The notes beneath the pieces were generated by a model, which worked only from the letters and a program-made list of their open reading frames with translations, made no database searches and had not been told where the DNA came from. Below are positions 1 to 35,039 of a DNA stretch of 35,039 bases, one piece after another (within the stretch, counting starts at the first letter, position 1; every line of letters starts with the position of its first letter). The translations under genes were made by a program, and so were the position numbers. Origin of the DNA: a virus. Its lineage: Duplodnaviria; Heunggongvirae; Uroviricota; Caudoviricetes. The stretch is from IMG/VR virus record IMGVR_UViG_2660238349_000014; one strand, 5' to 3'.

Positions 1-54
1 GAAAAATATCCTCTTTGTTTTGTTAAAAATACATAGCTGGTATAGGTGGGAGTT

Positions 55-80
55 AAGACGAAAACGTTGGTTTGGGGGAA
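55..80. other. invertase crossover site, hix/gix-like, opposite orientation to the site in the expressed fibre gene
   Basis: Reverse complement is TTCCCCCAAACCAACGTTTTCGTCTT, fitting the two half-sites-plus-central-AA layout of Hin/Gin/Cin/Pin sites as recalled from memory. Lies at the 5' end of cassette 1. Confidence 0.6.
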
Positions 81-539
81 GGCTCNGCGCTGCCCGTTGG
101 TGTGCCTGTTCCGTGGCCCTCAGCCACACCACCAACGGGCTGGCTGAAATGTAACGGTGCAGCATTTTCTTCTGAAATGTATCCCAAACTGGCAAAAGCT
201 TACCCCACCAATAAATTACCGGATTTACGGGGTGAATTTATTCGTGGCTGGGATGATGGGCGGGGAATTGATAATAGACGCAACCTACTGTCTGCACAGT
301 CTGACACTATTCAGAATATAGTTGGCACTTTTGGACGAACTCAGCTTTTTAAAGATGCTTTAAATTCAGGGCCATTTAGTCAAACTGACTCTATATTATC
401 AGTAGGCTTGCAACCAACTGAGAATATTGAAGGATATGGCGCCTCTGTATGGACATTCGACGCCTCTCGCTCAGTTCGCACAGCATCTGAAACACGTCCT
501 CGTAACATTGCGTTTAATTACATCGTAAGGGCGGCATAG
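72..539 (+). other. silent tail-fibre C-terminal cassette 1
   Basis: ORF opens with TTG inside the crossover site, not a real start. N-terminal ~65 aa (GEGSALPVGVPVPWPSATPPTGWLKCNGAAFSSEMYP...GRGID) nearly identical to the C-terminal part of the expressed fibre gene at 2636..3559. Variable middle, conserved end RPRNIAFNYIVRAA. Confidence 0.75.
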
Positions 540-558
540 AAACGTTGGTTTGGGGGAA
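533..558. other. invertase crossover site, hybrid of cassette 1 end and cassette 2 start
   Basis: Reverse complement TTCCCCCAAACCAACGTTTCTATGCC, identical to the sites at 1005..1030 and 2617..2642. Overlaps the cassette 1 stop codon. Confidence 0.6.
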
Positions 559-1011
559 GGCTCTGCACTACCTGTTGGTGTGCCTGTTCCATGGCCGTCA
601 GCCACACCGCCAACAGGGTGGCTGAAATGTAACGGTGCAGCATTTTCTTCTGAAATGTACCCCAATCTGGCAAAGGCTTACCCCACGAATAAATTACCGG
701 ATTTACGGGGCGAATTTATCCGTGGCTGGGATGACGGACGAGGTATTGATGCAGGACGAGAGATACTTTCATTTCAGGAAGGCACTATCGTCTCCGGTTT
801 TGATGATAATGATACTGGGGATATCAGTTCACTTAGCTCAACACAATACGGATTTGGTGACACTCTAACCTCTAATCAATGGGGGGCCATAAATGGCAAA
901 AAGTGGATATTTGATGCATCCAGTAAAGGTGCACAAAAATATGACTGGTGGGCTTATGTATCAGCTCGTCCGCGTAATATTGCATTTAATTACATCGTAA
1001 GAGCGGCATAG
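550..1011 (+). other. silent tail-fibre C-terminal cassette 2
   Basis: Same conserved N-terminal ~65 aa and C-terminal RPRNIAFNYIVRAA as the other cassettes, with a different central segment. TTG at the 5' end, no independent start. Confidence 0.75.
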
Positions 1012-1030
1012 AAACGTTGGTTTGGGGGAA
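1005..1030. other. invertase crossover site
   Basis: Identical 26-mer to 533..558, sitting at the cassette 2 / cassette 3 junction. Confidence 0.6.
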
Positions 1031-1498
1031 GGCTCTGCACTGCCCGTTGGTGTGCCTGTTCCGTGGCCCTCAGCCACACCGCCAACAGGGTGGCTGAAAT
1101 GTAACGGTGCAGCATTTTCTTCTGAAATGTACCCCAAACTGGCAAAGGCTTACCCCACCAATAAATTACCGGATTTACGGGGCGAGTTTATTCGTGGCTG
1201 GGATGACGGGCGAGGGATTGATGCAGGACGTGCTTTATTAAGCTTTCAAACTGGGATGCTGGAAAAACACCGCCATATTGTTGTAGCTAACGATGGGTAT
1301 GACACAAAGGATGAATGGGAGTTGGCCACAATTTTCAAAAAAACATATACACAAGGACGGGGACTTGATGCCACAAGTACAGGCGGGAGTCTGATCCCAT
1401 CACCGACACTTCATTCACGAGGGAGTATTGGTAACACTGGTGGTAGTGAAACTCGCCCCCGCAATATCGCATTTAACTATATCGTGAGGGCGGCTTAA
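1022..1498 (+). other. silent tail-fibre C-terminal cassette 3
   Basis: Conserved N- and C-terminal ends as in the other cassettes with a unique middle. Ends 6 bp from the convergent tail-fibre assembly gene. Confidence 0.75.
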
Positions 1499-1504
1499 TT
1501 ATAC

Positions 1505-2122
1505 TCAACTGGCTGCTGCCAGAGGCATTTCCGGCCAGTTGATATCCGGTGCAGTGCTGATGTCAGTCGCATTAAGCGTATCTATGAAATCAAGCACGGC
1601 GTTTAGTTTTTCCGTCTCCTGGGGCGTCAATCGGCGTCCGGCTCGTAGTTTGAGATTAATAAGCTCAACAGATGCCATTGCCTGTTCCTCAAGTTGCTGA
1701 CGATGCGCTCCGGCAGCTTCCAGTTCTGCTGCGTGCTGTCGTCTCGTATCTGTCACCCAAATCTCACCATCCCAGACATCATAGATAGTAGCTGGCTGTT
1801 TCACCGTCGTATCAGGAGGGTAATCTCCCGGTTGTGTGATTTGCACAGCGTTACCATTCTCTGTGCTGTAAACCGTTTCGCCTCTGTGGTCTGGAACATA
1901 TTTCCAGATGTTCTGGTCGGTATCACGACAGACAGCGAAGCCGGGGCGTTTTTCTGGTGGCGCGTCAATGCATGAGTGAGCCGGAATTCCAACACCATAA
2001 GCGAGATACTCAACAGTGGCAGAGAGATATTCACGGTTTTCAGCATCGTAGTTATAAACGGTAATATCGCCTGCAGTTATAGCGATACCATTCTGATCAA
2101 GTACTGCAGCAGCATTATTCAT
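1505..2122 (-). CDS. tail fibre assembly protein (Tfa / Mu U / P2 G-like)
   Basis: 205 aa. C-terminal segment LTPQETEKLNAVLDFIDTLNATDISTAPDINWPE resembles the conserved Tfa C-terminus. Start codon overlaps the stop of the upstream cassette at 2122. Confidence 0.75.
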   Translation of the reverse strand: MNNAAAVLDQNGIAITAGDITVYNYDAENREYLSATVEYLAYGVGIPAHSCIDAPPEKRPGFAVCRDTDQNIWKYVPDHRGETVYSTENGNAVQITQPGDYPPDTTVKQPATIYDVWDGEIWVTDTRRQHAAELEAAGAHRQQLEEQAMASVELINLKLRAGRRLTPQETEKLNAVLDFIDTLNATDISTAPDINWPEMPLAAAS

Positions 2123-2625
2123 TAAGTAGCCCTTACAATATAGTTAAACGCAATATTACGGGGGCGGTTTTCCGTTCCTGTATTCCCTCCGTTGGCACCT
2201 AATCTATAAACACCACGAGTGCCAATAGCACGTAGTGAAGATGGAACTTTTACACCTGACTCATCTGTTTTAACAATCCCGCCATCACCGTATGTAGCCA
2301 GTATACCAGGGTTTGTTCCTGCACGGGTGTTGTTTGCGGCAAGCCCTTCACCAGTCCATAACTCCATATAATGAATATGATCTATAACCGAATGTGATTG
2401 TGCATTAAGCAAGGAACGCCCTGAATCAATTCCCCGCCCATCATCCCAGCCACGAATAAACTCACCCCGTAAATCCGGTAATTTATTGGTGGGGTAAGCC
2501 TTTGCCAGTTTGGGGTACATTTCAGAAGAAAATGCTGCGCCGTTACATTTCAGCCACCCTGTTGGCGGTGTGGCTGAGGGCCACGGAACAGGCACACCAA
2601 CGGGTAGTGCAGAGCCTTCCCCCAA
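2122..2625 (-). other. silent tail-fibre C-terminal cassette 4, directly upstream of tfa
   Basis: Same conserved N-terminal ~65 aa, ends RPRNIAFNYIVRAT. TTG at the 5' end. Lies just downstream of the stop of the expressed fibre gene, same strand. Confidence 0.7.
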
Positions 2626-2642
2626 ACCAACGTTTCTATGCC
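2617..2642. other. invertase crossover site, same orientation as the site at 3059
   Basis: Plus strand reads TTCCCCCAAACCAACGTTTCTATGCC. Overlaps the stop of the expressed fibre gene and the start of cassette 4. Confidence 0.6.
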
Positions 2643-3559
2643 GCTCTTACGATGTAATTAAATGTAATGTTACGGGGACGGGTTTCTGAACCACCAGGTG
2701 CACTGGTTTCTATAGTGCCTAAATTTATTCTCGAACCGTTTGTATCCGCCCCGACAATGTACGGTCCACCAGTTCCATCTGGTCCATTTGCACCCCATAT
2801 TTCACGGAAGTAATGACTGTGCGATTTAAACATATCGCCCTGTAACGAAAGTAGAGTGCGTCCTGAATCAATTCCCCGCCCGTCATCCCAGCCGCGAATA
2901 AATTCACCCCGTAAATCCGGTAATTTATTTGTAGGATAAGCCTTTGCCAGATTGGGGTACATTTCAGAAGAAAATGCTGCGCCGTTACATTTCAGCCACC
3001 CTGCTGGCGGTGTGGCTGAGGGCCACGGAACGGGCACACCAACGGGCAGCGCTGAGCCTTCCCCCAAACCAAGGTTTTTGACAAACAGCGCAGGCTCAGG
3101 AATATCTGCGCCGTTCTGGTCTTTAGCCAGCTTTTCCGCCAGCTTGTTCAGTACCGTAGTCGCAAAGTTTGGATCATTACCGAGAGCGTCAGCCAGCTCT
3201 TTAAGCGTATCCAGTGTCTCAGGGGCGCTGCCTGCAAGTGCCGCAAGTGCTTTGGCCACAAACTCCGTCGTCGCCAGCTTTTTGCTGTTATCACCATTTG
3301 CAGGTGTAGGTGCTGTTGGTGTGCCGGTGAATGTCGGACTGGCTTTCGTCGCGTACTGGGTATGCGGGTCAACTGCCGCGATATGTGCAGCCAGGTCTGT
3401 TCCGCTTTTTTCGACCTTCTGTTTGAGGTATGACGTTCGGCTGGCCAGTTGTTTAGCCTGGCGGTTAGAAATTCCGTCAGGTCCGCCCAGAACGGGGTCA
3501 GAGACCTCAATCTGGTATATGCCGCTTTCCCACTGCGGGGTTTCGGGTAGATTTGCCAT
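2636..3559 (-). CDS. tail fibre protein, currently expressed variant (constant N-terminus fused to cassette 5)
   Basis: 307 aa. N-terminal part carries a P2 gpH-like collar motif (TEFVAKALAALAGSAPETLDTLKELADALGNDPNFATT). C-terminal part from ...NLGLGEGSALPVG onward matches the cassette family. First gene-sized ORF after the baseplate genes. Confidence 0.8.
   Translation of the reverse strand: MANLPETPQWESGIYQIEVSDPVLGGPDGISNRQAKQLASRTSYLKQKVEKSGTDLAAHIAAVDPHTQYATKASPTFTGTPTAPTPANGDNSKKLATTEFVAKALAALAGSAPETLDTLKELADALGNDPNFATTVLNKLAEKLAKDQNGADIPEPALFVKNLGLGEGSALPVGVPVPWPSATPPAGWLKCNGAAFSSEMYPNLAKAYPTNKLPDLRGEFIRGWDDGRGIDSGRTLLSLQGDMFKSHSHYFREIWGANGPDGTGGPYIVGADTNGSRINLGTIETSAPGGSETRPRNITFNYIVRAA
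3059..3084. other. invertase crossover site at the constant/variable junction of the tail fibre gene
   Basis: Plus strand TTCCCCCAAACCAAGGTTTTTGACAA. As recalled, close to Salmonella hixL (TTCTTGAAAACCAAGGTTTTTGATAA). Encodes the GLGEG junction. Confidence 0.7.
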
Positions 3560-3561
3560 AA

Positions 3562-4140
3562 TTAACTGCTCCCGTGGTTGTAACTACCGTCATAACGGGT
3601 AGTACTGTTGTATCGAATGGCGACAGACTGATATTCCAGACTTGCCAGATGACAGCGAGCCGGAGCAAAGGCAGCAAGCGTCTGACGTAACAGCGCCGCC
3701 TGATCGTTAGTGATGGGTTGTTGAAGGATGACGCGATAGACTGCCCAGGCTTGTGCATCACCATGGACGAAAAGCCCGTTGTACGTGTGTCTGCCGTCAT
3801 AGCCAATCTGCCCCGTACCTTCAATCAGATCCACTTCGCCGAAGCCAAAACGGCGGATAATTTCCCGGATTGACCACGGTGTTCCTTTATAGCGGTGTAG
3901 CTCGATAGCGGATTTGATAAGCATGCGGCGTACATCGTCCGATTCCGCCAGTTCCCAGCCATCGCCGAACAGCGAGAACTGCTCGCCAAGCCATGGCAGC
4001 GCGGAACTGTCGACAATATCGACGAGACCGACCATCAGTACGCTCAGGTCGATGTTATCCAGCCGTCCGGCCAGTCTTCCCAGCGTTCTGAGACTGATAT
4101 CACCCTCAAGCGGTGGCGGGAGTTGTAGCACCTCAGCCAT
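3562..4140 (-). CDS. baseplate protein (P2 gpI / Mu gp48-like)
   Basis: 192 aa. Position between the baseplate J-like gene and the tail fibre. Family assignment by synteny plus general resemblance. Confidence 0.55.
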   Translation of the reverse strand: MAEVLQLPPPLEGDISLRTLGRLAGRLDNIDLSVLMVGLVDIVDSSALPWLGEQFSLFGDGWELAESDDVRRMLIKSAIELHRYKGTPWSIREIIRRFGFGEVDLIEGTGQIGYDGRHTYNGLFVHGDAQAWAVYRVILQQPITNDQAALLRQTLAAFAPARCHLASLEYQSVAIRYNSTTRYDGSYNHGSS

Positions 4141-5236
4141 CGGACACCCCGGTCATGTTAAGAGTGATCGCCGTACAGTTTGCCCATTCGTTTTCTGCCA
4201 CCACCCTCAGTGCCGGTGTCACCAGTTCGACCTGGTACACCCCGGAAACGGACAACACGCTGATAATCTGGCTGGGAACAATATCGCGCCCCAGCGTGGC
4301 GGTACGGGATGCCACCCAGTTCTGTATGGCGCTGTTAGCGTTGTCCTTTACCAACCTTGCATCCTGATCACGATAGATCGTAATCCTGGCTTCAATGGTG
4401 TAATCCACCTGAACAGGTGTTTTAGCCCGCACGGTATCAGTGAGTGGTCTGACTTTTTCGTCAGAACAGAAACTCTCTACCAGAGTGAGGATACTGCTGT
4501 CCGGCAGACCAGTGCTGAGCAGCGGATACAGCTCGACAGTGCCGGGAGCGGGAGAAAGAACAGCAACGTCGACAATGCCGGGATGCGCCCCCATAGCATG
4601 AAAACGGTATGCACCACGGCTTCCGGCATTGGTGAATGACTCCGGGGCCAGCCTGATACGCTCCCGGAGCCGGTCATCGTCTTCCTGCTCTGAACCGCCA
4701 GAGCTGGCCGTCAGATTGGTCACCAGCAGGTCAATGTTATCAATCTCATCGAGTAACTGACTGACCTGCGCCGGTTGCCAGCCGTTGCCAGCGGTACCCG
4801 GCTCGGTACAGGTGGCCGTGACATTGACCAGCAGCAATCCGGCCTTCAGCACCACATCTGTATCGGTGGCAAAAATAATACTGTCGGAAGCGCTGACGCG
4901 GGTGCCTGCCGGGATCAGCACATCAATGGCCAGTGCCTCATCCACAGAGAACTGAAGTGTGGTGGTGGCAGGCTGCGCAGCAAGGCGGTATACACCGACC
5001 AGTTCACCGAGGTAATCAATCATCGGCTCACGGGAAAAAGCGACCAGATTCTGCTTCGCCGCCTCCTGTACTGCCACCCTGACCAGCATTTCGCGATAGG
5101 CCCACAGGTCAATCAGCAGACGTTCAGCCTGTGCCGGGTACAGCGTTTTTCCGGTATCCTCTTCATACTTCGCAATCATTTCTGCCGTGATTTTATCGGC
5201 ATCGCGTTCAATAAAATCGGGTTCTGTCAGCGCCAT
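4133..5236 (-). CDS. baseplate J-like protein (Mu gp47 / P2 gpJ-like)
   Basis: 367 aa. Overlapping start/stop coupling with neighbours, conserved position in a myovirus baseplate module. Confidence 0.6.
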   Translation of the reverse strand: MALTEPDFIERDADKITAEMIAKYEEDTGKTLYPAQAERLLIDLWAYREMLVRVAVQEAAKQNLVAFSREPMIDYLGELVGVYRLAAQPATTTLQFSVDEALAIDVLIPAGTRVSASDSIIFATDTDVVLKAGLLLVNVTATCTEPGTAGNGWQPAQVSQLLDEIDNIDLLVTNLTASSGGSEQEDDDRLRERIRLAPESFTNAGSRGAYRFHAMGAHPGIVDVAVLSPAPGTVELYPLLSTGLPDSSILTLVESFCSDEKVRPLTDTVRAKTPVQVDYTIEARITIYRDQDARLVKDNANSAIQNWVASRTATLGRDIVPSQIISVLSVSGVYQVELVTPALRVVAENEWANCTAITLNMTGVSDG

Positions 5237-5574
5237 AGCAGTTCCTGAGTACGGGGTTGTCCGTCTGAGCCTTTCCAGCTCACCCGGAGCGTAAGATGTT
5301 CGCCGTCGACGGCGGGTTTAACCGACATAAGCTGGCAGCGGGGTTCCCAGCGCCTGATGGCATCGACGGATTCGCGAACCACATGCGGAATGGCCCGGTC
5401 GACAGGCCAGTCGATATAAAGGTGCAGATTGCTGCCGAACTCCGGGCGATGCGGGTCGCTGCCGCGGGGAGTCCGCAGGATGATCTGGATGGACTGCCGG
5501 ATATCATCCAGCCCCCGGACGATTTCGCCGGGAGCCTGCAGAGCTGGTTGCCAGAATACTGAGGTCGTTTTCAT
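5227..5574 (-). CDS. baseplate wedge protein (GPW / gp25-like)
   Basis: 115 aa, size and position typical of the gpW/gp25 family. Confidence 0.6.
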   Translation of the reverse strand: MKTTSVFWQPALQAPGEIVRGLDDIRQSIQIILRTPRGSDPHRPEFGSNLHLYIDWPVDRAIPHVVRESVDAIRRWEPRCQLMSVKPAVDGEHLTLRVSWKGSDGQPRTQELLWR

Positions 5575-5630
5575 GGAGGCAGTATTGCCCCCGGGAAGTA
5601 AGCGCCGATATTAAAGGCGTTTAAGAAGGT

Positions 5631-6158
5631 TCAATGGGAATGGTGATTAGAGTTCTGACCATCAGCAAATATGTTACCCGTTGCATGGGCGCTTCCGTTG
5701 ATTTCCAGATCACCATTGAGTGTCGCGGGGCCGTTGATCGTGGTAACTCCCGTGAGGTCGAGGTTTTTCCCTTTGAGAGAGATATCAGCGGCAACCTCCA
5801 CCACGATACGCTCAATACCTCCTCTGACCGTCAGCGTATGGGTCGCGCGGTTATAACTGAACTCCGCGCCATCAGCGTATTTCGTACCCCGGACGTTTTT
5901 ATCACTGAACGGCGGTTTATCGACGTCTGAGTACACCGCGCCCAGAATAACACCATCCTCGCCGTTGGCATCGAGCAGCACCTCAACCTGCTCCCCCACG
6001 TCAGGGAGCCAGTAATCCTTGTTATCCTGGGTATTGCGCTGTAGCACGTTAAGCCAGTTTGTGCGCAGATTATCGCATTCAGGCAGACGAACGCGGGCCT
6101 GAACCCTGTCGGCATCAACGGCACTGACCGTACCGATCTGACGGGTGACACCAGTCAT
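5631..6158 (-). CDS. baseplate spike / assembly protein V-like
   Basis: 175 aa. N-terminal region typical of gpV-type spike proteins, position upstream of the gpW-like gene. Confidence 0.6.
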   Translation of the reverse strand: MTGVTRQIGTVSAVDADRVQARVRLPECDNLRTNWLNVLQRNTQDNKDYWLPDVGEQVEVLLDANGEDGVILGAVYSDVDKPPFSDKNVRGTKYADGAEFSYNRATHTLTVRGGIERIVVEVAADISLKGKNLDLTGVTTINGPATLNGDLEINGSAHATGNIFADGQNSNHHSH

Positions 6159-7309
6159 TTTTTCTTCTCCTTAATCACCGTCGATGTACTGCCATCCGGG
6201 TGATAAACCGTGAGTTTCTGAGTTTTTTGTTTTTTCCCTCTTGTGACTGGCCCCCGTGCCACTTCCAGCTCTGTGGTGTAGCCGCTGTTACGCTCAAACG
6301 CATGGCGGGCAGTGATTATCAGCCATGGACCGGATAACTGTCCAAAGCCCACCAGTTCAATTTTGTTGCCTGCTGTCAGTTGAGGCGTTCCCGTCAGCGT
6401 CAGGGAGCCGTTCTGCTGGTATTCGTTATGTCTGGCCAGTGCTGAATCCGCTTTAATCCGGGCACTGTCCGGGTCGCTGACGCGGCTGTTAACTTTAAGT
6501 GAGTCAGCGCTGGTAACCTTACCNCCTTTGAGCTTTTTGTCGCTTTCACGGGTACCACCATCAGCTTCGTAGACGATCAGTTTTTTACTGCTGCTTTTCT
6601 GGTGTTTTACCTTTGCAGATTTATAGACCCGGTTGATGGTGTCACGCAGGGAAAAGCNGGCCACATCCTGCGGTTTTAACTGCCTGACCGGCTCCTGACT
6701 GCGCAGTGTGGCCAGATGAGAAAAAATCANCTGGTCACTGACCACTTTCACTGCATAACCATACTCGCTGGCCAGCCGGCGCAGAAAACCCACGTCGGTT
6801 TCAGCATACTGGGTCACCCGGTCGATTCTGATGGACTCAATGCTGCCCACCAGTTTCAGCCGGTGCTTTCTGGCAATCCGCCCCGCAACAGCTGCCAGCG
6901 TGGTGTTCTCAAAACCACGGCTGGATTTAGTCCGCAGAGCACTGTTAACCGAGGTGGCCACCCCACGGATAGCGACAACGGACGCGGGCGAACTCACTTC
7001 GATCTCGTCTATTGAGAATGTACCGCAGGACAGCAGTTTCTCGCCCTGATAACCCATTTTCAGCGTCAGCGTGTCACCCTTGCCCGGATACCACTTATCC
7101 AGCCAGCGGCCATCGGTGTCGTCCAGCTCCACCTCAATGGTATCGGACTCATTTTTGATGTTATCGCTCCAGACCACACGGGTGACATAAGGCGCGATAT
7201 CAGAGGTGATGTTTTTCTGCAGATACCACAGAGTGAATACCGGCGTCAGCACATCGCTGACGCCGGTTAACGCTGATGTGGCTTGCGCAGTACTGTTTAT
7301 CTCAGCCAT
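6155..7309 (-). CDS. baseplate hub protein (P2 gpD / Mu P-like)
   Basis: 384 aa. Position between the X-like and V-like genes. Contains ambiguous codons (X). Confidence 0.55.
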   Translation of the reverse strand: MAEINSTAQATSALTGVSDVLTPVFTLWYLQKNITSDIAPYVTRVVWSDNIKNESDTIEVELDDTDGRWLDKWYPGKGDTLTLKMGYQGEKLLSCGTFSIDEIEVSSPASVVAIRGVATSVNSALRTKSSRGFENTTLAAVAGRIARKHRLKLVGSIESIRIDRVTQYAETDVGFLRRLASEYGYAVKVVSDQXIFSHLATLRSQEPVRQLKPQDVAXFSLRDTINRVYKSAKVKHQKSSSKKLIVYEADGGTRESDKKLKXGKVTSADSLKVNSRVSDPDSARIKADSALARHNEYQQNGSLTLTGTPQLTAGNKIELVGFGQLSGPWLIITARHAFERNSGYTTELEVARGPVTRGKKQKTQKLTVYHPDGSTSTVIKEKKK

Positions 7310-7512
7310 GGGGCAATATCCTCTTCTGTACGGGCATCTTCAGCCTCAATAACCGGGATCAGTAACAACAACCCGGAGGGCAGCACCGGCGTAATGGCCA
7401 CGTGCGGATTGGCTGCAATAATCCGGGGATAGCCCAGCGGGTCACCGTAGTACTGCCATGCCAGCGAATCCCAGCGCTCTCCGTCACGGGTAATATGTTC
7501 AAGAAACATCAC
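7297..7512 (-). CDS. tail protein X-like (LysM-like small tail protein)
   Basis: 71 aa with GERWDSLAWQYYGD...IIAANP, resembling the P2 gpX family. Confidence 0.55.
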   Translation of the reverse strand: MMFLEHITRDGERWDSLAWQYYGDPLGYPRIIAANPHVAITPVLPSGLLLLIPVIEAEDARTEEDIAPWLR

Positions 7513-8393
7513 ACACTCCTCGTCAGTATTCTGGCGGCCATTGCACTTAATCCCGGAGACATGCGGTTGAATGCTGTGCCGGCGGCGTTAAGCTGCCCGG
7601 AAACGGTATCCAGAGCACCTGCAATATTTCTTTTGTCCACACCACTCAGCGCCGACTGCGCCTGCTGTACATACGTGGCTGCCTCACTGGCTGTTCTGGC
7701 CAGACTGATGGCATCGGGCATGGATTCAGAGAGTGCATTAAACGCCGGAATACTTTTCCCCAGAGCGCCGGATATATTACCCAGTCCGCTCATCAGTCCC
7801 GGCACACGGGTCAGCGCGACAACGGGGTTACCCTTCATTTTCTGCGCCACCCGAACGGCACTGATAGTGGTCTGGAGTACAGACTGCGCCTGTTTCGCAT
7901 AGTTGACGCCGTTACGGACGAACTGCGCCACCCCGGAAGGCGATGGAACAGCACCCGATACAGCTCCGGCACCGGGAACCTGCCTGCGTATTGCCGGCGG
8001 TTGCAGAGGATTTTTCGGGTCACCGGTGTATTCCCGGAGAGACACGGTGGCACTGACAGCCAGCACGTTACCGGTGCTGTCTGTCTGCTCGCTGGTTGCG
8101 GTCACATCGGTAATCACGAACCAGCCGCGATAGTCACCGTTGCCGAAGACCAGCGCCAGTGCCTGATGGGCCTTCATGGCTGTTCGCACTCTCGCCAGCT
8201 CCACGTCGGGCACACAATAATGCTGATGGAAGACCAGGCTTATCTGGATTTCGTCCAGCCTGTCGCCGACAAACTGCAGGCCGGGTTTACCCTCGATGCG
8301 GGCATGCTCCGCATAATCGACGCCAAACGTGGCCTCGAAGCCGTCCCAGTAGGTAATCAGTTCAAACTCAATATCACCCAGTACGGCAAACAT
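7509..8393 (-). CDS. DNA circularisation protein N-like (Mu gp43-like)
   Basis: 294 aa, immediately downstream of the tape measure gene as in Mu-like tail modules. Confidence 0.5.
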   Translation of the reverse strand: MFAVLGDIEFELITYWDGFEATFGVDYAEHARIEGKPGLQFVGDRLDEIQISLVFHQHYCVPDVELARVRTAMKAHQALALVFGNGDYRGWFVITDVTATSEQTDSTGNVLAVSATVSLREYTGDPKNPLQPPAIRRQVPGAGAVSGAVPSPSGVAQFVRNGVNYAKQAQSVLQTTISAVRVAQKMKGNPVVALTRVPGLMSGLGNISGALGKSIPAFNALSESMPDAISLARTASEAATYVQQAQSALSGVDKRNIAGALDTVSGQLNAAGTAFNRMSPGLSAMAARILTRSV

Positions 8394-10858
8394 CAGCTGT
8401 ACTCCTTACGTTGTTTCTGAGCCAGCAGACGCTCCAGCATTTTTTCCAGCTCATGCAGGCTCATATTCAGGGCACCAGCCAGCCCGGCAGGCGCTGCGGT
8501 TTCCTTACCATTGAGGAAAAACTGAGGATTAAAGCTGACCTGGATACCGCCAGACGCTCCACCGCCGGTTGCAGTTGCGCCACGGCCTGAATATCCGGCA
8601 GCCATGATTTCCGGCGACGGGATACGGGGAACATCCGGTGTCATTTCAGCGGCCAGGCGCTGCCCGGCCAGTGCAGCAAGCGGAGTGGTCCGTTGCAGGC
8701 CAATGGCGGCACCCTGCGCGATATTGTCACCAAAGCCTATAAACACGCGACTCGGTGAATGGATGCCCAGCTTTTCGCTGAACCAGTCACTGATGCTGTC
8801 ACCCATTCCGGTTATGCTGGTTTTCAGTGACTCCCATTTGTTTCTGATGCCATTTATCAGCCCGTCGATAAGATGACCACCGAAGTCGGTGAACTTCGCC
8901 GGCAAATCAACGCCGAGATATTTCAGCGCAGCCGCAAAGGCTTTATAAAGCAGACCCGCCGGAGACCAGTTAACCAGCAGTTTACCAATTCCCGCGATGC
9001 CGCCGTTAAAGGCTTCCTGAATGTCAGCCCAGCGCTGTTTAAACCAGCTACTGACTGCGCCCCAGTTGCGGTAGATAAGGTAAGCTGCTGCCGCGACGGC
9101 GGTGATAGCGAGACCGATGGGATTCATCATCAGCGCCCGGCCAATCCAGAGAAGGGCACGTGCAGCAATCATAAAACCGCGAACGAGGCTGCCCGCCAGA
9201 ACTTTGCTGAGTTTCAGTCCTCCGCTGGCCAGCCGGCTGAATCCAGTGACAAGCCAGCGTAATTTGCCACCTTCTCCGAGTGCGGTAGTCAGTCGACGCC
9301 AGTTGGTCCGCAGTAAAACAGCATTTTTCCAGACGCTTACAAAGGGGGAAATAAGGAGATTCAGCCCAAGCTTGAGACCGATAGTGGCCATCCTGAAAGC
9401 GAGTAATGCGCCCACAACCTTTATGGTGCTGCTGACGAGCTGCGGATTTGCCGCTATCCATTTGCCGACGCTGTCCATTAAAGGAATAAATGTTTCACCC
9501 AACTGGAGCAAAGCCGGACGCAAGGATTGCCCGATGCTGATAGCAGAATCATTAAAGCCGATCTGCATTCTGCGCCAGCGACCTTCAAGCGTATCATTCT
9601 GCTTTGCAGCATCCTTATCCAGGGTAGACATTGCAGCCGGAGCATTCATTTCCTGCTTACTGGAAAGGTATTTATCCCAGCCCTGTCGCATTGACAGTAA
9701 ATGGTTGACAGTCTGAATATCGGTAAAGACCTCAGCCAGACCAAATGACTCCATGAGTTTCTGCTGACCTTCCTGATCGCCTCTTGCTCCTGCAGCTTTC
9801 CATTGCTGCAAAAACGCTTTGCCTTTACTGTCGATAAAACGGTTGGCAATCATCAGTGAAGCTTCGTACTGCGAAAAACCCTGAGCGACGTAATTCTGCA
9901 TTGACCCCTGGTAATCCACCCCGGCTTTAGCATATTTCTGGATGGTATCTCCGCGGCCCATTGCTGCCAGCCAGTTGGACATATTGGTGACCGCTTCCTC
10001 TGCAGAGCCACTACCTTTACCGACCTCCAGACTGGCAACAATCTGGGTAATCGCATCTTTTCCATAAATGCCACGGGCAGCGAAGGCTTTAGCCATACCG
10101 GGTAATGCTTTTGCCATATCCTTCAGCTCAAATGACCCAAGTTTGGCTCCTGTTGCCGCAATACCAAATGCCTGTTCAAGTTCTTTCGCATCAGTGATTC
10201 TGAGTGCATCGCTGAAGGCATAAGTCATTTTGGCAAGGTCGGTCATATCGGCTTTGGTTGCTGTAGCGGTCTTTCCAAGCATCTCTGCAAACGTTGCTGC
10301 CCGTTCGGGGGCCATACCATCAGCAACTAATTGTCCGACTCCCCCTAACAGAGACTCCTGCAGTTGGTTAACCTTCAGCGAGGCCTGTCTGATAGCCAGG
10401 CCAATTGCACGTTCCTGTTTTGCATCCAGGTCTCCTGTGACACTGATATCCCGTAACTGTGATTCAAACGAGGCATATTGTTTAACCGAGGCCATGACCG
10501 GTGCGCCCAGCGTTCTGCCAATAGCATAGGTTTCTGCACCCTGACCATAGAGCGCCAGGCGGTTAGCCTTCAACGCATCACCGGTGGCTGATACTGCTGA
10601 CAGACGGCGCTGCTGACGTTCAATTTGCTCCATGGTGCGGCTTACCCGCAGCAACTCGCTGTTGAGATGCTGCATCCGGGAAGAACCCAGTTGACCATAA
10701 CGTTCTGTTGCCCGGGTTAAGGCATTCTGGCGTTCCTGCAGACGGCGGGAGGTATCACCAAGGGAATCAAGGGCGCGTCGGGTGCCACTGACGGCTGAGC
10801 GGAAGCTGCTCCCGACAATGCCGCCAATAATGACGCCGACTGAAAATTCACTGGCCAC
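8393..10858 (-). CDS. tail tape measure protein
   Basis: 821 aa, the longest ORF in the window. Alanine/glycine-rich and predicted helical, with hydrophobic segments. Lies between the chaperone and baseplate genes. Confidence 0.8.
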   Translation of the reverse strand: MASEFSVGVIIGGIVGSSFRSAVSGTRRALDSLGDTSRRLQERQNALTRATERYGQLGSSRMQHLNSELLRVSRTMEQIERQQRRLSAVSATGDALKANRLALYGQGAETYAIGRTLGAPVMASVKQYASFESQLRDISVTGDLDAKQERAIGLAIRQASLKVNQLQESLLGGVGQLVADGMAPERAATFAEMLGKTATATKADMTDLAKMTYAFSDALRITDAKELEQAFGIAATGAKLGSFELKDMAKALPGMAKAFAARGIYGKDAITQIVASLEVGKGSGSAEEAVTNMSNWLAAMGRGDTIQKYAKAGVDYQGSMQNYVAQGFSQYEASLMIANRFIDSKGKAFLQQWKAAGARGDQEGQQKLMESFGLAEVFTDIQTVNHLLSMRQGWDKYLSSKQEMNAPAAMSTLDKDAAKQNDTLEGRWRRMQIGFNDSAISIGQSLRPALLQLGETFIPLMDSVGKWIAANPQLVSSTIKVVGALLAFRMATIGLKLGLNLLISPFVSVWKNAVLLRTNWRRLTTALGEGGKLRWLVTGFSRLASGGLKLSKVLAGSLVRGFMIAARALLWIGRALMMNPIGLAITAVAAAAYLIYRNWGAVSSWFKQRWADIQEAFNGGIAGIGKLLVNWSPAGLLYKAFAAALKYLGVDLPAKFTDFGGHLIDGLINGIRNKWESLKTSITGMGDSISDWFSEKLGIHSPSRVFIGFGDNIAQGAAIGLQRTTPLAALAGQRLAAEMTPDVPRIPSPEIMAAGYSGRGATATGGGASGGIQVSFNPQFFLNGKETAAPAGLAGALNMSLHELEKMLERLLAQKQRKEYS

Positions 10859-10950
10859 GGTGGCTATCCTCTGAAAGCAAAAAAACGGAAGGGAAGTGTC
10901 TGAACCCCATGCAGAACAGCCGCGACTGGCGGCTGTTAAGTGATACGTTG

Positions 10951-11208
10951 TTACTGATTGTCGCCGAACTCGCTTTTGATTTGCTCTTCAGCCTGCTCCA
11001 GCCACATCTCCAGATCGTCAGTATCGAGGGCATCAATCTCCCCCGGCTGAAACCTGAACCATCTCGCCAGCAGGCCCTGCGCCTGCATCAGTGTTTTTGT
11101 CGCTCTTGCCCAGCCCAGTGATTTTCTGAAATCGTTTCTGCAGCTCCATATAGTCGGCAAGATCCATGTTATCGAGGTCTTCCGGGAGGATACCGGTGCT
11201 ACGGGCAA
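10951..11208 (-). CDS. frameshift extension of the tail assembly chaperone (candidate)
   Basis: Reading frame open across the chaperone stop in the +1 frame. C-terminal QPGEIDALDTDDLEMWLEQAEEQIKSEFGDNQ looks like authentic protein. G5 run at the junction. Confidence 0.4.
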   Translation of the reverse strand: MPVAPVSSRKTSITWILPTIWSCRNDFRKSLGWARATKTLMQAQGLLARWFRFQPGEIDALDTDDLEMWLEQAEEQIKSEFGDNQ

Positions 11209-11374
11209 TCAGTGGTTCGTCCCAGTCTGCCGGGTCTTTGTTGATTTTGCGCACCTGCTTCAGGTCTTTTACTGTCAGGCGTTTCAGTTCAATCTGTTCA
11301 ATTCTGGTACCTGCAGCAGTGGTGAAAGGATAAGACAGCGTAAAAGTATCGGACTGGGTCTGTGACATGATCAT
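11033..11374 (-). CDS. tail assembly chaperone
   Basis: 113 aa, immediately upstream of the tape measure. An overlapping ORF in the +1 frame (10951..11208) ends in an acidic tail. Confidence 0.6.
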   Translation of the reverse strand: MIMSQTQSDTFTLSYPFTTAAGTRIEQIELKRLTVKDLKQVRKINKDPADWDEPLIARSTGILPEDLDNMDLADYMELQKRFQKITGLGKSDKNTDAGAGPAGEMVQVSAGGD

Positions 11375-11465
11375 ACTCCTTTGTAAATTCAGAGCAGTAT
11401 GTCTGGCGGTGGACGTGACGGATATTAAAGGAGATTAAGAAGAAGGGGCCGGAGCCCCTGTGATG

Positions 11466-11747
11466 TCAGCAAGTGCGAAAACCCTTGCAGTTACGCAGGA
11501 AAGCGATGAGAAGCGCCTTTCCCTCAGATTTGCCGATGCCGGAGAACCAGTGGTCGGGCGGCTCCCATGCTTCAATCAAATCGGCCAGTTTGCGGGCCTT
11601 TGAACGTGTGCAGTCAATCGGGTCATTGGTTTTACGGGTATTAAAAAGGGTTTCCACCCCCGGAATATCAAGGAGGGTAAACCACGTACCATTTGACATG
11701 CCCAGTGACGCACATCGCCCTCCTTTGTCAGTCAGTTCAACACTCAC
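11466..11747 (-). CDS. hypothetical protein
   Basis: 93 aa ORF with GTG start 2 bp after the tube gene stop, co-oriented with the operon. No recognisable motif. Confidence 0.3.
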   Translation of the reverse strand: MSVELTDKGGRCASLGMSNGTWFTLLDIPGVETLFNTRKTNDPIDCTRSKARKLADLIEAWEPPDHWFSGIGKSEGKALLIAFLRNCKGFRTC

Positions 11748-11749
11748 CG

Positions 11750-12271
11750 TCAGCCCCCGATATTGATCCGATAGTCAGTCAGTTGATCAACGCCACCGAC
11801 GCGGAAGATGTTGGCCAGATAGTCCAGTTGCAGCAACTCTTCACCATCCAGTACCTGTCTGATATACGTGCAGGTGAAGCTACTGGAGAACTCGGCGTTC
11901 TCGTGCTGTTTAAACGTCCCCAGCGGGTTCTTCTTGAACATAATTGTCAGGAAGGTGACCAGCGGGATTTCGTCGATCAGCCCCTGCGAGCTGTAGCGCT
12001 GGACGCTGGAGCGACACTGCAGCGCCAGCGACTTGTACGGGTTCGCGGCAGACAGCATCGCATCGCGGTAAAAGCTGTTCCATTTGATTTCGCCTTCCAG
12101 TTTGTCAAAACCAGCCGGGAGTTCCACCTTACCCACCATCCCCAGTGCCTTGTGTTCCTGCATAATCATGGAGACATCGGGGAGTTTAACCTCCTCAGCC
12201 CGTCCCAGCAGGTTAGTACCATCCAGATAGATGTTGGCATTCGTGATTCGGTTTATCTCAATCTTTGACAT
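11750..12271 (-). CDS. tail tube protein (Mu M-like)
   Basis: 173 aa, directly downstream of and coupled to the sheath gene. Confidence 0.7.
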   Translation of the reverse strand: MSKIEINRITNANIYLDGTNLLGRAEEVKLPDVSMIMQEHKALGMVGKVELPAGFDKLEGEIKWNSFYRDAMLSAANPYKSLALQCRSSVQRYSSQGLIDEIPLVTFLTIMFKKNPLGTFKQHENAEFSSSFTCTYIRQVLDGEELLQLDYLANIFRVGGVDQLTDYRINIGG

Positions 12272-13698
12272 CAGTTGCCCCCTTTCAGGGTTAACAGGTA
12301 TTCCGAGGTGATCTCAGTCTCAAACGTCAGTCGCTCCAGCGGCGGTGGTGGCGTATATTTGTAGCTCAGCAACAGGTGCCCGGCGGCCAGCTCCGTTTCC
12401 GGATTGCGGGCCGGATCAAACCAGCAACGGAAGCCCAGTACCGCGCCATCACCAGTCATTTTGCGACCGTAGGCGTTGACCGACTCCGTCAGTGCATCAA
12501 TCAGCGCCTGAGTAATCGGCATGTCGATGTACTGCTGGCTGAAGTAACGAATGGACTCATTGATCACATCACCGGTGCGGCGAACGTTCTCAAAGTTACG
12601 CATATGGGTGACCGTTGGCCATGCTGCCGTCCGGTTACCCCACAGACGAAGGCCGCTGCCGTAACTGCTGAATACCGTGGTGATCCCCTGTTCGTTAAGC
12701 AGGTTCACCTCGCTCTGCGGATCGTCAATCATTGCCGACAGCTGGCGCTCCACGCCGGTGATCCCCAGAATTTCCTGATTGGAGGATGACCACCAGTACC
12801 CTTTGTCCAGGTCGACTCTGGCACGCAGGCCCGCCGCACGCTGGCTCAGTGGCTCCAGACGTTCCGTGTTCGTCACCGGGTCATATACCTTCACATGCGG
12901 GTAGCACAGGCGGACACGGTCAGAGCTGGTATTAAAGTTAATGGTGCCTTCCGGGCCTCGTCCCGCCAGAGCCTGCGCAAAAGTGGTACCAACCGGCGCA
13001 TCAATATAGGTTACTGCTCCCAGTTTCTCAGCCATGGCGATAAGCTCAACCGAGACGCTGTTCTGGGTGCAGAATACCGGAGCAATCAGGATTTTGGCGA
13101 AGTAGCCAAACAGGTTAAAACTGTCGTTAAGCAGCTTCATGCCGGTACGGTTGCCTGCAGCGTTAACGGTACCGATGATATCAGCCGGGGTGACTTTGGT
13201 CGGATCAGCATAGTTATAGCTGGCCTTCACCGTTGCATCTGCAGCAATGCTTTTACCCAGGTTAGTAATCACCCCGGTCTGTGCATCAAGCGAGTAGTCC
13301 TGACCTTCAACATAAGGCTGACCGTCGCTGTCCGGTTTCAGTACCAGCTGCGCGACCACCGGATTAGCCAGCCGGGCTCTGCCTGTCGCCTTGTCGAACG
13401 ACACATTCTCACTGACCACAGCGGTTTTATGCACAGACGGATCGAGTACGTTAATGACCAGAACGGTGCCTGCACCATGGTCATAAATCGCATCCAGCGC
13501 CTGTGGAATGGTAAAGCCGGTGAACTGGCTGCCAAATGCCGCAGCGTCTTTCTCAGACAGGCACTGTACCAGCGTATTGACATCCCCCATTGGTGCGGTA
13601 CCAATCAGGCCAATAACGGCAGATTTCACCGTTTTAACCGGGCGGGCACCGTTTTCCACTTCAATGGTTTCCGGACCATGCAGATAGTTAGCTGACAT
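12271..13698 (-). CDS. contractile tail sheath protein (Mu L-like)
   Basis: 475 aa, size and position typical of myovirus sheath proteins. Confidence 0.75.
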   Translation of the reverse strand: MSANYLHGPETIEVENGARPVKTVKSAVIGLIGTAPMGDVNTLVQCLSEKDAAAFGSQFTGFTIPQALDAIYDHGAGTVLVINVLDPSVHKTAVVSENVSFDKATGRARLANPVVAQLVLKPDSDGQPYVEGQDYSLDAQTGVITNLGKSIAADATVKASYNYADPTKVTPADIIGTVNAAGNRTGMKLLNDSFNLFGYFAKILIAPVFCTQNSVSVELIAMAEKLGAVTYIDAPVGTTFAQALAGRGPEGTINFNTSSDRVRLCYPHVKVYDPVTNTERLEPLSQRAAGLRARVDLDKGYWWSSSNQEILGITGVERQLSAMIDDPQSEVNLLNEQGITTVFSSYGSGLRLWGNRTAAWPTVTHMRNFENVRRTGDVINESIRYFSQQYIDMPITQALIDALTESVNAYGRKMTGDGAVLGFRCWFDPARNPETELAAGHLLLSYKYTPPPPLERLTFETEITSEYLLTLKGGN

Positions 13699-13942
13699 GG
13701 GCGTCCTCCGTTTTCACCTCGCTGTCACCGCCGTTCCTGCGCTTTGGTGACTGCACAGCCGGTGTGCCGGCGGGTTTAATTTCTTCAGATACCGGCGTCA
13801 GATGCTTCAGCGCCACCAGTACCTTCACGTAGTCATGCTCCTCCGGCAGGGAAACAGTCTTCCCCGGCCAGAGCAGGATTTCGGTTCCGTCCGACAGCGT
13901 GACGCCGCTGGCCGGGCCGGAATAGCGGTATTCTTTCATCAC
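13688..13942 (-). CDS. small phage protein (Mu gp38-like)
   Basis: 84 aa, conserved position upstream of the sheath gene. Confidence 0.45.
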   Translation of the reverse strand: MMKEYRYSGPASGVTLSDGTEILLWPGKTVSLPEEHDYVKVLVALKHLTPVSEEIKPAGTPAVQSPKRRNGGDSEVKTEDAHVS

Positions 13943-14403
13943 TCGCTTTCCTCATAGTTCACTTCAGTTAACAGCGGGCCGGACGGTAAATCGCTGTCTT
14001 CGATAAAGACGCTTTCAGTCGCGAAGTCGAGGGCGTACTGCCACAGCCCCCTGACTTCACCGATAAACACCTCGCGGGTCAGCCAGATACGGCGGCGGCA
14101 CCCGGGCGGGGTGTAGCCACCAAGAATGCGGCGGACAGCATCCAGGACATTAATCGCCCCTTTTTTACCGTTGAGCTGTCGGAAGACCACCGTGACGCAG
14201 AGCTGGATAGTCTGAGGCTGGATCACCGCACCGGTATCATCCGGCCTGTCGAAACGCGATCCTGCATAGCTCAGCAGCAACGCCCCGACAGAATGATTGA
14301 GGCGGTATTCGGACGGCTTTTCCGGGAAGTACTCAACCTGCAGCTGAGGCAGCTTCTCGCGCAACCGGGCCAGCACCGCATCAAGGACGGGCAGAACATT
14401 CAT
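13939..14403 (-). CDS. head-tail connector / tail completion protein (Mu gp37-like)
   Basis: 154 aa, translationally coupled to both neighbours. Confidence 0.45.
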   Translation of the reverse strand: MNVLPVLDAVLARLREKLPQLQVEYFPEKPSEYRLNHSVGALLLSYAGSRFDRPDDTGAVIQPQTIQLCVTVVFRQLNGKKGAINVLDAVRRILGGYTPPGCRRRIWLTREVFIGEVRGLWQYALDFATESVFIEDSDLPSGPLLTEVNYEESE

Positions 14404-14849
14404 CAGTATTTCTCCAGTAAGCCGTCACGACCGCCGAAAGTGGCCGGGCGGCTGCGTACACGAAACTCTCCTGGCTCAGGCATATCTTTCTGAGTGGACG
14501 GCAGCCCCAGCGTAAGCCTGTTATCACGTAACTCCTTCAGTTGCCGCAGCGCTTCTTTGTGGTCATCCTTCACCGTATCCGGGAGGTCACCTTCCGGGCG
14601 GCGGGCGTAGAGCCGGTAACGGACCAGCGTGATGGCAATGTCCCGCAGAACGGTCGGTATCTCCGCCAGCGGCAGGATATAGCGTCCGCGCAGATGGGCA
14701 TCAATCAGCTCGTCGGCATAGCGGATACAGCTCTCCACCACACGGGTATTCACTGTCGCAGGCGAGTCGAAGTCCATCTCTTCACTGGTGAGCTCGATCA
14801 GCGTTCGTTCCGGCACCTGCTCAAGCAAATCCTCCAGGGTGCAGTACAT
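14403..14849 (-). CDS. head-tail joining protein (Mu gp36-like)
   Basis: ORF trimmed to the ATG at 14849 (MYCTLEDLL...), which sits 1 bp after the upstream gene stop. The longer ORF to 15011 would overlap the neighbour. Confidence 0.45.
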   Translation of the reverse strand: MYCTLEDLLEQVPERTLIELTSEEMDFDSPATVNTRVVESCIRYADELIDAHLRGRYILPLAEIPTVLRDIAITLVRYRLYARRPEGDLPDTVKDDHKEALRQLKELRDNRLTLGLPSTQKDMPEPGEFRVRSRPATFGGRDGLLEKY

Positions 14850-14850
14850 G

Positions 14851-15189
14851 TCACACCCCGCGCAGGATACGAATGACGTCGCCTTCACCCCCGGCTTCAT
14901 CAAGTGCAATACCACAGGATTTACCGTCGCCGGACTGCGGCACGGCTCTGGCCTGAGCATCTGACTGAACAGCCACACCACGGCTGACCGCAGCACCGGC
15001 CTCAACAGCAATAATGCCCAGAACGCTCACCGGCGTGCTGTCGCCGGTAACAGCATCCACTTCGGCAACCCCGAGCGCTGCGGCACCGGCTTTACAGGGG
15101 GTATTATCTGCCCCGACAAAACGCTGCTGTGCCAGTTCTGCCCCTGCCGTTACGGTTGTNATCAGAATGACCTGCTGAGTGGTTCCCAT
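14851..15189 (-). CDS. hypothetical head protein
   Basis: 112 aa, Ala/Gly/Val-rich, directly downstream of the major capsid gene. Confidence 0.4.
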   Translation of the reverse strand: MGTTQQVILXTTVTAGAELAQQRFVGADNTPCKAGAAALGVAEVDAVTGDSTPVSVLGIIAVEAGAAVSRGVAVQSDAQARAVPQSGDGKSCGIALDEAGGEGDVIRILRGV

Positions 15190-15198
15190 AACGCCTCC

Positions 15199-16152
15199 TT
15201 ATTTACTGATACCGGTGATGAGATACCCGGCATCGCCACCAACCACGGCGACTTTGTAGATATCGGTATAACGGCAGTACTTCACCTTGCCACCGGCACC
15301 GTCGTATTTGTCTGCAACAGGCATCCCCTTACGGCGCAGGGTGTAGCCGAAGGACGGCTCGTTCTCGTCCGCGCTGTCCGCCCCCGGCTGCGGCTTGCCG
15401 ACGTAGTGCAGCATCAGGTTGTCTCCCCAGATATCCGCCGGCACGCTGTCCCTATCCATTGCCGCTTTCATGGATGGCAGGGAGACAGGGGCACCGATGA
15501 CGATCTCTTCGATCTGAAAGAGGTCCTGCAGGATCTCCGTAGTGATGCGCTTGCGTTCGTTGGCTCCGATGGCAGCCTGAATCGCCGGGTGGAACTTCAG
15601 CAGCGCCATCACGCTGGCACCCATGGTCATCAGGTTAGGACGCAGCCCCGTGGCCGTACGGACCGCTTCCATACCGGCTTCAATCACCCCGATGGGGTCC
15701 CCCTTACCACCGGCCCAGCGATCACTGGCTGTCAGTTTTTTAACGTGCCCGGTACGGTAGACCTTTTCATCCTGAGCCAGACGGGCGGCGATAAGTTCAC
15801 GGCGCAGATTCACGCCATTCGTGGCGCGACGGATGGCCTTGCTCTCCTCGTTAAACATGGACTCCGCCTGCTCGCGATAGTCCACCGGCGCAGCCAGATC
15901 GTGCTCACCCAGCACCAGATCAAGCGTGCCGGTTTTCTCACGGACCAGAACATTGCTGTCCGCCCCGACGGCACGCTCAGTGTCATATTCCACAAAGGCG
16001 GTTTTCCCGAAGGTCGGCACACGCACGCCTTCCTTGTCCGTCAGCACGACGGGGAAAATACGTTCGCCAATGAATGCGGCATTTTTATAGCCTCGGGCGA
16101 TACTGGTCAGTACCGGATCAACGACACGTTTACCTTTTAAGTAATCAGACAT
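15199..16152 (-). CDS. major capsid protein (Mu T-like)
   Basis: 317 aa, follows the protease/scaffold gene as in Mu-like head modules. Confidence 0.7.
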   Translation of the reverse strand: MSDYLKGKRVVDPVLTSIARGYKNAAFIGERIFPVVLTDKEGVRVPTFGKTAFVEYDTERAVGADSNVLVREKTGTLDLVLGEHDLAAPVDYREQAESMFNEESKAIRRATNGVNLRRELIAARLAQDEKVYRTGHVKKLTASDRWAGGKGDPIGVIEAGMEAVRTATGLRPNLMTMGASVMALLKFHPAIQAAIGANERKRITTEILQDLFQIEEIVIGAPVSLPSMKAAMDRDSVPADIWGDNLMLHYVGKPQPGADSADENEPSFGYTLRRKGMPVADKYDGAGGKVKYCRYTDIYKVAVVGGDAGYLITGISK

Positions 16153-16166
16153 GATTTCTCCTTAAA

Positions 16167-17282
16167 TTACAGGCAGCGTGCGACAGCAGCCTCATAGCTG
16201 ATGCCTTCTTTTTTGGACAGGGCCACTGCTTTCTGATGCAGGGCCAGACGCTCAGGATCGGCTTCCGCAAACTCCGCCACATCCACCTTCACCGTGTCGC
16301 CGACACGCTCNTTTGTGGCCTGTTCGGCGAAATTCATCACCGGCTCCCCGTCGGAGAGCAATGAACGNAAGGCGGTGGCCAGCGGNGTGCGGCTTTCCCC
16401 CTCAGCAAACTCCACCGGCTTGTCGCCACCGGCGACGGCATCCAGCAGGGCAACCACCACGGAGGAGGCGCGGGGAGCCAGACGNCCCTCTGCGACCAGT
16501 TTTTCTGCAAAGGCCACATTGTCCTTATGCAGTTGCTCCTGTCTGNCCTGTGCATCACGCGCATCGCGATCAGCAGCCTGCTGCTTCAGGCGGCGGTTCT
16601 CCTCCTGAAGGGNTTCAATCTCTTCTTTTGTCATCGATGATTCCTCGTTACTTGCGGAAGACGGCACCTGGCCTGTCTCACTGAATTGTGCACCTGCTGC
16701 ATCCTGCGACNGTGTGTCGCGGTACGCCTCTTCGCGCAGANTGTTGAGCTGCCATTCCGGCAGGACTTTTTCTGCNTCGTCCAGACTGAAGCGGGCGATC
16801 AGAAAATCGCGCAGCTTTCCCCACAGGGAGGCATTCGTGATGGCCTGCCAGTCGGCGAACTCCACCACACCTTCTTCCTGCTCACTGAAGGACACCTGTT
16901 TCAGCCCCTTGANGGAAGGTGGCTGTGCNCCGAGAAAGCCCACATGGCGAAGGTAGAGCACGCCGGGCTTCGGATTGGACGGTGAATCCGGGAGGTAGAA
17001 AGAGGCGGACACTTTTTTGAATCGTCCGTCGGTGACCATCTCAGCAAACTGCGGGTCCAGCTGGGCAGGCTCTGCCATCAGATCGACGCCGCTGAGCGAC
17101 AGGGCTTTCACCCAGCCCCACGCCGGGTCTTCCGTTCTGGGATGACCAATCACGAGTGGTGCTTCATGGACGGACGGGTCATAGGCTTTCACGCAGGCGG
17201 CAAGATCGTCTGGCGTGAACGGCAGTTTTTTGCCGTGCATATCGGTATGAGTACCGGCTTTAAAAATGTGAATGGCTGACAT
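16167..17282 (-). CDS. head protease / scaffold protein (Mu I-like)
   Basis: 371 aa with a Glu/Gln/Arg/Ala-rich coiled C-terminal half. Several ambiguous codons. Confidence 0.6.
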   Translation of the reverse strand: MSAIHIFKAGTHTDMHGKKLPFTPDDLAACVKAYDPSVHEAPLVIGHPRTEDPAWGWVKALSLSGVDLMAEPAQLDPQFAEMVTDGRFKKVSASFYLPDSPSNPKPGVLYLRHVGFLXAQPPSXKGLKQVSFSEQEEGVVEFADWQAITNASLWGKLRDFLIARFSLDXAEKVLPEWQLNXLREEAYRDTXSQDAAGAQFSETGQVPSSASNEESSMTKEEIEXLQEENRRLKQQAADRDARDAQXRQEQLHKDNVAFAEKLVAEXRLAPRASSVVVALLDAVAGGDKPVEFAEGESRXPLATAXRSLLSDGEPVMNFAEQATXERVGDTVKVDVAEFAEADPERLALHQKAVALSKKEGISYEAAVARCL

Positions 17283-17496
17283 TTTGCTGTCCCGCGTTAT
17301 GTTGTCGGAGACAGTTTGTGAGAAATGCAGGCCCGGCGATTTTAATCTGCTTTAGAAAACATCAGGGGAGAAGGACAGGGAAAGCAATGCGGTGAACCGG
17401 AGGCGGTTATAAAACAGAGGCTGTAAAGCCTTTATAAAGGTAATACAGCCCCTCATTCNCTGGCAATGATAAATCACCCGCCTGAAGAGAGAAAAC

Positions 17497-17955
17497 TCAG
17501 CGACGGGCCGCTGATTCAAGATGGCGGACAATGGTATCNAGGATGGGGATTACCACTTCAGGCTGTAGTTCTCCATCCCCCGTCACCGGCAGGAACGGGC
17601 GGGCCGGAAGTTCAACAGACTCATTACGCCCCGTTTTACCCCCGAACTGGTGAATGGCACCGTAAACAACGTTGGTCCCCACAACAGCCTGCCGGTCNTC
17701 ATGGTCGGTTGATACTGACCCCATCAGACGCCCGGTATCCTGCAGTGTCTGCCCGTCACGTTCTTCCGCTGCCAGCGAGGGCATCCACCCCGGACGCCCC
17801 TCATCAAGAAAGTTAAACTGTGTTTCCGCCAGCAGGGTTCCGGCGATTTTGCGCATCGCGGGCTCCAGGTCTGTGGCAGCAAGATCCAGCGCACGGAGGC
17901 TCCGGCGCAGGGATTTATCGTTAATGGTGATACTGACCAGGTTATCGGAAGCCAT
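17497..17955 (-). CDS. virion morphogenesis protein (Mu G-like)
   Basis: 152 aa, immediately downstream of the F-like gene. Confidence 0.6.
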   Translation of the reverse strand: MASDNLVSITINDKSLRRSLRALDLAATDLEPAMRKIAGTLLAETQFNFLDEGRPGWMPSLAAEERDGQTLQDTGRLMGSVSTDHXDRQAVVGTNVVYGAIHQFGGKTGRNESVELPARPFLPVTGDGELQPEVVIPIXDTIVRHLESAARR

Positions 17956-17957
17956 TG

Positions 17958-18806
17958 TTATCCTCTCAGTTCCTGTTGTGCCAGTGGCTGAAGCGTACCC
18001 TGATAGCGGGCCAGGTCGGGACGGTATGCTGCCCCCGGTGCATAAGACCAGCCGACGTCGGTGGTCACCTTCGTGGTGCCGGTATTAAAGGTGGCCACGT
18101 TCCGCATTTCGCCGGTTTTCTCTGAGACCAGTTTCAGTTCCTGGCCCATGGCAGAGCCGGAGCTGATAACCTTCAGGCCACGGGCACGTACATCCGCCGC
18201 ACTCAGGGCAATCACACTACAGCGGCAGCGCCAGCCGTTCGGCGGGTAAAATGCCTGCCAGAACGGGTCATCCCAGCGCAGCACCAGACCATGCAGCGCC
18301 AGATGGCTCCTGCGGGTATGGCTGTCGTTGATGCCGGTATACATCCAGTACGGCCTGTCGTCGACGTTTTCCATCTGTTCCGCCCAACGACCGGCGCTGT
18401 AGAGTACGGACATATTGGTGCGAAAGATGGTATCGAGCCGCCACGGNCTGCCCTGCTGAATGGTGACCGGCTCACCCGTTACCGGGTCAGTCGTGTCACG
18501 TGGTCCCCACCATCCCTTACGCTTCAGCACCGGCTCCAGCTCCTGCCGGAACCAGCGATCGGTTTTTCCTTCATCGACAGCCTGCTGCAGTGCCCCGCGA
18601 ATATCTTCCAGGATATCCAGGCGGGTCACTTTAGCNACGGTAAAGGCGCGGGCATGGGCCTCCTGCCACATTTCTTCCCAGTCCCAGGTAATCTGATACC
18701 CTTTGGACTTCAGGTAGNTGATTGCCCGCTTCGGGGGAAGCGTCATGCAGTACGCCAGTTCAGCCGTTGTCACGCTCATGCAGACGCCCCCAGATATTTG
18801 NCACAA
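17958..18806 (-). CDS. head morphogenesis protein (Mu F-like)
   Basis: 282 aa. The annotated 5' end overlaps the portal gene by 47 bp, so the true start is probably an internal Met (near 18779 or 18746). Confidence 0.6.
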   Translation of the reverse strand: MXQISGGVCMSVTTAELAYCMTLPPKRAIXYLKSKGYQITWDWEEMWQEAHARAFTXAKVTRLDILEDIRGALQQAVDEGKTDRWFRQELEPVLKRKGWWGPRDTTDPVTGEPVTIQQGXPWRLDTIFRTNMSVLYSAGRWAEQMENVDDRPYWMYTGINDSHTRRSHLALHGLVLRWDDPFWQAFYPPNGWRCRCSVIALSAADVRARGLKVISSGSAMGQELKLVSEKTGEMRNVATFNTGTTKVTTDVGWSYAPGAAYRPDLARYQGTLQPLAQQELRG

Positions 18807-20256
18807 AGAGAATGCGGGCCAGCCGNTCCTGCAGATCGTCCGTGTTCATCTGAGGGTAGAGCTCCGCCAGTTCGCCCAGCAGCTCAGACGGGTTAACCCC
18901 ATTTTCGACCCGCCTGAACAGAGGTGCCAGGACGGGTTCCAGCGTGCCATTTAACGCGCCTCCGTTCATCAGAATGTCCAGCGCGTCGTCAAGCTGCTGC
19001 TGAGCCTGAATATCAGCATCAATCGCCTCGGCAAATGACAGCGGCAGCATGTTATTCTGGCGTTCCGACGGTGGTGTCTCGTCAATATCGCCGTCCTGCA
19101 GTTGGTACTCACGCTTGAAGTACTGCGGGGTCAGACGCAGACCCGCCCGGGTGAGTTTTTCGTCGCGGGTGGCACGGGTGTCATCAATGGCCTCCTGTTC
19201 CCACATGGCCCAGACCGGACACGGCACATCGCCGAAGTTCAGGGTGACCACCGTTCTGATGACCTGATTCACTGCCGCCTGAATGATGTCCGCATCCGCA
19301 TCGCGGATATCAGCCGTTACCTCCAGCCCGGCCTGTGCAGAGGCCTTGTTACTGTTCGCTTCCGTGGTCTGATTCTGACCGAGTAATGCAATGGAGATCT
19401 CACTGCGTGACAGTGTGATCAGCTCGCGAAATACCTCGCTGCTGTCTGCCTTGCCATCCGCTGCCCTGAGCTCAATACTGCTGTCATCGGGGATGGCGGC
19501 CACCGCGTCCTCCACCATCTGCTCCATGGAGTCCAGCAGTTTTTCAATCTCTGCATCATTTGCGCCCCTCGGGTGCTTACCGATCACCCACGGGGAGCCA
19601 AACTTTTCGGCAAAGCGGAGCCAGAATTTCATCCCGCCTTTCTTGAAGGCGACCGGCCAGAAGCACATGGACAGGTCCGGGAAACCGTAAGGATTGTCAT
19701 ACGAGGCATCCTGTGCCGGCACCACGAATTTTGACGGTGACAGCAGCTCACCCTCCACACCCGCATCACGCGCCCGGAAGCGCAGGCAGTTGTCCGTATC
19801 AAACTGAAACCACTCAGGCGGTTTGCCGACAATATCCGTCACCGCCCACGACCTGACCGAACGGCCCCACATGATTTCACAGGGCTGATACCCGTAGAGC
19901 ACGGCATCGCTCATTTCACCGATGATGCGGGACAGATCCAGATCGTCGAGCATGTCGCGGATGAAACGGAAGACCCGGGCAGAGGCGTGACCACGCTCCA
20001 GTCCACGCTCCAGCGATTTGAGCGCTGCTTTACGTCTGCGGATACAGCCCCCGACCAGCGGGTCGGTGCGCAGTTCGCGGTAGATACGGATATCCCGTCC
20101 CTGAGCCTTGAGAATGGGATCAGGATTGGGCAGATACATGCCCAGTCCGTAAAAGTCGATCGCGCGGCTGCGGGAGGCAATCTGCGCGGTCAGTGATTTC
20201 TGAGGCTCAGAAAAAGCAACAAATTCATCGGGTGAAACCCAGATACCCCTCGCCAT
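18760..20256 (-). CDS. portal protein (Mu gp29-like)
   Basis: 498 aa, directly downstream of the large terminase with overlapping stop/start. Confidence 0.7.
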   Translation of the reverse strand: MARGIWVSPDEFVAFSEPQKSLTAQIASRSRAIDFYGLGMYLPNPDPILKAQGRDIRIYRELRTDPLVGGCIRRRKAALKSLERGLERGHASARVFRFIRDMLDDLDLSRIIGEMSDAVLYGYQPCEIMWGRSVRSWAVTDIVGKPPEWFQFDTDNCLRFRARDAGVEGELLSPSKFVVPAQDASYDNPYGFPDLSMCFWPVAFKKGGMKFWLRFAEKFGSPWVIGKHPRGANDAEIEKLLDSMEQMVEDAVAAIPDDSSIELRAADGKADSSEVFRELITLSRSEISIALLGQNQTTEANSNKASAQAGLEVTADIRDADADIIQAAVNQVIRTVVTLNFGDVPCPVWAMWEQEAIDDTRATRDEKLTRAGLRLTPQYFKREYQLQDGDIDETPPSERQNNMLPLSFAEAIDADIQAQQQLDDALDILMNGGALNGTLEPVLAPLFRRVENGVNPSELLGELAELYPQMNTDDLQXRLARILFVXNIWGRLHERDNG

Positions 20257-21851
20257 CAGAATCCCTCCAGCATACGGGCCGCCTGACGACGACGGCGTGA
20301 GCTTGCCTTCACCGGCCCTTTGTTAATTTCACGGCTGGCGAAATACGCCAGCGCCAGTGCGATGGCTGAATCCCCGTGGCGTTTACCACCNTCAGCCTTT
20401 GCTTTTGAGCGTTGCTCCGGNACGCGGGGGACACCGTTCACCACCTGAACGGCCCGCAGGTCATCCAGTGTGTCTTCATCCTTTGGTAAGTCCACCAGGT
20501 TACCGTCTTCCAGTGCAGCTTTGACCGGAGGCATATGCTCCCGGTACCAGCCTTCGGTTGGCATCACCTGCTGAACCCGGCTGGAGCCGTAGCGCTGCAT
20601 GGCGTATTCAGCCAGATAGGCACCATTACCACGGGCATCAAACGCTGCACCCAGCAGACCGGGCAGGCCATCCATCAGATACCAGGTGATTTGCTCCTGC
20701 TGTCTGAACGGCACGTTACGCAGCTCCAGTACGAATGGCACGCGTCGTACCAGGTTCTTCTCCTGCAGCAGGGGATAGTCCACCGACAAATCACCGCTAC
20801 GGCCAAAGTCGCGCCCCAGGAAAGAGCGGGCATCAGTGGGGAGTGCCTCCAGCAAGGGTTTCAGATACTCATCAAGCCAGTCCTGCGTCTCGCGGAAGCG
20901 AACCTCATCAGACAGCAGTTCATAACCTTCCTTGCAGGTCAGACGCAATACCGGCGTATCAGCGGACATGCGGGACTCTATCAGGGCACGGGACAGCCAG
21001 GCACCGCCACCGTTGGCCGGAATACAGTCAAGCTCTTCGGATGCGCCGGCACCGTAGAATTTGTACACCGATGCCATCCAGGCTTGCTCGGATGCCTCCG
21101 ACCATTCCTTCCCGGTGCGCAGACAGACGCGCCGGAACAGCCCCTCAGATACGGCTTCCCGGAAAGTGATGCGATGTATGCTGCCTCCCTGACGTCCGGC
21201 ACGGATATCCCCGATAAGCGTATTGAACGGATTGTCGTCACCGTCATGGGTGGAGATAACGCGTACCTTTCCCCCCCAGATAAGCATCGCCAGCGCCGCT
21301 TTCAGCAGTTCGTCCAGTTGCTCATGGAACGCCGCTTCGTCGATAACAATAATACCCTGACGGCCACGCAGGTTAGACGGGCGGCTGGAGAGCGCAACAA
21401 TACGAAAGCCGGAGTCAGGAAATTTGATGGTGTAAGTCTTGATGTGTTTGTCGTCGTCGTCCTCTTCCCAGAATCCTTCTTCAATTTCACTGGCCGCATA
21501 GTTGAATGCCCGTGCCCACATCGCACACGCCTGAATGTATTCGACGGTCATGTCCTGGTTATAAGCGATGTAATACACATTCATCCCGCCTGCTGGCGCA
21601 GAAGAGGCGGCGGTCAGTACGTTATCGGATGCCTCAGCCCATGTAATACCGGTACGACGGCTCTTTTCTATCACCTTAAGCGGAGAGGTGTCTGCCACCC
21701 AGCGCTGCTGGTAAGGCAACAGAACGGGAGGGGCATCCAGCGCCGAGGTATCAGGCAAAACGGGAGCAAGGTTATTCCTCCCGTCCATGGGACTCATCCC
21801 TTCGGGGCCGCCGCCAGCGGCGTTTAAAATCACTCCGGATGATTTTGTCAT
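20256..21851 (-). CDS. terminase large subunit (Mu gp28-like)
   Basis: 531 aa, between the small terminase-like gene and the portal. Confidence 0.75.
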   Translation of the reverse strand: MTKSSGVILNAAGGGPEGMSPMDGRNNLAPVLPDTSALDAPPVLLPYQQRWVADTSPLKVIEKSRRTGITWAEASDNVLTAASSAPAGGMNVYYIAYNQDMTVEYIQACAMWARAFNYAASEIEEGFWEEDDDDKHIKTYTIKFPDSGFRIVALSSRPSNLRGRQGIIVIDEAAFHEQLDELLKAALAMLIWGGKVRVISTHDGDDNPFNTLIGDIRAGRQGGSIHRITFREAVSEGLFRRVCLRTGKEWSEASEQAWMASVYKFYGAGASEELDCIPANGGGAWLSRALIESRMSADTPVLRLTCKEGYELLSDEVRFRETQDWLDEYLKPLLEALPTDARSFLGRDFGRSGDLSVDYPLLQEKNLVRRVPFVLELRNVPFRQQEQITWYLMDGLPGLLGAAFDARGNGAYLAEYAMQRYGSSRVQQVMPTEGWYREHMPPVKAALEDGNLVDLPKDEDTLDDLRAVQVVNGVPRXPEQRSKAKAXGGKRHGDSAIALALAYFASREINKGPVKASSRRRRQAARMLEGF

Positions 21852-22393
21852 GTGGCAATCCCCAGAATCTCGCGACGAAGCGCCTGTACTGCGTCGCTTG
21901 ACAGTCCCCCCTTACGGGCAATTTTCTCGGCGTTGCTGGCTGCCTGCTGCGCTCTGGCCCGTACTTCAGACTGGAACTTTTTGAGGTTGACGGACGCGCG
22001 GGACAGCGTAGCCACATTCTTCGCCACCTTCGACAGCAGGGCCACGCGTTCTTTAGGATCGACTTCGCCTTCTTCCGCCTCCTGCAACTGGACAATACTC
22101 TCGAACAGCTCGGTCTGAATAAGGGCTATCACAGCCTCCGAACGCGCATCCTGATCGTCTGCTGCGCCTTCGGTCAGCATGCGGGCCGCTTCTGTTGCCG
22201 CACGGATAGCACCATAGCGGCGCTCAATCTTCTGTCCATAGCGATGGATAGCGGATTTGCTGATGACGTACCCCCGCTCACGCAGCAGGGACTCCAGCTC
22301 GTTATACCCGCTGAAGCCGGATTCAGTCAGCGCCCGTTCAAGCCAGCGGCGCACGTCTTCCGGCAGCTTTTCTATTGTGCTGCGTCTGGCCAT
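21848..22393 (-). CDS. terminase small subunit-like protein (Mu gp27-like)
   Basis: 181 aa, helical and charged, 4-bp overlap with the large terminase start. Confidence 0.55.
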   Translation of the reverse strand: MARRSTIEKLPEDVRRWLERALTESGFSGYNELESLLRERGYVISKSAIHRYGQKIERRYGAIRAATEAARMLTEGAADDQDARSEAVIALIQTELFESIVQLQEAEEGEVDPKERVALLSKVAKNVATLSRASVNLKKFQSEVRARAQQAASNAEKIARKGGLSSDAVQALRREILGIAT

Positions 22394-22704
22394 TATTCAC
22401 TCCAGTACTTTTCCGGGCGGGCAATACCCGGACCACATTCCACGGTGTATTCCACCAGGTCTACGCCGAGGCGGGTCAGGTCAGCAAACCAGTCGCCAGA
22501 AGGTTTTTTCTCCAGATCAACCATTTTACGGTCAGCCAGATAATCCAGTTCGCGGCGCAGTTCCAGCGGTGTGGTGTCCGGGTAGATGGCACGGGACACA
22601 TCCAGCAGCAGCGTCTCGCTGGCGGTGTAAGGGCGGGTCTTGTTCAGGGCAACCAGCAGACTCCAGCGCAGGGATTCGCGGCGTACCCGGGTAATATCGA
22701 CCAT
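22393..22704 (-). CDS. hypothetical protein (Mu gp26 position)
   Basis: 103 aa, coupled to both neighbours. Confidence 0.4.
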   Translation of the reverse strand: MVDITRVRRESLRWSLLVALNKTRPYTASETLLLDVSRAIYPDTTPLELRRELDYLADRKMVDLEKKPSGDWFADLTRLGVDLVEYTVECGPGIARPEKYWSE

Positions 22705-23030
22705 TATTGACCTCCGGTATTGCGGTACTGCTGTACCACTTCCAGTTTGTTATAAAGCGCGTCCAGTTTGGCCTCAATGACTGTCTGGCCACGGATATAA
22801 TCCTCTCGACGGACATAATTCAGCGGTAAATCCGCTTTAAATCGCATAAATTCTTTTTCCAGCTCGCCCCAGTTGGAGGCGGATTGTTGCAGGGCCTGTT
22901 CAAGGGAGGCGAATCGTGCCGCCTGGCGTTCTTCTGTTTTACTGAACAACCATTTGGCGAGCCCTCCCACAAACCCCATGAAGGTGAGCAGAAAACTCAC
23001 CACCGTCCAGAATTCAACCTGCAGTGTCAT
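22704..23030 (-). CDS. membrane-anchored protein (Mu gp25 position)
   Basis: 108 aa with an N-terminal hydrophobic helix (FWTVVSFLLTFMGFVGGLAKWLF) followed by a charged helical region. Confidence 0.45.
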   Translation of the reverse strand: MTLQVEFWTVVSFLLTFMGFVGGLAKWLFSKTEERQAARFASLEQALQQSASNWGELEKEFMRFKADLPLNYVRREDYIRGQTVIEAKLDALYNKLEVVQQYRNTGGQ

Positions 23031-23677
23031 TTCTGTAATCCTTCCCGTTCATCCAGTAACGCGTTTATCTGGTTCCGCCAGCGACGACATTGTCCTGCGT
23101 TGTCGATGATGTTGGCGAGAACGTCACGCTGGGAGACACCCGAATCGCGTAACCGGGTGTCAGTGGTTTCAGGTTGCCCGGTCGCTGTGCCAGAGCGGGT
23201 GCCAGCGGCGGCAACTGAGTCTGAATGACCGGTGTCGACGGATGCGTTGTCATATCCGAGTGCGGCGTTGTACTGGCGCACGAAACCGCGAGTAAACACG
23301 CACTCAATGGGATGGCTCTTACCTTTTTCATCAATCCAGCGCTGTGTGACATCGTTAATTTGCCCCTGTAGTTGTTTATTCCGGCTCTCCAGTTGAGCAA
23401 TCTGCTCAAGATAACCGGCTTCAGCCCGCTGCCCGGCGGCCACCTGCTCCTGATACCGTCTGGCCCAGGCCCGCAGCGCAGCATTCTCAAGCGTTGCCTG
23501 CTCCGTTTTGTACGNGTCAAATGCTGACTGCAACTGACTGAGCGCGGTATCACCGTCACGCTTTGCAGAGTCATGACCACTTCTGTATCCCATGGCATAC
23601 AGGCCGACCAGAAAGGCATTGATAAGAATGGCCAGCAGAATGCCGCGCCACGGCAGCTTTTTAANCAGATGCCACAC
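23027..23677 (-). CDS. i-spanin (Rz-like)
   Basis: Start set to GTG at 23677, preceded by GGGGAGG. N-terminal TM helix (WRGILLAILINAFLVGLYAM) then a Gln/Ala/Glu-rich coiled region. Immediately after the endolysin. Confidence 0.55.
   Translation of the reverse strand: MWHLXKKLPWRGILLAILINAFLVGLYAMGYRSGHDSAKRDGDTALSQLQSAFDXYKTEQATLENAALRAWARRYQEQVAAGQRAEAGYLEQIAQLESRNKQLQGQINDVTQRWIDEKGKSHPIECVFTRGFVRQYNAALGYDNASVDTGHSDSVAAAGTRSGTATGQPETTDTRLRDSGVSQRDVLANIIDNAGQCRRWRNQINALLDEREGLQK
23065..23331 (-). CDS. o-spanin (Rz1-like), embedded in the i-spanin gene in another frame
   Basis: 88 aa: MKKVRAIPLSACLLAVSC... lipoprotein-type signal with a lipobox-like AVSC, then a proline-rich mature region. 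Confidence 0.5.
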   Translation of the reverse strand: MKKVRAIPLSACLLAVSCASTTPHSDMTTHPSTPVIQTQLPPLAPALAQRPGNLKPLTPGYAIRVSPSVTFSPTSSTTQDNVVAGGTR

Positions 23678-24401
23678 AACTGCTGCCTCCCCATGTGAGA
23701 TATCGCGGTGCCAGTTCGCGCAGGATGCGCTGCGGATAATGGCGGTTCTCCCGCCAGCTGGCCGCATTGCGTCCGGCATTCACCGTGGCGACATGTCCGA
23801 ACCAGCGGGTGCTGTCCAGCCCCTGCTGCGAGGCCAGCCGTTTGTCCCGCTGTACCCAGCCCAGACCACCGTTATAGCCTGACAGCGTCATGGCCATACG
23901 CTCGCAGTCACTGGCGGCGCTGACGCGTTGCCACAGCCAGCGGTCATAGCTGACCAGCGCCCGGATGGCCCACGCCGGATTAAACGGTTCACGGCTGTTA
24001 AGCCCCGGCATCAGCTGACTTATCCAGTCAGCGGTGGTGGGCATAAACTGCGCCAGTCCCTGAGCGCCAGCCGGCGAGACCGCATCAGGTCGCCAGCCGC
24101 TTTCCTGATGCAGCTGCGCGGCGAAGTCGGCCACCGGCGCAGACAGTCCCCATTCAAGCCGGGCATTACGGATCACATCATCGCGATACTGCAGCGCAAC
24201 CTGCGGAGGCTGCGCTGCGCATGCCTGGCTGAAAAAGCCGCCACACCAGAGCAACATTGCGACAAAGAATACCCATGCCATATGAACCAGAAAGGTCCCG
24301 GCGCGGACTGACAGGCGTTCGGTTCTGATGAAGACCCGAAAGGCTTCGAAAGCCAGTTTCAGGGACATGCATACAATCCAGGTGATCTGCGGCCAGTTCA
24401 T
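23661..24401 (-). CDS. endolysin, lytic transglycosylase (SLT domain) with N-terminal signal or SAR sequence
   Basis: SLT-type motif QESGWRPDAVSPAGAQGLAQFMPTTA. Hydrophobic N-terminal segment MAWVFFVAMLLWCGGFF. True start may be that internal Met. Confidence 0.75.
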   Translation of the reverse strand: MNWPQITWIVCMSLKLAFEAFRVFIRTERLSVRAGTFLVHMAWVFFVAMLLWCGGFFSQACAAQPPQVALQYRDDVIRNARLEWGLSAPVADFAAQLHQESGWRPDAVSPAGAQGLAQFMPTTADWISQLMPGLNSREPFNPAWAIRALVSYDRWLWQRVSAASDCERMAMTLSGYNGGLGWVQRDKRLASQQGLDSTRWFGHVATVNAGRNAASWRENRHYPQRILRELAPRYLTWGGSSCVASX

Positions 24402-24403
24402 GA

Positions 24404-24753
24404 TTAAAGCCCCATCGCAACAGCCAGACAGACAGCTGCAACAATCAGTGCACGGCGGATTAACGCAGCAGAAAATACAAGGTGAAGGCCGGTCTGCACA
24501 GGGAAACGCCCTTCAGCCATCAGCCTGTCNTCATGTTTCAGGTACTGACCGGGACGGGCTTTGGGGAAGAGCGAACGGTCAAGCCAGTANCCCAGCACTG
24601 CTGCCAGCGTGATGAGTGCCAGCTTGTAGATCACAACAGGCAACTGCTGTGGCGAGACCAGAGCGATGNTGCCCAGCAACAGCACTGAGGTCAGCAGCCA
24701 GCCGCTGAGGCGAGGTTTTTTAACAGGGGGAATGAATTTTTTCAGGTTTTTCA
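24404..24753 (-). CDS. holin (putative, three TM helices)
   Basis: Start trimmed to the ATG at 24753, preceded by GAGGAGA. 116 aa with three hydrophobic helices, immediately upstream of the endolysin. Confidence 0.55.
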
Positions 24754-24868
24754 TGTGTGTCTCCTCGTTTGGTGGAGACAGCATCACAAATGTGGCGGGA
24801 TACGGATTTTAAACAGCGTTAATAGTGAAGATGTAAACGTGCACTGCATGATGGCTTTGAAAGAACGA

Positions 24869-24896
24869 CCAGCCCGGTACCCGAACACCGGGCTGG
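24869..24896. other. GC-rich hairpin in the late-operon / methyltransferase intergenic region
   Basis: CCAGCCCGGT, 8-nt loop, ACCGGGCTGG: a perfect 10-bp stem. No clear U-tract on the plus side, weak T-rich run on the minus side. Confidence 0.4.
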
Positions 24897-25001
24897 CCAT
24901 CGCCCCACAGGAATGCGCTGTGAGCCGACCAAGGTTCAGTCAGTCTCGCGAGACCAGACTAGCCTGCCATATTTTTTATAATTGTAAAAGGCTTACAGAT
25001 T

Positions 25002-25772
25002 ATGAAAATGCAGACATTACCCATCGTTCCATGGATTGGTGGCAAACGCCGCCTTGCAAAACACATCCTGCCGCTGTTTCCGGCGCATGAATGTTATGTG
25101 GAGCCGTTTTGTGGGGCAGCAGCGCTCTATTTTCTTAAGGTACCCGGCAAGATCGAAGTCATTAATGATATCAACGGTGAGCTGGTGAACCTGTATCGGG
25201 TGGTAAAACATCATCTGGAAGAATTTGTACGCCAGTTCAAATGGGCGCTGGTCAGCCGGCAGATCTACAAATGGCTGCAGATCACCCCGGAAGAAACACT
25301 GACGGATATCCAGCGTGCAGCACGGTTCTACTACCTTCAGAAGCAGGCGTTTGGGGGCAAGGTGGCGGAGCACAGCTTTGGTACCTCCACCATATCCCCG
25401 CCACGCTTCAACCTGCTGCGTATTGAAGAAGAACTGTCAGCGGCACACCTGCGGCTTTCCAGAACGGTCATAGAACACATGGACTGGCAACAGTGCATAG
25501 AACGATATGATCGCCCGCATACGTTGTTCTACTGTGACCCTCCATACTGGGGAACGGAAGGTTATGGTGTGGAGTTCGGACTAGAAAATTATGATCATAT
25601 GGCAGATTTAGCACGCAGGATCAAAGGGAAGATGATTATATCGGTGAACGATATCCCGGAAATGCGGCAGGCATTCAACGGTCTAAATATTCAGTCGGTT
25701 GATATCAGCTACAACCTCAAGATCACTGGCAAATCCAGTCGCAAGAAGGAACTCATTATCCTCAACTTTTGA
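25002..25772 (+). CDS. DNA adenine methyltransferase (Dam-type), no restriction partner visible
   Basis: 256 aa with a glycine-rich SAM-binding motif (PFCGAAALYF) and the catalytic DPPY motif (FYCDPPYWG). Confidence 0.8.
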   Translation: MKMQTLPIVPWIGGKRRLAKHILPLFPAHECYVEPFCGAAALYFLKVPGKIEVINDINGELVNLYRVVKHHLEEFVRQFKWALVSRQIYKWLQITPEETLTDIQRAARFYYLQKQAFGGKVAEHSFGTSTISPPRFNLLRIEEELSAAHLRLSRTVIEHMDWQQCIERYDRPHTLFYCDPPYWGTEGYGVEFGLENYDHMADLARRIKGKMIISVNDIPEMRQAFNGLNIQSVDISYNLKITGKSSRKKELIILNF

Positions 25773-26967
25773 CCGAATAGTAAGACTTCATGCAGTGAAT
25801 CAAGTACTGCATGAAGTCAAGGGCTGGTTTTGTGTACCAAAAATAAACAGTGATAGCGGTAATAATTCCCATAACTAGAACACCACGTATAATCCAGAAC
25901 GTACGTTTCTGCGTGTCTAGTCGCGCAGAAATACTGCTAAATACACCAGCCACGTCATCTTTAATGAAGGAATATTCCTTATTAATCTGTTTTTCTTTGT
26001 ATTCAATTTCTTCGCCTAAGGCCTTTATAGATTGCATCTGGTTCGAAAGTGCCAGCCAGATTAACGTTGCAGCAAAAATGCATCCCAGAAGAATTATTGT
26101 GTTTGTTATCCCTTGGCCTGACCATTTCGTAGCCACTTTGAATTGGGTAGCTACGATAACAGAGGCAACAGGAATGCCAAGTATATGGTTCTGGATATCT
26201 GAAAACGCTTTGTGGATTTTACCCATTTCTTCGACTTTTGCAGCACGCAGTTGATCCATTACTTTGTCATAAGAGAATCCAGAAGAGTAGATACGATACC
26301 CTTTCAGAAACTTTTCATGCAGACGCTGAATATTGTCCAGTAAATAAGCGAATACTAGAGGTGAATCAATTCCATCACTAACTGCTTGAATACTTTCAAT
26401 CAGAATATCTAGCTTCTGATCCTTATGGGTATCATCATTGAAACAAGCTATAAGGTTATCAAGATACTCCCTTTGCAAATTTTGTACATTTTCTGCAGCG
26501 AAGTGCGGTAATAGCTTGATAACTTCTTTTTTCAGAAAAACTAACTGACAAGTTGAGTTATCAAAGTAGGCCGCGGCCTCTTTTAGCAGGTTAACGAACT
26601 CGAGAATCTTCCGGTAGTTGCTGATGAAAACGGGGATATCTTCATCATCATTACGAAATTTTGTTTCTAGGATGAAGTAATTAGCTGGCTCAAGGCACTG
26701 ATGCTTTGGAGCATTTAGCAATTTTTCATGGGTGGAAAACACAAGTCCCAGTCCACTCCGTGGTGACGTCACACGTAGGATGATCGTGTTACCTGGAGCG
26801 ATAGTGCCTGTATCAATAGAAAGACCATATTCACGAGGATCATCAAGCAAAGTATCAACCAGATCACAATCGGACTGATCTAAGAGCAACAGCGAACCGA
26901 CACGAAACCCCTCTTGGAATTCCATACGACGATACAGAGCTGTCAGCATCTCAAATGAAATCGCCAC
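25762..26967 (-). CDS. membrane protein with a large cytoplasmic N-domain and two C-terminal TM helices; partner of the NdpA-like gene
   Basis: 401 aa. Hydrophobic helices ITNTIILLGCIFAATLIWLALS and TFWIIRGVLVMGIITAITVYFWY. GTG start 2 bp after the upstream stop. AT-richer than the phage backbone. Confidence 0.6.
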   Translation of the reverse strand: MAISFEMLTALYRRMEFQEGFRVGSLLLLDQSDCDLVDTLLDDPREYGLSIDTGTIAPGNTIILRVTSPRSGLGLVFSTHEKLLNAPKHQCLEPANYFILETKFRNDDEDIPVFISNYRKILEFVNLLKEAAAYFDNSTCQLVFLKKEVIKLLPHFAAENVQNLQREYLDNLIACFNDDTHKDQKLDILIESIQAVSDGIDSPLVFAYLLDNIQRLHEKFLKGYRIYSSGFSYDKVMDQLRAAKVEEMGKIHKAFSDIQNHILGIPVASVIVATQFKVATKWSGQGITNTIILLGCIFAATLIWLALSNQMQSIKALGEEIEYKEKQINKEYSFIKDDVAGVFSSISARLDTQKRTFWIIRGVLVMGIITAITVYFWYTKPALDFMQYLIHCMKSYYSVKS

Positions 26968-26969
26968 GA

Positions 26970-27977
26970 TTAAACCTCAGTCATCCACATTTCCCTAAAT
27001 TCTTCAGGTACATTACGTAGGGTGATAATATTTGTTTCCGGATCATAATCAATATAGCCTTCAGTTTTCCCTTCCCGGTCAAACTTAAGTTCCCAATATT
27101 TAGACTTGCCTTTAAAAGATACCAGAGCCCGAATGACTCGACCATCAGGAACGAAGCCATCCGATAACTCCAACTCTTCAGCAGCAAGTTTACCAGATAA
27201 CTCCTCGGGAGCCTGGGGCCAAATGGCATTAACAAGGGTTTCAAGACTAAGTGGTTCACCAGCCTTACTTAGTGCATGTAAGTGTTCAAACGCACTCTTA
27301 AGAAATGCATCTTTTTCAGCGCCGTCAAGTCCTTTCTCTGCCGCAAATGCTTTTAAAACGTCACGTAACTTTTCAGACTCTCGTTTGGCGATTAAGACAT
27401 CATTACAGCCTAGGAACTGTTTAAAATAGTTTGAAACATTACCTTGCCCCTTAAGAAAACTGATATAGCGCTCTGCGCCACTTTCCCACGCGGTTAAGTC
27501 AATGCGCCCAGCCATACGCAGCTTAGCAATATCAAGATAGGTACTATCTTGGATGTTAAAATCATCTGTGACAGTGGACCCAATGGTAGCGCTTACAATA
27601 GCTATCAACAGGTGTTCATTGTGTCCTATCACGATATTTGCAAAAAGAACATAACCACCAGTAGCCATGTTTTCTCGCTGAGAACGTTCCGTCAGGTGAT
27701 GCATCATTCGGCAGGAACTTTGGTAGAAATCATCAACACCTTCGAGAAAGTCCCCAGCCATTCGTTCCATAGGATAGTTATCCGTATCGCCTTCAAAATA
27801 GCCATAACCTTTACCTGTGCGTCCTGCATATTTTGCACAAATATCGTTTATAAGGCGCTGAGAGGCTTCAGTAACTAGACCTTCTTCAGGACTCAATCTC
27901 TCAGAAGCGTCTCCATTTTGTTGTTTGTCTAAAATGTGAACTACAACGTGTTTAACTTCAATGGTCTGCTCAGACAT
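26970..27977 (-). CDS. NdpA/YejK-like nucleoid-associated protein homologue
   Basis: 335 aa. Motifs GGYVLF, LLIAIVS, YLDI, RIDLTAWE and RYISFLKG match, from memory, conserved blocks of E. coli YejK (also ~335 aa). Strong RBS AAGGTGGA before the ATG at 27977. Confidence 0.6.
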   Translation of the reverse strand: MSEQTIEVKHVVVHILDKQQNGDASERLSPEEGLVTEASQRLINDICAKYAGRTGKGYGYFEGDTDNYPMERMAGDFLEGVDDFYQSSCRMMHHLTERSQRENMATGGYVLFANIVIGHNEHLLIAIVSATIGSTVTDDFNIQDSTYLDIAKLRMAGRIDLTAWESGAERYISFLKGQGNVSNYFKQFLGCNDVLIAKRESEKLRDVLKAFAAEKGLDGAEKDAFLKSAFEHLHALSKAGEPLSLETLVNAIWPQAPEELSGKLAAEELELSDGFVPDGRVIRALVSFKGKSKYWELKFDREGKTEGYIDYDPETNIITLRNVPEEFREMWMTEV

Positions 27978-28047
27978 TGGCTATCCACCTTATTTTTTAT
28001 TGCTTAATGGCAAATAATTTCTGCTATATGTTCTCGTTAGGAACACA

Positions 28048-28455
28048 TTAACCCACATTTTTTAACCGCTCAATCGTTGCGGATAATTCCTTCAGTTGTT
28101 TTTCCATCTCAATCACACGCTGTTTTTCTTCAGCGCCTCGCATGAGATCTCGCCGAACCTCAGGATCTAACTGGTTTAGAAGTTCAAGCATTTTAAGGTC
28201 TGACGGGCTGAATTGATGTTGTGTTGGTACAGCAACAATTTCTTTAGATGGAATATGTTCTTTACCGGTAAGTAGCCAATCGATTGATACACCCAAATGG
28301 GTACTTAGCGCAACAAGAGCCTCTGCGTTTGGTTCTCTCTCTCCACGCAAATAGTTTTGAAGTGAGCGATATGGAATTTTTGATAAGTCAGATAATGCCT
28401 TTATTGTCATGCCATTAGCATCCATCACTTCACGCAATCTCTCTTTTGTACTCAT
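28048..28455 (-). CDS. CI-like prophage repressor (XRE-type HTH, no peptidase domain)
   Basis: Start set to the Met of MSTKERLREVMDANGMTIKALSDLSKIPYRSLQNYL... Classic HTH followed by a coiled C-terminus. Divergent from the ner-like gene. Confidence 0.7.
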   Translation of the reverse strand: MSTKERLREVMDANGMTIKALSDLSKIPYRSLQNYLRGEREPNAEALVALSTHLGVSIDWLLTGKEHIPSKEIVAVPTQHQFSPSDLKMLELLNQLDPEVRRDLMRGAEEKQRVIEMEKQLKELSATIERLKNVG

Positions 28456-28471
28456 TTGAACATATCTCAAT

Positions 28472-28499
28472 TTGACACACTCATTTGGGTGTGTACAAT
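28472..28499 (+). promoter_or_regulatory. sigma70-like early promoter overlapped by an operator-like inverted repeat
   Basis: TTGACA (28472..28477), 16-bp spacer, TACAAT (28494..28499), about 45 bp upstream of the ner-like ATG. Inverted repeat ACACAC (28475..28480) / GTGTGT (28489..28494). Confidence 0.6.
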
Positions 28500-28543
28500 A
28501 GACCCAATAGAGTACATCATAACCTAACAGGAACACGGTGCAT

Positions 28544-28768
28544 ATGAACAAACAACAAGTTCGGGCACGGCTGGTTGAACGAGGCAGTAGCTTGCGCCAG
28601 TTCGCGCTTAACGCGGGCTATGAACCACGAACAGTCACCCAGGCAGTCAGTCGCTGGGCTGGTAAAAGTGAACTACCTCGCGGTCGTTTGACTTATCGGA
28701 TTTTGCGAGATCTATCGGTTGCAATAGGTAAAGAAGTTACCCCCGGTATCCTTAAGGAGGCGTCATGA
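28544..28768 (+). CDS. Ner-like / Cro-like DNA-binding protein
   Basis: About 75 aa. SLRQFALNAGYEPRTVTQAVSRW resembles the Mu Ner family pattern. First gene of the rightward early operon, divergent from the repressor. Confidence 0.6.
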   Translation: MNKQQVRARLVERGSSLRQFALNAGYEPRTVTQAVSRWAGKSELPRGRLTYRILRDLSVAIGKEVTPGILKEAS

Positions 28769-29073
28769 ATAAACCAAATACATCAAGCTCAGGTATCCGT
28801 ATTTTGCGCGTTCTTAAGGCCTTACGTGGCCACGCTTTGAACGGTGTTTCTAACGGGGAACTAGCGGTTGCACTGCACGAATCACCGGCAAACATCAACC
28901 GGGCACTTAACACGCTCATTGAAGAAGGGTTGGCTCTGAAACTAGAAAACGGGCGTTTCGCACCAGGCATCCAGTTGCTGCAGATCGCCATGGCCCACAG
29001 TAACGAGATGGCACGTGCACAGGATCGCATTAACGAAATCAACCAACGTGTTATTTCAGGTAGTCGTTTGTAA
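28765..29073 (+). CDS. putative winged-helix DNA-binding protein
   Basis: 102 aa. NGELAVALHESPANINRALNTLIEEGLA looks like a helix-turn-helix. 4-bp overlap with the ner-like stop. Confidence 0.4.
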   Translation: MNKPNTSSSGIRILRVLKALRGHALNGVSNGELAVALHESPANINRALNTLIEEGLALKLENGRFAPGIQLLQIAMAHSNEMARAQDRINEINQRVISGSRL

Positions 29074-29083
29074 GGAGTAATCA

Positions 29084-29995
29084 ATGGGACGCACCAAATC
29101 ACCGGTTAGCACTGAACTGAACGTCGAGGTACCGCTGTCGGATGATCTCAATGTCAGTCTAAACGCCATGACACAGCATCGCATGGAAATCATGCAACAG
29201 TTCGGCGATGGTCTGCCTTATGAGCGCGATCGTGTTGTCCATGAGGCACGCTTTTATATGGCACAGAGCGCTGAGGCCATGCTGGAGGCAGGTAAGCGGC
29301 TGATAATCCTTAAGGAAAATGAACCACACGGGGAGTTTATAAAGATTCTTGAAAGTGAGTTGGGGCTGGCATACCGGACATCTGTGAGAATGATGCAAGC
29401 ATCGACAAAATACTTATCCCCGGCGCTGAAACCAAATGTGCCAACGTTGGCACATTTGGGAAAAGCCAAACTTTTCGAATTAATGACAGAAGACGACGAA
29501 GAGCTTGCCGAACTGGCCGACGGCGGCACAGTTGCCGGCCTGACGCTTGACGACGTTGATCGCATGTCAGTACGCGAACTTCGCCAGGCCCTGCGCGAAG
29601 CGCGCGAAACCAACGCAGCACAACAGCGCGTACTCGCCGATAAAAATGAAAAAATTGATTCTCTCTCTACCAGACTGGAAAAGAAATCCCGTATTCAGCT
29701 GCCTGAGCCTGATGAGGAGGTTAAGAAGCTGCGGGCGGAAGTGACAGCATTAGCGGTTGAGGCGGAATCTGCNATCGCCGTTCGACTGTCCAGCGCTTTT
29801 GAGACNCTGTGCGCATATTGTGCTGAAAACATGATTGATACCCCCAGAGACTTCATGGCAGGNCTGGTCTGTCAACTGGAAAGCACAGCGCGTAGCCTGC
29901 GCTCCACATTTGACCTGCCGGANGAGCCAACAGGCNATGNCGCGCCTTCATGGCTGACTGAGCCGACGCCACAGATTAACGGGCTGGAGGCATAA
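29084..29995 (+). CDS. hypothetical early protein
   Basis: 303 aa, charged and helical, several ambiguous codons. No motif recognised. Confidence 0.4.
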   Translation: MGRTKSPVSTELNVEVPLSDDLNVSLNAMTQHRMEIMQQFGDGLPYERDRVVHEARFYMAQSAEAMLEAGKRLIILKENEPHGEFIKILESELGLAYRTSVRMMQASTKYLSPALKPNVPTLAHLGKAKLFELMTEDDEELAELADGGTVAGLTLDDVDRMSVRELRQALREARETNAAQQRVLADKNEKIDSLSTRLEKKSRIQLPEPDEEVKKLRAEVTALAVEAESXIAVRLSSAFEXLCAYCAENMIDTPRDFMAXLVCQLESTARSLRSTFDLPXEPTGXXAPSWLTEPTPQINGLEA

Positions 29996-29998
29996 CCA

Positions 29999-31768
29999 AT
30001 GAATGCTGCCCTGACTGAACGACTGGTTTATGTCGCCCGCGCGGCACGTGACGCGGGGCATGGTAAACGCGGTGCAATATACGACGCTGCCTGTGCTGAA
30101 CTTGGCATGTCCCGCGCCACTCTGCTGCGCAGGCTGAAGGAGGTCTCTGTGACTGATAAACGCAAAAAACGCGCNGATGCCGGNCGCAGCGCCCTGACCC
30201 GCGACGAAGCCGCGCTGATATCTGCCACACTGCGTGAGGCCACCCGCAAGAACGGTAANCGNCTCTATTCCATCGCAGATGCAGTGGAAACCCTGCGGGC
30301 TAACGGCTTTATCACCGCAGGCAGAACAGATGAAACCACCGGTGAGTTTTTCCCGTTGTCTGAAGATGCCATCAGCCGTGCNCTGCGTAACTATGGCCTG
30401 CACCCGGAACAACTGGATGCNCCTGCACCGCATACCGAAGTGGCCAGTCTGCANCCCAATCATGTCTGGCAGATTGACGCCTCACTCTGCACGCTTTACT
30501 ACCTGAGCAATGGACATAAAGGGCTGCAGGTGATGGACAGCGCGAAGTTCTACAAGAACAAGCCCGCTAACCTTGCCCGTATCGCCAGTGACCGCGTGTG
30601 GAGTTACGAGATTACCGACCATGCCAGCGGCTGGATTTACGTTGAGTATGTGACGGGNGCGGAATCNGGTGAGAACCTGTGTTCTGTGCTTATCAACGCC
30701 ATGCAGGAGCGTGGCGGCGCAGACGTGCTGCACGGCGTGCCNAAAATACTCTATCTCGACCCCGGCTCGGCAAACACCGCGGGTATGACGAAAAACATGT
30801 GNCGCTCACTGGGCATCGACCTGATAGCGCACAAGCCGCATAACGCCCGCGCCACCGGACAGGTGGAAAAGGCGCGNGACATTATCGAACGCAAGCTGGA
30901 GCCGGGTCTGAAGTTCCGGCCGGTTCACAGTCTGGAAGAACTCAANGCGCTGGCCGCGAAATGGCGCAGCCACTTTAACGCCACGGCTGTTCACAGCCGC
31001 CACGGTAAAACCCGCACGGATATCTGGCTGAAGATTACTGCTGAGCAGCTGAAAAAAGCGCCTTCCGTTGAGGTATGTCGTGAACTGGCTGTGGCGGCAC
31101 CAGAACTCCGCAAAGTCACGCCAAAACTTCGTGTCTCGTTCCGGGGCACTGAATTTGACGTATCAACGGTACCGGGCGTACTGGTCGGTGAAAAACTGAT
31201 GATTACCCGTAACCCGTGGCGCAGCGATGTGGCACAGGTGGTTCTGACCGGTGAGGACGGCCACGAGACGTTCTTCCTGGTCGAAGANGTCAGAAAGAAC
31301 GAGTTTGGCTTTGCTGAAGGCGCGGCGGTATTTGGCGAAAGTTACAAAGCCCTGCCGGAAACCCCGGCGCAGATGGCGGCAAAAGAAACCGAAGNGCTGG
31401 TCACCGGTACAGACAACGCCGCAGATGCAGCTGCCGCACGCAAGGCGAAGGCGCTGCCGTTCGGCGGGCGGCTTGACCCNTATAAACATATTGATGACGC
31501 CACACTTCCGGCCTATATGCCGAAGCGAGGTCAGGCCTCTGACGTACGCGGGCCGCGCACTGAACAACGTCCCATGACTCATGTGGAGGCCGCGAAAGCC
31601 CTGCGCGNNAAGTTCAGCGCCNACGGCCTTACCTGGACGCCGGAACATTACCGCCAGTTAACGGCACAGTANCCGGACGGCGTACCGGAAGCNGCACTGG
31701 ATGAAGTCATGGCCACGCTGACCACGCCGGCCCGCAGCAGCGTTATCAGCATTGTTAACGGCAACTNA
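29999..31768 (+). CDS. DDE transposase (Mu A-like)
   Basis: Integrase-type core around HVWQIDAS... and YLDPGSANTAGMT. End set at the in-frame tna codon at 31766..31768, assumed to be a stop masked by n, since a good RBS and ATG for the next gene follow. The listed ORF runs to 31855. Confidence 0.65.
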
Positions 31769-31778
31769 GGAGGGANAC

Positions 31779-32945
31779 ATGCTGGTACTGAAGCAGCAAC
31801 TGAAAGAGGCCCGTATTCCACAGGCGGTGGTGGCGAGAGCTGTCGATGTTTCTGAGGCCACGCTGGCCCAGATTGTGAATCATAACGCGTGGCCCCGCAC
31901 CAGCCCCGGAGAAGTGCGCCGGCGTCTTGCGTCCTGGCTGGAAAGTCAGGGGATTGATACANCGAAGAGTTTTGATGCTGTACAGGGCGCGGCCACGCCC
32001 CGTACAGCGGGTACCACAGATAAAACGAGCCTCAGTGAGGAAGAGAATATGTTACTCAAAAAACAGGTGTTATTTCCAGCAACCAAAAAAGCGTTTGGTC
32101 TTTTCCGTGACCCGTTCGCCGACGAAGCCATGCAGGGTTCTGATGATGTGTTCACCACTCCGGACATTCGCTACGTGCGTGAGGCGCTGTACCAGACAGC
32201 CCGTCATGGTGGGTTTATGGCCGTCATCGGTGAGTCCGGTGCGGGTAAATCCACGCTGCGCCGTGACCTGACTGAACGTATCAACCGCGAGAATGCGCCG
32301 GTGATTGTTATCGAGCCATACATCATCGCTATGGAAGACAACGATGTGAAAGGGAAAACCCTGAAGGCAGCAGCGATTGCCGAAGCCATTATCAGTACCA
32401 TCGCACCACTGGAAAGCATCAGACGCAGTCAGGACGCCCGCTTTCGCCAGCTGCATCGCGTCCTGAAAGACAGCCGCCAGGCGGGGTTCAGCCACGTTCT
32501 GGTGATTGAGGAAGCCCACAGTCTGCCCGTTCCGACACTGAAACACCTCAAACGCTTTTTTGAGCTGGAGTCCGGTTTCAAAAAACTGCTGTCCATCGTG
32601 CTGATTGGCCAGCCGGAACTGGCGACAAAACTGTCTGAACGCAATATGGAAGTCCGTGAAGTCGTTCAGCGCTGTGAGGTGGTCGAACTTCTGCCTCTCG
32701 ACAATAACCTTGAAGAGTTTCTGACGTTCAAACTGCAACGGGCCGGTAAACAACTGACGGACATTATGGACGCCGGCGCAGTGGATGCCATACGTGCCCG
32801 CCTGAGCAATCCGGGAAGTCATCGTAAAAACAGGGTCAGCCTGCTGTATCCGCTGGCCGTCAGTAACCTGGTGATAGCCGCCATGAATCTGGCCGCTGAA
32901 ATCGGGGTTCCACAGGTCAACGCTGACGTTGTCAAAGGGGTTTAA
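31779..32945 (+). CDS. transposition ATPase (Mu B-like AAA+ protein)
   Basis: Walker A GESGAGKST. Start at the ATG at 31779, preceded by AGGAGGGA. Immediately downstream of the transposase. Confidence 0.65.
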   Translation: MLVLKQQLKEARIPQAVVARAVDVSEATLAQIVNHNAWPRTSPGEVRRRLASWLESQGIDTXKSFDAVQGAATPRTAGTTDKTSLSEEENMLLKKQVLFPATKKAFGLFRDPFADEAMQGSDDVFTTPDIRYVREALYQTARHGGFMAVIGESGAGKSTLRRDLTERINRENAPVIVIEPYIIAMEDNDVKGKTLKAAAIAEAIISTIAPLESIRRSQDARFRQLHRVLKDSRQAGFSHVLVIEEAHSLPVPTLKHLKRFFELESGFKKLLSIVLIGQPELATKLSERNMEVREVVQRCEVVELLPLDNNLEEFLTFKLQRAGKQLTDIMDAGAVDAIRARLSNPGSHRKNRVSLLYPLAVSNLVIAAMNLAAEIGVPQVNADVVKGV

Positions 32946-32947
32946 TA

Positions 32948-33217
32948 ATGAAATCCATCACAGGTATCAACCAGCAAATCAGCAAAGTGCAGTCAGCCAT
33001 TATGGCGCTTATGGCAACGAACACGGATGTACAAAGCATCACCATCAGGGGCAATAAACCTGTCATCCGCGTTTCCCGGAGTGCGCATTGCATGCGCATG
33101 CTTGAACAGGGGAAAGCCAGTTATCTGTATACCGGTCATGACCACAGGGGACATTTCCGTCAGGGCGTTTTCGAACTGCACGGCTGTCGCGTCGTGTGGC
33201 CGGAATCTTTGTGGTAA
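32948..33217 (+). CDS. hypothetical protein
   Basis: 89 aa, starts 3 bp after the ATPase stop. Confidence 0.35.
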   Translation: MKSITGINQQISKVQSAIMALMATNTDVQSITIRGNKPVIRVSRSAHCMRMLEQGKASYLYTGHDHRGHFRQGVFELHGCRVVWPESLW

Positions 33218-33244
33218 TCAGCACAACCGGAGAAATCATAAAAT

Positions 33245-33775
33245 ATGGCAAAAAGTACAAAAGGGGCAAAACGTATCAAGTCCGCAGCGGCACTCTGGGT
33301 ACCGGGGACACGCGAAGAGGTCATTGAGGGCATCAGACTGCTCGGTGACGCACAACGTGAACTGGTCAGGGCTGAAACAGAAATGAATGACGCCATTGGC
33401 GATATCACCGCACGTTATGCCCCGCTCACCGAGAGCCTGAAAAAACGCATGTCAGAACTGCAGTCCGGTATCCAGACATGGTGTGAGGCACACCGTGATG
33501 AACTGACCGGCAACGGGAAGGTGAAGTTCGCTAACCTCACCACCGGCGAGGTGCAATGGCGAAACCGTCCGCCATCAGTCAGTATCCGTGGAGCGGATAA
33601 TGTTATTGAACTACTGAGACGTCTGGGGCTTGAGCGCTTTATTCGTGTAAAAGAGGAAATAAATAAAGATGCCATTCTGAATGAAAAAGAGGCCGTGAAA
33701 AATATTCCCGGCATTACCATAAAAAGTGATATTGAGGATTTTTCAATAATTCCTTTTGAGCAGGATGTGCAGTAA
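33245..33775 (+). CDS. gam: Gam-like host nuclease inhibitor
   Basis: 176 aa. Size, sequence character and position after the A/B genes match the Mu Gam family. Confidence 0.7.
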   Translation: MAKSTKGAKRIKSAAALWVPGTREEVIEGIRLLGDAQRELVRAETEMNDAIGDITARYAPLTESLKKRMSELQSGIQTWCEAHRDELTGNGKVKFANLTTGEVQWRNRPPSVSIRGADNVIELLRRLGLERFIRVKEEINKDAILNEKEAVKNIPGITIKSDIEDFSIIPFEQDVQ

Positions 33776-33872
33776 ACACACCACGTTAATTATTTAATAA
33801 AAACATTTTCTTTTTTATTCCGGCGTCAGCGCCGTGGGCTTCTGCACGCCGGAAACAGAGGAGAATTAAATT

Positions 33873-34067
33873 ATGATATTTAAATGTATTCAGTGCGAGA
33901 GGGATATAACAGCCCTGCGTTTTCACAGCGCCATCGCCGTGATGTCCGGTAAATACCACGTACCTGCAGTACGCGTCACCCTGGTCTGTCCGTACTGCAG
34001 TCAGCATTTTTCGGCAGATGTGCCCGTTATGGAATTCTCCCGCCCTGACAGGGAGGAAGCGCAATGA
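33873..34067 (+). CDS. small zinc-ribbon protein (possibly Com-like)
   Basis: 64 aa with two Cys pairs, CIQC and CPYC. 4-bp overlap with the next gene. Confidence 0.4.
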   Translation: MIFKCIQCERDITALRFHSAIAVMSGKYHVPAVRVTLVCPYCSQHFSADVPVMEFSRPDREEAQ

Positions 34068-34336
34068 TTACCCCACAGGAAGCACATCAGCGCACCCGCG
34101 CCCTTGTTGAACGGTATCTCAACGAGTGTGAATGCCGTGACCTCACCGATATCATGTGCGCCCTGACGGCGTTAATCAGCATGGCCACGCAGGCCATTGT
34201 GGCGACTAACGGAAAGGAGGCCGCCCTGCAGATACTAGTGAACACACTCACCCACGCGGCAGAGCACGAGGTGCCGTACCGGATGGAAATCACTGCAGAA
34301 GGCGACCTGCACATCATTGTTGACCGGAAGCACTGA
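34064..34336 (+). CDS. hypothetical protein
   Basis: 90 aa, coupled to the zinc-ribbon gene. Confidence 0.35.
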   Translation: MITPQEAHQRTRALVERYLNECECRDLTDIMCALTALISMATQAIVATNGKEAALQILVNTLTHAAEHEVPYRMEITAEGDLHIIVDRKH

Positions 34337-34345
34337 GGGCGCGGC

Positions 34346-34642
34346 ATGACACGGAACACCATACTCACCCGCACCGCCCTCTACCGTCTGGCCCTGCAGC
34401 GTTTCGGGCCGGACGCACAGGCCCTGAAACTGACAGAAGAGGCCGCTGAACTGGCGGCCAGTGCTGCCCGCAATCTGAACGGACAGGGCAGCGAAAGCGA
34501 CCTCGCGGCAGAGCTGGCAGACGTGGAAATCATGACAGAGCAATTGCGCCTTCAGGGGATGGACCGGCTGATTGACTTCCACAAACAGAAAAAACTGGAA
34601 CGTCTGGCTGCACGACTGGGCGTGATTTACACGAACGAGTAA
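34346..34642 (+). CDS. MazG-like nucleotide pyrophosphohydrolase domain protein (tentative)
   Basis: 98 aa with EEAAELAASA and AAELADVEIMTEQL, reminiscent of the MazG/HisE fold EExxEL...ELADV signature. Confidence 0.4.
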   Translation: MTRNTILTRTALYRLALQRFGPDAQALKLTEEAAELAASAARNLNGQGSESDLAAELADVEIMTEQLRLQGMDRLIDFHKQKKLERLAARLGVIYTNE

Positions 34643-34656
34643 CCGGGAGGCATTCA

Positions 34657-34872
34657 ATGGCTGACATACTCAGGGAAATCACCGCATGGATACTGATTCT
34701 TACTGGCCTGGCGACATGCCTCAGTGCGGGGGCAGCCCTGGCTGCCCTGCTGATGCACATAACAACACAGTGGTTATGGGAAAAGCTTAAAGCAGCATAC
34801 AGCCTGAAAGAGCTGTCCGACGCTGTCCGGGCATGGAAACGGCAGAAAAATACCGGAGATACAGAACAATGA
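34657..34872 (+). CDS. small membrane protein
   Basis: 71 aa with one hydrophobic helix (ITAWILILTGLATCLSAGAALAALLM). Confidence 0.35.
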   Translation: MADILREITAWILILTGLATCLSAGAALAALLMHITTQWLWEKLKAAYSLKELSDAVRAWKRQKNTGDTEQ

Positions 34873-35039
34873 CAGACCAGAATAAACACATTGAGAAACT
34901 GAAAAAGTTGCTGGCGCTGGCCGCATCCGGCAACCCGCACGAGGCCGCTCTGGCACTGCGCCGAGCCCGTAAACTGATGGATGTTCACGGCATCACACAT
35001 TCCGACATTGCTATGAGTGATATTGATGAAACCATCAGT
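34869..35039 (+). CDS. hypothetical protein, truncated by the window edge
   Basis: ATG at 34869 overlapping the previous stop. Open to the end of the window (MTDQNKHIEKLKKLLALAASGNPHEAALALRRARKLMDVHG...). Confidence 0.3.
   Translation, partial: MTDQNKHIEKLKKLLALAASGNPHEAALALRRARKLMDVHGITHSDIAMSDIDETIS

Follow-up and report, generated by a model that had tools for sequence, protein, structure and literature searches.

Multiple-inversion systems driven by a serine invertase have been on record since Min of p15B. Sandmeier et al. are said to have described Min in PNAS in 1990 and in J Bacteriol in 1992, as the multiple-inversion system of plasmid p15B in E. coli 15T-, reportedly with six sites and 240 isomers. 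The passages on Min in PMC6109161 depict one serine invertase, more than two 26-bp sites, a constant fibre 5′ part with alternative 3′ cassettes, and overlapping invertible segments. In E. coli prophages, a P2-like element of EPEC E2348/69 carries a three-site "shufflon-like" switch, four variants of which were detected by PCR and sequencing (Goldberg et al. 2014, PMC4272514), and prophage Phi2 of EC958 is listed with a crossover site containing the half site AAACGTTGGTTTGGGGGAA, as found here, with inversion visible in PacBio reads (PMC4134206). The R64 shufflon, as characterized in PMC11852207, employs a tyrosine recombinase and asymmetric sfx sites.

We analyzed a 35,039-nt stretch of viral DNA (IMG/VR record IMGVR_UViG_2660238349_000014; hereafter the window), and are highly confident that its locus is a Din-family (Pin/Gin/Cin/Min-type) multiple-inversion switch of the tail-fibre receptor-binding tip, carried by a BcepMu-like transposable E. 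coli prophage. By architecture the locus is Min-type, its invertase having been compared with PinE and Gin rather than with the Min protein. One constant 5′ part is combined with several in-frame, promoter-less alternative 3′ parts, and more than two sites in both orientations (three plus two) lie beside what is a single invertase gene in relatives. Min likewise pairs one Din-family invertase with more than two 26-bp sites and fuses a constant part to alternative cassettes, but it has six sites against five, and its constant fibre part differs. The Min replicon is a P1-like plasmid prophage, whereas the backbone here is BcepMu-like and not that of a p15B/P1-type plasmid prophage.

Crossover sites and tail-fibre cassettes

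A search of the whole window with TTCCCCCAAACCAASGTTT, allowing at most three mismatches, returned exactly five matches, at 62–80, 540–558 and 1012–1030 on the minus strand and at 2617–2635 and 3059–3077 on the plus strand. Control searches of 100 shuffles gave no match, for a chance expectation of 0 against the 5 seen. At full 26-bp length, sites E (55–80, invertase-proximal), D (533–558) and C (1005–1030) stand in reverse orientation on the minus strand, while sites B (2617–2642) and A (3059–3084) are forward on the plus strand, B being direct relative to A. The original prediction had opposed the copies at 55, 533 and 1005 to the fibre-gene site and set the one at 2617 in the same orientation, and both coordinates and orientations proved exact to the base.

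What all sites have in common is limited to the cassette-side half site, the core and the few bases that follow. The core dinucleotide is AA in 5/5, consistent with the single core that all recombining sites must share. The outer half, by contrast, falls into three context types: GGTTTTTGACAA adjoins the constant fibre part, CGTTTTCGTCTT adjoins the invertase leader, and CGTTTCTATGCC belongs to the cassette before it, forming that cassette's 3′ end with the stop codon. Site E thus reads TTCCCCCAAACC-AA-CGTTTTCGTCTT and site D TTCCCCCAAACC-AA-CGTTTCTATGCC, with the cas5 stop codon in its outer half; the outer half of site B includes the stop of the expressed fibre gene. Site A, TTCCCCCAAACC-AA-GGTTTTTGACAA, has the gix/pix-like format, in which a 2-bp core is flanked by imperfect inverted half sites of 12 bp each. 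Aligned with sequences taken from public records, it was identical to e14 pix at 22/26 positions, both with an AA core, and to Mu gix at 20/26, in agreement with the hix/gix-like nature first proposed for these sites. Judged by sequence, all five are Din-family crossover sites. In the four silent sites the outer half is more degenerate than in site A.

The expressed tail-fibre gene (2636–3559, minus strand) encodes 307 aa, and a gpI-like baseplate gene (3562–4140) lies upstream of it. Its constant 5′ part of about 163 codons (3073..3559, minus strand) meets the variable 3′ part expressed at present, cas1 (2636..3072, minus strand; 144 codons from the core), at site A, which codes for ...VKNLGLGEG...; the site expected at the constant/variable junction is the one at 3059. 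Four further sites had been thought to head silent cassettes, and four such cassettes were found, intact, in frame and with a Collar domain. These are cas2 (2122..2625, minus strand, 168 codons), oriented like the expressed gene; cas3 (1022..1498, plus strand, 159 codons), one head of a double-headed segment cas3-tfa-cas2; cas4 (550..1011, plus strand, 154 codons from the core); and cas5 (72..539, plus strand, 156 codons from the core). The anticipated architecture was thereby recovered: a constant 5′ part with five 3′ cassettes as alternatives and, relative to the fibre-gene site, three sites opposed and one direct.

All five cassettes are intact, remain open in the fusion frame over 144–168 codons and carry a Pfam Collar domain, and each has a crossover site as its 5′ end. 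Their heads are a conserved repeat of 215–273 bp, the copies of which are 89–95% identical. At the protein level the first 67 residues are near-identical, apart from one T/A difference and an ambiguous base, and the last 13 aa are conserved, with 60–85 variable residues in the middle. A fibre with cas5 fused to the constant part would measure 319 aa. Among relatives, cas4 occupies the expressed position in L010, L090 and L091, and the expressed product measures 317 aa when made from cas4 and 307 aa when made from cas1.

Among the five cassettes, only cas2 travels with a gene for a tail-fibre assembly chaperone, tfa (1505..2122, minus strand; 205 aa; Pfam Caudo_TAP, E 8.7e-26), the start of which overlaps the stop of cas2 (TAATG). 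With no crossover site between the two, tfa always moves with cas2, and this linkage was present in all relatives examined. A scan of positions 1–3700, which takes in the silent cassettes and tfa, returned no promoter-like or terminator-like signals above chance. RefSeq annotates the cassettes as separate genes. Their separate expression as fibre genes was rejected: they have neither the constant N-terminal part nor a promoter, their TTG start is mechanical and falls within the crossover site, and three of them run antisense to the late operon.

The invertase gene and the inversion model

No invertase gene lies inside the window, whose first position is the base directly preceding the ATG of that gene. 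Positions 1..54 (minus strand) correspond to its leader, or 5′ UTR; in five relatives (L001, L009, L010, L012 and L014) a sequence of 100% identity separates the outermost site from the invertase ATG. In L095, which is collinear with window positions 1–9559 at 99.7% identity, the leader adjoins a gene for a 190-aa Resolvase+HTH_7 protein, with its start at the base immediately preceding window position 1; this gene is intact, and its nucleotides are 100% identical to those of L010. A serine invertase was found at this place in all close relatives examined, as a single gene at the array end, where the original prediction had expected it to the left. The protein of the relatives shows a Resolvase domain (E 1.7e-51), an HTH_7 domain (E 1.3e-13) and Ser9, and shares 83% identity with PinE and 73% with Gin; its match to the Gin structures 3UJ3/4M6F has E about 1e-90. 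In L095 and the relatives it thus has the features of a Din-family recombinase, namely about 190 aa, a resolvase domain, Ser9/10 and a C-terminal HTH. Judging from these relatives, the source genome presumably carries the gene as well.

Pattern searches of the relative's invertase gene, gin and pinE gave one match to the Fis consensus, at nt 71–85 and at the same aligned position in all three, the pattern being highly degenerate; no second Fis site was identified in these genes by this search. The switch would probably need Fis and an enhancer, which in Din-family systems lies in cis in the 5′ part of the invertase gene, here beyond the window.

We propose that a small serine invertase, encoded directly left of position 1, would recombine any two inverted sites by cutting at the shared AA core. 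Each inversion would fuse the constant 5′ part to another promoter-less Collar-domain cassette and would at the same time reshuffle the remaining ones; the fusion would be in frame because the cassette-side half is common to all sites and the outer half belongs to the context. Whenever cas2 is expressed, tfa would be co-oriented with the fibre operon, and the other four cassettes would presumably fold without Tfa.

The region is made up of three single-cassette segments and the one double-headed segment (cas3 - tfa - cas2). A breadth-first search over the legal inversions of its five sites reached 48 configurations and five fibre isoforms of 307–331 aa; the same model with six sites gave 240 configurations, the figure reported for Min. 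From the window state, cas3, cas4 and cas5 are each one inversion away. The search also confirmed that the same-orientation cassette, cas2 at site 2617, is reached by two sequential inversions, as had been predicted.

Cassette orders and the point of exchange

The same five cassettes occur in eight different orders among prophages that are at least 99.7% identical and reside in different E. coli genomes (the window and L095 sharing one order, with the others in L094, L096, L097, L098, L100, L101 and L091). All eight natural orders are legal states of the inversion model, that of L091 being three inversions from the window's, and a related remnant prophage of mouse E. coli strains showed four orders. 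Because near-identical prophages hold eight cassette orders, the switch evidently does shuffle and is evidently active, in the sense that a comparison of genomes displays past events rather than rates.

Inversions could in principle also arise by RecA-dependent homologous recombination between the inverted 215–273-bp repeats, the 26-bp motif then being a mere conserved start of a coding repeat. The repeats are long and similar enough for RecA, and cassette loss and duplication do occur (L099, L002, L026 and L065). Against this, cassette-specific SNPs, which begin 19 nt off the core, travel with their cassette whether it is expressed, internal or invertase-adjacent, while the 12 nt preceding the core remain tied to the context. 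In each of the three context types, cas1, cas2, cas4 and cas5 retained their own head SNPs from offset 19 onwards. This comparative test of inversion between sites places the exchange point within 19 nt of the core and therefore argues for exchange at the site, not for general homologous recombination. The cas3 heads, by comparison, are mosaic in their SNP patterns among relatives, which would fit RecA and indicates that the repeats also undergo some gene conversion or homologous recombination. Since, in addition, the match of the motif to pix and gix extends to the constant-side dyad half site TTGTCAAAAACC, and a Pin-like invertase always adjoins the array, we regard RecA as a very improbable driver of the switch.

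Site-specific inversion might also have ceased in the source, leaving a frozen relic in which sites and cassettes persist, the invertase is absent or inactive and the arrangement is fixed. The window does contain no invertase gene, but its edge falls exactly on the invertase start codon and so resembles a gene-boundary cut rather than a deletion; L095 combines the identical arrangement with an invertase gene that is intact, and the ORF of each of the five cassettes is intact as well. Invertases of other prophages in the cell could also act in trans, as has been proposed for EC958 Phi4 (PMC4134206). A relic thus appears as improbable as a RecA-driven switch. Even harder to credit is that the cassette order is an assembly artefact of collapsed or mis-joined repeats, or the consensus of a mixed population. 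Five repeats of 215–273 bp are hard for short reads, and the window contains 61 isolated N bases, one of them at position 86, where the cassette-specific SNP columns of the repeat begin. The order shown is nevertheless a legal model state and recurs base for base in the independent assembly L095. For the architecture an artefact is excluded, since arrays of this kind are also seen in complete genomes; it could touch only which of the 48 orders is displayed, not the existence of the system.

Relation to other switches, distribution and meaning

The closest invertase and the closest site among those tested both belong to the e14 P segment/PinE system of E. coli K-12, which also acts on a tail-fibre C-terminus. 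The e14 switch, however, has two sites, two states and a separate tfa for each alternative, compared with five sites, 48 states and one tfa here. The Mu G segment with Gin and the P1 C segment with Cin are of the same mechanism class, and in Mu, as in the relatives of the window, the invertase gene lies at the phage genome end beside the invertible region. Mu differs in having two states, a GA rather than an AA core, and alternatives that are each an Sv-U gene pair; its Sv parts are not homologous to the Collar cassettes. The only match of a PDB sequence to Mu S was in the constant part, at residues 137–167. The claim that the locus exceeds the two-state Mu G and P1 C segments holds, with five sites and 48 states, but five is not exceptional, relatives reaching 8.

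The EPEC E2348/69 and EC958 Phi2 switches resemble this one in acting on E. coli prophage tail fibres and in having more than two experimentally shown states, with fewer sites (3 and 2, respectively). EC958 Phi2 has the same cassette-side half site and a 227-bp repeat (Forde et al. 2014, PMC4134206). The R64 shufflon (Rci / sfx / pilV) likewise joins a constant 5′ part to several invertible 3′ cassettes in many permutations, but its target is a pilus adhesin rather than a phage fibre. Membership in the R64 type was rejected on the basis of the serine resolvase/invertase of the relatives, the 26-bp hix-like sites and the Collar-domain fibre target. The suggested resemblance to "Min or shufflon-type" systems thus stands for Min, a serine-invertase system, and falls for the tyrosine-recombinase shufflon of R64.

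The prophage backbone encodes an rve transposase and an AAA+ MuB-like protein, shares 87–92% nucleotide identity with phages KP12 and PhiKM, and was found at different chromosomal sites. Such switches are common in E. coli prophages. The number of cassettes ranges from 2 to 8 in related loci and exceeds 14 in P1-like plasmids, whose arrays have 83–90% nucleotide identity to that of the window, and at least 40 Collar-domain variants were seen. A scan of a one-genome-per-species collection, which has little bearing on distribution, gave six stretches with the silent-type site, three of them in one Escherichia genome. None of the IMG/VR contigs with the site had the site spacing of the window. 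We tentatively suggest, as a possibility we consider rather doubtful, that the locus draws on a pool of exchangeable receptor-binding cassettes extending across the species, of which it would be one outlet. Unrelated E. coli prophage lineages, namely BcepMu-like and P2-like phages and P1-like plasmids, would share these cassettes through the common half site, by invertase- or repeat-mediated exchange between co-resident phages; arrays would grow to 8 or to more than 14 cassettes, and most cassettes would fold without Tfa. Such a shared pool may be likened to an integron.

Overall, this is a real switch of a familiar kind, with no new mechanism, and multi-state switches in E. coli prophages have already been shown experimentally. 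Silent cassettes of this type are routinely called separate "phage tail protein" genes in annotation, and in assembly the repeats, together with population heterogeneity, break or scramble contigs. One prophage genome codes for five receptor-binding tips in 48 genome isomers. Switching probably alters host range, and a lysogen population would then release virions of mixed host range, which is relevant to host-range prediction or engineering in E. coli myoviruses.

Crossover sites and cassette organization

A motif search of the 35-kb window with TTCCCCCAAACCAASGTTT returned five matches, three on the minus strand (62–80, 540–558 and 1012–1030) and two on the plus strand (2617–2635 and 3059–3077), with none elsewhere in the window and none in 100 shuffles. 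The full 26-bp positions agree exactly with the original prediction: site A at the constant/variable junction of the fibre gene (3059–3084; TTCCCCCAAACC-AA-GGTTTTTGACAA), site B (2617–2642; TTCCCCCAAACC-AA-CGTTTCTATGCC), the reverse-oriented sites C (1005–1030) and D (533–558), both with the sequence of site B, and the invertase-proximal site E (55–80, reverse; TTCCCCCAAACC-AA-CGTTTTCGTCTT). The AA core and the cassette-side half are unchanged across all five sites, and the outer half site is that of the upstream neighbour, which can be the constant part of the fibre gene, the end of the cassette before it with its stop codon, or the leader of the invertase gene. The proposed kinship with known invertase sites held on alignment with pix and gix from public records, site A matching the e14 site in stfP at 22 of 26 positions with an identical core and Mu gix at 20 of 26. 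A crossover site printed for prophage Phi2 of E. coli EC958 is the cassette-side half site plus core found here, and inversion of the Phi2 segment was directly visible in PacBio reads (PMC4134206).

Each site begins a 215–273-bp repeat (copies 89–95% identical), which forms the start of a 144–168-codon open frame. The products of these five cassettes (cas1 expressed, cas2–cas5 silent) are near-identical in their first 67 residues, with one T/A difference and one ambiguous base, followed by 60–85 divergent residues and a conserved RPRNI(A/T)FNYIVRA end. All five contain a Pfam Collar domain, and the whole products align with receptor-binding tips from short and long tail fibres of known structure (9CUY; T4 gp37 in 2XGF). 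The expressed fibre gene (2636–3559, minus strand) encodes 307 aa, an approximately 163-aa constant part joined at site A to cas1, and comes after P2/Mu-type baseplate genes (gpI-like at 3562–4140, then J, W and V). The single chaperone gene, tfa (1505–2122, minus strand; Caudo_TAP), lies between the converging cas3 and cas2, its start overlapping the cas2 stop. No promoter-like or terminator-like signals above chance were found in 1–3700, which is consistent with silent, promoter-less cassettes. RefSeq labels for the parts of the switch are only generic ("phage tail protein", "recombinase family protein").

Predicted states and natural arrangements

The region was modeled as three single-cassette segments and one double-headed segment (cas3–tfa–cas2), with inversion allowed between oppositely oriented sites only. 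A breadth-first search over the five sites reached 48 configurations; with six sites the same model gave 240, and Min of p15B, with six sites, has 240 configurations. In the model, cas5, cas4 and cas3 are each one inversion away from the state of the window and cas2 is two, as had been proposed for one cassette. The predicted isoforms measure 307 aa (cas1), 317 aa (cas4), 319 aa (cas5), 322 aa (cas3) and 331 aa (cas2), and the 317-aa form is annotated in two related genomes (L090 and L091). Because sites A and B point the same way, a recombination event joining the two would remove cas1. Among relatives, cassettes have been lost (L099, and L092 and L093 with two cassettes each) or duplicated (L002, L026 and L065).

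Throughout the modeled states tfa stays joined to cas2; it points the same way as the fibre operon in every cas2-expressing state, the opposite way in every cas3-expressing state, and either way when cas1, cas4 or cas5 is expressed. In six of the eight genomes expressing cas1, tfa is opposed. Our inference is that Tfa probably acts on the cas2 tip alone.

Many public assemblies encode precisely the protein expressed here, the constant part joined to cas1. Eight were examined, and across the adjoining 7 kb their identity to the window is 99.7% or higher. Seven, L095 among them, have all five of the window's cassettes, in seven distinct orders, and the eighth (L099) is missing cas4. In E. coli JNEC-KY180 (L091), which also has these five cassettes, cas4 is the expressed one, and the arrangement lies three inversions away from that of the window. 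The orders observed represent 8 of the 48 possible, all legal by the half-site rule, and four orders occur among mouse E. coli strains in a related prophage remnant at yehR. One and the same cassette occurs in all three contexts; cas4, for example, has an internal place in the window, is expressed in L010 and lies next to the invertase in L001.

The position of exchange bears on whether site-specific recombination or general homologous recombination over the 215-bp repeat produced these orders. In every case the 12 nt upstream of the core track the context, whereas in the conserved heads cassette-specific SNPs begin at offset 19, and those of cas1, cas2, cas4 and cas5 stay constant with the cassette whatever its context. 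The exchange point therefore lies within ~19 nt of the core, which is the prediction of site-specific recombination and argues against the general homologous route; the heads of cas3 carry mosaic SNPs, so some conversion takes place as well.

The sole N in the switch region, at position 86, falls on the first cassette-specific SNP column (offset 19 from the core), where cas5 has G, cas2, cas3 and cas4 have T, and cas1 has A. Mixed arrangements in the sequenced population may be the cause, a weak hint because 60 other isolated Ns are dispersed across the window. The 61 positions (e.g., 6524, 16311–16929 and 29773–31962) cluster in some genes and give X residues in several predicted proteins, suggesting a consensus of polymorphic reads or masked ambiguity codes.

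The invertase and the prophage backbone

The invertase expected to the left of the locus was found in relatives. In the complete E. coli genomes examined, a 573-bp "recombinase family protein" gene lies directly outside the outermost site, and in all of them it is the last phage gene, ~77 bp from the host junction. Its 190-aa product has Resolvase and HTH_7 domains with Ser9, shares 83% identity with PinE (e14) and 73% with Gin (Mu), and matches Gin crystal structures at an E value of about 1e-90. Judged against L095, L010 and L001, window position 1 is the base just upstream of the invertase ATG, and assembly GCA_021764835.1 (L095), collinear with window 1–9559, has the gene. The invertase was therefore probably cut off at the gene boundary rather than lost; ~650 bp of the prophage end (the gene plus ~77 bp) are absent from the window. 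A requirement for an enhancer and Fis is an assumption based on the invertase family; the gene showed only a single weak Fis-like match, at a place shared with gin and pinE.

The window represents a transposable, BcepMu-like myovirus prophage from E. coli. Its tail region (3560–12000) shares 87% identity with "Klebsiella phage KP12" and 92% with Escherichia phage PhiKM, classified in Bcepmuvirus, and the backbone encodes an rve-type transposase, an AAA+ MuB-like protein, a CI-like repressor, a Dam methylase and Mu-like head genes. Copies of the prophage that are 99.3% or more identical over 3090–7000 occur in nine complete E. coli genomes. The insertion site differs in each of the four whose flanks were examined (L090–L093), and a truncated host gene (ygjJ, fepE) adjoins the prophage in two of them, which fits a Mu-like transposable phage; cassette number across these copies ranges from 2 to 6.

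A two-gene block on the minus strand (25762–27977), between the Dam methylase gene (25002–25772) and the CI-like repressor gene (28048–28551), encodes a 401-aa protein without a Pfam match and with a weak PADLOC KwaA match (E 8e-5), and a 335-aa homologue of the 37-kD nucleoid-associated protein NA37 (E 1e-80). In phage KP12 the corresponding place holds different small ORFs. The block may be a moron or a defence pair.

Known systems and a possible shared cassette pool

The original observation holds, and its reading as a five-cassette, multiple-inversion tail-fibre locus is supported: this is a real and evidently active Din-type switch. Its proposed likeness to Min or a shufflon stands for Min of plasmid p15B, which has the same mechanism and architecture, and fails for the R64-type shufflon, rejected because the recombinase here is of the serine type. 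The locus differs from Min in its replicon (a transposable BcepMu-like phage), its five sites instead of six, its constant fibre part and its Pin-like invertase. Multiple inversion of the Min kind builds on the two-state switches of Gin, Cin and Pin (PMC6109161; Sandmeier 1994, cited in PMC4134206). Multi-state switches in E. coli prophages are already known from experiment, an EPEC P2-like prophage having three repeats, four variants and three C-termini (PMC4272514).

Five cassettes are not unusual, given that 12 of 71 IMG/VR loci with this site have five to eight sites and that more than 14 successive cassette ORFs lie on a P1-like plasmid. Two IMG/VR prophage contigs (L026 and L036) have eight sites and cassettes each, an array larger than that of the window, and the 97-kb non-mobilizable plasmid NZ_CP135665.1 (L102) holds a run of at least 14 cassette ORFs annotated "phage tail protein", of which several are duplicated. 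E. coli 2014C-3075 has two switch loci, at 0.996 Mb (L001) and 2.297 Mb (L093), with identical invertase proteins (WP_001165548.1) and the same crossover sites; in theory, recombination between the two could flip or remove a stretch of chromosome on the megabase scale.

In E. coli S1-CHI-01-A (L002, 3600–6570), cas1 (twice), cas2, cas3 and tfa occur at 99–100% nucleotide identity within a P2-like prophage whose backbone is unrelated to that of the window and whose constant-side half site differs (TTCTTGATTACC). Near-identical cassettes in unrelated phages indicate recent cassette exchange between phage lineages. The points of greater interest are a possible cassette pool shared across lineages and the very large phage-plasmid arrays, together with the fact that most cassettes seem able to do without the Tfa chaperone.

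Follow-up and report, generated by a model that had tools for sequence, protein, structure and literature searches.

Results

Features of the locus

The DNA considered here (the window) is a stretch of 35,039 nucleotides, IMG/VR virus record IMGVR_UViG_2660238349_000014. Positions 55 to 3084 hold five 26-bp crossover sites of the Gin/Hin type, five intact fibre-tip cassettes and one tail-fibre assembly gene (tfa), and the features of the region are these:

1..54, minus strand: 5' leader and Shine-Dalgarno sequence (GAGGA) of an invertase gene, whose ATG lies immediately left of base 1
55..80, plus strand: site s4, invertase-proximal, AAGACGAAAACG TT GGTTTGGGGGAA, core 67-68, outer half non-coding
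69..539, plus strand: cassette V1, 156 aa, silent in the present state, Pfam Collar 5e-15
533..558, plus strand: site s3, GGCATAGAAACG TT GGTTTGGGGGAA, core 545-546, outer half made of the V1 end, its stop and 5 nt
547..1011, plus strand: cassette V2, 154 aa, silent, Pfam Collar 7.6e-15
1005..1030, plus strand: site s2, GGCATAGAAACG TT GGTTTGGGGGAA, core 1017-1018
1019..1498, plus strand: cassette V3, 159 aa, silent, KHRH motif, Pfam Collar 4.5e-15
1505..2122, minus strand: tfa, tail-fibre assembly protein, 205 aa, Pfam Caudo_TAP (PF02413) 8.7e-26
2122..2628, minus strand: cassette V4, 168 aa, silent, oriented as the fibre gene, DHIH motif, Pfam Collar 4.7e-15
2617..2642, minus strand: site s1, GGCATAGAAACG TT GGTTTGGGGGAA, core 2629-2630, direct repeat with s0
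2636..3070, minus strand: cassette V5, 144 aa, SHSH motif, fused to the constant part (ORF 2636-3559) and so the expressed tip
3059..3084, minus strand: master site s0, TTGTCAAAAACC TT GGTTTGGGGGAA, core 3071-3072, inside the fibre gene between ...VKN and LGLGE
3073..3559, minus strand: constant N-terminal part of the tail-fibre gene (about 163 aa), downstream of gpI-like and gpJ-like baseplate genes

The tail-fibre operon of a BcepMu-like transposable prophage of E. coli very probably has its distal end in positions 1-3559, arranged as a multiple DNA-inversion switch of the Min/Gin type. That kind of switch is already known and is textbook material; some interest attaches to the number of chaperone genes per tip, one tfa for five. 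The earlier note covered positions 72-2642, and both V5 and the master site fall beyond it. All five cassettes are unbroken reading frames from crossover core to stop. The TTG starts of the cassette ORFs as listed were rejected as a mechanical product of ORF calling, that TTG being the Leu codon in ...KNLGLGEGS.

The constant part of the fibre gene (3559-3073, minus strand) terminates in a 26-bp hix/gix-type site, and the four further copies of the site (three inverted, one direct) each head a 3' cassette with neither promoter nor start. A Gin-like serine invertase would swap DNA at the central TT between inverted sites, and such inversions would join any of the cassettes in frame to the constant part, where ...VKN meets LGLGEGS. 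Enumeration of the states gives 48 reachable isomers, expressing V1 to V5, and the arrangement fits the topological rule that every site carries one cassette head and one tail, with a single convergent segment. Residues 137-167 of the fibre, just ahead of the master site, match the Mu fibre protein S (5yvq, 8ju3). Scans of positions 1-3700 found no terminator-like hairpins (3.7 expected) and three promoter-like sites (4.6 expected), thus no excess of the latter, a count blind to activator-dependent late promoters of the Mu C type.

A search of the 35-kb window by tblastn with the invertase of related loci gave no match, an absence that had gone unremarked. Window positions 1-70 are identical to those of loci L003, L006 and L008, where the sequence ...cat, start codon ATG of a 190-aa recombinase, stands right before them, and the shared flank is identical to the window in L003 and L006-8. 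The 190-aa protein found at this spot in those loci and in E. coli JNEC-KY180 matches the Pfam families Resolvase (1.7e-51) and HTH_7 (1.3e-13), and the relatives' invertase matches the Gin structures 3UJ3/4M6F at about 1e-90. The gene is transcribed away from the array, and a homologue of Gin adjoins every array examined. Since the gene lies outside the window, its presumed activity on this copy is taken from the identical relatives. In the Gin/Hin family the Fis-dependent recombinational enhancer is usually located within the invertase gene, towards its 5' end.

Crossover sites

The motif AAACSTTGGTTTGGGGGAA occurs five times in the 35 kb, always within the array, where 0.01 occurrences would be expected by chance. 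Every site has the anatomy 12+2+12 nt with TT at the core (5/5), three of them on the plus strand and two on the minus strand. This anatomy agrees with that of published 26-bp crossover sites, and the inner half GGTTTGGGGGAA is identical to that of the published EC958 Phi2 site (PMC4134206). The best match to hix/gix-type sites among the five is the master site s0.

The outer halves of s1 to s4 are degenerate, AAAC alone being kept. Where it occurs, the outer half GGCATAGAAACG consists of the four last coding bases of a cassette (the last codon, GCA, and the G that closes the codon before it), the stop TAG and five spacer bases. It had been proposed that the 3' end of each cassette forms the outer half of the next site, so that recombination sites are built from coding sequence. 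The first part is true of three sites (cores 545, 1017 and 2630) and not of the other two: the outer half of the master site is constant fibre coding sequence (VKN) and that of the invertase-proximal site is non-coding. V3 and V4 adjoin tfa, and neither has a crossover site behind its 3' end. The second part, that crossover sites overlap coding sequence, is borne out, s1 to s3 drawing their outer halves from cassette ends and s0 lying inside the fibre gene.

The shared ends of the cassettes and the probable collar fold

Alignments show a unique variable region in each of the five cassettes, set between ends that are shared in different ways. The near-identical 5' sequence of about 200 bp described earlier, present in both orientations, is confirmed: pairs in direct as well as in inverted orientation share 219-273 nt, with an identity of 89-97%; over the first 68 codons the mean identity is 93.8%, with exact runs of 29-74 bp. 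The last 14 codons have 81.7% DNA identity, with 64 synonymous and 8 non-synonymous codon differences, and the 3' end is therefore conserved as protein. The common ending ascribed to every cassette, RPRNIAFNYIVRA(A/T), is found in four; the fifth, V5, ends in RPRNITFNYIVRAA. Site function accounts for merely about 12 nt at three junctions, and the 3' end is otherwise free at synonymous positions.

The main reason for the conserved ends, judging by homology, is probably that they are the N- and C-terminal parts of a single collar domain (PF07484). The Pfam Collar model matches all five cassettes at 54.5-55.8 bits (cut-off 24), and in the expressed fibre the match lies in V5 at residues 174-221 (1.1e-14), with PDB sequence matches to 9cuy_c (3.8e-19) and 2xgf_A (1.7e-16). 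The cassette ends align to residues 26-104 of the gp37 tip 2XGF and to its final ...NIAFNYIVRLA, and the alignment to 9cuy_c spans the whole module. Each cassette would accordingly encode a complete receptor-binding module of the T4 gp37/gp12 type, in which the first 68 or so and the last 14 or so residues (RPRNIAFNYIVRA) would build one collar domain and the 60-90 variable residues in between would form the distal, receptor-binding tip. Tips of this type have an HxH metal-binding motif where the needle begins; a sequence of that form is present in V3 (KHRH), V4 (DHIH) and V5 (SHSH), and in the alignment it is absent from V1 and V2, which have the forms SDTIQNI and EGTIVSG instead. An AlphaFold2 monomer model of V4, with the five window cassettes as alignment, was unusable (pLDDT 37.6, pTM 0.22), and so the assignment of the fold rests on sequence.

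Natural isomers and the place of exchange

The complete chromosome of E. coli JNEC-KY180 carries all seven units of the array 100% identical to those of the window, except for the N at base 86 in V1, in an arrangement three inversions away from that of the window and with a homologue of Gin adjacent. Identical units in another order beside such a homologue indicate that the array is real and is shuffled exactly at the cores. There is next to no chance that the tandem cassettes are an artefact of assembly, with repeats mis-joined or duplicated. The window does contain 61 ambiguous bases, one of them in V1, and repeats of this sort do disrupt assemblies, examples being PhiKM and the spurious contigs reported for EC958 (PMC4134206), but an artefact would account neither for the identity with the JNEC-KY180 chromosome nor for an arrangement that obeys the topological rule with a variable region unique to each cassette.

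DEF2, FEA3 and 3-72 contain one prophage at one insertion site in three arrangements. Their cassette bodies show 100% identity starting at the core, and each outer half moves with the cassette that precedes it. The breakpoints of exchange in natural isomers map to -1 to +22 around the core. In another locus (L009), in the state Sc-V3, a different fibre backbone bears these five cassettes and this tfa with 98-99.8% identity.

The earlier note saw in the 5' repeats a substrate for homologous recombination and for collapse of assemblies. They are long enough for both, and the closest phage record, PhiKM, does break inside the repeat of about 200 bp; natural rearrangement, on the other hand, takes place site-specifically, at the 2-bp core and not across the 200 bp. 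It is accordingly very improbable that RecA-dependent recombination between the repeats, and not the invertase, reorders the cassettes. The length and identity of the repeats, their exact runs and their presence in both orientations would suit such a process, and the number of cassettes, from 2 to 13 or more across loci, points to unequal crossing-over or duplication. Every natural isomer, however, exchanges within the interval just given, cassette bodies are never mosaic, a homologue of Gin stands beside each array, and the sites fit the invertase crossover consensus. Homologous recombination probably contributes to the gain and loss of cassettes, not to switching.

The single tfa and its orientation

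An HMM scan of all window ORFs found one tfa, after V4 (Caudo_TAP, 91.1 bits against a cut-off of 22.1), and no second one anywhere in the 35 kb, which upholds the observation that only the fourth cassette is followed by such a gene. Its ATG overlaps the stop of V4 (TAATG), and a Shine-Dalgarno sequence, AAGGG, lies 7 nt upstream. Compared with PDB sequences, Mu TFA included, the protein gave no meaningful match.

The gene sits in the sole convergent segment (V4 then tfa, facing V3, whose stop is 6 nt from that of tfa) and flips with it. By enumeration, 24 of the 48 states have tfa co-oriented with the fibre gene: every state that expresses V4, none that expresses V3, and half of those expressing V1, V2 or V5. 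No sigma-70-like promoter was found upstream of tfa on its strand in the scan of 1-3700. In 16 independent natural arrays tfa is co-oriented in ten and antisense in six, no significant bias, and the tally therefore cannot say whether antisense states are selected against.

One tfa per array is the rule: it is found in L003-L019, in L169-L175 and in P1-like plasmids, and E. coli prophages as well as P1-like plasmids commonly carry arrays in which 4 to 13 or more cassettes go with exactly one tfa. Across the Enterobacterales nearly every collar cassette has a Tfa of its own, about 205 aa long, behind it, near 1:1 in 60 or more species. This pairing argues that collar tips need Tfa, and it sits badly with a tfa that is antisense in half of the states.

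Which tips does the Tfa serve?

The earlier note posed an alternative: either all variants are served by Tfa or fibre maturation differs from one expression state to another. The question is a fair one, and it is narrowed only. The reading that I prefer, with about an even chance of being right, is that the Tfa of about 205 aa is a class-generic chaperone of collar tips, not specific to V4, whose gene would be transcribed by read-through from the late operon in every co-oriented state and which would not be an absolute requirement in cis.

Several comparisons point to a generic chaperone. Tfas that are 93-98% identical sit behind tips whose variable regions are merely 33-36% identical. Among all collar-class Tfas full-length identity is about 60-90%; the one in the window is about 60% identical, over its entire length, to those behind other collar cassettes, and the Tfas of non-collar tips have just the C-terminal 80 or so aa in common with the collar class. 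This distribution fits the published model of Tfa in which a variable N-domain binds the fibre and a conserved C-domain trimerises (PMC9608196).

That Tfa is not absolutely required in cis is suggested because cassette types without a tfa of their own remain under purifying selection (pN/pS 0.12-0.30). V1 belongs to cassette cluster 0, V2 to cluster 4, V3 to cluster 2 and V4 to cluster 5. The V2 type (pN/pS 0.20) is followed by tfa in 0 of 10 loci, and the V3 type (pN/pS 0.12 at pS 0.31) in 0 of 14, being convergent to tfa in 12 of them. The V4 type is followed by the Tfa lineage of the window in 8 of 10 loci. Of 21 loci elsewhere with the V1 type, 8 have a tfa belonging to that cassette behind it, and V1-type and cluster-3 cassettes carry their own Tfa in two-cassette loci.

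The cluster-5 Tfa lineage is 99% conserved within its own cassette type and about 60% identical to other collar Tfas, which also fits a partner specific to V4. In that case the other four collar tips would be short enough to trimerise unaided by a phage chaperone, or would rely on host or general ones in the manner of T4 gp12 and gp57A, and the layout with one tfa would cost nothing in any state. I consider this rather unlikely, despite a good deal in its favour. Tfa is translationally coupled to V4 through the TAATG overlap; the V2, V3, V5 and cluster-11 types never precede a tfa and are under purifying selection nonetheless; V3 in the central segment is expressed solely when tfa is antisense; 6 of the 16 independent array loci were assembled in the antisense state; and T4 gp12, a collar-tip fibre, works without a chaperone of the gp38 type (PMC3004832). 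Moreover, Tfa co-varies with the adjoining upstream cassette (cluster 5 with a 205-aa, cluster 9 with a 203-aa and cluster 20 with a 204-aa Tfa). This co-variation is real but was rejected as proof of specificity, confounded as it is by physical linkage, which with no intervening site gives co-variation through hitch-hiking alone. Against a dedicated partner stand also the V4-type cassettes without tfa in L017 and L018, whose only Tfa is of another lineage, the Tfas owned by V1-type and cluster-3 tips, the near 1:1 pairing in 60 or more species and the nearly identical Tfas beside very different tips.

Alternatively, Tfa might be needed by every variant and made solely when co-oriented, so that about half of the isomers would release fibre-defective particles and maturation would depend on the state. 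The 1:1 pairing outside arrays speaks for this, as do the lack of a sigma-70-like promoter ahead of tfa, the lack of an overall excess of promoters and the direction of invertase transcription, which points away from the array. It is nevertheless improbable. The V3 type has kept its pN/pS of 0.12 at a pS of 0.31 though expressible solely with tfa antisense in 12 of 14 loci, natural loci lack a bias towards co-orientation (10 versus 6), and a 50% loss of burst would put strong selection on moving tfa out of invertible DNA; the layout is kept nonetheless in arrays of 4 to 13 or more cassettes.

There is also a bolder suggestion, which I offer tentatively and at less than an even chance: in arrays, cassettes that lack a tfa of their own may yield functional fibres also in states where the sole tfa is antisense to the late operon. 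There are two routes by which they might. By the first, the collar-class Tfa of about 205 aa would be universal and would be expressed in both orientations through an inward promoter in the 66-nt invertase-proximal spacer, within which TGGTATAGG is invariant across six diverged arrays. By the second, the minimal collar cassettes of about 450 bp would have turned chaperone-independent.

Discussion

Significance of the array

The region sets the host range of the phage, and up to 48 isomers may exist in mixture, so that any one assembled order is a snapshot. Such repeats break or scramble short-read assemblies, and the silent cassettes get annotated as "phage tail proteins". A collar tip outside an array comes with a Tfa of its own, and within arrays 4 to 13 or more tips share one tfa that flips. 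To know whether Tfa is generic, dispensable or expressed on both sides is to know whether a cassette of about 450 bp alone retargets a fibre, a matter of use in phage engineering. If fibres do work with tfa antisense, that would explain how arrays have grown to 13 or more tips with one tfa, and it would provide a compact, portable receptor-binding module for host-range engineering.

Comparison with known systems

The Min system of p15B, attributed to Sandmeier et al., is said to be a multiple inversion system with six variants. It is cited in PMC4134206 (reference 46) and in PMC6906374. Like Min (p15B and P1-like phage-plasmids), the present array has several 26-bp sites, a constant 5' part of the fibre gene, many alternative 3' cassettes and an adjoining serine invertase of the Pin/Gin family, and P1-like plasmids of today carry homologous collar cassettes (up to about 90% nucleotide identity) with one tfa. 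The backbone differs, being here that of a BcepMu-like transposable prophage, and so does the number of variants, five here and 13 or more in pMTY9975.

With the Gin/G segment of Mu (and with P1 Cin and e14 Pin) it shares an invertase that, in the relatives, matches Gin at 1e-90. As in Mu, the site stands at the same place in the fibre gene, residues 144-174 of Mu S aligning just upstream, the sites are of the 12+2+12 design, and the invertase is the last gene of the prophage. Mu, however, has two sites and two variants with a tfa each (S-U and S'-U'), which is also the layout of most IMG/VR relatives, in contrast to the five sites, five variants and one tfa found here.

Prophage Phi2 of EC958 has the same inner half-site GGTTTGGGGGAA and the same flanking repeat of about 200 bp (PMC4134206). 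Both it and the four-variant shufflon of an EPEC P2-like prophage (PMC4272514) have Collar (PF07484) 3' regions with a chaperone gene downstream, and their isomers have been demonstrated by PacBio reads or PCR; unlike the present array they have 2-3 sites, and the ratio of tfa to cassettes is not discussed in either paper (PMC4134206, PMC4272514).

The tips resemble that of T4 gp37 in a collar probably made from N- and C-terminal parts of the module, in an HxH sequence (in V3-V5) and in a C-terminal ...NIAFNYIVR. They differ in that the inserts are of 60-90 aa, as compared to the needle of about 150 aa plus head in gp37, and in that V1 and V2 lack HxH. The position of a specific chaperone gene directly downstream recalls T4 gp37/gp38 and lambda Stf/Tfa, and lambda Tfa is able to replace gp38 (PMC9659904, PMC3004832).

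The R64 shufflon (Rci) likewise chooses, by several inversions, one of several C-termini of a surface adhesin. Membership in that type was rejected because the class of recombinase is wrong, Rci being a tyrosine recombinase that acts on 19-bp sfx sites, as opposed to a serine invertase with 26-bp hix/gix-type sites. Finally, the shufflon of Enterobacter phage FR-phi is alike in its gin-dependent choice among three or more fibre C-termini, though it has three isoforms, belongs to a lambdoid-type phage and has a known receptor, FhuA (PMC13418256). In FR-phi, mixtures of isoforms occur in prophage and virion DNA, and one isoform alone infects a given host (PMC13418256).

The prophage and its cassette region

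The window is a BcepMu-like (Mu-like, transposable) prophage of E. coli. Its bases 10040-35039 show a 95% match to Escherichia phage PhiKM (Bcepmuvirus) and an 86% match to Klebsiella phage KP12. The late genes lie on the minus strand, and to the left of two baseplate genes lies the tail-fibre gene, followed by the cassette region. I will refer to the five fibre-tip cassettes as V1 to V5, of which V5 is fused to the constant N-terminal part of the fibre gene (Sc) and expressed, while V1 to V4 are silent in the window state. Read along each cassette, the crossover sites consist of 12+2+12 nt with core TT.

Features of the cassette region and the adjoining late genes
55-80, site s4 (invertase-proximal): AAGACGAAAACG TT GGTTTGGGGGAA
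533-558, site s3: GGCATAGAAACG TT GGTTTGGGGGAA
1005-1030, site s2: GGCATAGAAACG TT GGTTTGGGGGAA
1505-2122, minus strand, tail-fibre assembly gene tfa (Caudo_TAP, 8.7e-26), the sole tfa in the window, its ATG overlapping the V4 stop
2617-2642, minus strand, site s1: GGCATAGAAACG TT GGTTTGGGGGAA
3059-3084, minus strand, site s0 (master site inside the fibre gene): TTGTCAAAAACC TT GGTTTGGGGGAA
3559-2636, minus strand, tail-fibre gene (307 aa)
3562-4140, minus-strand late gene, gpI-like baseplate gene
4133-5236, minus-strand late gene, gpJ-like baseplate gene

A repeat search found direct and inverted repeats of 219-273 nt with 89-95% identity, and the motif AAACSTTGGTTTGGGGGAA occurs five times in the 35 kb, always in the cassette region, against a chance expectation of 0.01. 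The frame is intact from core to stop in every cassette (V1, 156 aa; V2, 154; V3, 159; V4, 168; V5, 144); a mechanical ORF list gives "TTG" starts, which are in fact the codon for Leu in ...KNLGLGEGS. Four cassettes end with RPRNIAFNYIVRA(A/T), and the expressed V5 has ...NITF... instead. The repeats, the five sites, the five intact frames and the single Caudo_TAP gene bear out the tandem cassettes with conserved ends and one tfa that an earlier note described. The cassettes it placed at 72-2642 are real, but that interval leaves out V5 and the master site.

The window contains 61 ambiguous bases (N), one at 86 and 60 at positions from 6524 to 31962. The N at 86 falls in V1, at a position that varies among cassettes (T in V2-V4, A in V5), which suggests either the consensus of a mixed population or cross-mapping between repeats.

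The closest phage record, PhiKM (locus L005, PQ738613, 20101-20760), has neither cassette array, tfa nor invertase. Its fibre gene ends 47 codons past the crossover site and, so truncated, is followed by host-like DNA with the annotation Fe2+ ABC transporter permease; the junction, at the repeat, has the look of a broken assembly or of packaged host DNA. The same BcepMu-like prophage occupies a different site in each of several E. coli chromosomes (L003, L170-L175), often disrupting a gene (ygjJ, wzz(fepE), a SWIM zinc-finger gene, a 4Fe-4S binding protein gene), as expected of random transposition, and its last gene is always the invertase.

The missing invertase

No serine recombinase gene is encoded in the 35-kb window. 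Bases 1-70 are identical in E. coli 2014C-3075, DEF2, FEA3 and 3-72, where the ATG of a 190-aa recombinase directly precedes them, and the left edge of the window lies one base past the ATG of this Gin-like invertase gene of relatives. The window was cut at the invertase gene boundary, and the enzyme of the switch was thereby left off. The recombinase of the relatives has Resolvase and HTH_7 domains and matches the Gin structures 3UJ3 and 4M6F at about 1e-90.

In the invertase-proximal spacer (14-46, plus strand), TTGTTT...TGGTATAGG is directed into the array. The extended -10-like TGGTATAGG is unchanged in six diverged array loci whose spacers vary at other positions; the conserved T that ends a -10 element is missing from it, and it matches the consensus weakly. 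As a weak lead, the pair may act as a promoter into the array, or belong to the promoter or operator of the invertase.

Natural isomers

In strains DEF2, FEA3 and 3-72 one and the same prophage is inserted at a single shared site, adjoining yehR, and its four cassettes stand in three arrangements, evidence of shuffling at the cores. The cassette bodies are 100% identical from core to stop, whatever their place, and the 40 nt upstream of them are any of four alternatives; the breakpoints lie between -1 and +22 of the core.

The repeats had been noted as a substrate for assembly collapse. Misassembly of the cassettes is excluded by the complete genome of E. coli JNEC-KY180, which holds the same units in a state that three inversions suffice to reach from that of the window. 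Identity is 100% for V2, V3, V4 with tfa, V5, the 66-nt spacer on the invertase side, and the constant part together with 1.9 kb upstream of it, and V1 differs solely at the window's N. The order there is Sc-V2, V5, V1 and V3, followed by an inverted tfa and V4 and, last, the invertase. At one IMG/VR locus (L009), a different constant part is joined to V3 (the Sc-V3 state), and the array behind it is made up of the window's five cassettes and tfa, at 98-99.8% identity; the array thus moves from one phage backbone to another as a module.

Why the cassette ends are conserved

All cassettes match Pfam Collar (PF07484). The fibre C-terminus aligns to the T4 gp37 tip (2XGF, 1.7e-16) over the conserved N-terminal part and the very end, ...NIAFNYIVRLA, and to the short tail fibre 9cuy_c over the whole module (3.8e-19). 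Because these alignments cover both ends, a single collar domain would be built from the two conserved ends, with the 60-90 variable residues between them predicted to be the distal tip. The HxH motif of gp37 and gp12 is present in V3, V4 and V5 and absent from V1 and V2.

Alignment of the cassettes agrees with a DNA-level likeness at the 5' end, where 68 codons are 93.8% identical (114 synonymous and 10 non-synonymous codon differences), but not at the 3' end. DNA identity falls to 81.7% over the last 14 codons, where synonymous codon differences outnumber non-synonymous ones by 64 to 8, and this end is therefore conserved as protein. That each cassette's 3' end forms the outer half of the next site, as had been proposed, holds for V1, V2 and V5; V3 and V4 abut tfa and end differently. 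Conservation of DNA attributable to the site is confined to GGCATAG+AAACG, found on V1, V2 and V5 alone, the cassettes that have a site after them.

The Arg of the terminal ...IVRA is always encoded by a rare AGG or AGA codon (522-539, 994-1011, 1481-1498, 2122-2139, 2636-2653). In V4 this codon yields AAGGG, which is tfa's own Shine-Dalgarno sequence, within the V4 3' end and 7 nt before the tfa ATG. The rare codon in cassettes without tfa may be a relic of an ancestor once followed by one.

One tfa per array

The survey took in 80 IMG/VR loci, 80 loci drawn from a single genome of each species, and loci of E. coli and of plasmids. Most relatives share the layout of Mu: a collar cassette and a tfa of ~200 aa, facing a tfa' of ~146 aa and a non-collar cassette, then the invertase. 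In Enterobacterales, a collar cassette is nearly always followed by its own Tfa of ~205 aa, at invertase-free loci as well. Arrays, with 4 to 13 or more collar cassettes, come mainly from Escherichia prophages and P1-like plasmids. Each one whose sequence extends as far as the convergent segment has a single tfa there and none elsewhere. Having one tfa does not set the window apart: it is general among such arrays, and too little discussed.

Across the survey loci, tfa never follows cassettes of the V2, V3, V5 or cluster-11 types. It comes next in 8 of 21 V1-type cassettes, all at two-cassette loci, and in 8 of 10 of the V4 type, a type that also occurs without it in arrays with another Tfa lineage (L017, L018).

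In one P1-like phage-plasmid (L169; E. coli plasmid pMTY9975_untypable1, NZ_CP135665.1, 1020-8158) at least 13 collar cassettes share one tfa; several are duplicated, a V3-like type being present three times, and the array extends beyond this stretch. Another locus (L028; IMGVR_UViG_2916210561_000004, 6999-9134) has two collar tips and a separate Tfa for each (ORFs of 206 and 209 aa, stop to stop). One of these tips is V3-like (cluster 33), and therefore V3-type tips probably once had a tfa that was lost in arrays.

What Tfa serves

Since every site links one cassette head with one tail and the outermost two sites are mutually inverted, all isomers have one form. The fibre gene is followed by single cassettes in its own orientation, next by one double-headed segment (V4 and tfa, with V3 convergent on them), and last by single cassettes that point the other way. 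By enumeration, 48 states can be reached. The fibre gene and tfa point the same way in 24 of these, namely in every state that expresses V4, in none that expresses V3, and in 6 of the 12 for each of V1, V2 and V5. Bases 1-3700 contain no terminator-like hairpin (3.7 expected) and no excess of promoters over expectation, so read-through from the late operon into a co-oriented tfa is plausible.

Were Tfa required by all variants and made only when co-oriented, V3 would lack it. This fits poorly, because V3 is kept by selection and the layout is conserved. The variable region of types without tfa is under purifying selection (pN/pS 0.12 for the V3 type, with pS 0.31; 0.20 for the V2 type; 0.30 for cluster 11), with values of 0.29 and 0.21 in tfa-linked types. 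Of 16 independent natural arrays, 10 have tfa in the orientation of the fibre gene and 6 have it antisense, a bias that is not significant.

The Tfas of the collar class form one family over their full length, and those of non-collar tips share with them the C-terminal ~80 aa only, which fits the published modular model of a variable fibre-binding N-domain and a conserved trimerising C-domain (PMC9608196). Tips with variable regions of only 33-36% identity, 17 residues apart in length, are followed by Tfas with 93-98% identity; within the collar class, Tfa does not track the hypervariable tip. A Tfa dedicated to V4, with the other cassettes as chaperone-independent satellites, I consider possible though rather unlikely. 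With moderate confidence I favour a class-generic Tfa, with some supply or tolerance in the antisense states.

Comparison with known systems

The locus is a Min/Gin-type multiple-inversion tail-fibre switch with collar-domain cassettes; the array is real and accounted for by known biology. Its features match published descriptions of prophages of EC958, with 26-bp crossover sites and invertible Collar 3' regions (PMC4134206), where the inner half-site is the same as in the window, of the four-variant shufflon of an EPEC P2-like prophage (PMC4272514), and of the three-isoform fibre shufflon driven by gin in Enterobacter (PMC13418256).

Follow-up and report, generated by a model that had tools for sequence, protein, structure and literature searches.

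Where, and in which direction, could ribosomes leave the reading frame of the tail assembly chaperone in this prophage to translate the open frame that overlaps it and runs on past its stop codon? The locus lies on the minus strand of a 35,039-nucleotide stretch of viral DNA (IMG/VR record IMGVR_UViG_2660238349_000014; hereafter the window, whose positions are used throughout). Frameshift-extended tail chaperones are textbook, and a preliminary description of the window had proposed a +1 or −2 shift at a run of five G in the last codons of the chaperone ORF. Our comparison of 162 loci leaves the direction standing, as given by the frame offset, and argues against the G run as a programmed site.

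The chaperone gene and its surroundings

The window carries the tail module of a contractile-tailed myovirus prophage that is BcepMu-like and related to P2. A Pfam search of its ORFs gave the minus-strand order sheath (12271..13698; PF04984 and PF17482), tube (11750..12271; P2 FII family, PF04985, E = 2.1e-53), a conserved small ORF of 93 aa (11466-11747), chaperone (11033..11368; PF10109, a homologue of P2 gpE and FluMu gp41), tape measure protein (8393..10858; PF10145 and PGAP annotation) and a gpU homologue (7509-8393; ORF list and Pfam search). The chaperone is thereby flanked by the tube and tape measure genes, the latter directly following it, with the one extra small ORF on the tube side. 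The closest phage records are Klebsiella phage KP12, Escherichia phage Phi06_2974 B and Escherichia phage PhiKM, the last of which is classified as Bcepmuvirus.

Several features of the surrounding sequence were recorded in passing. The small ORF, a 'hypothetical protein' (WP_000110115.1), matches Pfam DUF7739 below threshold (25.7 bits, threshold 27), and P2 lacks a gene in the corresponding position. Between this ORF and the chaperone start lies a GC-rich, terminator-like hairpin, AGGGGCTCCGGCCCCT followed by TCTTCTTAAT (11444-11459, minus strand), which might attenuate transcription from within the tail operon into the chaperone and tape measure genes. A perfect hairpin without a T-tract, CAGCCGC-CAGT-CGCGGCTG (10914-10932, minus strand), sits in the 92-nt gap between the stop of the +1 ORF (10951) and the tape measure start (10858); judged by eye, close relatives carry similar sequence there. 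Further upstream, the minus-strand ORF at 14851-15189 has an X in its translation (MGTTQQVILXTT...), which points to an ambiguous base near 15160. An Rfam search of the whole window gave no match.

Overlapping frames and a P2 E′-like extension

The chaperone belongs to Pfam PF10109 (Phage_TAC_7; 79.8 bits, E = 1.5e-22, with scores of 79.8-85.1 bits against a cut-off of 25), and PGAP names it 'phage tail assembly protein' (WP_000084227.1). This match and the position between the tube and tape measure genes bear out its earlier identification as a tail chaperone. Searches of NCBIfam with the chaperone, the extension and the predicted fusion gave no match, and neither did a PDB sequence search. 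Translation is likely to start at the ATG at 11368, which yields 111 aa, is the start chosen by PGAP and is preceded at 7 nt by the Shine–Dalgarno-like sequence AAGGAG; the ORF-maximal ATG at 11374, which would yield 113 aa, is the less likely start.

On the minus strand, the last zero-frame codons are ...GCC GGG GGA GAT TGA, the TGA stop lying at 11035-11033, so that the ORF end given earlier as 11033 is confirmed. The extension frame reads CCG GGG GAG ATT GAT ... CAG TAA, with its TAA stop at 10953-10951; as had been described, it stays open for about 27 codons beyond the zero-frame stop and is acidic, 12 of its last 29 residues being Asp or Glu. The five-G run is also present as claimed, at 11044-11040 in the last zero-frame codons, where the chaperone reads it as Gly-Gly and the +1 frame as part of Pro-Gly-Glu. 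Because the extension frame is offset by +1 (equivalent to −2) from the chaperone, a −1 shift is unable to reach the acidic tail, again in agreement with the preliminary description. What that description overlooked is the extent of the overlap and a locally open −1 frame. The +1 frame is open from 10951 to 11208 (85 codons), and it overlaps the last 58 codons of the chaperone. The −1 frame holds a 62-codon ORF (10848-11036, minus strand) that begins around the chaperone stop and extends into the start of the tape measure gene. This ORF stays open in close relatives and meets an early stop in distant ones; it is probably a by-product of two overlapping coding frames.

The extension (FRKSLGWARATKTLMQAQGLLARWFRFQPGEIDALDTDDLEMWLEQAEEQIKSEFGDNQ; 10951..11130, minus strand; 59 codons and the TAA stop, from the ORF translations) resembles the E′ part of the P2 chaperone. 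When a 14-sequence profile of +1-frame extensions was compared with P2 E′ by hhalign, the probability was 95% (E = 3.5e-8), the aligned segment QAQGLLARWFRFQPGEIDALDTDDLEMWLEQAEEQ of the extension being matched to DLMADVAVIFHWPPSELYPMSLTELITWREKALRR of P2 E′. This segment, the core of an E′-like domain, occupies 10981..11085 on the minus strand. The homology includes the +1 peptide upstream of the G run (QAQGLLARWFRFQPGE...) and begins 13 residues before the Pro-Gly-Glu that the run encodes. Pfam PF06528 (Phage_P2_GpE) scores 16.5-17.5 bits on the extension, below its cut-off of 23; in the ORF 10951-11088 the match covers residues 7-39 (16.5 bits), and its segment LARWFRFQPGEIDAL... likewise starts upstream of the G run. 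In some genomes PGAP annotates the ORF 10951-11088 as a separate 45-aa CDS, 'GpE family phage tail protein'.

Comparison of 162 loci

Three sets of relatives were gathered. One-genome-per-species contigs supplied 28 loci and IMG/VR 80 close ones; a distant set of 59, with a GC content of 55-68%, was collected by starting from the BcepMu, phiE255 and Pseudomonas homologues. We also drew on the annotated records of Mu, P2, BcepMu, phiE255, Komp_PAO1_1 and a Pasteurella phage. The pooled set comprises 162 loci with the +1-frame E′-like motif, from Enterobacteria to Burkholderia and Pseudomonas, and the close set 73 distinct sequences. Among the pooled loci there are 75 unique chaperone domains, which form 31 clusters at 90% identity, 16 at 80%, 10 at 70% and 7 at 60%; the sequences are non-independent, and conservation counts over the 162 loci are inflated by shared ancestry. 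Relatives of the chaperone with its +1-frame extension were further found in 641 of 5,426 complete E. coli genomes. As judged from this recurrence, in the 162 loci and in E. coli, the arrangement is not due to chance.

The position at which coding selection changes frame was examined in two ways. Entropy was summed by zero-frame codon position over 64 ungapped enterobacterial sequences. In the 50 codons upstream of Phe82, the sums for the three positions were 18.2, 10.9 and 44.8, the pattern of ordinary zero-frame coding. From codons +13 to +31 after Phe82, they were 11.4, 4.6 and 2.7, and the variation falls on the third position of the +1 frame. The window's own class was then taken separately, as the 17 sequences whose zero frame continues through the five-G run, and differences from the window were counted over the 16 codons just upstream of the run. 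Read in the +1 frame, 62 of these differences are synonymous and 27 nonsynonymous; read in the zero frame, 12 are synonymous and 77 nonsynonymous. Within the same 17 sequences the +1-frame peptide GLLARWFRFQP is invariant, and the zero-frame peptide occurs in 13 forms. This pattern argues that the +1 frame is translated upstream of the G run in the window's own lineage.

The G run as a candidate site

If the shift took place at the G run, the zero frame would have to reach it. Of the 73 close sequences, 35 have their zero-frame stop 25 codons after Phe82 and 5 have it 11-15 codons after; in all of these the stop precedes the run. Eight sequences end 30 codons after Phe82, seven of which have no run and one a G4, and 19 end 32 codons after Phe82 and read through G5, as the window does. 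In the distant set the zero frame often ends just 7-11 codons past the Phe codon, and the nucleotide alignment has CCGAGTGAG or CCCAGTGAG in place of the run. All of the loci nevertheless retain the E′-like +1-frame peptide, as ...LLARWFRFQP[GS]EI... or ...LLLVLKIQPSEI.... A shift at the G run is impossible in most relatives, because the zero frame ends before the run or the run is absent. G5 is kept in 19 of 19 loci whose zero frame reaches it and in 28 of 35 in which it is unreachable, a comparison that is confounded by phylogeny and does not discriminate; its retention in the 28 means that +1-frame coding of Pro-Gly-Glu accounts for the run.

The model under which the shift occurs at G5 near the zero-frame stop, by +1 on GGG_G or by a Mu-like −2, and adds a 29-residue acidic tail (EIDALD...GDNQ) does have points in its favour. 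The zero frame of the window traverses the run, where the next zero-frame codon, GGA, is fairly rare in E. coli, and G5 is intact in each of the 19 relatives with a zero frame that extends to it. The verified −2 site of Mu is likewise a five-G run, CGG GGG CGA (PMC3498833), which made the earlier proposal a reasonable one. In six database entries (P0010, P0011, P0017, P0028, L017 and L119), moreover, the two ORFs are fused exactly at the run; these fusions resemble homopolymer indels. The interruption or absence of the run in most relatives and its persistence where it is unreachable speak against this model, as does the fact that both +1-frame selection and P2 E′ homology begin upstream of the run, the former by at least 16 codons, in the window's own class as well. 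A Mu-type −2 shift on the run, reachable in the window, was rejected on the same grounds. We consider it very unlikely, on the comparative data, that the G run is a programmed shift site. Low-level shifting may occur there, and the comparison gives no need for it.

The run itself varies. G4 or G6 replaces G5, with a frame change exactly at 11040-11044, in P0010, P0011, P0017, P0028, P0042, P0076, P0077 and P0092, and the frame also changes exactly at the run in the genomes L017 and L119, one of which is Erwinia tracheiphila. The G4 and G6 variants produce in-frame fusions of the chaperone to its tail or run-ons into the third frame. Either the homopolymer is a hot spot for indels or sequencing errors, or the variation is real. 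Two further entries, P0068 (E. coli ECZU08_32630, NCBI) and P0015, are annotated as 138-aa proteins in which single-base deletions, at CAGGGCG or at the A5 run, have permanently joined the chaperone to the whole +1 extension; if these are real, the prophages concerned make the long form only. We did not accept the 'fused' ORFs (P0010, P0011, P0015, P0017, P0028, P0068 and others) as evidence for a shift site. They switch frame at differing homopolymers, some into the third frame, and we take them to be indels or assembly errors.

A conserved UUU_C as the proposed site at the edge of the chaperone domain

The sole invariant block in the nucleotide alignment is CGATTTC (11134-11128 in the window), which is found in 68 of the 73 distinct close relatives. 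On the basis of its conservation and of the stop-bounded interval described below, we propose this block as the shift site, CGA_UUU_C, in which Arg81 and Phe82 are followed by C (11128..11134, minus strand). At the invariant Phe82 (11131-11128), 161 of the 162 loci have TTT_C and the remaining one TTT_T. The preceding codon is CGA in 104 loci; TCC, GTG, GCC, ACC and others take its place elsewhere. Wobble entropy is 0.12 for the CGA and 0.00 for the TTT, against a mean of 0.90, and part of this conservation could stem from shared ancestry. The relatives of 55-68% GC also keep TTT, a codon that makes up about 24% of their Phe codons; this is a rough count over all long plus-strand ORFs of the fetched flanks and, since spurious off-frame ORFs are included in it, probably an overestimate.

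Stop codons also confine the shift. Across the 162 loci, a common shift could take place only between codons −3 and +7 relative to the Phe codon. The upstream bound is set by 13 loci in which the +1 frame first opens at −3, the downstream bound by 9 loci in which the zero frame terminates at +7. Within this interval, no slip-capable element other than UUU_C is shared by all loci. A −2 slip at UUU_C would be impossible, because GAU is unable to pair with tRNA-Phe, and the prediction is a +1 slip. These comparisons suggest that the longer chaperone is made by a +1 slip at codon 82, on a CGA_UUU_C that lies about 87 bases ahead of the G run, and we assign this reading a probability of roughly 75%.

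According to the proposed mechanism, most ribosomes would stay in the zero frame and produce the 111-aa gpE-like chaperone. A minority, with tRNA-Phe in the P site on the UUU of CGA_UUU_C, would slip forward by one base, the tRNA re-pairing from UUU (11131-11129) to UUC (11130-11128). The slip product would consist of the chaperone domain, a linker of roughly 20 residues and the E′-like domain, 138-140 aa in all. Started from the ATG at 11368, the predicted fusion is ...ELQKRF-RKSLGWARATKTLMQAQGLLARWFRFQPGEIDALDTDDLEMWLEQAEEQIKSEFGDNQ, of 138 aa, and it matches TAC_7 at residues 8-84 (85.1 bits) and GpE at residues 100-132 (17.5 bits). For the roles of the short and long products in assembly we rely on the analogy with lambda G/GT and P2 E/E+E′, which suggests that the N-terminal domain present in both products coats the tape measure protein and that the extension brings in tube subunits.

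Precedents exist for slippage on such a sequence, although its occurrence and efficiency at this UUU_C are our supposition. [quoted passage not shown] Influenza PA-X is produced by a +1 shift on UCC_UUU_CGU, where slippage takes place in the P site on UUU_C and the E-site codon is stimulatory, and +1 shifting in RF2 is favoured by weaker E-site pairing (PMC3498833). CGA is among the few codons able to replace GCG in Ty3 +1 shifting (PMC5009743). At the present site, the rare, I:A-decoded CGA in the E site may enhance the slip.

In the A site, UUU is followed by CAG in the window, whereas relatives have CGC, CGG or CAA there. CAG is not rare, so the classical 'hungry' A-site codon is absent; in the +1 frame, translation of the window would resume at AGA, a rare codon in E. 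coli. Folding of 11020-11160 gave no better RNA structure downstream than shuffled sequence (z = +0.54), and no conserved upstream Shine–Dalgarno-like sequence was found among the loci compared; a GGAG at 11146-11143, considered as an upstream stimulator, is not conserved. With neither a conserved Shine–Dalgarno-like sequence nor RNA structure, the efficiency of the shift may be low. For the −2 shift of Mu it is about 2.2% (PMC3498833).

Other accounts of the +1 frame have to be weighed against slippage at UUU_C. The phage of the window might use several sites, with AAA_A tetramers carrying the +1 shift besides or instead of UUU_C. The window does hold further +1-capable sites, as AAA_A tetramers specific to it at codons 84 (CAG AAA ATC, 11125-11122) and 106 (GAC AAA AAC, 11095-11091) and as GGG_G at codon 111. 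AAA_A is an efficient +1 tetramer in vitro (bioRxiv 10.1101/2025.10.02.679949), both copies fall within the overlap of the zero and +1 frames upstream of the E′ core, and in the database ORF P0015 the fusion point lies at the A5 run. Neither AAA_A site is conserved, however, most relatives having CAG CAA GTC and GAC GAA AAC, and the second lies outside the shift interval common to all loci. We regard such a route as unlikely. These AAA_A sites and the GGG_G, which is not conserved either, might add minor products.

It is also conceivable that no recoding takes place and that the +1 ORF is translated alone, from an ATG at 11088 or by reinitiation, into a small 'GpE family' protein. This would fit the separate 45-aa CDS that PGAP calls in some genomes and the presence of that ATG in the window. 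The ATG, however, is replaced by ACG, ATT or CGT in relatives, so that the +1 ORF has no conserved start codon, and it is not accompanied by a Shine–Dalgarno sequence; both the openness of the +1 frame and the selection on it reach upstream of 11088, and in 13 loci the frame opens just 3 codons ahead of UUC. In P2, furthermore, the homologous segment is produced only as a fusion (PMC3091744). Independent translation therefore appears highly improbable. As for the extension being a functionless, decaying remnant or a sequencing frameshift, nothing specific favours this beyond the occurrence of some relatives (L017 and L026) in degraded symbiont genomes, and an intact, selected +1 peptide in 162 loci from several bacterial orders effectively refutes it; we give it hardly any credence.

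Relation to known chaperone frameshifts

Tail chaperone shifts may be −1, −2 (Mu) or +1 (PMC5009743), so the principle of a +1 chaperone shift is not new. The closest parallel is gpE/gpE+E′ of P2, whose gene holds the same position between the tube gene FII and the tape measure gene T. The shared N-terminal domain is of family PF10109 in both (47.5 bits in P2, 80-85 bits in the window), and P2 E′ is homologous to the extension of the window (hhalign 95%; PF06528 below its cut-off in the window). The fusions are colinear and similar in size, 138-140 aa for the window and 142 aa for P2 E+E′, and the latter carries the same two domains at residues 7-85 and 104-139. In P2, and by prediction in the window, the frame changes on a Phe codon that marks the C-terminal limit of the TAC_7 domain; the two Phe codons are about 3 profile positions apart, the same place but not strictly the same column. 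Downstream RNA structure is absent in both. The two differ in direction, P2 shifting by −1 on T_TTT_TTG (GGT TTT TTG; PMC3091744) and the window, by our prediction, by +1 on UUU_C, and in the zero-frame tail beyond the site, which is 31 codons long in the window and 7 in P2. A P2-type −1 shift was rejected for the window, where the extension is in the +1 frame and no X_XXY_YYZ heptamer occurs.

Mu gp41/Mu_56, with its verified −2 shift on CGG_GGG_CGA, is a myovirus chaperone with an extension in the +1/−2 frame, like the window. The window has G5 near its zero-frame stop, but in its family the run is unconserved and mostly unreachable, and the Mu chaperone did not appear in the results of similarity searches with the window's chaperone. 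The UUU_Y sites of YopN-TyeA and PA-X share with the window the UUU followed by a pyrimidine that permits +1 re-pairing of tRNA-Phe, and the Burkholderia relatives have UCC_UUU_CGC, which is almost the PA-X cassette. Those sites, in contrast, serve other genes and other biology; the A-site CAG of the window is not rare, and the site in the window is a predicted one.

Within the family of the window, the annotation of BcepMu deserves comment. In its record (AY539836), gp41 is the chaperone homologue and gp42 the +1-frame E′-like ORF, yet slippage is placed between gp42 and gp43, which are offset by −1, and not between gp41 and gp42. GenBank calls gp42 the lambda G analogue and gp43 its slippage product (locus L039, 24858-25363). 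In phiE255, the region corresponding to gp42/gp43 carries a membrane protein gene on the opposite strand. The gp42/gp43 join is probably a mis-assignment; judging from the comparison of loci, we favour a +1 shift from gp41 into gp42 at TCC_UUU_C. In the KS10 paper, no frameshift site was found beside the FluMu-gp41-like gene (PMC2628397). None of the database records that we inspected joins the chaperone and +1 ORFs. Nor is a +1 chaperone frameshift described for BcepMu-like phages in the literature covered, although subscription journals were mostly outside its scope and a prior description is possible.

Two relatives bear on how the direction may change. In a Pasteurella relative, E′ lies in the −1 frame and the sequence G_GGA_AAG is present, and the direction of the shift thus varies within the chaperone family. 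In L154 (IMG/VR 3300033998_000108), near position 1420 of the locus, the sequence at the shift position is GAT TTT TTT CGG, a T7 run that resembles the P2 heptamer, and the extension stays in the +1 frame; this locus could be an intermediate between the −1 and +1 solutions. For the P2 E/E′ family, we find it an evenly balanced proposition that the direction of frameshifting was swapped at essentially the same place, between −1 on T_TTT_TTG in P2 and +1 on UUU_C in the BcepMu-like clade, the latter without a stop codon, rare A-site codon or RNA structure, and that the near-invariant E-site CGA of the enterobacterial members stimulates the shift.

Implications

The analysis identifies a likely shift site in a very common prophage family, a bare UUU_C tetramer that is distant from the zero-frame stop. 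The chaperone and +1 ORFs are left unjoined by motif-based finders, by PGAP, which calls two genes or one, and by phage annotators, and their correct annotation affects the protein inventories of hundreds of prophages of E. coli, Salmonella, Klebsiella, Burkholderia and Pseudomonas. The family also provides a natural comparison of −1 and +1 shifting at the same place in homologous genes, in which there may be an effect of the E-site CGA that is testable in E. coli. If the swap of direction and the stimulation by CGA are real, CGA_UUU_C would be a natural and widespread bacterial +1 cassette, present in about 12% of complete E. coli genomes.

Follow-up and report, generated by a model that had tools for sequence, protein, structure and literature searches.

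The stretch analysed here, hereafter the window, comprises 35,039 nt of a Caudoviricetes genome (IMG/VR record IMGVR_UViG_2660238349_000014). Its genes fall into two arms of opposite orientation. All long open reading frames (ORFs) between 1505 and 24787 lie on the minus strand, and the late-arm ORFs match tail, head, portal, terminase and lysis families by Pfam (Portal_Mu, Phage_Mu_Gp27, sheath, Holin_2-3) and by tblastn against BcepMu. From 28538 to the window end the genes read on the plus strand and specify a ner-like helix-turn-helix (HTH) protein, an IclR-type winged-HTH (wHTH) regulator, a DUF3102 protein, an rve transposase, an AAA_22 B-like ATPase and Mu Gam. The repressor and accessory genes sit between the leftward late arm and the rightward early arm, which starts at 28544. 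The features are:

62-3078, no single strand: invertible multi-cassette tail-fibre region (inverted repeats 89-95%; Collar and Caudo_TAP domains)
1505-24754, minus: late arm, with P2-like tail and baseplate, tape measure, sheath, tube, Mu-like head genes, portal, terminase and lysis (ORF list, Pfam, tblastn)
5227-5574, minus: gpW-like baseplate gene
5580-5625, minus: fourth candidate late-promoter module, upstream of the gpW-like gene
11395-11439, minus: third candidate late-promoter module, upstream of tail assembly and tape-measure genes
16167-17282, minus: protease/scaffold gene
17312-17356, minus: second candidate late-promoter module, upstream of the protease/scaffold gene
18760-20256, minus: portal (Pfam Portal_Mu)
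20256-21851, minus: terminase large subunit
21848-22393, minus: terminase small subunit
22704-24754, minus: lysis cassette
24404-24754, minus: holin, first late-arm gene (Pfam Holin_2-3, E=2.9e-40)
24779-24823, minus: candidate Mor-dependent promoter of the lysis/head operon, upstream of the holin gene (sequence pattern, conservation)
25002-25772, plus: Dam-type N6-adenine DNA methyltransferase (Pfam MethyltransfD12, E=7e-28; PADLOC MTase_II, E=4e-115)
25762-26967, minus: cargo gene 2, 401-aa membrane protein, Pag2B-like (phrog_5023; weak KwaA match)
26970-27977, minus: cargo gene 1, YejK/NA37-type nucleoid-associated protein (NAP), Pag2A-like (Pfam NA37, E=1e-80)
28048-28455, minus: putative lysogeny repressor, HTH_3/cI-type (Pfam HTH_3 and Phage_CI_repr; PHROG repressor families), co-directional with the late arm
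28456-28543: divergent switch region (promoter scan, sequence)
28544-28768, plus: ner-like small HTH protein, first early gene (HTH_35, E=0.004, below the Pfam cut-off)
28765-29073, plus: IclR-type wHTH regulator (Pfam; homologous to BcepMu gp12 and B3 ORF14)
29084-29995, plus: DUF3102 protein (Pfam; homologous to BcepMu gp10 and B3 ORF13)
29999-31768, plus: DDE (rve) transposase of BcepMu/B3 type (phrog_310, E=1e-135)
31779-32945, plus: B-like AAA+ transposition ATPase, annotated 'ExeA' (AAA_22, E=3e-20; phrog_296)
32948-35039, plus: remainder of the early operon, with small ORFs, gam and the 5' part of a DUF2786 gene truncated at the window edge (after the annotation of the E. coli prophage KE50)
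33245-33775, plus: Mu-type gam (Phage_Mu_Gam, E=5.5e-41; 63% identical to Mu Gam)

An earlier, sequence-only reading had described morphogenesis and lysis genes as leftward and early genes as rightward, and the ORF list confirms that partition for 1505-24754; the exception is a set of three tail-fibre cassettes (72-1498), which lie on the plus strand as part of the invertible segment. In that segment a repeat of ~240-270 nt occurs five times (three plus, two minus), each copy opening a Collar-domain fibre C-terminus, and in complete relatives an invertase lies directly left of the cassettes. The holin most likely starts at the ATG at 24754, as annotated in RefSeq relatives; KE50 carries a 351-bp 'putative holin'. 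The window contains 61 isolated N, clustered at 16.3-18.8 kb and 29.8-32.0 kb. One of them, at 31767, falls in the transposase stop codon (31766-31768) inferred from KE50, so that the ORF should end at 31768 rather than 31855. Scans of the window for tRNA genes and Rfam families returned nothing.

This gene order is that of BcepMu. Twenty-eight late-arm proteins align in order on BcepMu 11552-33248 and four early-arm proteins on 7959-3460 (tblastn). The BcepMu and B3 records both place Mor, GemA, B, A and an HTH gene, in that order, on one strand, and repressor, accessory, holin, lysin, terminase, head and tail genes on the other. In BcepMu, too, two divergent clusters flank a lysogeny-control region (PMC2771037), with Mor and GemA outermost in the early arm. 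Its rve transposase (gp09) is of the Tn552/IS1604 type and 66-69% identical to the one here; its ExeA-like AAA+ B protein (gp08) is 59% identical. The late arm opens with the lysis genes (holin, SLT lysin, Rz), the terminase, portal and head genes are Mu-like, the contractile tail is P2-like, with genes 40-77% identical, and the termini are TG...CA. It differs in several respects: the E. coli element has a Mu-type gam, a Dam methylase and different cargo after the repressor, its repressor and ner-like proteins show little or no similarity to their BcepMu counterparts, and it carries a Gin-like invertase with multi-cassette invertible tail fibres, whereas BcepMu lacks an inversion system (PMC2771037, PMC2628397). 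B3, a Pseudomonas phage (Beetrevirus), shares the divergent layout and the order of lysis and terminase genes, as well as the transposase (ORF12, 56% identity), B protein (54%), DUF3102 protein (52%) and wHTH protein (56%); unlike the present element, B3 is a siphovirus, and its tail module is unrelated. Among phage records the closest are Escherichia phage PhiKM (94% identity; classified in Bcepmuvirus) and Klebsiella phage KP12 (87%), and the layout is the same in each. We therefore consider it about 95% probable that the window covers 35 kb from the interior of one BcepMu-type (Bcepmuvirus-like) transposable E. coli prophage, whose two arms diverge from a central control region and whose complete length is about 37-38 kb.

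The sequence-only reading had offered three explanations of the divergent arms: a natural architecture, a large inversion, or two abutting elements. The first is correct. Divergent early and late genes are the normal, long-known organization of BcepMu/B3-type transposable phages, already described as two clusters in section 20 of PMC2771037 and in the introduction of PMC5977238, and the same layout recurs in PhiKM, KP12 and four complete E. coli prophages. Since the layout is shared with this lineage, the element is one ordinary prophage, neither inverted nor fused.

The complete relatives also locate the ends of the element. On one side the element terminates past the tail-fibre invertase, on the other past a gene of the Mor family. 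The KE50 prophage is inserted in fliC, the MS20655 prophage in yccM (with both arms covered contiguously), the FAM21845 prophage in a group II intron reverse transcriptase (RT) gene and the WS3294A prophage between aes and gsk. All four insertions have 5'-TGAT...ATCA-3' ends with GnGATAAATG repeats and 6-bp target duplications (CTCAGA, GGTCGT, CCTTCA and TTTTCC). The duplication is thus one base pair longer than the 5 bp characteristic of Mu, which the sequence-only reading had expected here; the TG...CA ends that it proposed to look for do exist, outside both arms. TG...CA termini with a short duplication at many sites are features of four near-identical or related complete prophages and are not readable in the window, which holds neither end nor the Mor gene; for the present genome the ends, duplication and activator are predicted from its near-identical relatives. 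The combination of TGAT...ATCA, GnGATAAATG repeats and a 6-bp duplication may prove useful as an end signature. The element is common among complete E. coli genomes, 635 of 5426 (~12%) having matches to its central or early region, and it inserts into genes, with fliC, yccM and the RT gene disrupted in these examples.

These junctions bear directly on the idea that two separate elements meet in the 24.8-28.5 kb interval, with a transposable element on the right adjoining a remnant of late genes on the left. The opposed orientation of the arms, the drop in GC content at the junction (41-47% against 55-60%) and the variation of the accessory genes between strains would all suit such a fusion. 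However, in four independent insertions the host junctions and 6-bp duplications enclose the two arms as one unit, and no end motif occurs anywhere in the window: a search of the window with the pattern of the relatives' ends gave one chance-level match, inside the portal gene, and the two-site pattern gave 0 matches. Moreover, the order holin, slot, repressor and ner-like gene recurs at the junction in BcepMu, B3, PhiKM and KP12, each function is present in a single copy, and the low GC is restricted to a cargo cassette that also occurs in unrelated contexts. We regard a fusion as extremely improbable. The same holds for an assembly artefact, whether the contig is chimeric or merges two prophage copies into one consensus. 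The 61 isolated N and the two to three related copies found in some E. coli genomes might raise this suspicion, but the junction and central region (24670-29772) contains no N, its central 4.8 kb is 99.9% identical to, and contiguous in, complete E. coli chromosomes, and both arms are contiguous in MS20655; the probability of an artefact is negligible.

Mu, which the sequence-only reading took as its yardstick, is the wrong reference. That Mu itself is co-directional agrees with the Mu record, where all genes except the repressor share one direction; the layout here is different. Only 7 of the 46 proteins match Mu, the transposase and B protein not among them (tblastn), and BLASTP of the transposase against MuA gave no alignment better than E=1.4. 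What is shared with Mu (Muvirus) comprises a predicted replicative-transposition lifestyle, the terminase (49% identical), portal and F and G head genes, members of the Gam, GemA and Mor families, an invertible tail-fibre segment and a repressor gene that faces away from the ner-like gene opening the early arm. In BcepMu-type phages the mark of such replication is random host DNA flanking the phage genome in the virion at both ends. Mu differs further in having both Mor and C and three transcription phases, whereas one Mor-family gene is annotated here. A recent inversion that flipped one arm of a co-directional Mu-like prophage in the present genome is very improbable. The early operon is indeed inverted relative to Mu and D3112, and the introduction of PMC5977238 uses that word for B3; yet the layout extends to Burkholderia, Pseudomonas, Klebsiella and E. 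coli phages with transposases that share only 56-69% identity, it is found at different loci in 4/4 complete E. coli prophages examined, the ends are placed accordingly, with Mor beside one and the invertase beside the other, and within the window no inverted repeats flank either arm. Any inversion must therefore be ancestral to the lineage, and it is as an ancient difference from Mu/D3112-type phages that this part of the earlier proposal stands. The element is best filed as a back-to-back prophage for which BcepMu and B3, rather than Mu, are the references, and should not be flagged as a rearrangement or fusion.

At the centre of the BcepMu-type prophage, the switch region contains a predicted early promoter, TTGACA-16-TACAAT at 28472-28499 on the plus strand (11/12 matches in the promoter scan). 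Within the promoter spacer lies the palindrome ACACACTCATTTGGGTGTGT (28476-28495), a probable operator; a second copy of the half-site occurs at 28289-28304. The functions of promoter and operator are proposed from the letters of the DNA. By sequence, the repressor assignment is weak: its position is that of BcepMu gp17 and B3 ORF18, and the similarity to gp17 is weak. The ner-like gene is assigned by position; the sequence resemblance to Mu Ner (33% identity over 42 aa, E=5e-4) suggests the same, weakly.

Between repressor and holin lies an accessory slot. The Dam methylase, present in many but not all relatives, is the sole plus-strand gene of the central region, and its 3' end overlaps the convergent next gene by 11 bp. 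The two cargo genes are separated by 2 nt. The product of the first (335 aa; gene GC low, 41-43%) matches YejK (PDB 9be2, E=7e-30). The 401-aa product of the second has an acidic N-terminal domain (residues 1-260, pI 5.0) followed by three hydrophobic segments at 262-378; its gene always adjoins an NA37 gene, including in three other, unrelated contexts. A Foldseek search of the PDB with a model of the protein (pLDDT 81) gave no match at E <= 0.001, the best being E 0.3. The low-GC pair (25762-27977) is a candidate for the recently described Type II PANGU defence system, composed of a Pag2A NAP and a Pag2B transmembrane effector (bioRxiv 10.64898/2026.04.06.716658); that system has a validated E. 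coli example, PANGU-Ecu, and is defined also by anti-phage activity that depends on both genes. The likeness, one of architecture, lies in a two-gene operon that travels as a unit, in which a YejK-like NA37 gene comes first and the second product joins an acidic N-terminal domain to a transmembrane domain at its C-terminus. The pair here differs in standing directly downstream of a prophage repressor; the word 'prophage' does not occur in the available text of the same preprint (bioRxiv 10.64898/2026.04.06.716658).

Kiwa was rejected for the cargo pair. That system combines KwaA, a four-transmembrane protein, with a KwaB carrying DUF4868; here the KwaA match is weak and confined to the C-terminal 130 aa (E=8e-5), the model has no significant PDB match, the NA37 partner has no KwaB/DUF4868 match, and the Kiwa paper mentions neither NA37 nor YejK. 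WP_000355468 (391 aa), the YejK-domain protein that DefensePredictor validated as a single-gene defence, is a different protein from the 335-aa one. A search for intrinsic terminators on the minus strand between cargo and holin found none convincing, and no clear terminator separates cargo from lysis genes on the repressor strand. Across strains the slot after the repressor holds variable cargo, including this probable NAP-based defence system.

Four copies of a bipartite module resembling a late promoter occur on the late strand; in each, a TTAAN-N4-NTTAA dyad precedes an nAnnCT -10 hexamer by ~42 bp. The pattern TTAANATC-N20/21-ANNCTG has four matches in the window against 0.04 expected, all on the late strand and all in intergenic gaps of the late arm, and the dyad centre lies at -42.5 or -43.5 relative to the hexamer. 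At 24.8 kb, the dyad TTAACGCTGTTTAA (24809-24822) is centred at about -42.5 from GATGCT (24780-24785). The pattern is kept in every complete relative. In BcepMu it occurs at three orthologous places, upstream of the holin, protease (gp32) and gpW (gp49) genes, the last copy (30773-30791) being the counterpart of the 5.6-kb module; the strict TTAA-N6-TTAA motif was not found in the first 20 kb of B3. Mu provides the model: there the two 5-bp inverted repeats to which a Mor dimer binds have their centre at -43.5 (PMC4390567), and late promoters have a -10 and no -35 (PMC2582627). The modules show, as a sequence pattern, a dyad near -43.5 upstream of a -10 without a -35. We infer that they are Mor-dependent late promoters whose dyads Mor would bind. 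TAAAAT or TAATAT was set aside as the late -10 once the aligned copies revealed an A..CT(G) box, invariant and 20-21 nt downstream, for which a dyad at ~-43 fits better. These hexamers remain an alternative, especially at 5.6 kb, where the proposed -10 stands only 6 nt from the annotated ATG, implying either a leaderless transcript or TAATAT as the true -10.

The sequence-only reading had recognized no Mor/C-type activator. A search of the early ORFs likewise found no Mor/C gene within the window, which stops inside the early operon, in the DUF2786 gene; this is not a true absence, as relatives have a Mor-family gene at the distal end of that operon, about 1.4-1.8 kb beyond the window's right edge. 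The KE50 Mor matches Pfam PF08765 (E=1e-43) and shares 56% identity with BcepMu gp01 and 31% with Mu Mor.

The prophage can be read as follows. The repressor gene adjoins the putative face-to-face promoter/operator region (28456-28543) in the central control region. The early promoter would drive rightward transcription of the ner-like gene, two regulators, the DDE transposase, the B-like ATPase, gam, small genes, GemA and finally Mor, a single activator gene adjoining the transposon end; GemA, Mor and that end would lie beyond the window. Leftward, on the repressor strand, come the variable slot, here holding the YejK-like NAP and membrane-protein pair flanked by the Dam methylase, then lysis, head and P2-like tail genes up to the other end. 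Accumulation of Mor would most likely switch on the late genes, by binding the dyads ~42-43 bp upstream of weak nAnnCT -10 boxes without a -35 at 24.8, 17.3, 11.4 and 5.6 kb, in what would be a two-step, early-to-late cascade. It is tempting to go further and to see in the four dyads all the late targets of the one Mor-family activator and, jointly, in the repressor-proximal slot a defence hotspot expressed in lysogens, here with a Type II PANGU system; we advance this combination tentatively, at somewhat less than even odds. If it is true, the cascade would have two steps, unlike the three of Mu, and the activator gene, at the far end of the opposite arm, would serve as a timer. The dyads are common to E. 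coli and Burkholderia members of the BcepMu-type phages and may provide a useful signature of the four putative Mor-dependent late promoters in this group.

The genes of the window fall into two arms that run back to back, and the divergent strand partition claimed in the sequence-only reading is borne out by the ORF map and by Pfam and PHROG family scans. An unbroken run of genes occupies the minus strand from 1505 to ~24787 and is followed by four central genes; a second unbroken run lies on the plus strand from 28538 up to the window end. The minus-strand families include tail-fibre assembly, Collar-domain fibres and sheath, a Mu-type portal, a Mu gp27-type small terminase, a large terminase and, for lysis, a Holin_2-3 holin. 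The plus-strand run comprises, in order, a ner-like small HTH protein, an IclR-type wHTH protein, DUF3102, an rve transposase, an AAA_22 ATPase, small ORFs and a Mu-type Gam. Across 25-29 kb, and only there, GC content falls to 41-47%.

Central genes of the window
25002-25772, plus strand: Dam methyltransferase (Pfam/PHROG)
25762-26967, minus strand: 401-aa protein (PHROG 5023)
26970-27977, minus strand: NA37 nucleoid-associated protein (Pfam/PHROG)
Start ATG at 28455, minus strand: HTH_3/cI-type repressor (sequence reading and RefSeq annotation of a 99.9% identical relative)

The window also contains 61 isolated single Ns, with clusters at 16311-18826 and 29773-31962 that may stem from a consensus over two related prophage copies. 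The N at 31767 lies inside a stop codon, placed at 31766-31768 by collinearity with the prophage of E. coli strain KE50; the 618-aa transposase ORF is thus 29 codons too long and the protein is really 589 aa, as in relatives. At the left, 62-3078 is a multi-cassette invertible tail-fibre region with one tail-fibre assembly gene and a 240-270-nt repeat that is present five times (89-95% identical; three plus-strand and two minus-strand copies), every copy standing at the opening of a Collar-domain fibre C-terminus. Directly left of these cassettes, relatives carry a Gin-like invertase.

Had the two arms belonged to two abutting elements, as the sequence-only reading allowed, phage ends would be expected between 24.8 and 28.5 kb. 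No ends lie there. The central 4.8 kb (24300-29100) is contiguous and 99.9% identical in finished E. coli chromosomes, with matches at scattered coordinates in 635 of 5426 complete genomes, and strain MS20655 covers 2408-35039 of the window as one contiguous stretch. In four strains with complete related prophages, the whole element interrupts a host locus and is flanked by both halves of it.

Insertion sites and target duplications of four complete E. coli prophages
KE50: fliC, ~codon 15; 6-bp duplication CTCAGA
MS20655: yccM, beside torS; 6-bp duplication GGTCGT
FAM21845: group II intron reverse-transcriptase gene; 6-bp duplication CCTTCA
WS3294A: aes-gsk spacer; 6-bp duplication TTTTCC

The target duplication of Mu is 5 bp, and this length had been anticipated here; all four insertions of the relatives show 6 bp instead. 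Reading of the junctions in the four prophages gives termini 5'-TGAT...ATCA-3' and imperfect terminal inverted repeats, with GnGATAAATG sites ~22 bp apart. The ends are at 5278 and 43284 in L003 (the KE50 region), 5445 and 42554 in L004, 4443 and 41402 in L005, and ~5778 and 42618 in L017 (WS3294A), L004 and L005 being sequences of further relatives; the elements measure 36.8-38.0 kb. One end is just past the Gin-like invertase by the tail-fibre cassettes, the other past a Mor-family gene, the last of the early operon. Since end-derived patterns searched in the window matched nothing meaningful, the whole window lies inside one element. The left end of the element falls outside the window, to the left of position 1, and the offset to MS20655 and KE50 would put the right end 1.9-2.9 kb to the right of position 35039.

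Since 2004 the divergent layout has been textbook knowledge for transposable phages of the BcepMu/B3 group, and the finding is in this sense an ordinary one, that of a known architecture. A megablast search of phage records gave three matches: Escherichia phage PhiKM (94% identity to the window; taxonomy Bcepmuvirus), Klebsiella phage KP12 (87%) and Phi06_2974 B. The two annotated records among them, PhiKM and KP12, have the same back-to-back layout. When 46 window proteins were compared by tblastn with BcepMu, B3 and Mu, BcepMu gave ordered matches to both arms: 28 late proteins fell within BcepMu 11552-33248, and the wHTH, DUF3102, transposase (66% identity) and B-like (59%) proteins at 7959-3460 on the opposite strand. 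The B3 matches repeated this pattern for the early arm and for the lysis and packaging genes. Mu was matched by only seven of the 46 proteins (terminase, portal, F, G, Gam and two fibre or baseplate fragments), and BLASTP found no MuA similarity of the transposase. As annotated, BcepMu and B3 carry on the bottom strand, from one end, Mor, GemA, ..., B, A, ..., HTH, and next, on the top strand, the repressor, a few accessory genes, holin, lysin, Rz, terminase, head and tail, an order that is the exact reverse complement of that of the window; in the annotated Mu record, by contrast, the repressor alone runs opposed. The choice that had been left between a natural divergent architecture, a large inversion and two elements is thus settled in favor of the first, which BcepMu, B3, PhiKM and KP12 share. 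The BcepMu genome is described as "organized into two clusters" with lysogeny control at their interface, followed by a lysis cassette and a P2-like tail, and its transposase as a member of the Tn552-IS1604 family, unrelated to MuA (PMC2771037). BcepMu is reported without any inversion system, whereas the E. coli relatives of the window have the Gin-like invertase. The gam gene (33245-33775, plus strand) is 63% identical to Mu Gam and had no tblastn match in BcepMu at E<=1e-3, which points to mosaic exchange among enterobacterial phages of the Mu and BcepMu types. Within E. coli the element is widespread; its ends, 6-bp duplication, late-promoter module and probable defence cargo are useful annotations and hold no surprises.

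Between the repressor and the ner-like gene, an 88-bp spacer (28456-28543) contains a rightward near-consensus sigma-70 promoter, TTGACA-16-TACAAT, at 28472-28499 (11/12 matches in a promoter scan). Inside the spacer of this promoter is a 20-bp palindrome, ACACACTCATTTGGGTGTGT, and a degenerate second half-site copy is found 176 bp away, within the repressor gene (28289-28304). The arrangement looks like an early promoter that is overlapped by an operator, the palindrome and its degenerate copy being probable operators. The remark that no Mor/C-type activator is recognizable holds for the window, where the small early ORFs gave no Mor/C match; KE50 carries one farther along the early operon. 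There the operon continues with DUF2786, three small genes, GemA (PF06252, E=1e-40) and then a Mor-family protein of 132 aa (PF08765, E=1e-43) that is 56% identical to BcepMu gp01 and 31% identical to Mu Mor. With the collinearity offset (L003 coordinate = window + 5380), the Mor gene would fall at window ~36398-36796, 1.4 kb past the window end. The same gene is annotated "positive regulator of late transcription protein C" in PhiKM and "rdgB" in KP12.

The four intergenic gaps of the late arm share one module on the late strand, composed of a dyad, TTAAN-N4-NTTAA, then (A/T)ATC and, 20-21 nt after the ATC, an invariant A..CTG. The latter box reads as an nAnnCT -10 hexamer that retains the A and the T on which sigma-70 depends most; with this hexamer as -10, the dyad centres are at -42.5 in three copies and at -43.5 in one. 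For the exact pattern TTAANATC-N20/21-ANNCTG, 0.04 hits are expected and four are seen in the window, every one on the minus strand.

Late modules in the window, located by pattern match
24779-24812 (module 24779-24823), minus strand: copy 1
17312-17345 (module 17312-17356), minus strand: copy 2
11395-11428 (module 11395-11439), minus strand: copy 3
5580-5614 (module 5580-5625), minus strand: copy 4; hexamer 6 nt from ATG

The complete E. coli prophages and PhiKM (a partial genome record) carry the pattern in the same four places. WS3294A keeps all four copies despite a different immunity region, and the holin-upstream motif persists in PhiKM and KP12 though its flanks have diverged. In the GC-rich BcepMu, CTAAAGCCGATTAAAAGACC lies upstream of both the holin gene and the protease gene, and TTTAGCCGGCTTTAATATC upstream of the gpW homologue. 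In Mu, a 16-bp element centred at -43.5 contains two inverted repeats of 5 bp to which a Mor dimer is reported to bind (PMC4390567), and the four C-dependent late promoters are described with -10 hexamers and no -35 (PMC2582627). The window modules are close to the Mu late promoters in geometry and number, and we regard them as candidate Mor-dependent late promoters. Because a single Mor-family gene is annotated in these prophages, a two-step cascade suggests itself. We propose that the rightward early transcript ends with Mor, which would then activate four leftward late units, the first of them starting ~20 nt upstream of the holin ATG, within the interval (24754-29999) that had drawn attention to the divergence. 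Two points temper this picture: the hexamer of the 5.6-kb copy stands 6 nt from the ATG, and no clear terminator shielding the lysis genes from the co-directional repressor transcript was found in the window.

In relatives, two variable slots flank the Dam gene, itself frequently present. The slot downstream of the repressor holds a 175-aa hypothetical protein in most relatives, or other genes; in the window and in 17-18 of 5426 genomes it is filled by the NA37 and 401-aa genes, a low-GC cassette (25762-27977, minus strand) directly downstream of the prophage repressor. Among solved structures, YejK (9be2) matches the NA37 protein with E=7e-30. In the 401-aa protein, the N-terminal part is acidic, with a pI of 5.0 and a net charge of -11, and residues 262-378 include three hydrophobic segments. 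Homologues of the 401-aa protein at 33-38% identity occur in a Paraburkholderia island beside an Mrr-type endonuclease, on a Shewanella contig and, between Q and holin, in a Salmonella lambdoid prophage; in every case an NA37 gene comes first, and its stop codon overlaps the start codon of the next gene. Type II PANGU is described in a 2026 preprint as a YejK-like NAP sensor, Pag2A, paired with an effector, Pag2B, whose N-terminal domain is acidic and mimics DNA and whose C-terminal domain is a TM domain; an operon from uropathogenic E. coli was validated against T4 (10.64898/2026.04.06.716658). The cargo resembles it in pairing a YejK-like NAP gene with one for a protein of acidic N-terminus and C-terminal TM segments, and is probably a Type II PANGU defence system, assigned by its architecture. 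Kiwa was considered as the identity of the cargo and dropped; the AlphaFold model of the 401-aa protein (pLDDT 81.5) had no PDB fold match.

Relatives vary at fixed slots by small inserted genes (L017 36634-37509, in WS3294A, and the central regions of L009, L010 and L011, all sequences of relatives). The insert between holin and dam is a DUF2441 gene or a pair of hypothetical genes; another insert, a gene of 876 bp, lies between gpV and the gpW promoter. In WS3294A there is no dam gene, and the immunity region is a different one. In the window, the Dam and 401-aa genes are convergent and overlap by 11 bp, and the last codons of the 401-aa gene contain a perfect inverted repeat whose 13-bp arms (25784-25796 and 25806-25818) enclose a 9-nt loop.

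Follow-up and report, generated by a model that had tools for sequence, protein, structure and literature searches.

The window analyzed here, a stretch of 35,039 nt, carries two co-oriented genes directly downstream of a CI-like prophage repressor. The first encodes a YejK-like protein (A) and the second a membrane protein (B). Together they probably form a mobile anti-phage cassette of two genes, of the DS-1/Type II PANGU kind. As lysogenic-conversion cargo, it would occupy the repressor operon of a transposable E. coli prophage that is BcepMu-like (Mu-like). A lysogeny-expressed exclusion or defence role had been suggested in a first-pass annotation of this DNA, and it appears to be the best reading of the locus because both proteins are, judged by sequence, remote homologues of the validated DS-1 proteins and their architecture is that of Type II PANGU. 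The behavior of the pair also resembles that of a defence cassette, given its strict pairing (72 of 72 loci), the co-variation of A and B, and diverse neighbors that include known defence genes. We regard A–B as a plausible, and no longer unprecedented, phage-exclusion module that would extend a recently described kind by a divergent copy borne on a prophage. The locus opens no new category of defence system; as a copy residing in a repressor operon, it offers a simple setting for studying the timing of expression of such a system and the range of phages excluded.

Organization and mobility of the cassette

The coordinates of the locus are collected in Table 1. The stop codon of A (TAA) is followed after 2 nt by the start codon of B, and a GAGG Shine–Dalgarno sequence for B lies within the final codons of A. 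A terminator scan of the leader that joins the repressor to the ATG of A revealed no terminator-like site. With respect to a promoter belonging to the cassette itself, there is only a 9/12 sigma-70-like match inside the 3′ end of the repressor; matches over the region as a whole number no more than shuffled sequence leads one to expect, and this one was given no weight. The promoter for A–B is probably that of the upstream repressor. Because the leader is free of terminators and the 2-nt gap is combined with an internal Shine–Dalgarno sequence, we infer that A–B would be transcribed in the lysogen by read-through from the repressor promoter, with translational coupling of the two genes. The repressor itself matches the Pfam families HTH_3 (E = 6e-12) and Phage_CI_repr (E = 2.5e-6). 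The pair sits between this gene and a holin/SLT lysis cassette, is read from the repressor strand and runs toward a convergent methylase gene.

Table 1. Features of the repressor-linked locus (window coordinates)
Feature	Position	Strand	Description
Gene A	26970..27977	(-)	335 aa, YejK/NdpA family (NA37); RefSeq WP_000003711.1
Gene B	25762..26967	(-)	401 aa, GTG start, membrane protein; RefSeq WP_001007984.1
Repressor, CI/HTH_3-type	28048..28455	(-)	RefSeq CDS, 135 aa; ORF 28048..28551
Leader, repressor stop to A start	27978..28047	(-)	70 nt; AAGGTGG ribosome-binding site; terminator-free (sequence and terminator scan)
Exchanged cargo block	25754..28027		A, B and short leader; delimited by homology breakpoints
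B residues 1-212	26332..26967	(-)	Predicted cytoplasmic alpha/beta and helical N-domain, acidic; candidate docking surface for A
B residues 213-281	26125..26331	(-)	Predicted very long juxtamembrane helix; most conserved motif of the family
B TM1, residues 290-308	26044..26100	(-)	Kyte–Doolittle 19-residue window 2.33; in 30/30 family members
B TM2, residues 356-374	25846..25902	(-)	Kyte–Doolittle window 1.95; in 30/30 family members

Over positions 25501-28500 the GC content is 0.39-0.43, compared with 0.52-0.60 on either flank, and this low-GC block takes in the repressor too, even though the repressor lies outside the exchanged cassette. The first-pass description of the module thus holds in its structural particulars, namely a YejK-like protein on the repressor strand (NA37, HTH_3), a partner carrying two TM helices toward its C-terminus (present in each of the 30 family members inspected), nearly abutting stop and start codons, and a base composition richer in AT than the flanking genes.

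The same annotation had suspected acquired cargo, and genome comparison bears this out. The 2.3-kb cassette is present in 18 of the 636 E. coli genomes that carry this transposable-prophage family, leaving the pair missing from 97% of the family. Homology to Klebsiella phage KP12 and to the prophage of E. coli CFSAN051542 ends at 25753 and restarts at 28028, and prophages of Brenneria and Pectobacterium share 25826-28004 at 77-80% identity beside non-homologous repressor regions. The repressor is still homologous (82%) in relatives that lack A–B, and the slot downstream of it holds other genes, or none, in related prophages. A second E. coli lineage of the pair occupies the Q–holin moron site of lambdoid prophages, between the antiterminator Q and the holin, where it runs antisense to the Q-dependent late operon. 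Taken together, the 18/636 presence, the sharp breakpoints, the low GC content, the variable slot and the second lineage in the Q–holin site establish that A–B is acquired cargo and not part of the phage core. A conserved core early gene of the phage family is ruled out by the same 18/636 distribution. Among complete E. coli genomes, about 12% carry this prophage family, in which the slot downstream of the repressor is a cargo hotspot; nine alternative cargo proteins from this slot in sister prophages gave nothing credible as a known defence gene in PADLOC and NCBIfam scans.

In a comparison spanning alpha-, beta- and gamma-proteobacteria, all 72 evaluable species-level loci keep the pair, in otherwise unrelated neighborhoods, and identities between A proteins track those between the corresponding B proteins (Mantel r = 0.91, 0/999 permutations). 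The 130 immediate neighbors fall into 106 Pfam families and include the known defence genes type III REase, DpdJ, ZorA, SduA, BrxH, SngC and Dsr1. Linkage of A to B is invariant in all of these contexts, plasmids, conjugative elements and defence islands among them, and most A–B loci lie outside prophages. Proteins of the HTH_3 type account for only 3 of the 130 immediate neighbors (65 of the 130 being upstream); this, along with the Q–holin position of the second E. coli lineage, contradicts the idea that the pair is linked to repressors in general. Such linkage is a peculiarity of this prophage lineage. The analysis defines a divergent and well-populated subfamily (1248 clusters at 50% identity).

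The two proteins and their relatives in described defence systems

Protein A had been expected to belong to the NdpA family, and the profile search returned a full-length match to Pfam NA37 (PF04245; E = 1e-80; 272.1 bits, gathering threshold 24.6), with residues 12-327 covering positions 1-324 of a 325-position model. Further matches are to phrog_3767 (E = 7e-117) and to the YejK structure PDB 9be2 (E = 7e-30). A therefore shares the fold family of chromosomal YejK/NdpA over its full length, but it is not the housekeeping orthologue, as its score against the NCBIfam YejK equivalog NF001557 is 186.2 bits and the cut-off is 341; it is, by contrast with the chromosomal protein, always paired with B and found on mobile elements. 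The two also differ in the basic cluster of the N-domain pore. In E. coli YejK, the basic clamp-pore residues required for DNA binding are R173/R176/K177 and R276/R280/K284. In A (YejK numbering), K171 and R280 are kept, R173 is replaced by Gln, R176 is deleted, K177 is replaced by Asn, R276 is replaced by Gly with an Arg at +1, and K284 is replaced by Ser. Among 72 B-linked homologues, Lys or Arg occurs at position 173 in 56, at 280 in 61 and at 284 in 47, and the B-linked family as a whole is without two of the three N-domain pore residues (R176 deleted, K177 acidic or Asn). Since these N-domain basic residues are altered, DNA clamping by A is not assured; nonetheless, A is the probable DNA-clamp sensor of the pair.

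In terms of its partner, B matches phrog_5023 (E = 1.9e-142), and in Pfam at E ≤ 0.1 nothing credible was found, with SoxE_N the only match and sub-threshold. The N-domain (residues 1-261) has a net charge of -11 and a pI of 5.1, and it is acidic in 29 of 30 relatives. Invariant and near-invariant columns of the family are concentrated in residues 213-281 (GY..F.SGFSYDKV.DQL..AKVEE.GKIHK.FSDIQN.ILGIPVA.VIVATQ.K), a region that also aligns with DS-1B. The AF2 model (pLDDT 82) predicts a helix over 213-275 and a polar helical loop of ~47 residues that sets TM1 and TM2 apart. Taken as a whole, this protein is the probable effector, and the confident structure prediction can guide its mutagenesis. 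As a separate observation on the model, the N-domain is without a solved structural neighbor, and the long helical hairpin looks most like the protomer of an alpha-pore-forming toxin.

YejK-type nucleoid proteins have been tied to immunity only in 2025-2026, so the first-pass statement that a YejK-like protein occurs in no described defence system is outdated. DS-1 (DefensePredictor system 1), an experimentally validated anti-phage system with a YejK domain, was posted on bioRxiv in January 2025 and published in Science in 2026 (DeWeirdt, Mahoney and Laub; PMC13092281). It consists of E. coli WP_000355468.1 and WP_000150292.1 (NCBIfam NF053868/NF053869) and reduces plating by 7.6 logs for Bas1, 2.7 for Bas26, 1.7 for Bas3 and T3, and 1.0 for T5 (PMC13092281). 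A matches DS1_1_antiphage with E = 1.4e-17 (63.7 bits, under the cut-off of 330), and B matches DS1_2_antiphage with E = 3e-21 (75.9 bits, under the cut-off of 315). By BLASTP, A is 23% identical to DS-1A (E = 8e-9) and B is 23% identical to DS-1B over about 300 aa (E = 6e-10); hhalign of the B family profile against DS-1B gave 94% probability (E = 1.2e-7, 268 columns). As these E values are significant and both scores lie 4-5 times under the equivalog cut-offs, the pair belongs to the same superfamily as DS-1 and is not its equivalog. The order is also shared, an NA37 gene being followed after 2 nt by a gene for a partner of ~400 aa (391 and 404 aa in DS-1, 335 and 401 aa here), and the juxtamembrane motif and hydrophobic C-terminal segments of DS-1B align with those of B. 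DS-1A differs in having an N-terminal zinc ribbon (CxxC...CxxC) ahead of an NA37 domain at 42-382, whereas the N-terminus of A contains no Cys pairs, the NA37 match there beginning at residue 12. A scores 186 bits for chromosomal YejK and 64 bits for DS-1A, which makes the chromosomal protein the closer relative, and hydrophobicity in the C-terminal segments is lower in DS-1B than in B. None of the window's RefSeq accessions occurs in the DefensePredictor tables, several of which are truncated, so that this absence carries no information.

The second precedent is Type II PANGU, described in a bioRxiv preprint of April 2026 as a bicistronic operon of a YejK-like NAP, Pag2A, and an effector, Pag2B, whose N-terminal domain is acidic (DNA-mimicking) and whose C-terminal domain is transmembrane (10.64898/2026.04.06.716658). 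In that work both genes were needed and the phenotype was abortive infection, Pag2A was bound to the nucleoid before infection and diffuse after it, Pag2A bound the DMK domain of Pag2B at nanomolar affinity, and the reported trigger was degradation of the host genome (10.64898/2026.04.06.716658). The present pair shares with it a YejK-like NAP and a TM effector in a bicistronic operon, the acidic N-domain and two C-terminal TM segments of B, and a wide, patchy distribution in Proteobacteria that is in part linked to defence islands; membership is putative and assigned by architecture only. The settings differ, in that the PANGU operons were chosen for nearness to known defence genes (10.64898/2026.04.06.716658) and the pair in the window is prophage cargo in a repressor operon.

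Proposed mechanism and alternatives

For a defence cassette of this kind, the following sequence of events is suggested. A would reside on the host nucleoid as a dimeric DNA clamp of the YejK fold, as expected from its family membership; nucleoid binding has been shown by others for E. coli YejK and for Pag2A (10.64898/2026.04.06.716658). Damage to or degradation of host DNA by an infecting phage would then release A, a step shown for PANGU homologues only. Free A would bind the acidic cytoplasmic N-domain of B, and support for this step in the present data comes down to the acidity of that domain and the strictly parallel divergence of the two proteins. Binding may, in our proposal, turn on the C-terminal helical/TM part of B and perturb the inner membrane through a channel or pore. 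Growth of the infected cell would stop and the superinfecting phage could not multiply, amounting to abortive infection.

This scheme bears on the parallel with lambda cI-rexA-rexB drawn in the first-pass annotation, which stands for position and proposed function and fails for sequence. In both loci, two co-oriented genes lie directly downstream of a prophage repressor, and the logic would be alike: a cytoplasmic DNA-interacting sensor and a membrane effector, with superinfection exclusion expected from arrest of the infected cell. Pfam contains models for RexA and RexB; a Pfam scan at E ≤ 0.1 gave no match to either for A or B, and A matched only NA37, indicating no sequence relationship to the Rex proteins. 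RexB, a protein with four TM helices, lacks a large cytoplasmic domain; in B, a cytoplasmic domain of 260 aa precedes two TM helices. An unlikely version of the mechanism would make the pair a true Rex analogue, expressed from the repressor promoter only, with B as a new inner-membrane pore gated by the free DNA clamp and a trigger perhaps unlike that of PANGU. For example, A might lose DNA binding through injected or replicating foreign DNA. Such a trigger, if real, would explain why DS-1 acts on Bas1, T3 and T5, phages that are unrestricted by the tested PANGU systems (PMC13092281; 10.64898/2026.04.06.716658).

A resemblance to Kiwa, defined by a KwaA-type four-TM protein and a KwaB (DUF4868) protein, leads to a different and decidedly unlikely reading, in which B senses phage attachment or DNA injection and holds or releases A, which clamps incoming DNA at the membrane so that phage replication and late transcription are blocked and the cell is not killed. 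The two-gene logic is the same, a membrane protein paired with a non-sequence-specific DNA binder, and YejK is indeed a sequence-independent clamp. A PADLOC check, advised in the first pass, produced a weak match to KwaA on B residues 262-394 (E = 8e-5), which was seen again in no more than 3 of 30 family members. When the B model was compared with PDB structures by Foldseek, no match reached E ≤ 0.001 and no KwaA chain was among the 50 matches listed, from a PDB set that may lack a Kiwa structure. A relationship to Kiwa was rejected on these two results. Moreover, A is an NA37 protein and not the Rossmann-like plus DUF4868 protein that KwaB is, the gene order is reversed, and the nucleoid-bound, then diffuse, behavior of Pag2A and its abortive phenotype (10.64898/2026.04.06.716658) argue against interception at the membrane.

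Non-defence functions are less probable again. We consider it very doubtful that A is a nucleoid protein that tunes prophage or host expression, or transposition, with B an accessory membrane protein that has an unrelated role in lysogenic conversion; such tuning has been proposed for plasmid-borne NdpA-like proteins. NA37 proteins are bona fide nucleoid proteins, the phage is transposable and carries the cassette in its immunity region, and one earlier paper discusses MGE-borne NdpA homologues as regulators of horizontally acquired DNA (PMC6606824); against this stand the absence of the pair from nearly all of the prophage family, its invariant linkage in unrelated contexts, and the protection against phages conferred by its remote homologue DS-1 (PMC13092281). 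Least probable of all is a toxin/regulator couple that stabilizes the prophage or controls the timing of its own lysis or induction, for although B is membrane-active by architecture and the cassette is flanked here by the repressor and the lysis genes and adjoins the holin in the lambdoid relatives too, none of the tested PANGU constructs, Type II operons with one gene deleted among them, was toxic (10.64898/2026.04.06.716658), the loci are mostly not prophage-borne, and transcription runs away from or convergent to the lytic genes in both prophage types, the window copy being directed toward the methylase and the lambdoid copy against the late operon.

The prophage locus and its exchanged block

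In this window, a BcepMu-like transposable E. coli prophage, the repressor gene, gene A (YejK-type protein) and gene B (membrane protein) are co-oriented and consecutive on the minus strand. Specifically, a leader of 70 nt containing an AAGGTGG ribosome-binding site separates the repressor stop from the A start, and a terminator scan of this interval found no terminator-like site. A gap of 2 nt separates the stop codon of A from the start codon of B, and the last A codons contain a GAGG. GC content is 0.39–0.43 across 25501–28500, as opposed to 0.52–0.60 in both flanks. The ORFs, the 2-nt gap and the GC profile reproduce the arrangement, near-abutting codons and AT-richness described in the first-pass annotation.

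Features of the window and of related loci (L-numbers are homologous loci from other genomes, with locus-internal coordinates)
Feature	Coordinates	Strand	Remarks
Repressor, HTH_3/CI-type	28048–28455	−	135 aa by RefSeq; raw ORF reaches 28551
Gene A	26970–27977	−	335 aa
Gene B	25762–26967	−	401 aa, GTG start
Dam-type methylase	25002–25772	convergent to B	3′ end overlaps B 3′ end by 11 nt
B/methylase 3′ overlap	25762–25772
One side of repressor		−	holin, SLT lysin, Mu gp27-like protein, terminase, Mu-type portal, head and tail genes
Other side of repressor		+	ner-like gene, winged-helix gene, DUF3102, DDE transposase, MuB-like ATPase, Gam, Mor
Repressor-downstream slot, window junction	28028–28047
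Equivalent slot, L004	1300–2958
Equivalent slot, L005	2639–3166
Equivalent slot, L006	3119–4409
Second variable slot, window	24828–24857		holin to Dam methylase; empty
DUF2441 gene	L005 1011–1577		second variable slot, sister prophage
Two to three small hypothetical genes	L006 and L007, 786–2111		second variable slot
Second E. coli A–B lineage	L089–L091, 7001–9203		344 aa + 392 aa
Truncated A, Salmonella Typhi CP029870.1	L086 6001–6597		198 aa
Truncated B, Cupriavidus (one plasmid included)	L065, L066, L068, 7992–8618		208 aa

The A–B pair is cargo of this prophage family and not part of its core. Among 5426 complete E. coli genomes, a 5.6-kb query running from holin to DUF3102 located the family in 636, only 18 of which carry A–B DNA (92–100% identity), always on the chromosome and at coordinates that differ from genome to genome. 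Pairwise BLASTN against sister prophages placed the breakpoints of the cassette at 25753 and 28028, so that the exchanged block consists of the two genes plus a short leader. The repressor remains homologous (82%) in prophages without the pair. Prophages of Brenneria and Pectobacterium have the cassette in common with the window (25826–28004, 77–80% identity), and their adjoining repressor regions are non-homologous. The earlier proposal of acquired cargo is therefore borne out by the 18 of 636 family-bearing genomes, the sharp breakpoints and the low GC content. The breakpoint at 25753 was assigned to the region of the B/methylase overlap, which suggests that the methylase 3′ end was reshaped by cassette insertion.

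The window also holds 61 isolated N bases (19 at 16–19 kb, 30 at 29–32 kb and none in 25000–28999). The X residues in the translated transposase and other products stem from these bases, which resemble positions masked in an assembly as polymorphic or of low confidence.

Relation to DS-1 and Type II PANGU

Judged by sequence and architecture, the locus is a divergent, prophage-borne relative of the DS-1 and Type II PANGU kind of two-gene system and is predicted to be anti-phage. Protein A belongs to the NA37/YejK family over its full length (Pfam E=1e-80; phrog_3767; PDB 9be2, E=7e-30), as the first-pass annotation had expected of a profile search. Its score of 186 bits against an NCBIfam YejK equivalog cut-off of 341 indicates that it is not the housekeeping YejK orthologue. 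For B, a Pfam scan found no family, and phrog_5023 matches it end to end.

DS-1, system 1 of the DefensePredictor study, comprises E. coli WP_000355468.1 (391 aa, YejK domain 42–382) and, 2 nt downstream of it, WP_000150292.1 (404 aa), and when cloned with its native promoter it lowered plating by 7.6 logs for Bas1, 2.7 for Bas26, 1.7 for Bas3 and T3, and 1.0 for T5 (PMC13092281). The order of a YejK-domain gene and a partner of ~400 aa across a 2-nt gap is that of A–B. Moreover, A matches the NCBIfam model ‘DS1_1_antiphage, nucleoid-associated anti-phage protein’ (E=1.4e-17) and B matches ‘DS1_2_antiphage’ (E=3e-21), both far below the equivalog cut-offs. In direct comparison, A is 23% identical to DS-1A (E=8e-9) and B is 23% identical to DS-1B across ~300 residues (E=6e-10), and hhalign of the B family profile with DS-1B gave a probability of 94% (E=1.2e-7, 268 columns). 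Taken together, these alignments confirm A and B as remote homologues, at the level of sequence, of both DS-1 partners.

PANGU systems are operons of a YejK-like nucleoid protein and an effector, described in a 2026 preprint (10.64898/2026.04.06.716658). In Type II, the effector Pag2B combines an acidic ‘DNA-mimicking’ N-terminal domain with a C-terminal TM domain; in the E. coli example neither gene is dispensable and the phenotype is abortive infection; Pag2A departs from the nucleoid upon T4 infection and binds the isolated Pag2B N-domain with a KD of 19 nM; and the authors state that the mode of action of Pag2B is unknown (10.64898/2026.04.06.716658). A–B was compared with Type II PANGU in architecture, where the acidic N-terminal part and two hydrophobic C-terminal segments of B fit Pag2B. 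With DS-1 and PANGU described, the earlier statement that no YejK-like protein occurs in any described defence system is outdated.

Two strongly hydrophobic segments of B (290–308 and 356–374) were seen in all 30 relatives examined, and its N-terminal 261 residues (net charge −11, pI 5.1) are acidic in 29 of the 30. An AF2 model (mean pLDDT 82) shows an alpha/beta N-domain (1–160), then a helical linker, and includes very long helices at 213–275, 284–331, 333–378 and 380–400; the N-domain modelled in isolation reached pLDDT 94 and pTM 0.88. Invariant residues of the B family cluster in the juxtamembrane helix 213–281, the segment that also aligns best with DS-1B.

With respect to DNA binding, E. 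coli YejK loses this function upon R173/R176/K177 changes and is weakened in it by R276/R280/K284 changes. An alignment of 72 B-linked relatives shows R176 to be deleted in this family, with an acidic residue usual at position 177; basic residues are found as K171 in 71, as K or R at position 173 in 56, at position 280 in 61 and at position 284 in 47. Window A itself has Q173, N177, R280 and S284. Clamp-type DNA binding is plausible for the B-linked A family as a whole.

The best-supported reading is the one first proposed for this locus, namely a lysogen-expressed sensor with a membrane effector that excludes other phages. Extrapolating from the homologues, release of A from DNA would lead B to arrest the cell. 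The accompanying parallel to lambda cI-rexA-rexB holds for position and function only, as neither A nor B matched the RexA or RexB families in a Pfam scan. Kiwa was rejected: the PADLOC KwaA match on B (E=8e-5) was reproduced in just 3 of 30 relatives, a Foldseek search of the PDB with the B model yielded no match at E≤0.001, and A has no relation to KwaB, whose architecture is Rossmann-like plus DUF4868.

Conservation and spread of the pair

Homologues of B amount to 166 clusters in one database (90% identity) and, in a full HMM search, to 1248 representatives (50% identity). Of 78 B loci in species-representative genomes of alpha-, beta- and gamma-proteobacteria, 72 have a co-oriented NA37 ORF abutting B on its upstream side; in the remaining six, the contig ends or B is truncated. 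The pairwise identities of A co-vary with those of B (Mantel r=0.91, 0/999 permutations), which argues that partners are not shuffled. The 130 immediate neighbours (65 upstream, 65 downstream) span 106 Pfam families, none occurring more than three times, and include resolvases, integrases, Mu portal, antiterminator Q, T4SS proteins and restriction enzymes, as well as the known defence components type III REase, DpdJ, ZorA, SduA, BrxH, SngC and Dsr1. This invariant pairing in varied neighbourhoods marks the pair as a self-contained mobile cassette. Homologues are rare in isolated-phage (6/50,697) and plasmid (6/72,556) records.

A second E. coli lineage lies between antiterminator Q and holin in lambdoid prophages, where it runs antisense to the late operon; its A is 50% identical to window A and is paired with a 392-aa partner, and 392-aa homologues of window B from a database search are 37–38% identical. 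This Q–holin interval is a classic moron site. Together with the window pair and DS-1, the lambdoid lineage indicates that at least three divergent forms of the two-gene system are present in E. coli. HTH_3 proteins make up only 3 of the 130 neighbours, which, with the lambdoid site, makes linkage to a repressor a feature of the window's prophage lineage only and not a general one.

The Jeongeupia wiesaeckerbachi chromosome (CP136946.1) carries the pair at two sites (L017, L021). The ORF coordinates are the same in the two 17-kb loci, which suggests that the pair rides on a repeated mobile element there. The truncated A of S. Typhi, 100% identical over the shared part, is flanked by the transposase side and the holin in a related Mu-like prophage from which the repressor, B and the methylase have been lost. 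Similar placements occur elsewhere, and the protein is indexed in ~2700 assembly-collection blocks, so this remnant seems to be widespread among S. Typhi assemblies and related ones. The truncated Cupriavidus B copies keep only the conserved juxtamembrane helix and TM region (44% identity to residues 191–392), and have no adjacent NA37 gene, which points either to decay or to a membrane module that stands alone.

Other occupants of the variable slots

This prophage family has a cargo hotspot immediately 3′ of the repressor gene. It is empty in EC958, holds one 175-aa gene in KP12 and CFSAN051542, and carries genes for 297 + 114 aa and 328 + 193 aa, respectively, in two further sister prophages. 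No PADLOC model matched these alternative occupants, which may represent uncharacterised exclusion genes. At its N-terminus the 328-aa protein shows a weak Flk-like match, and its gene overlaps the repressor stop by 4 nt. At the second variable slot, sister prophages carry inserts of 1–1.4 kb.
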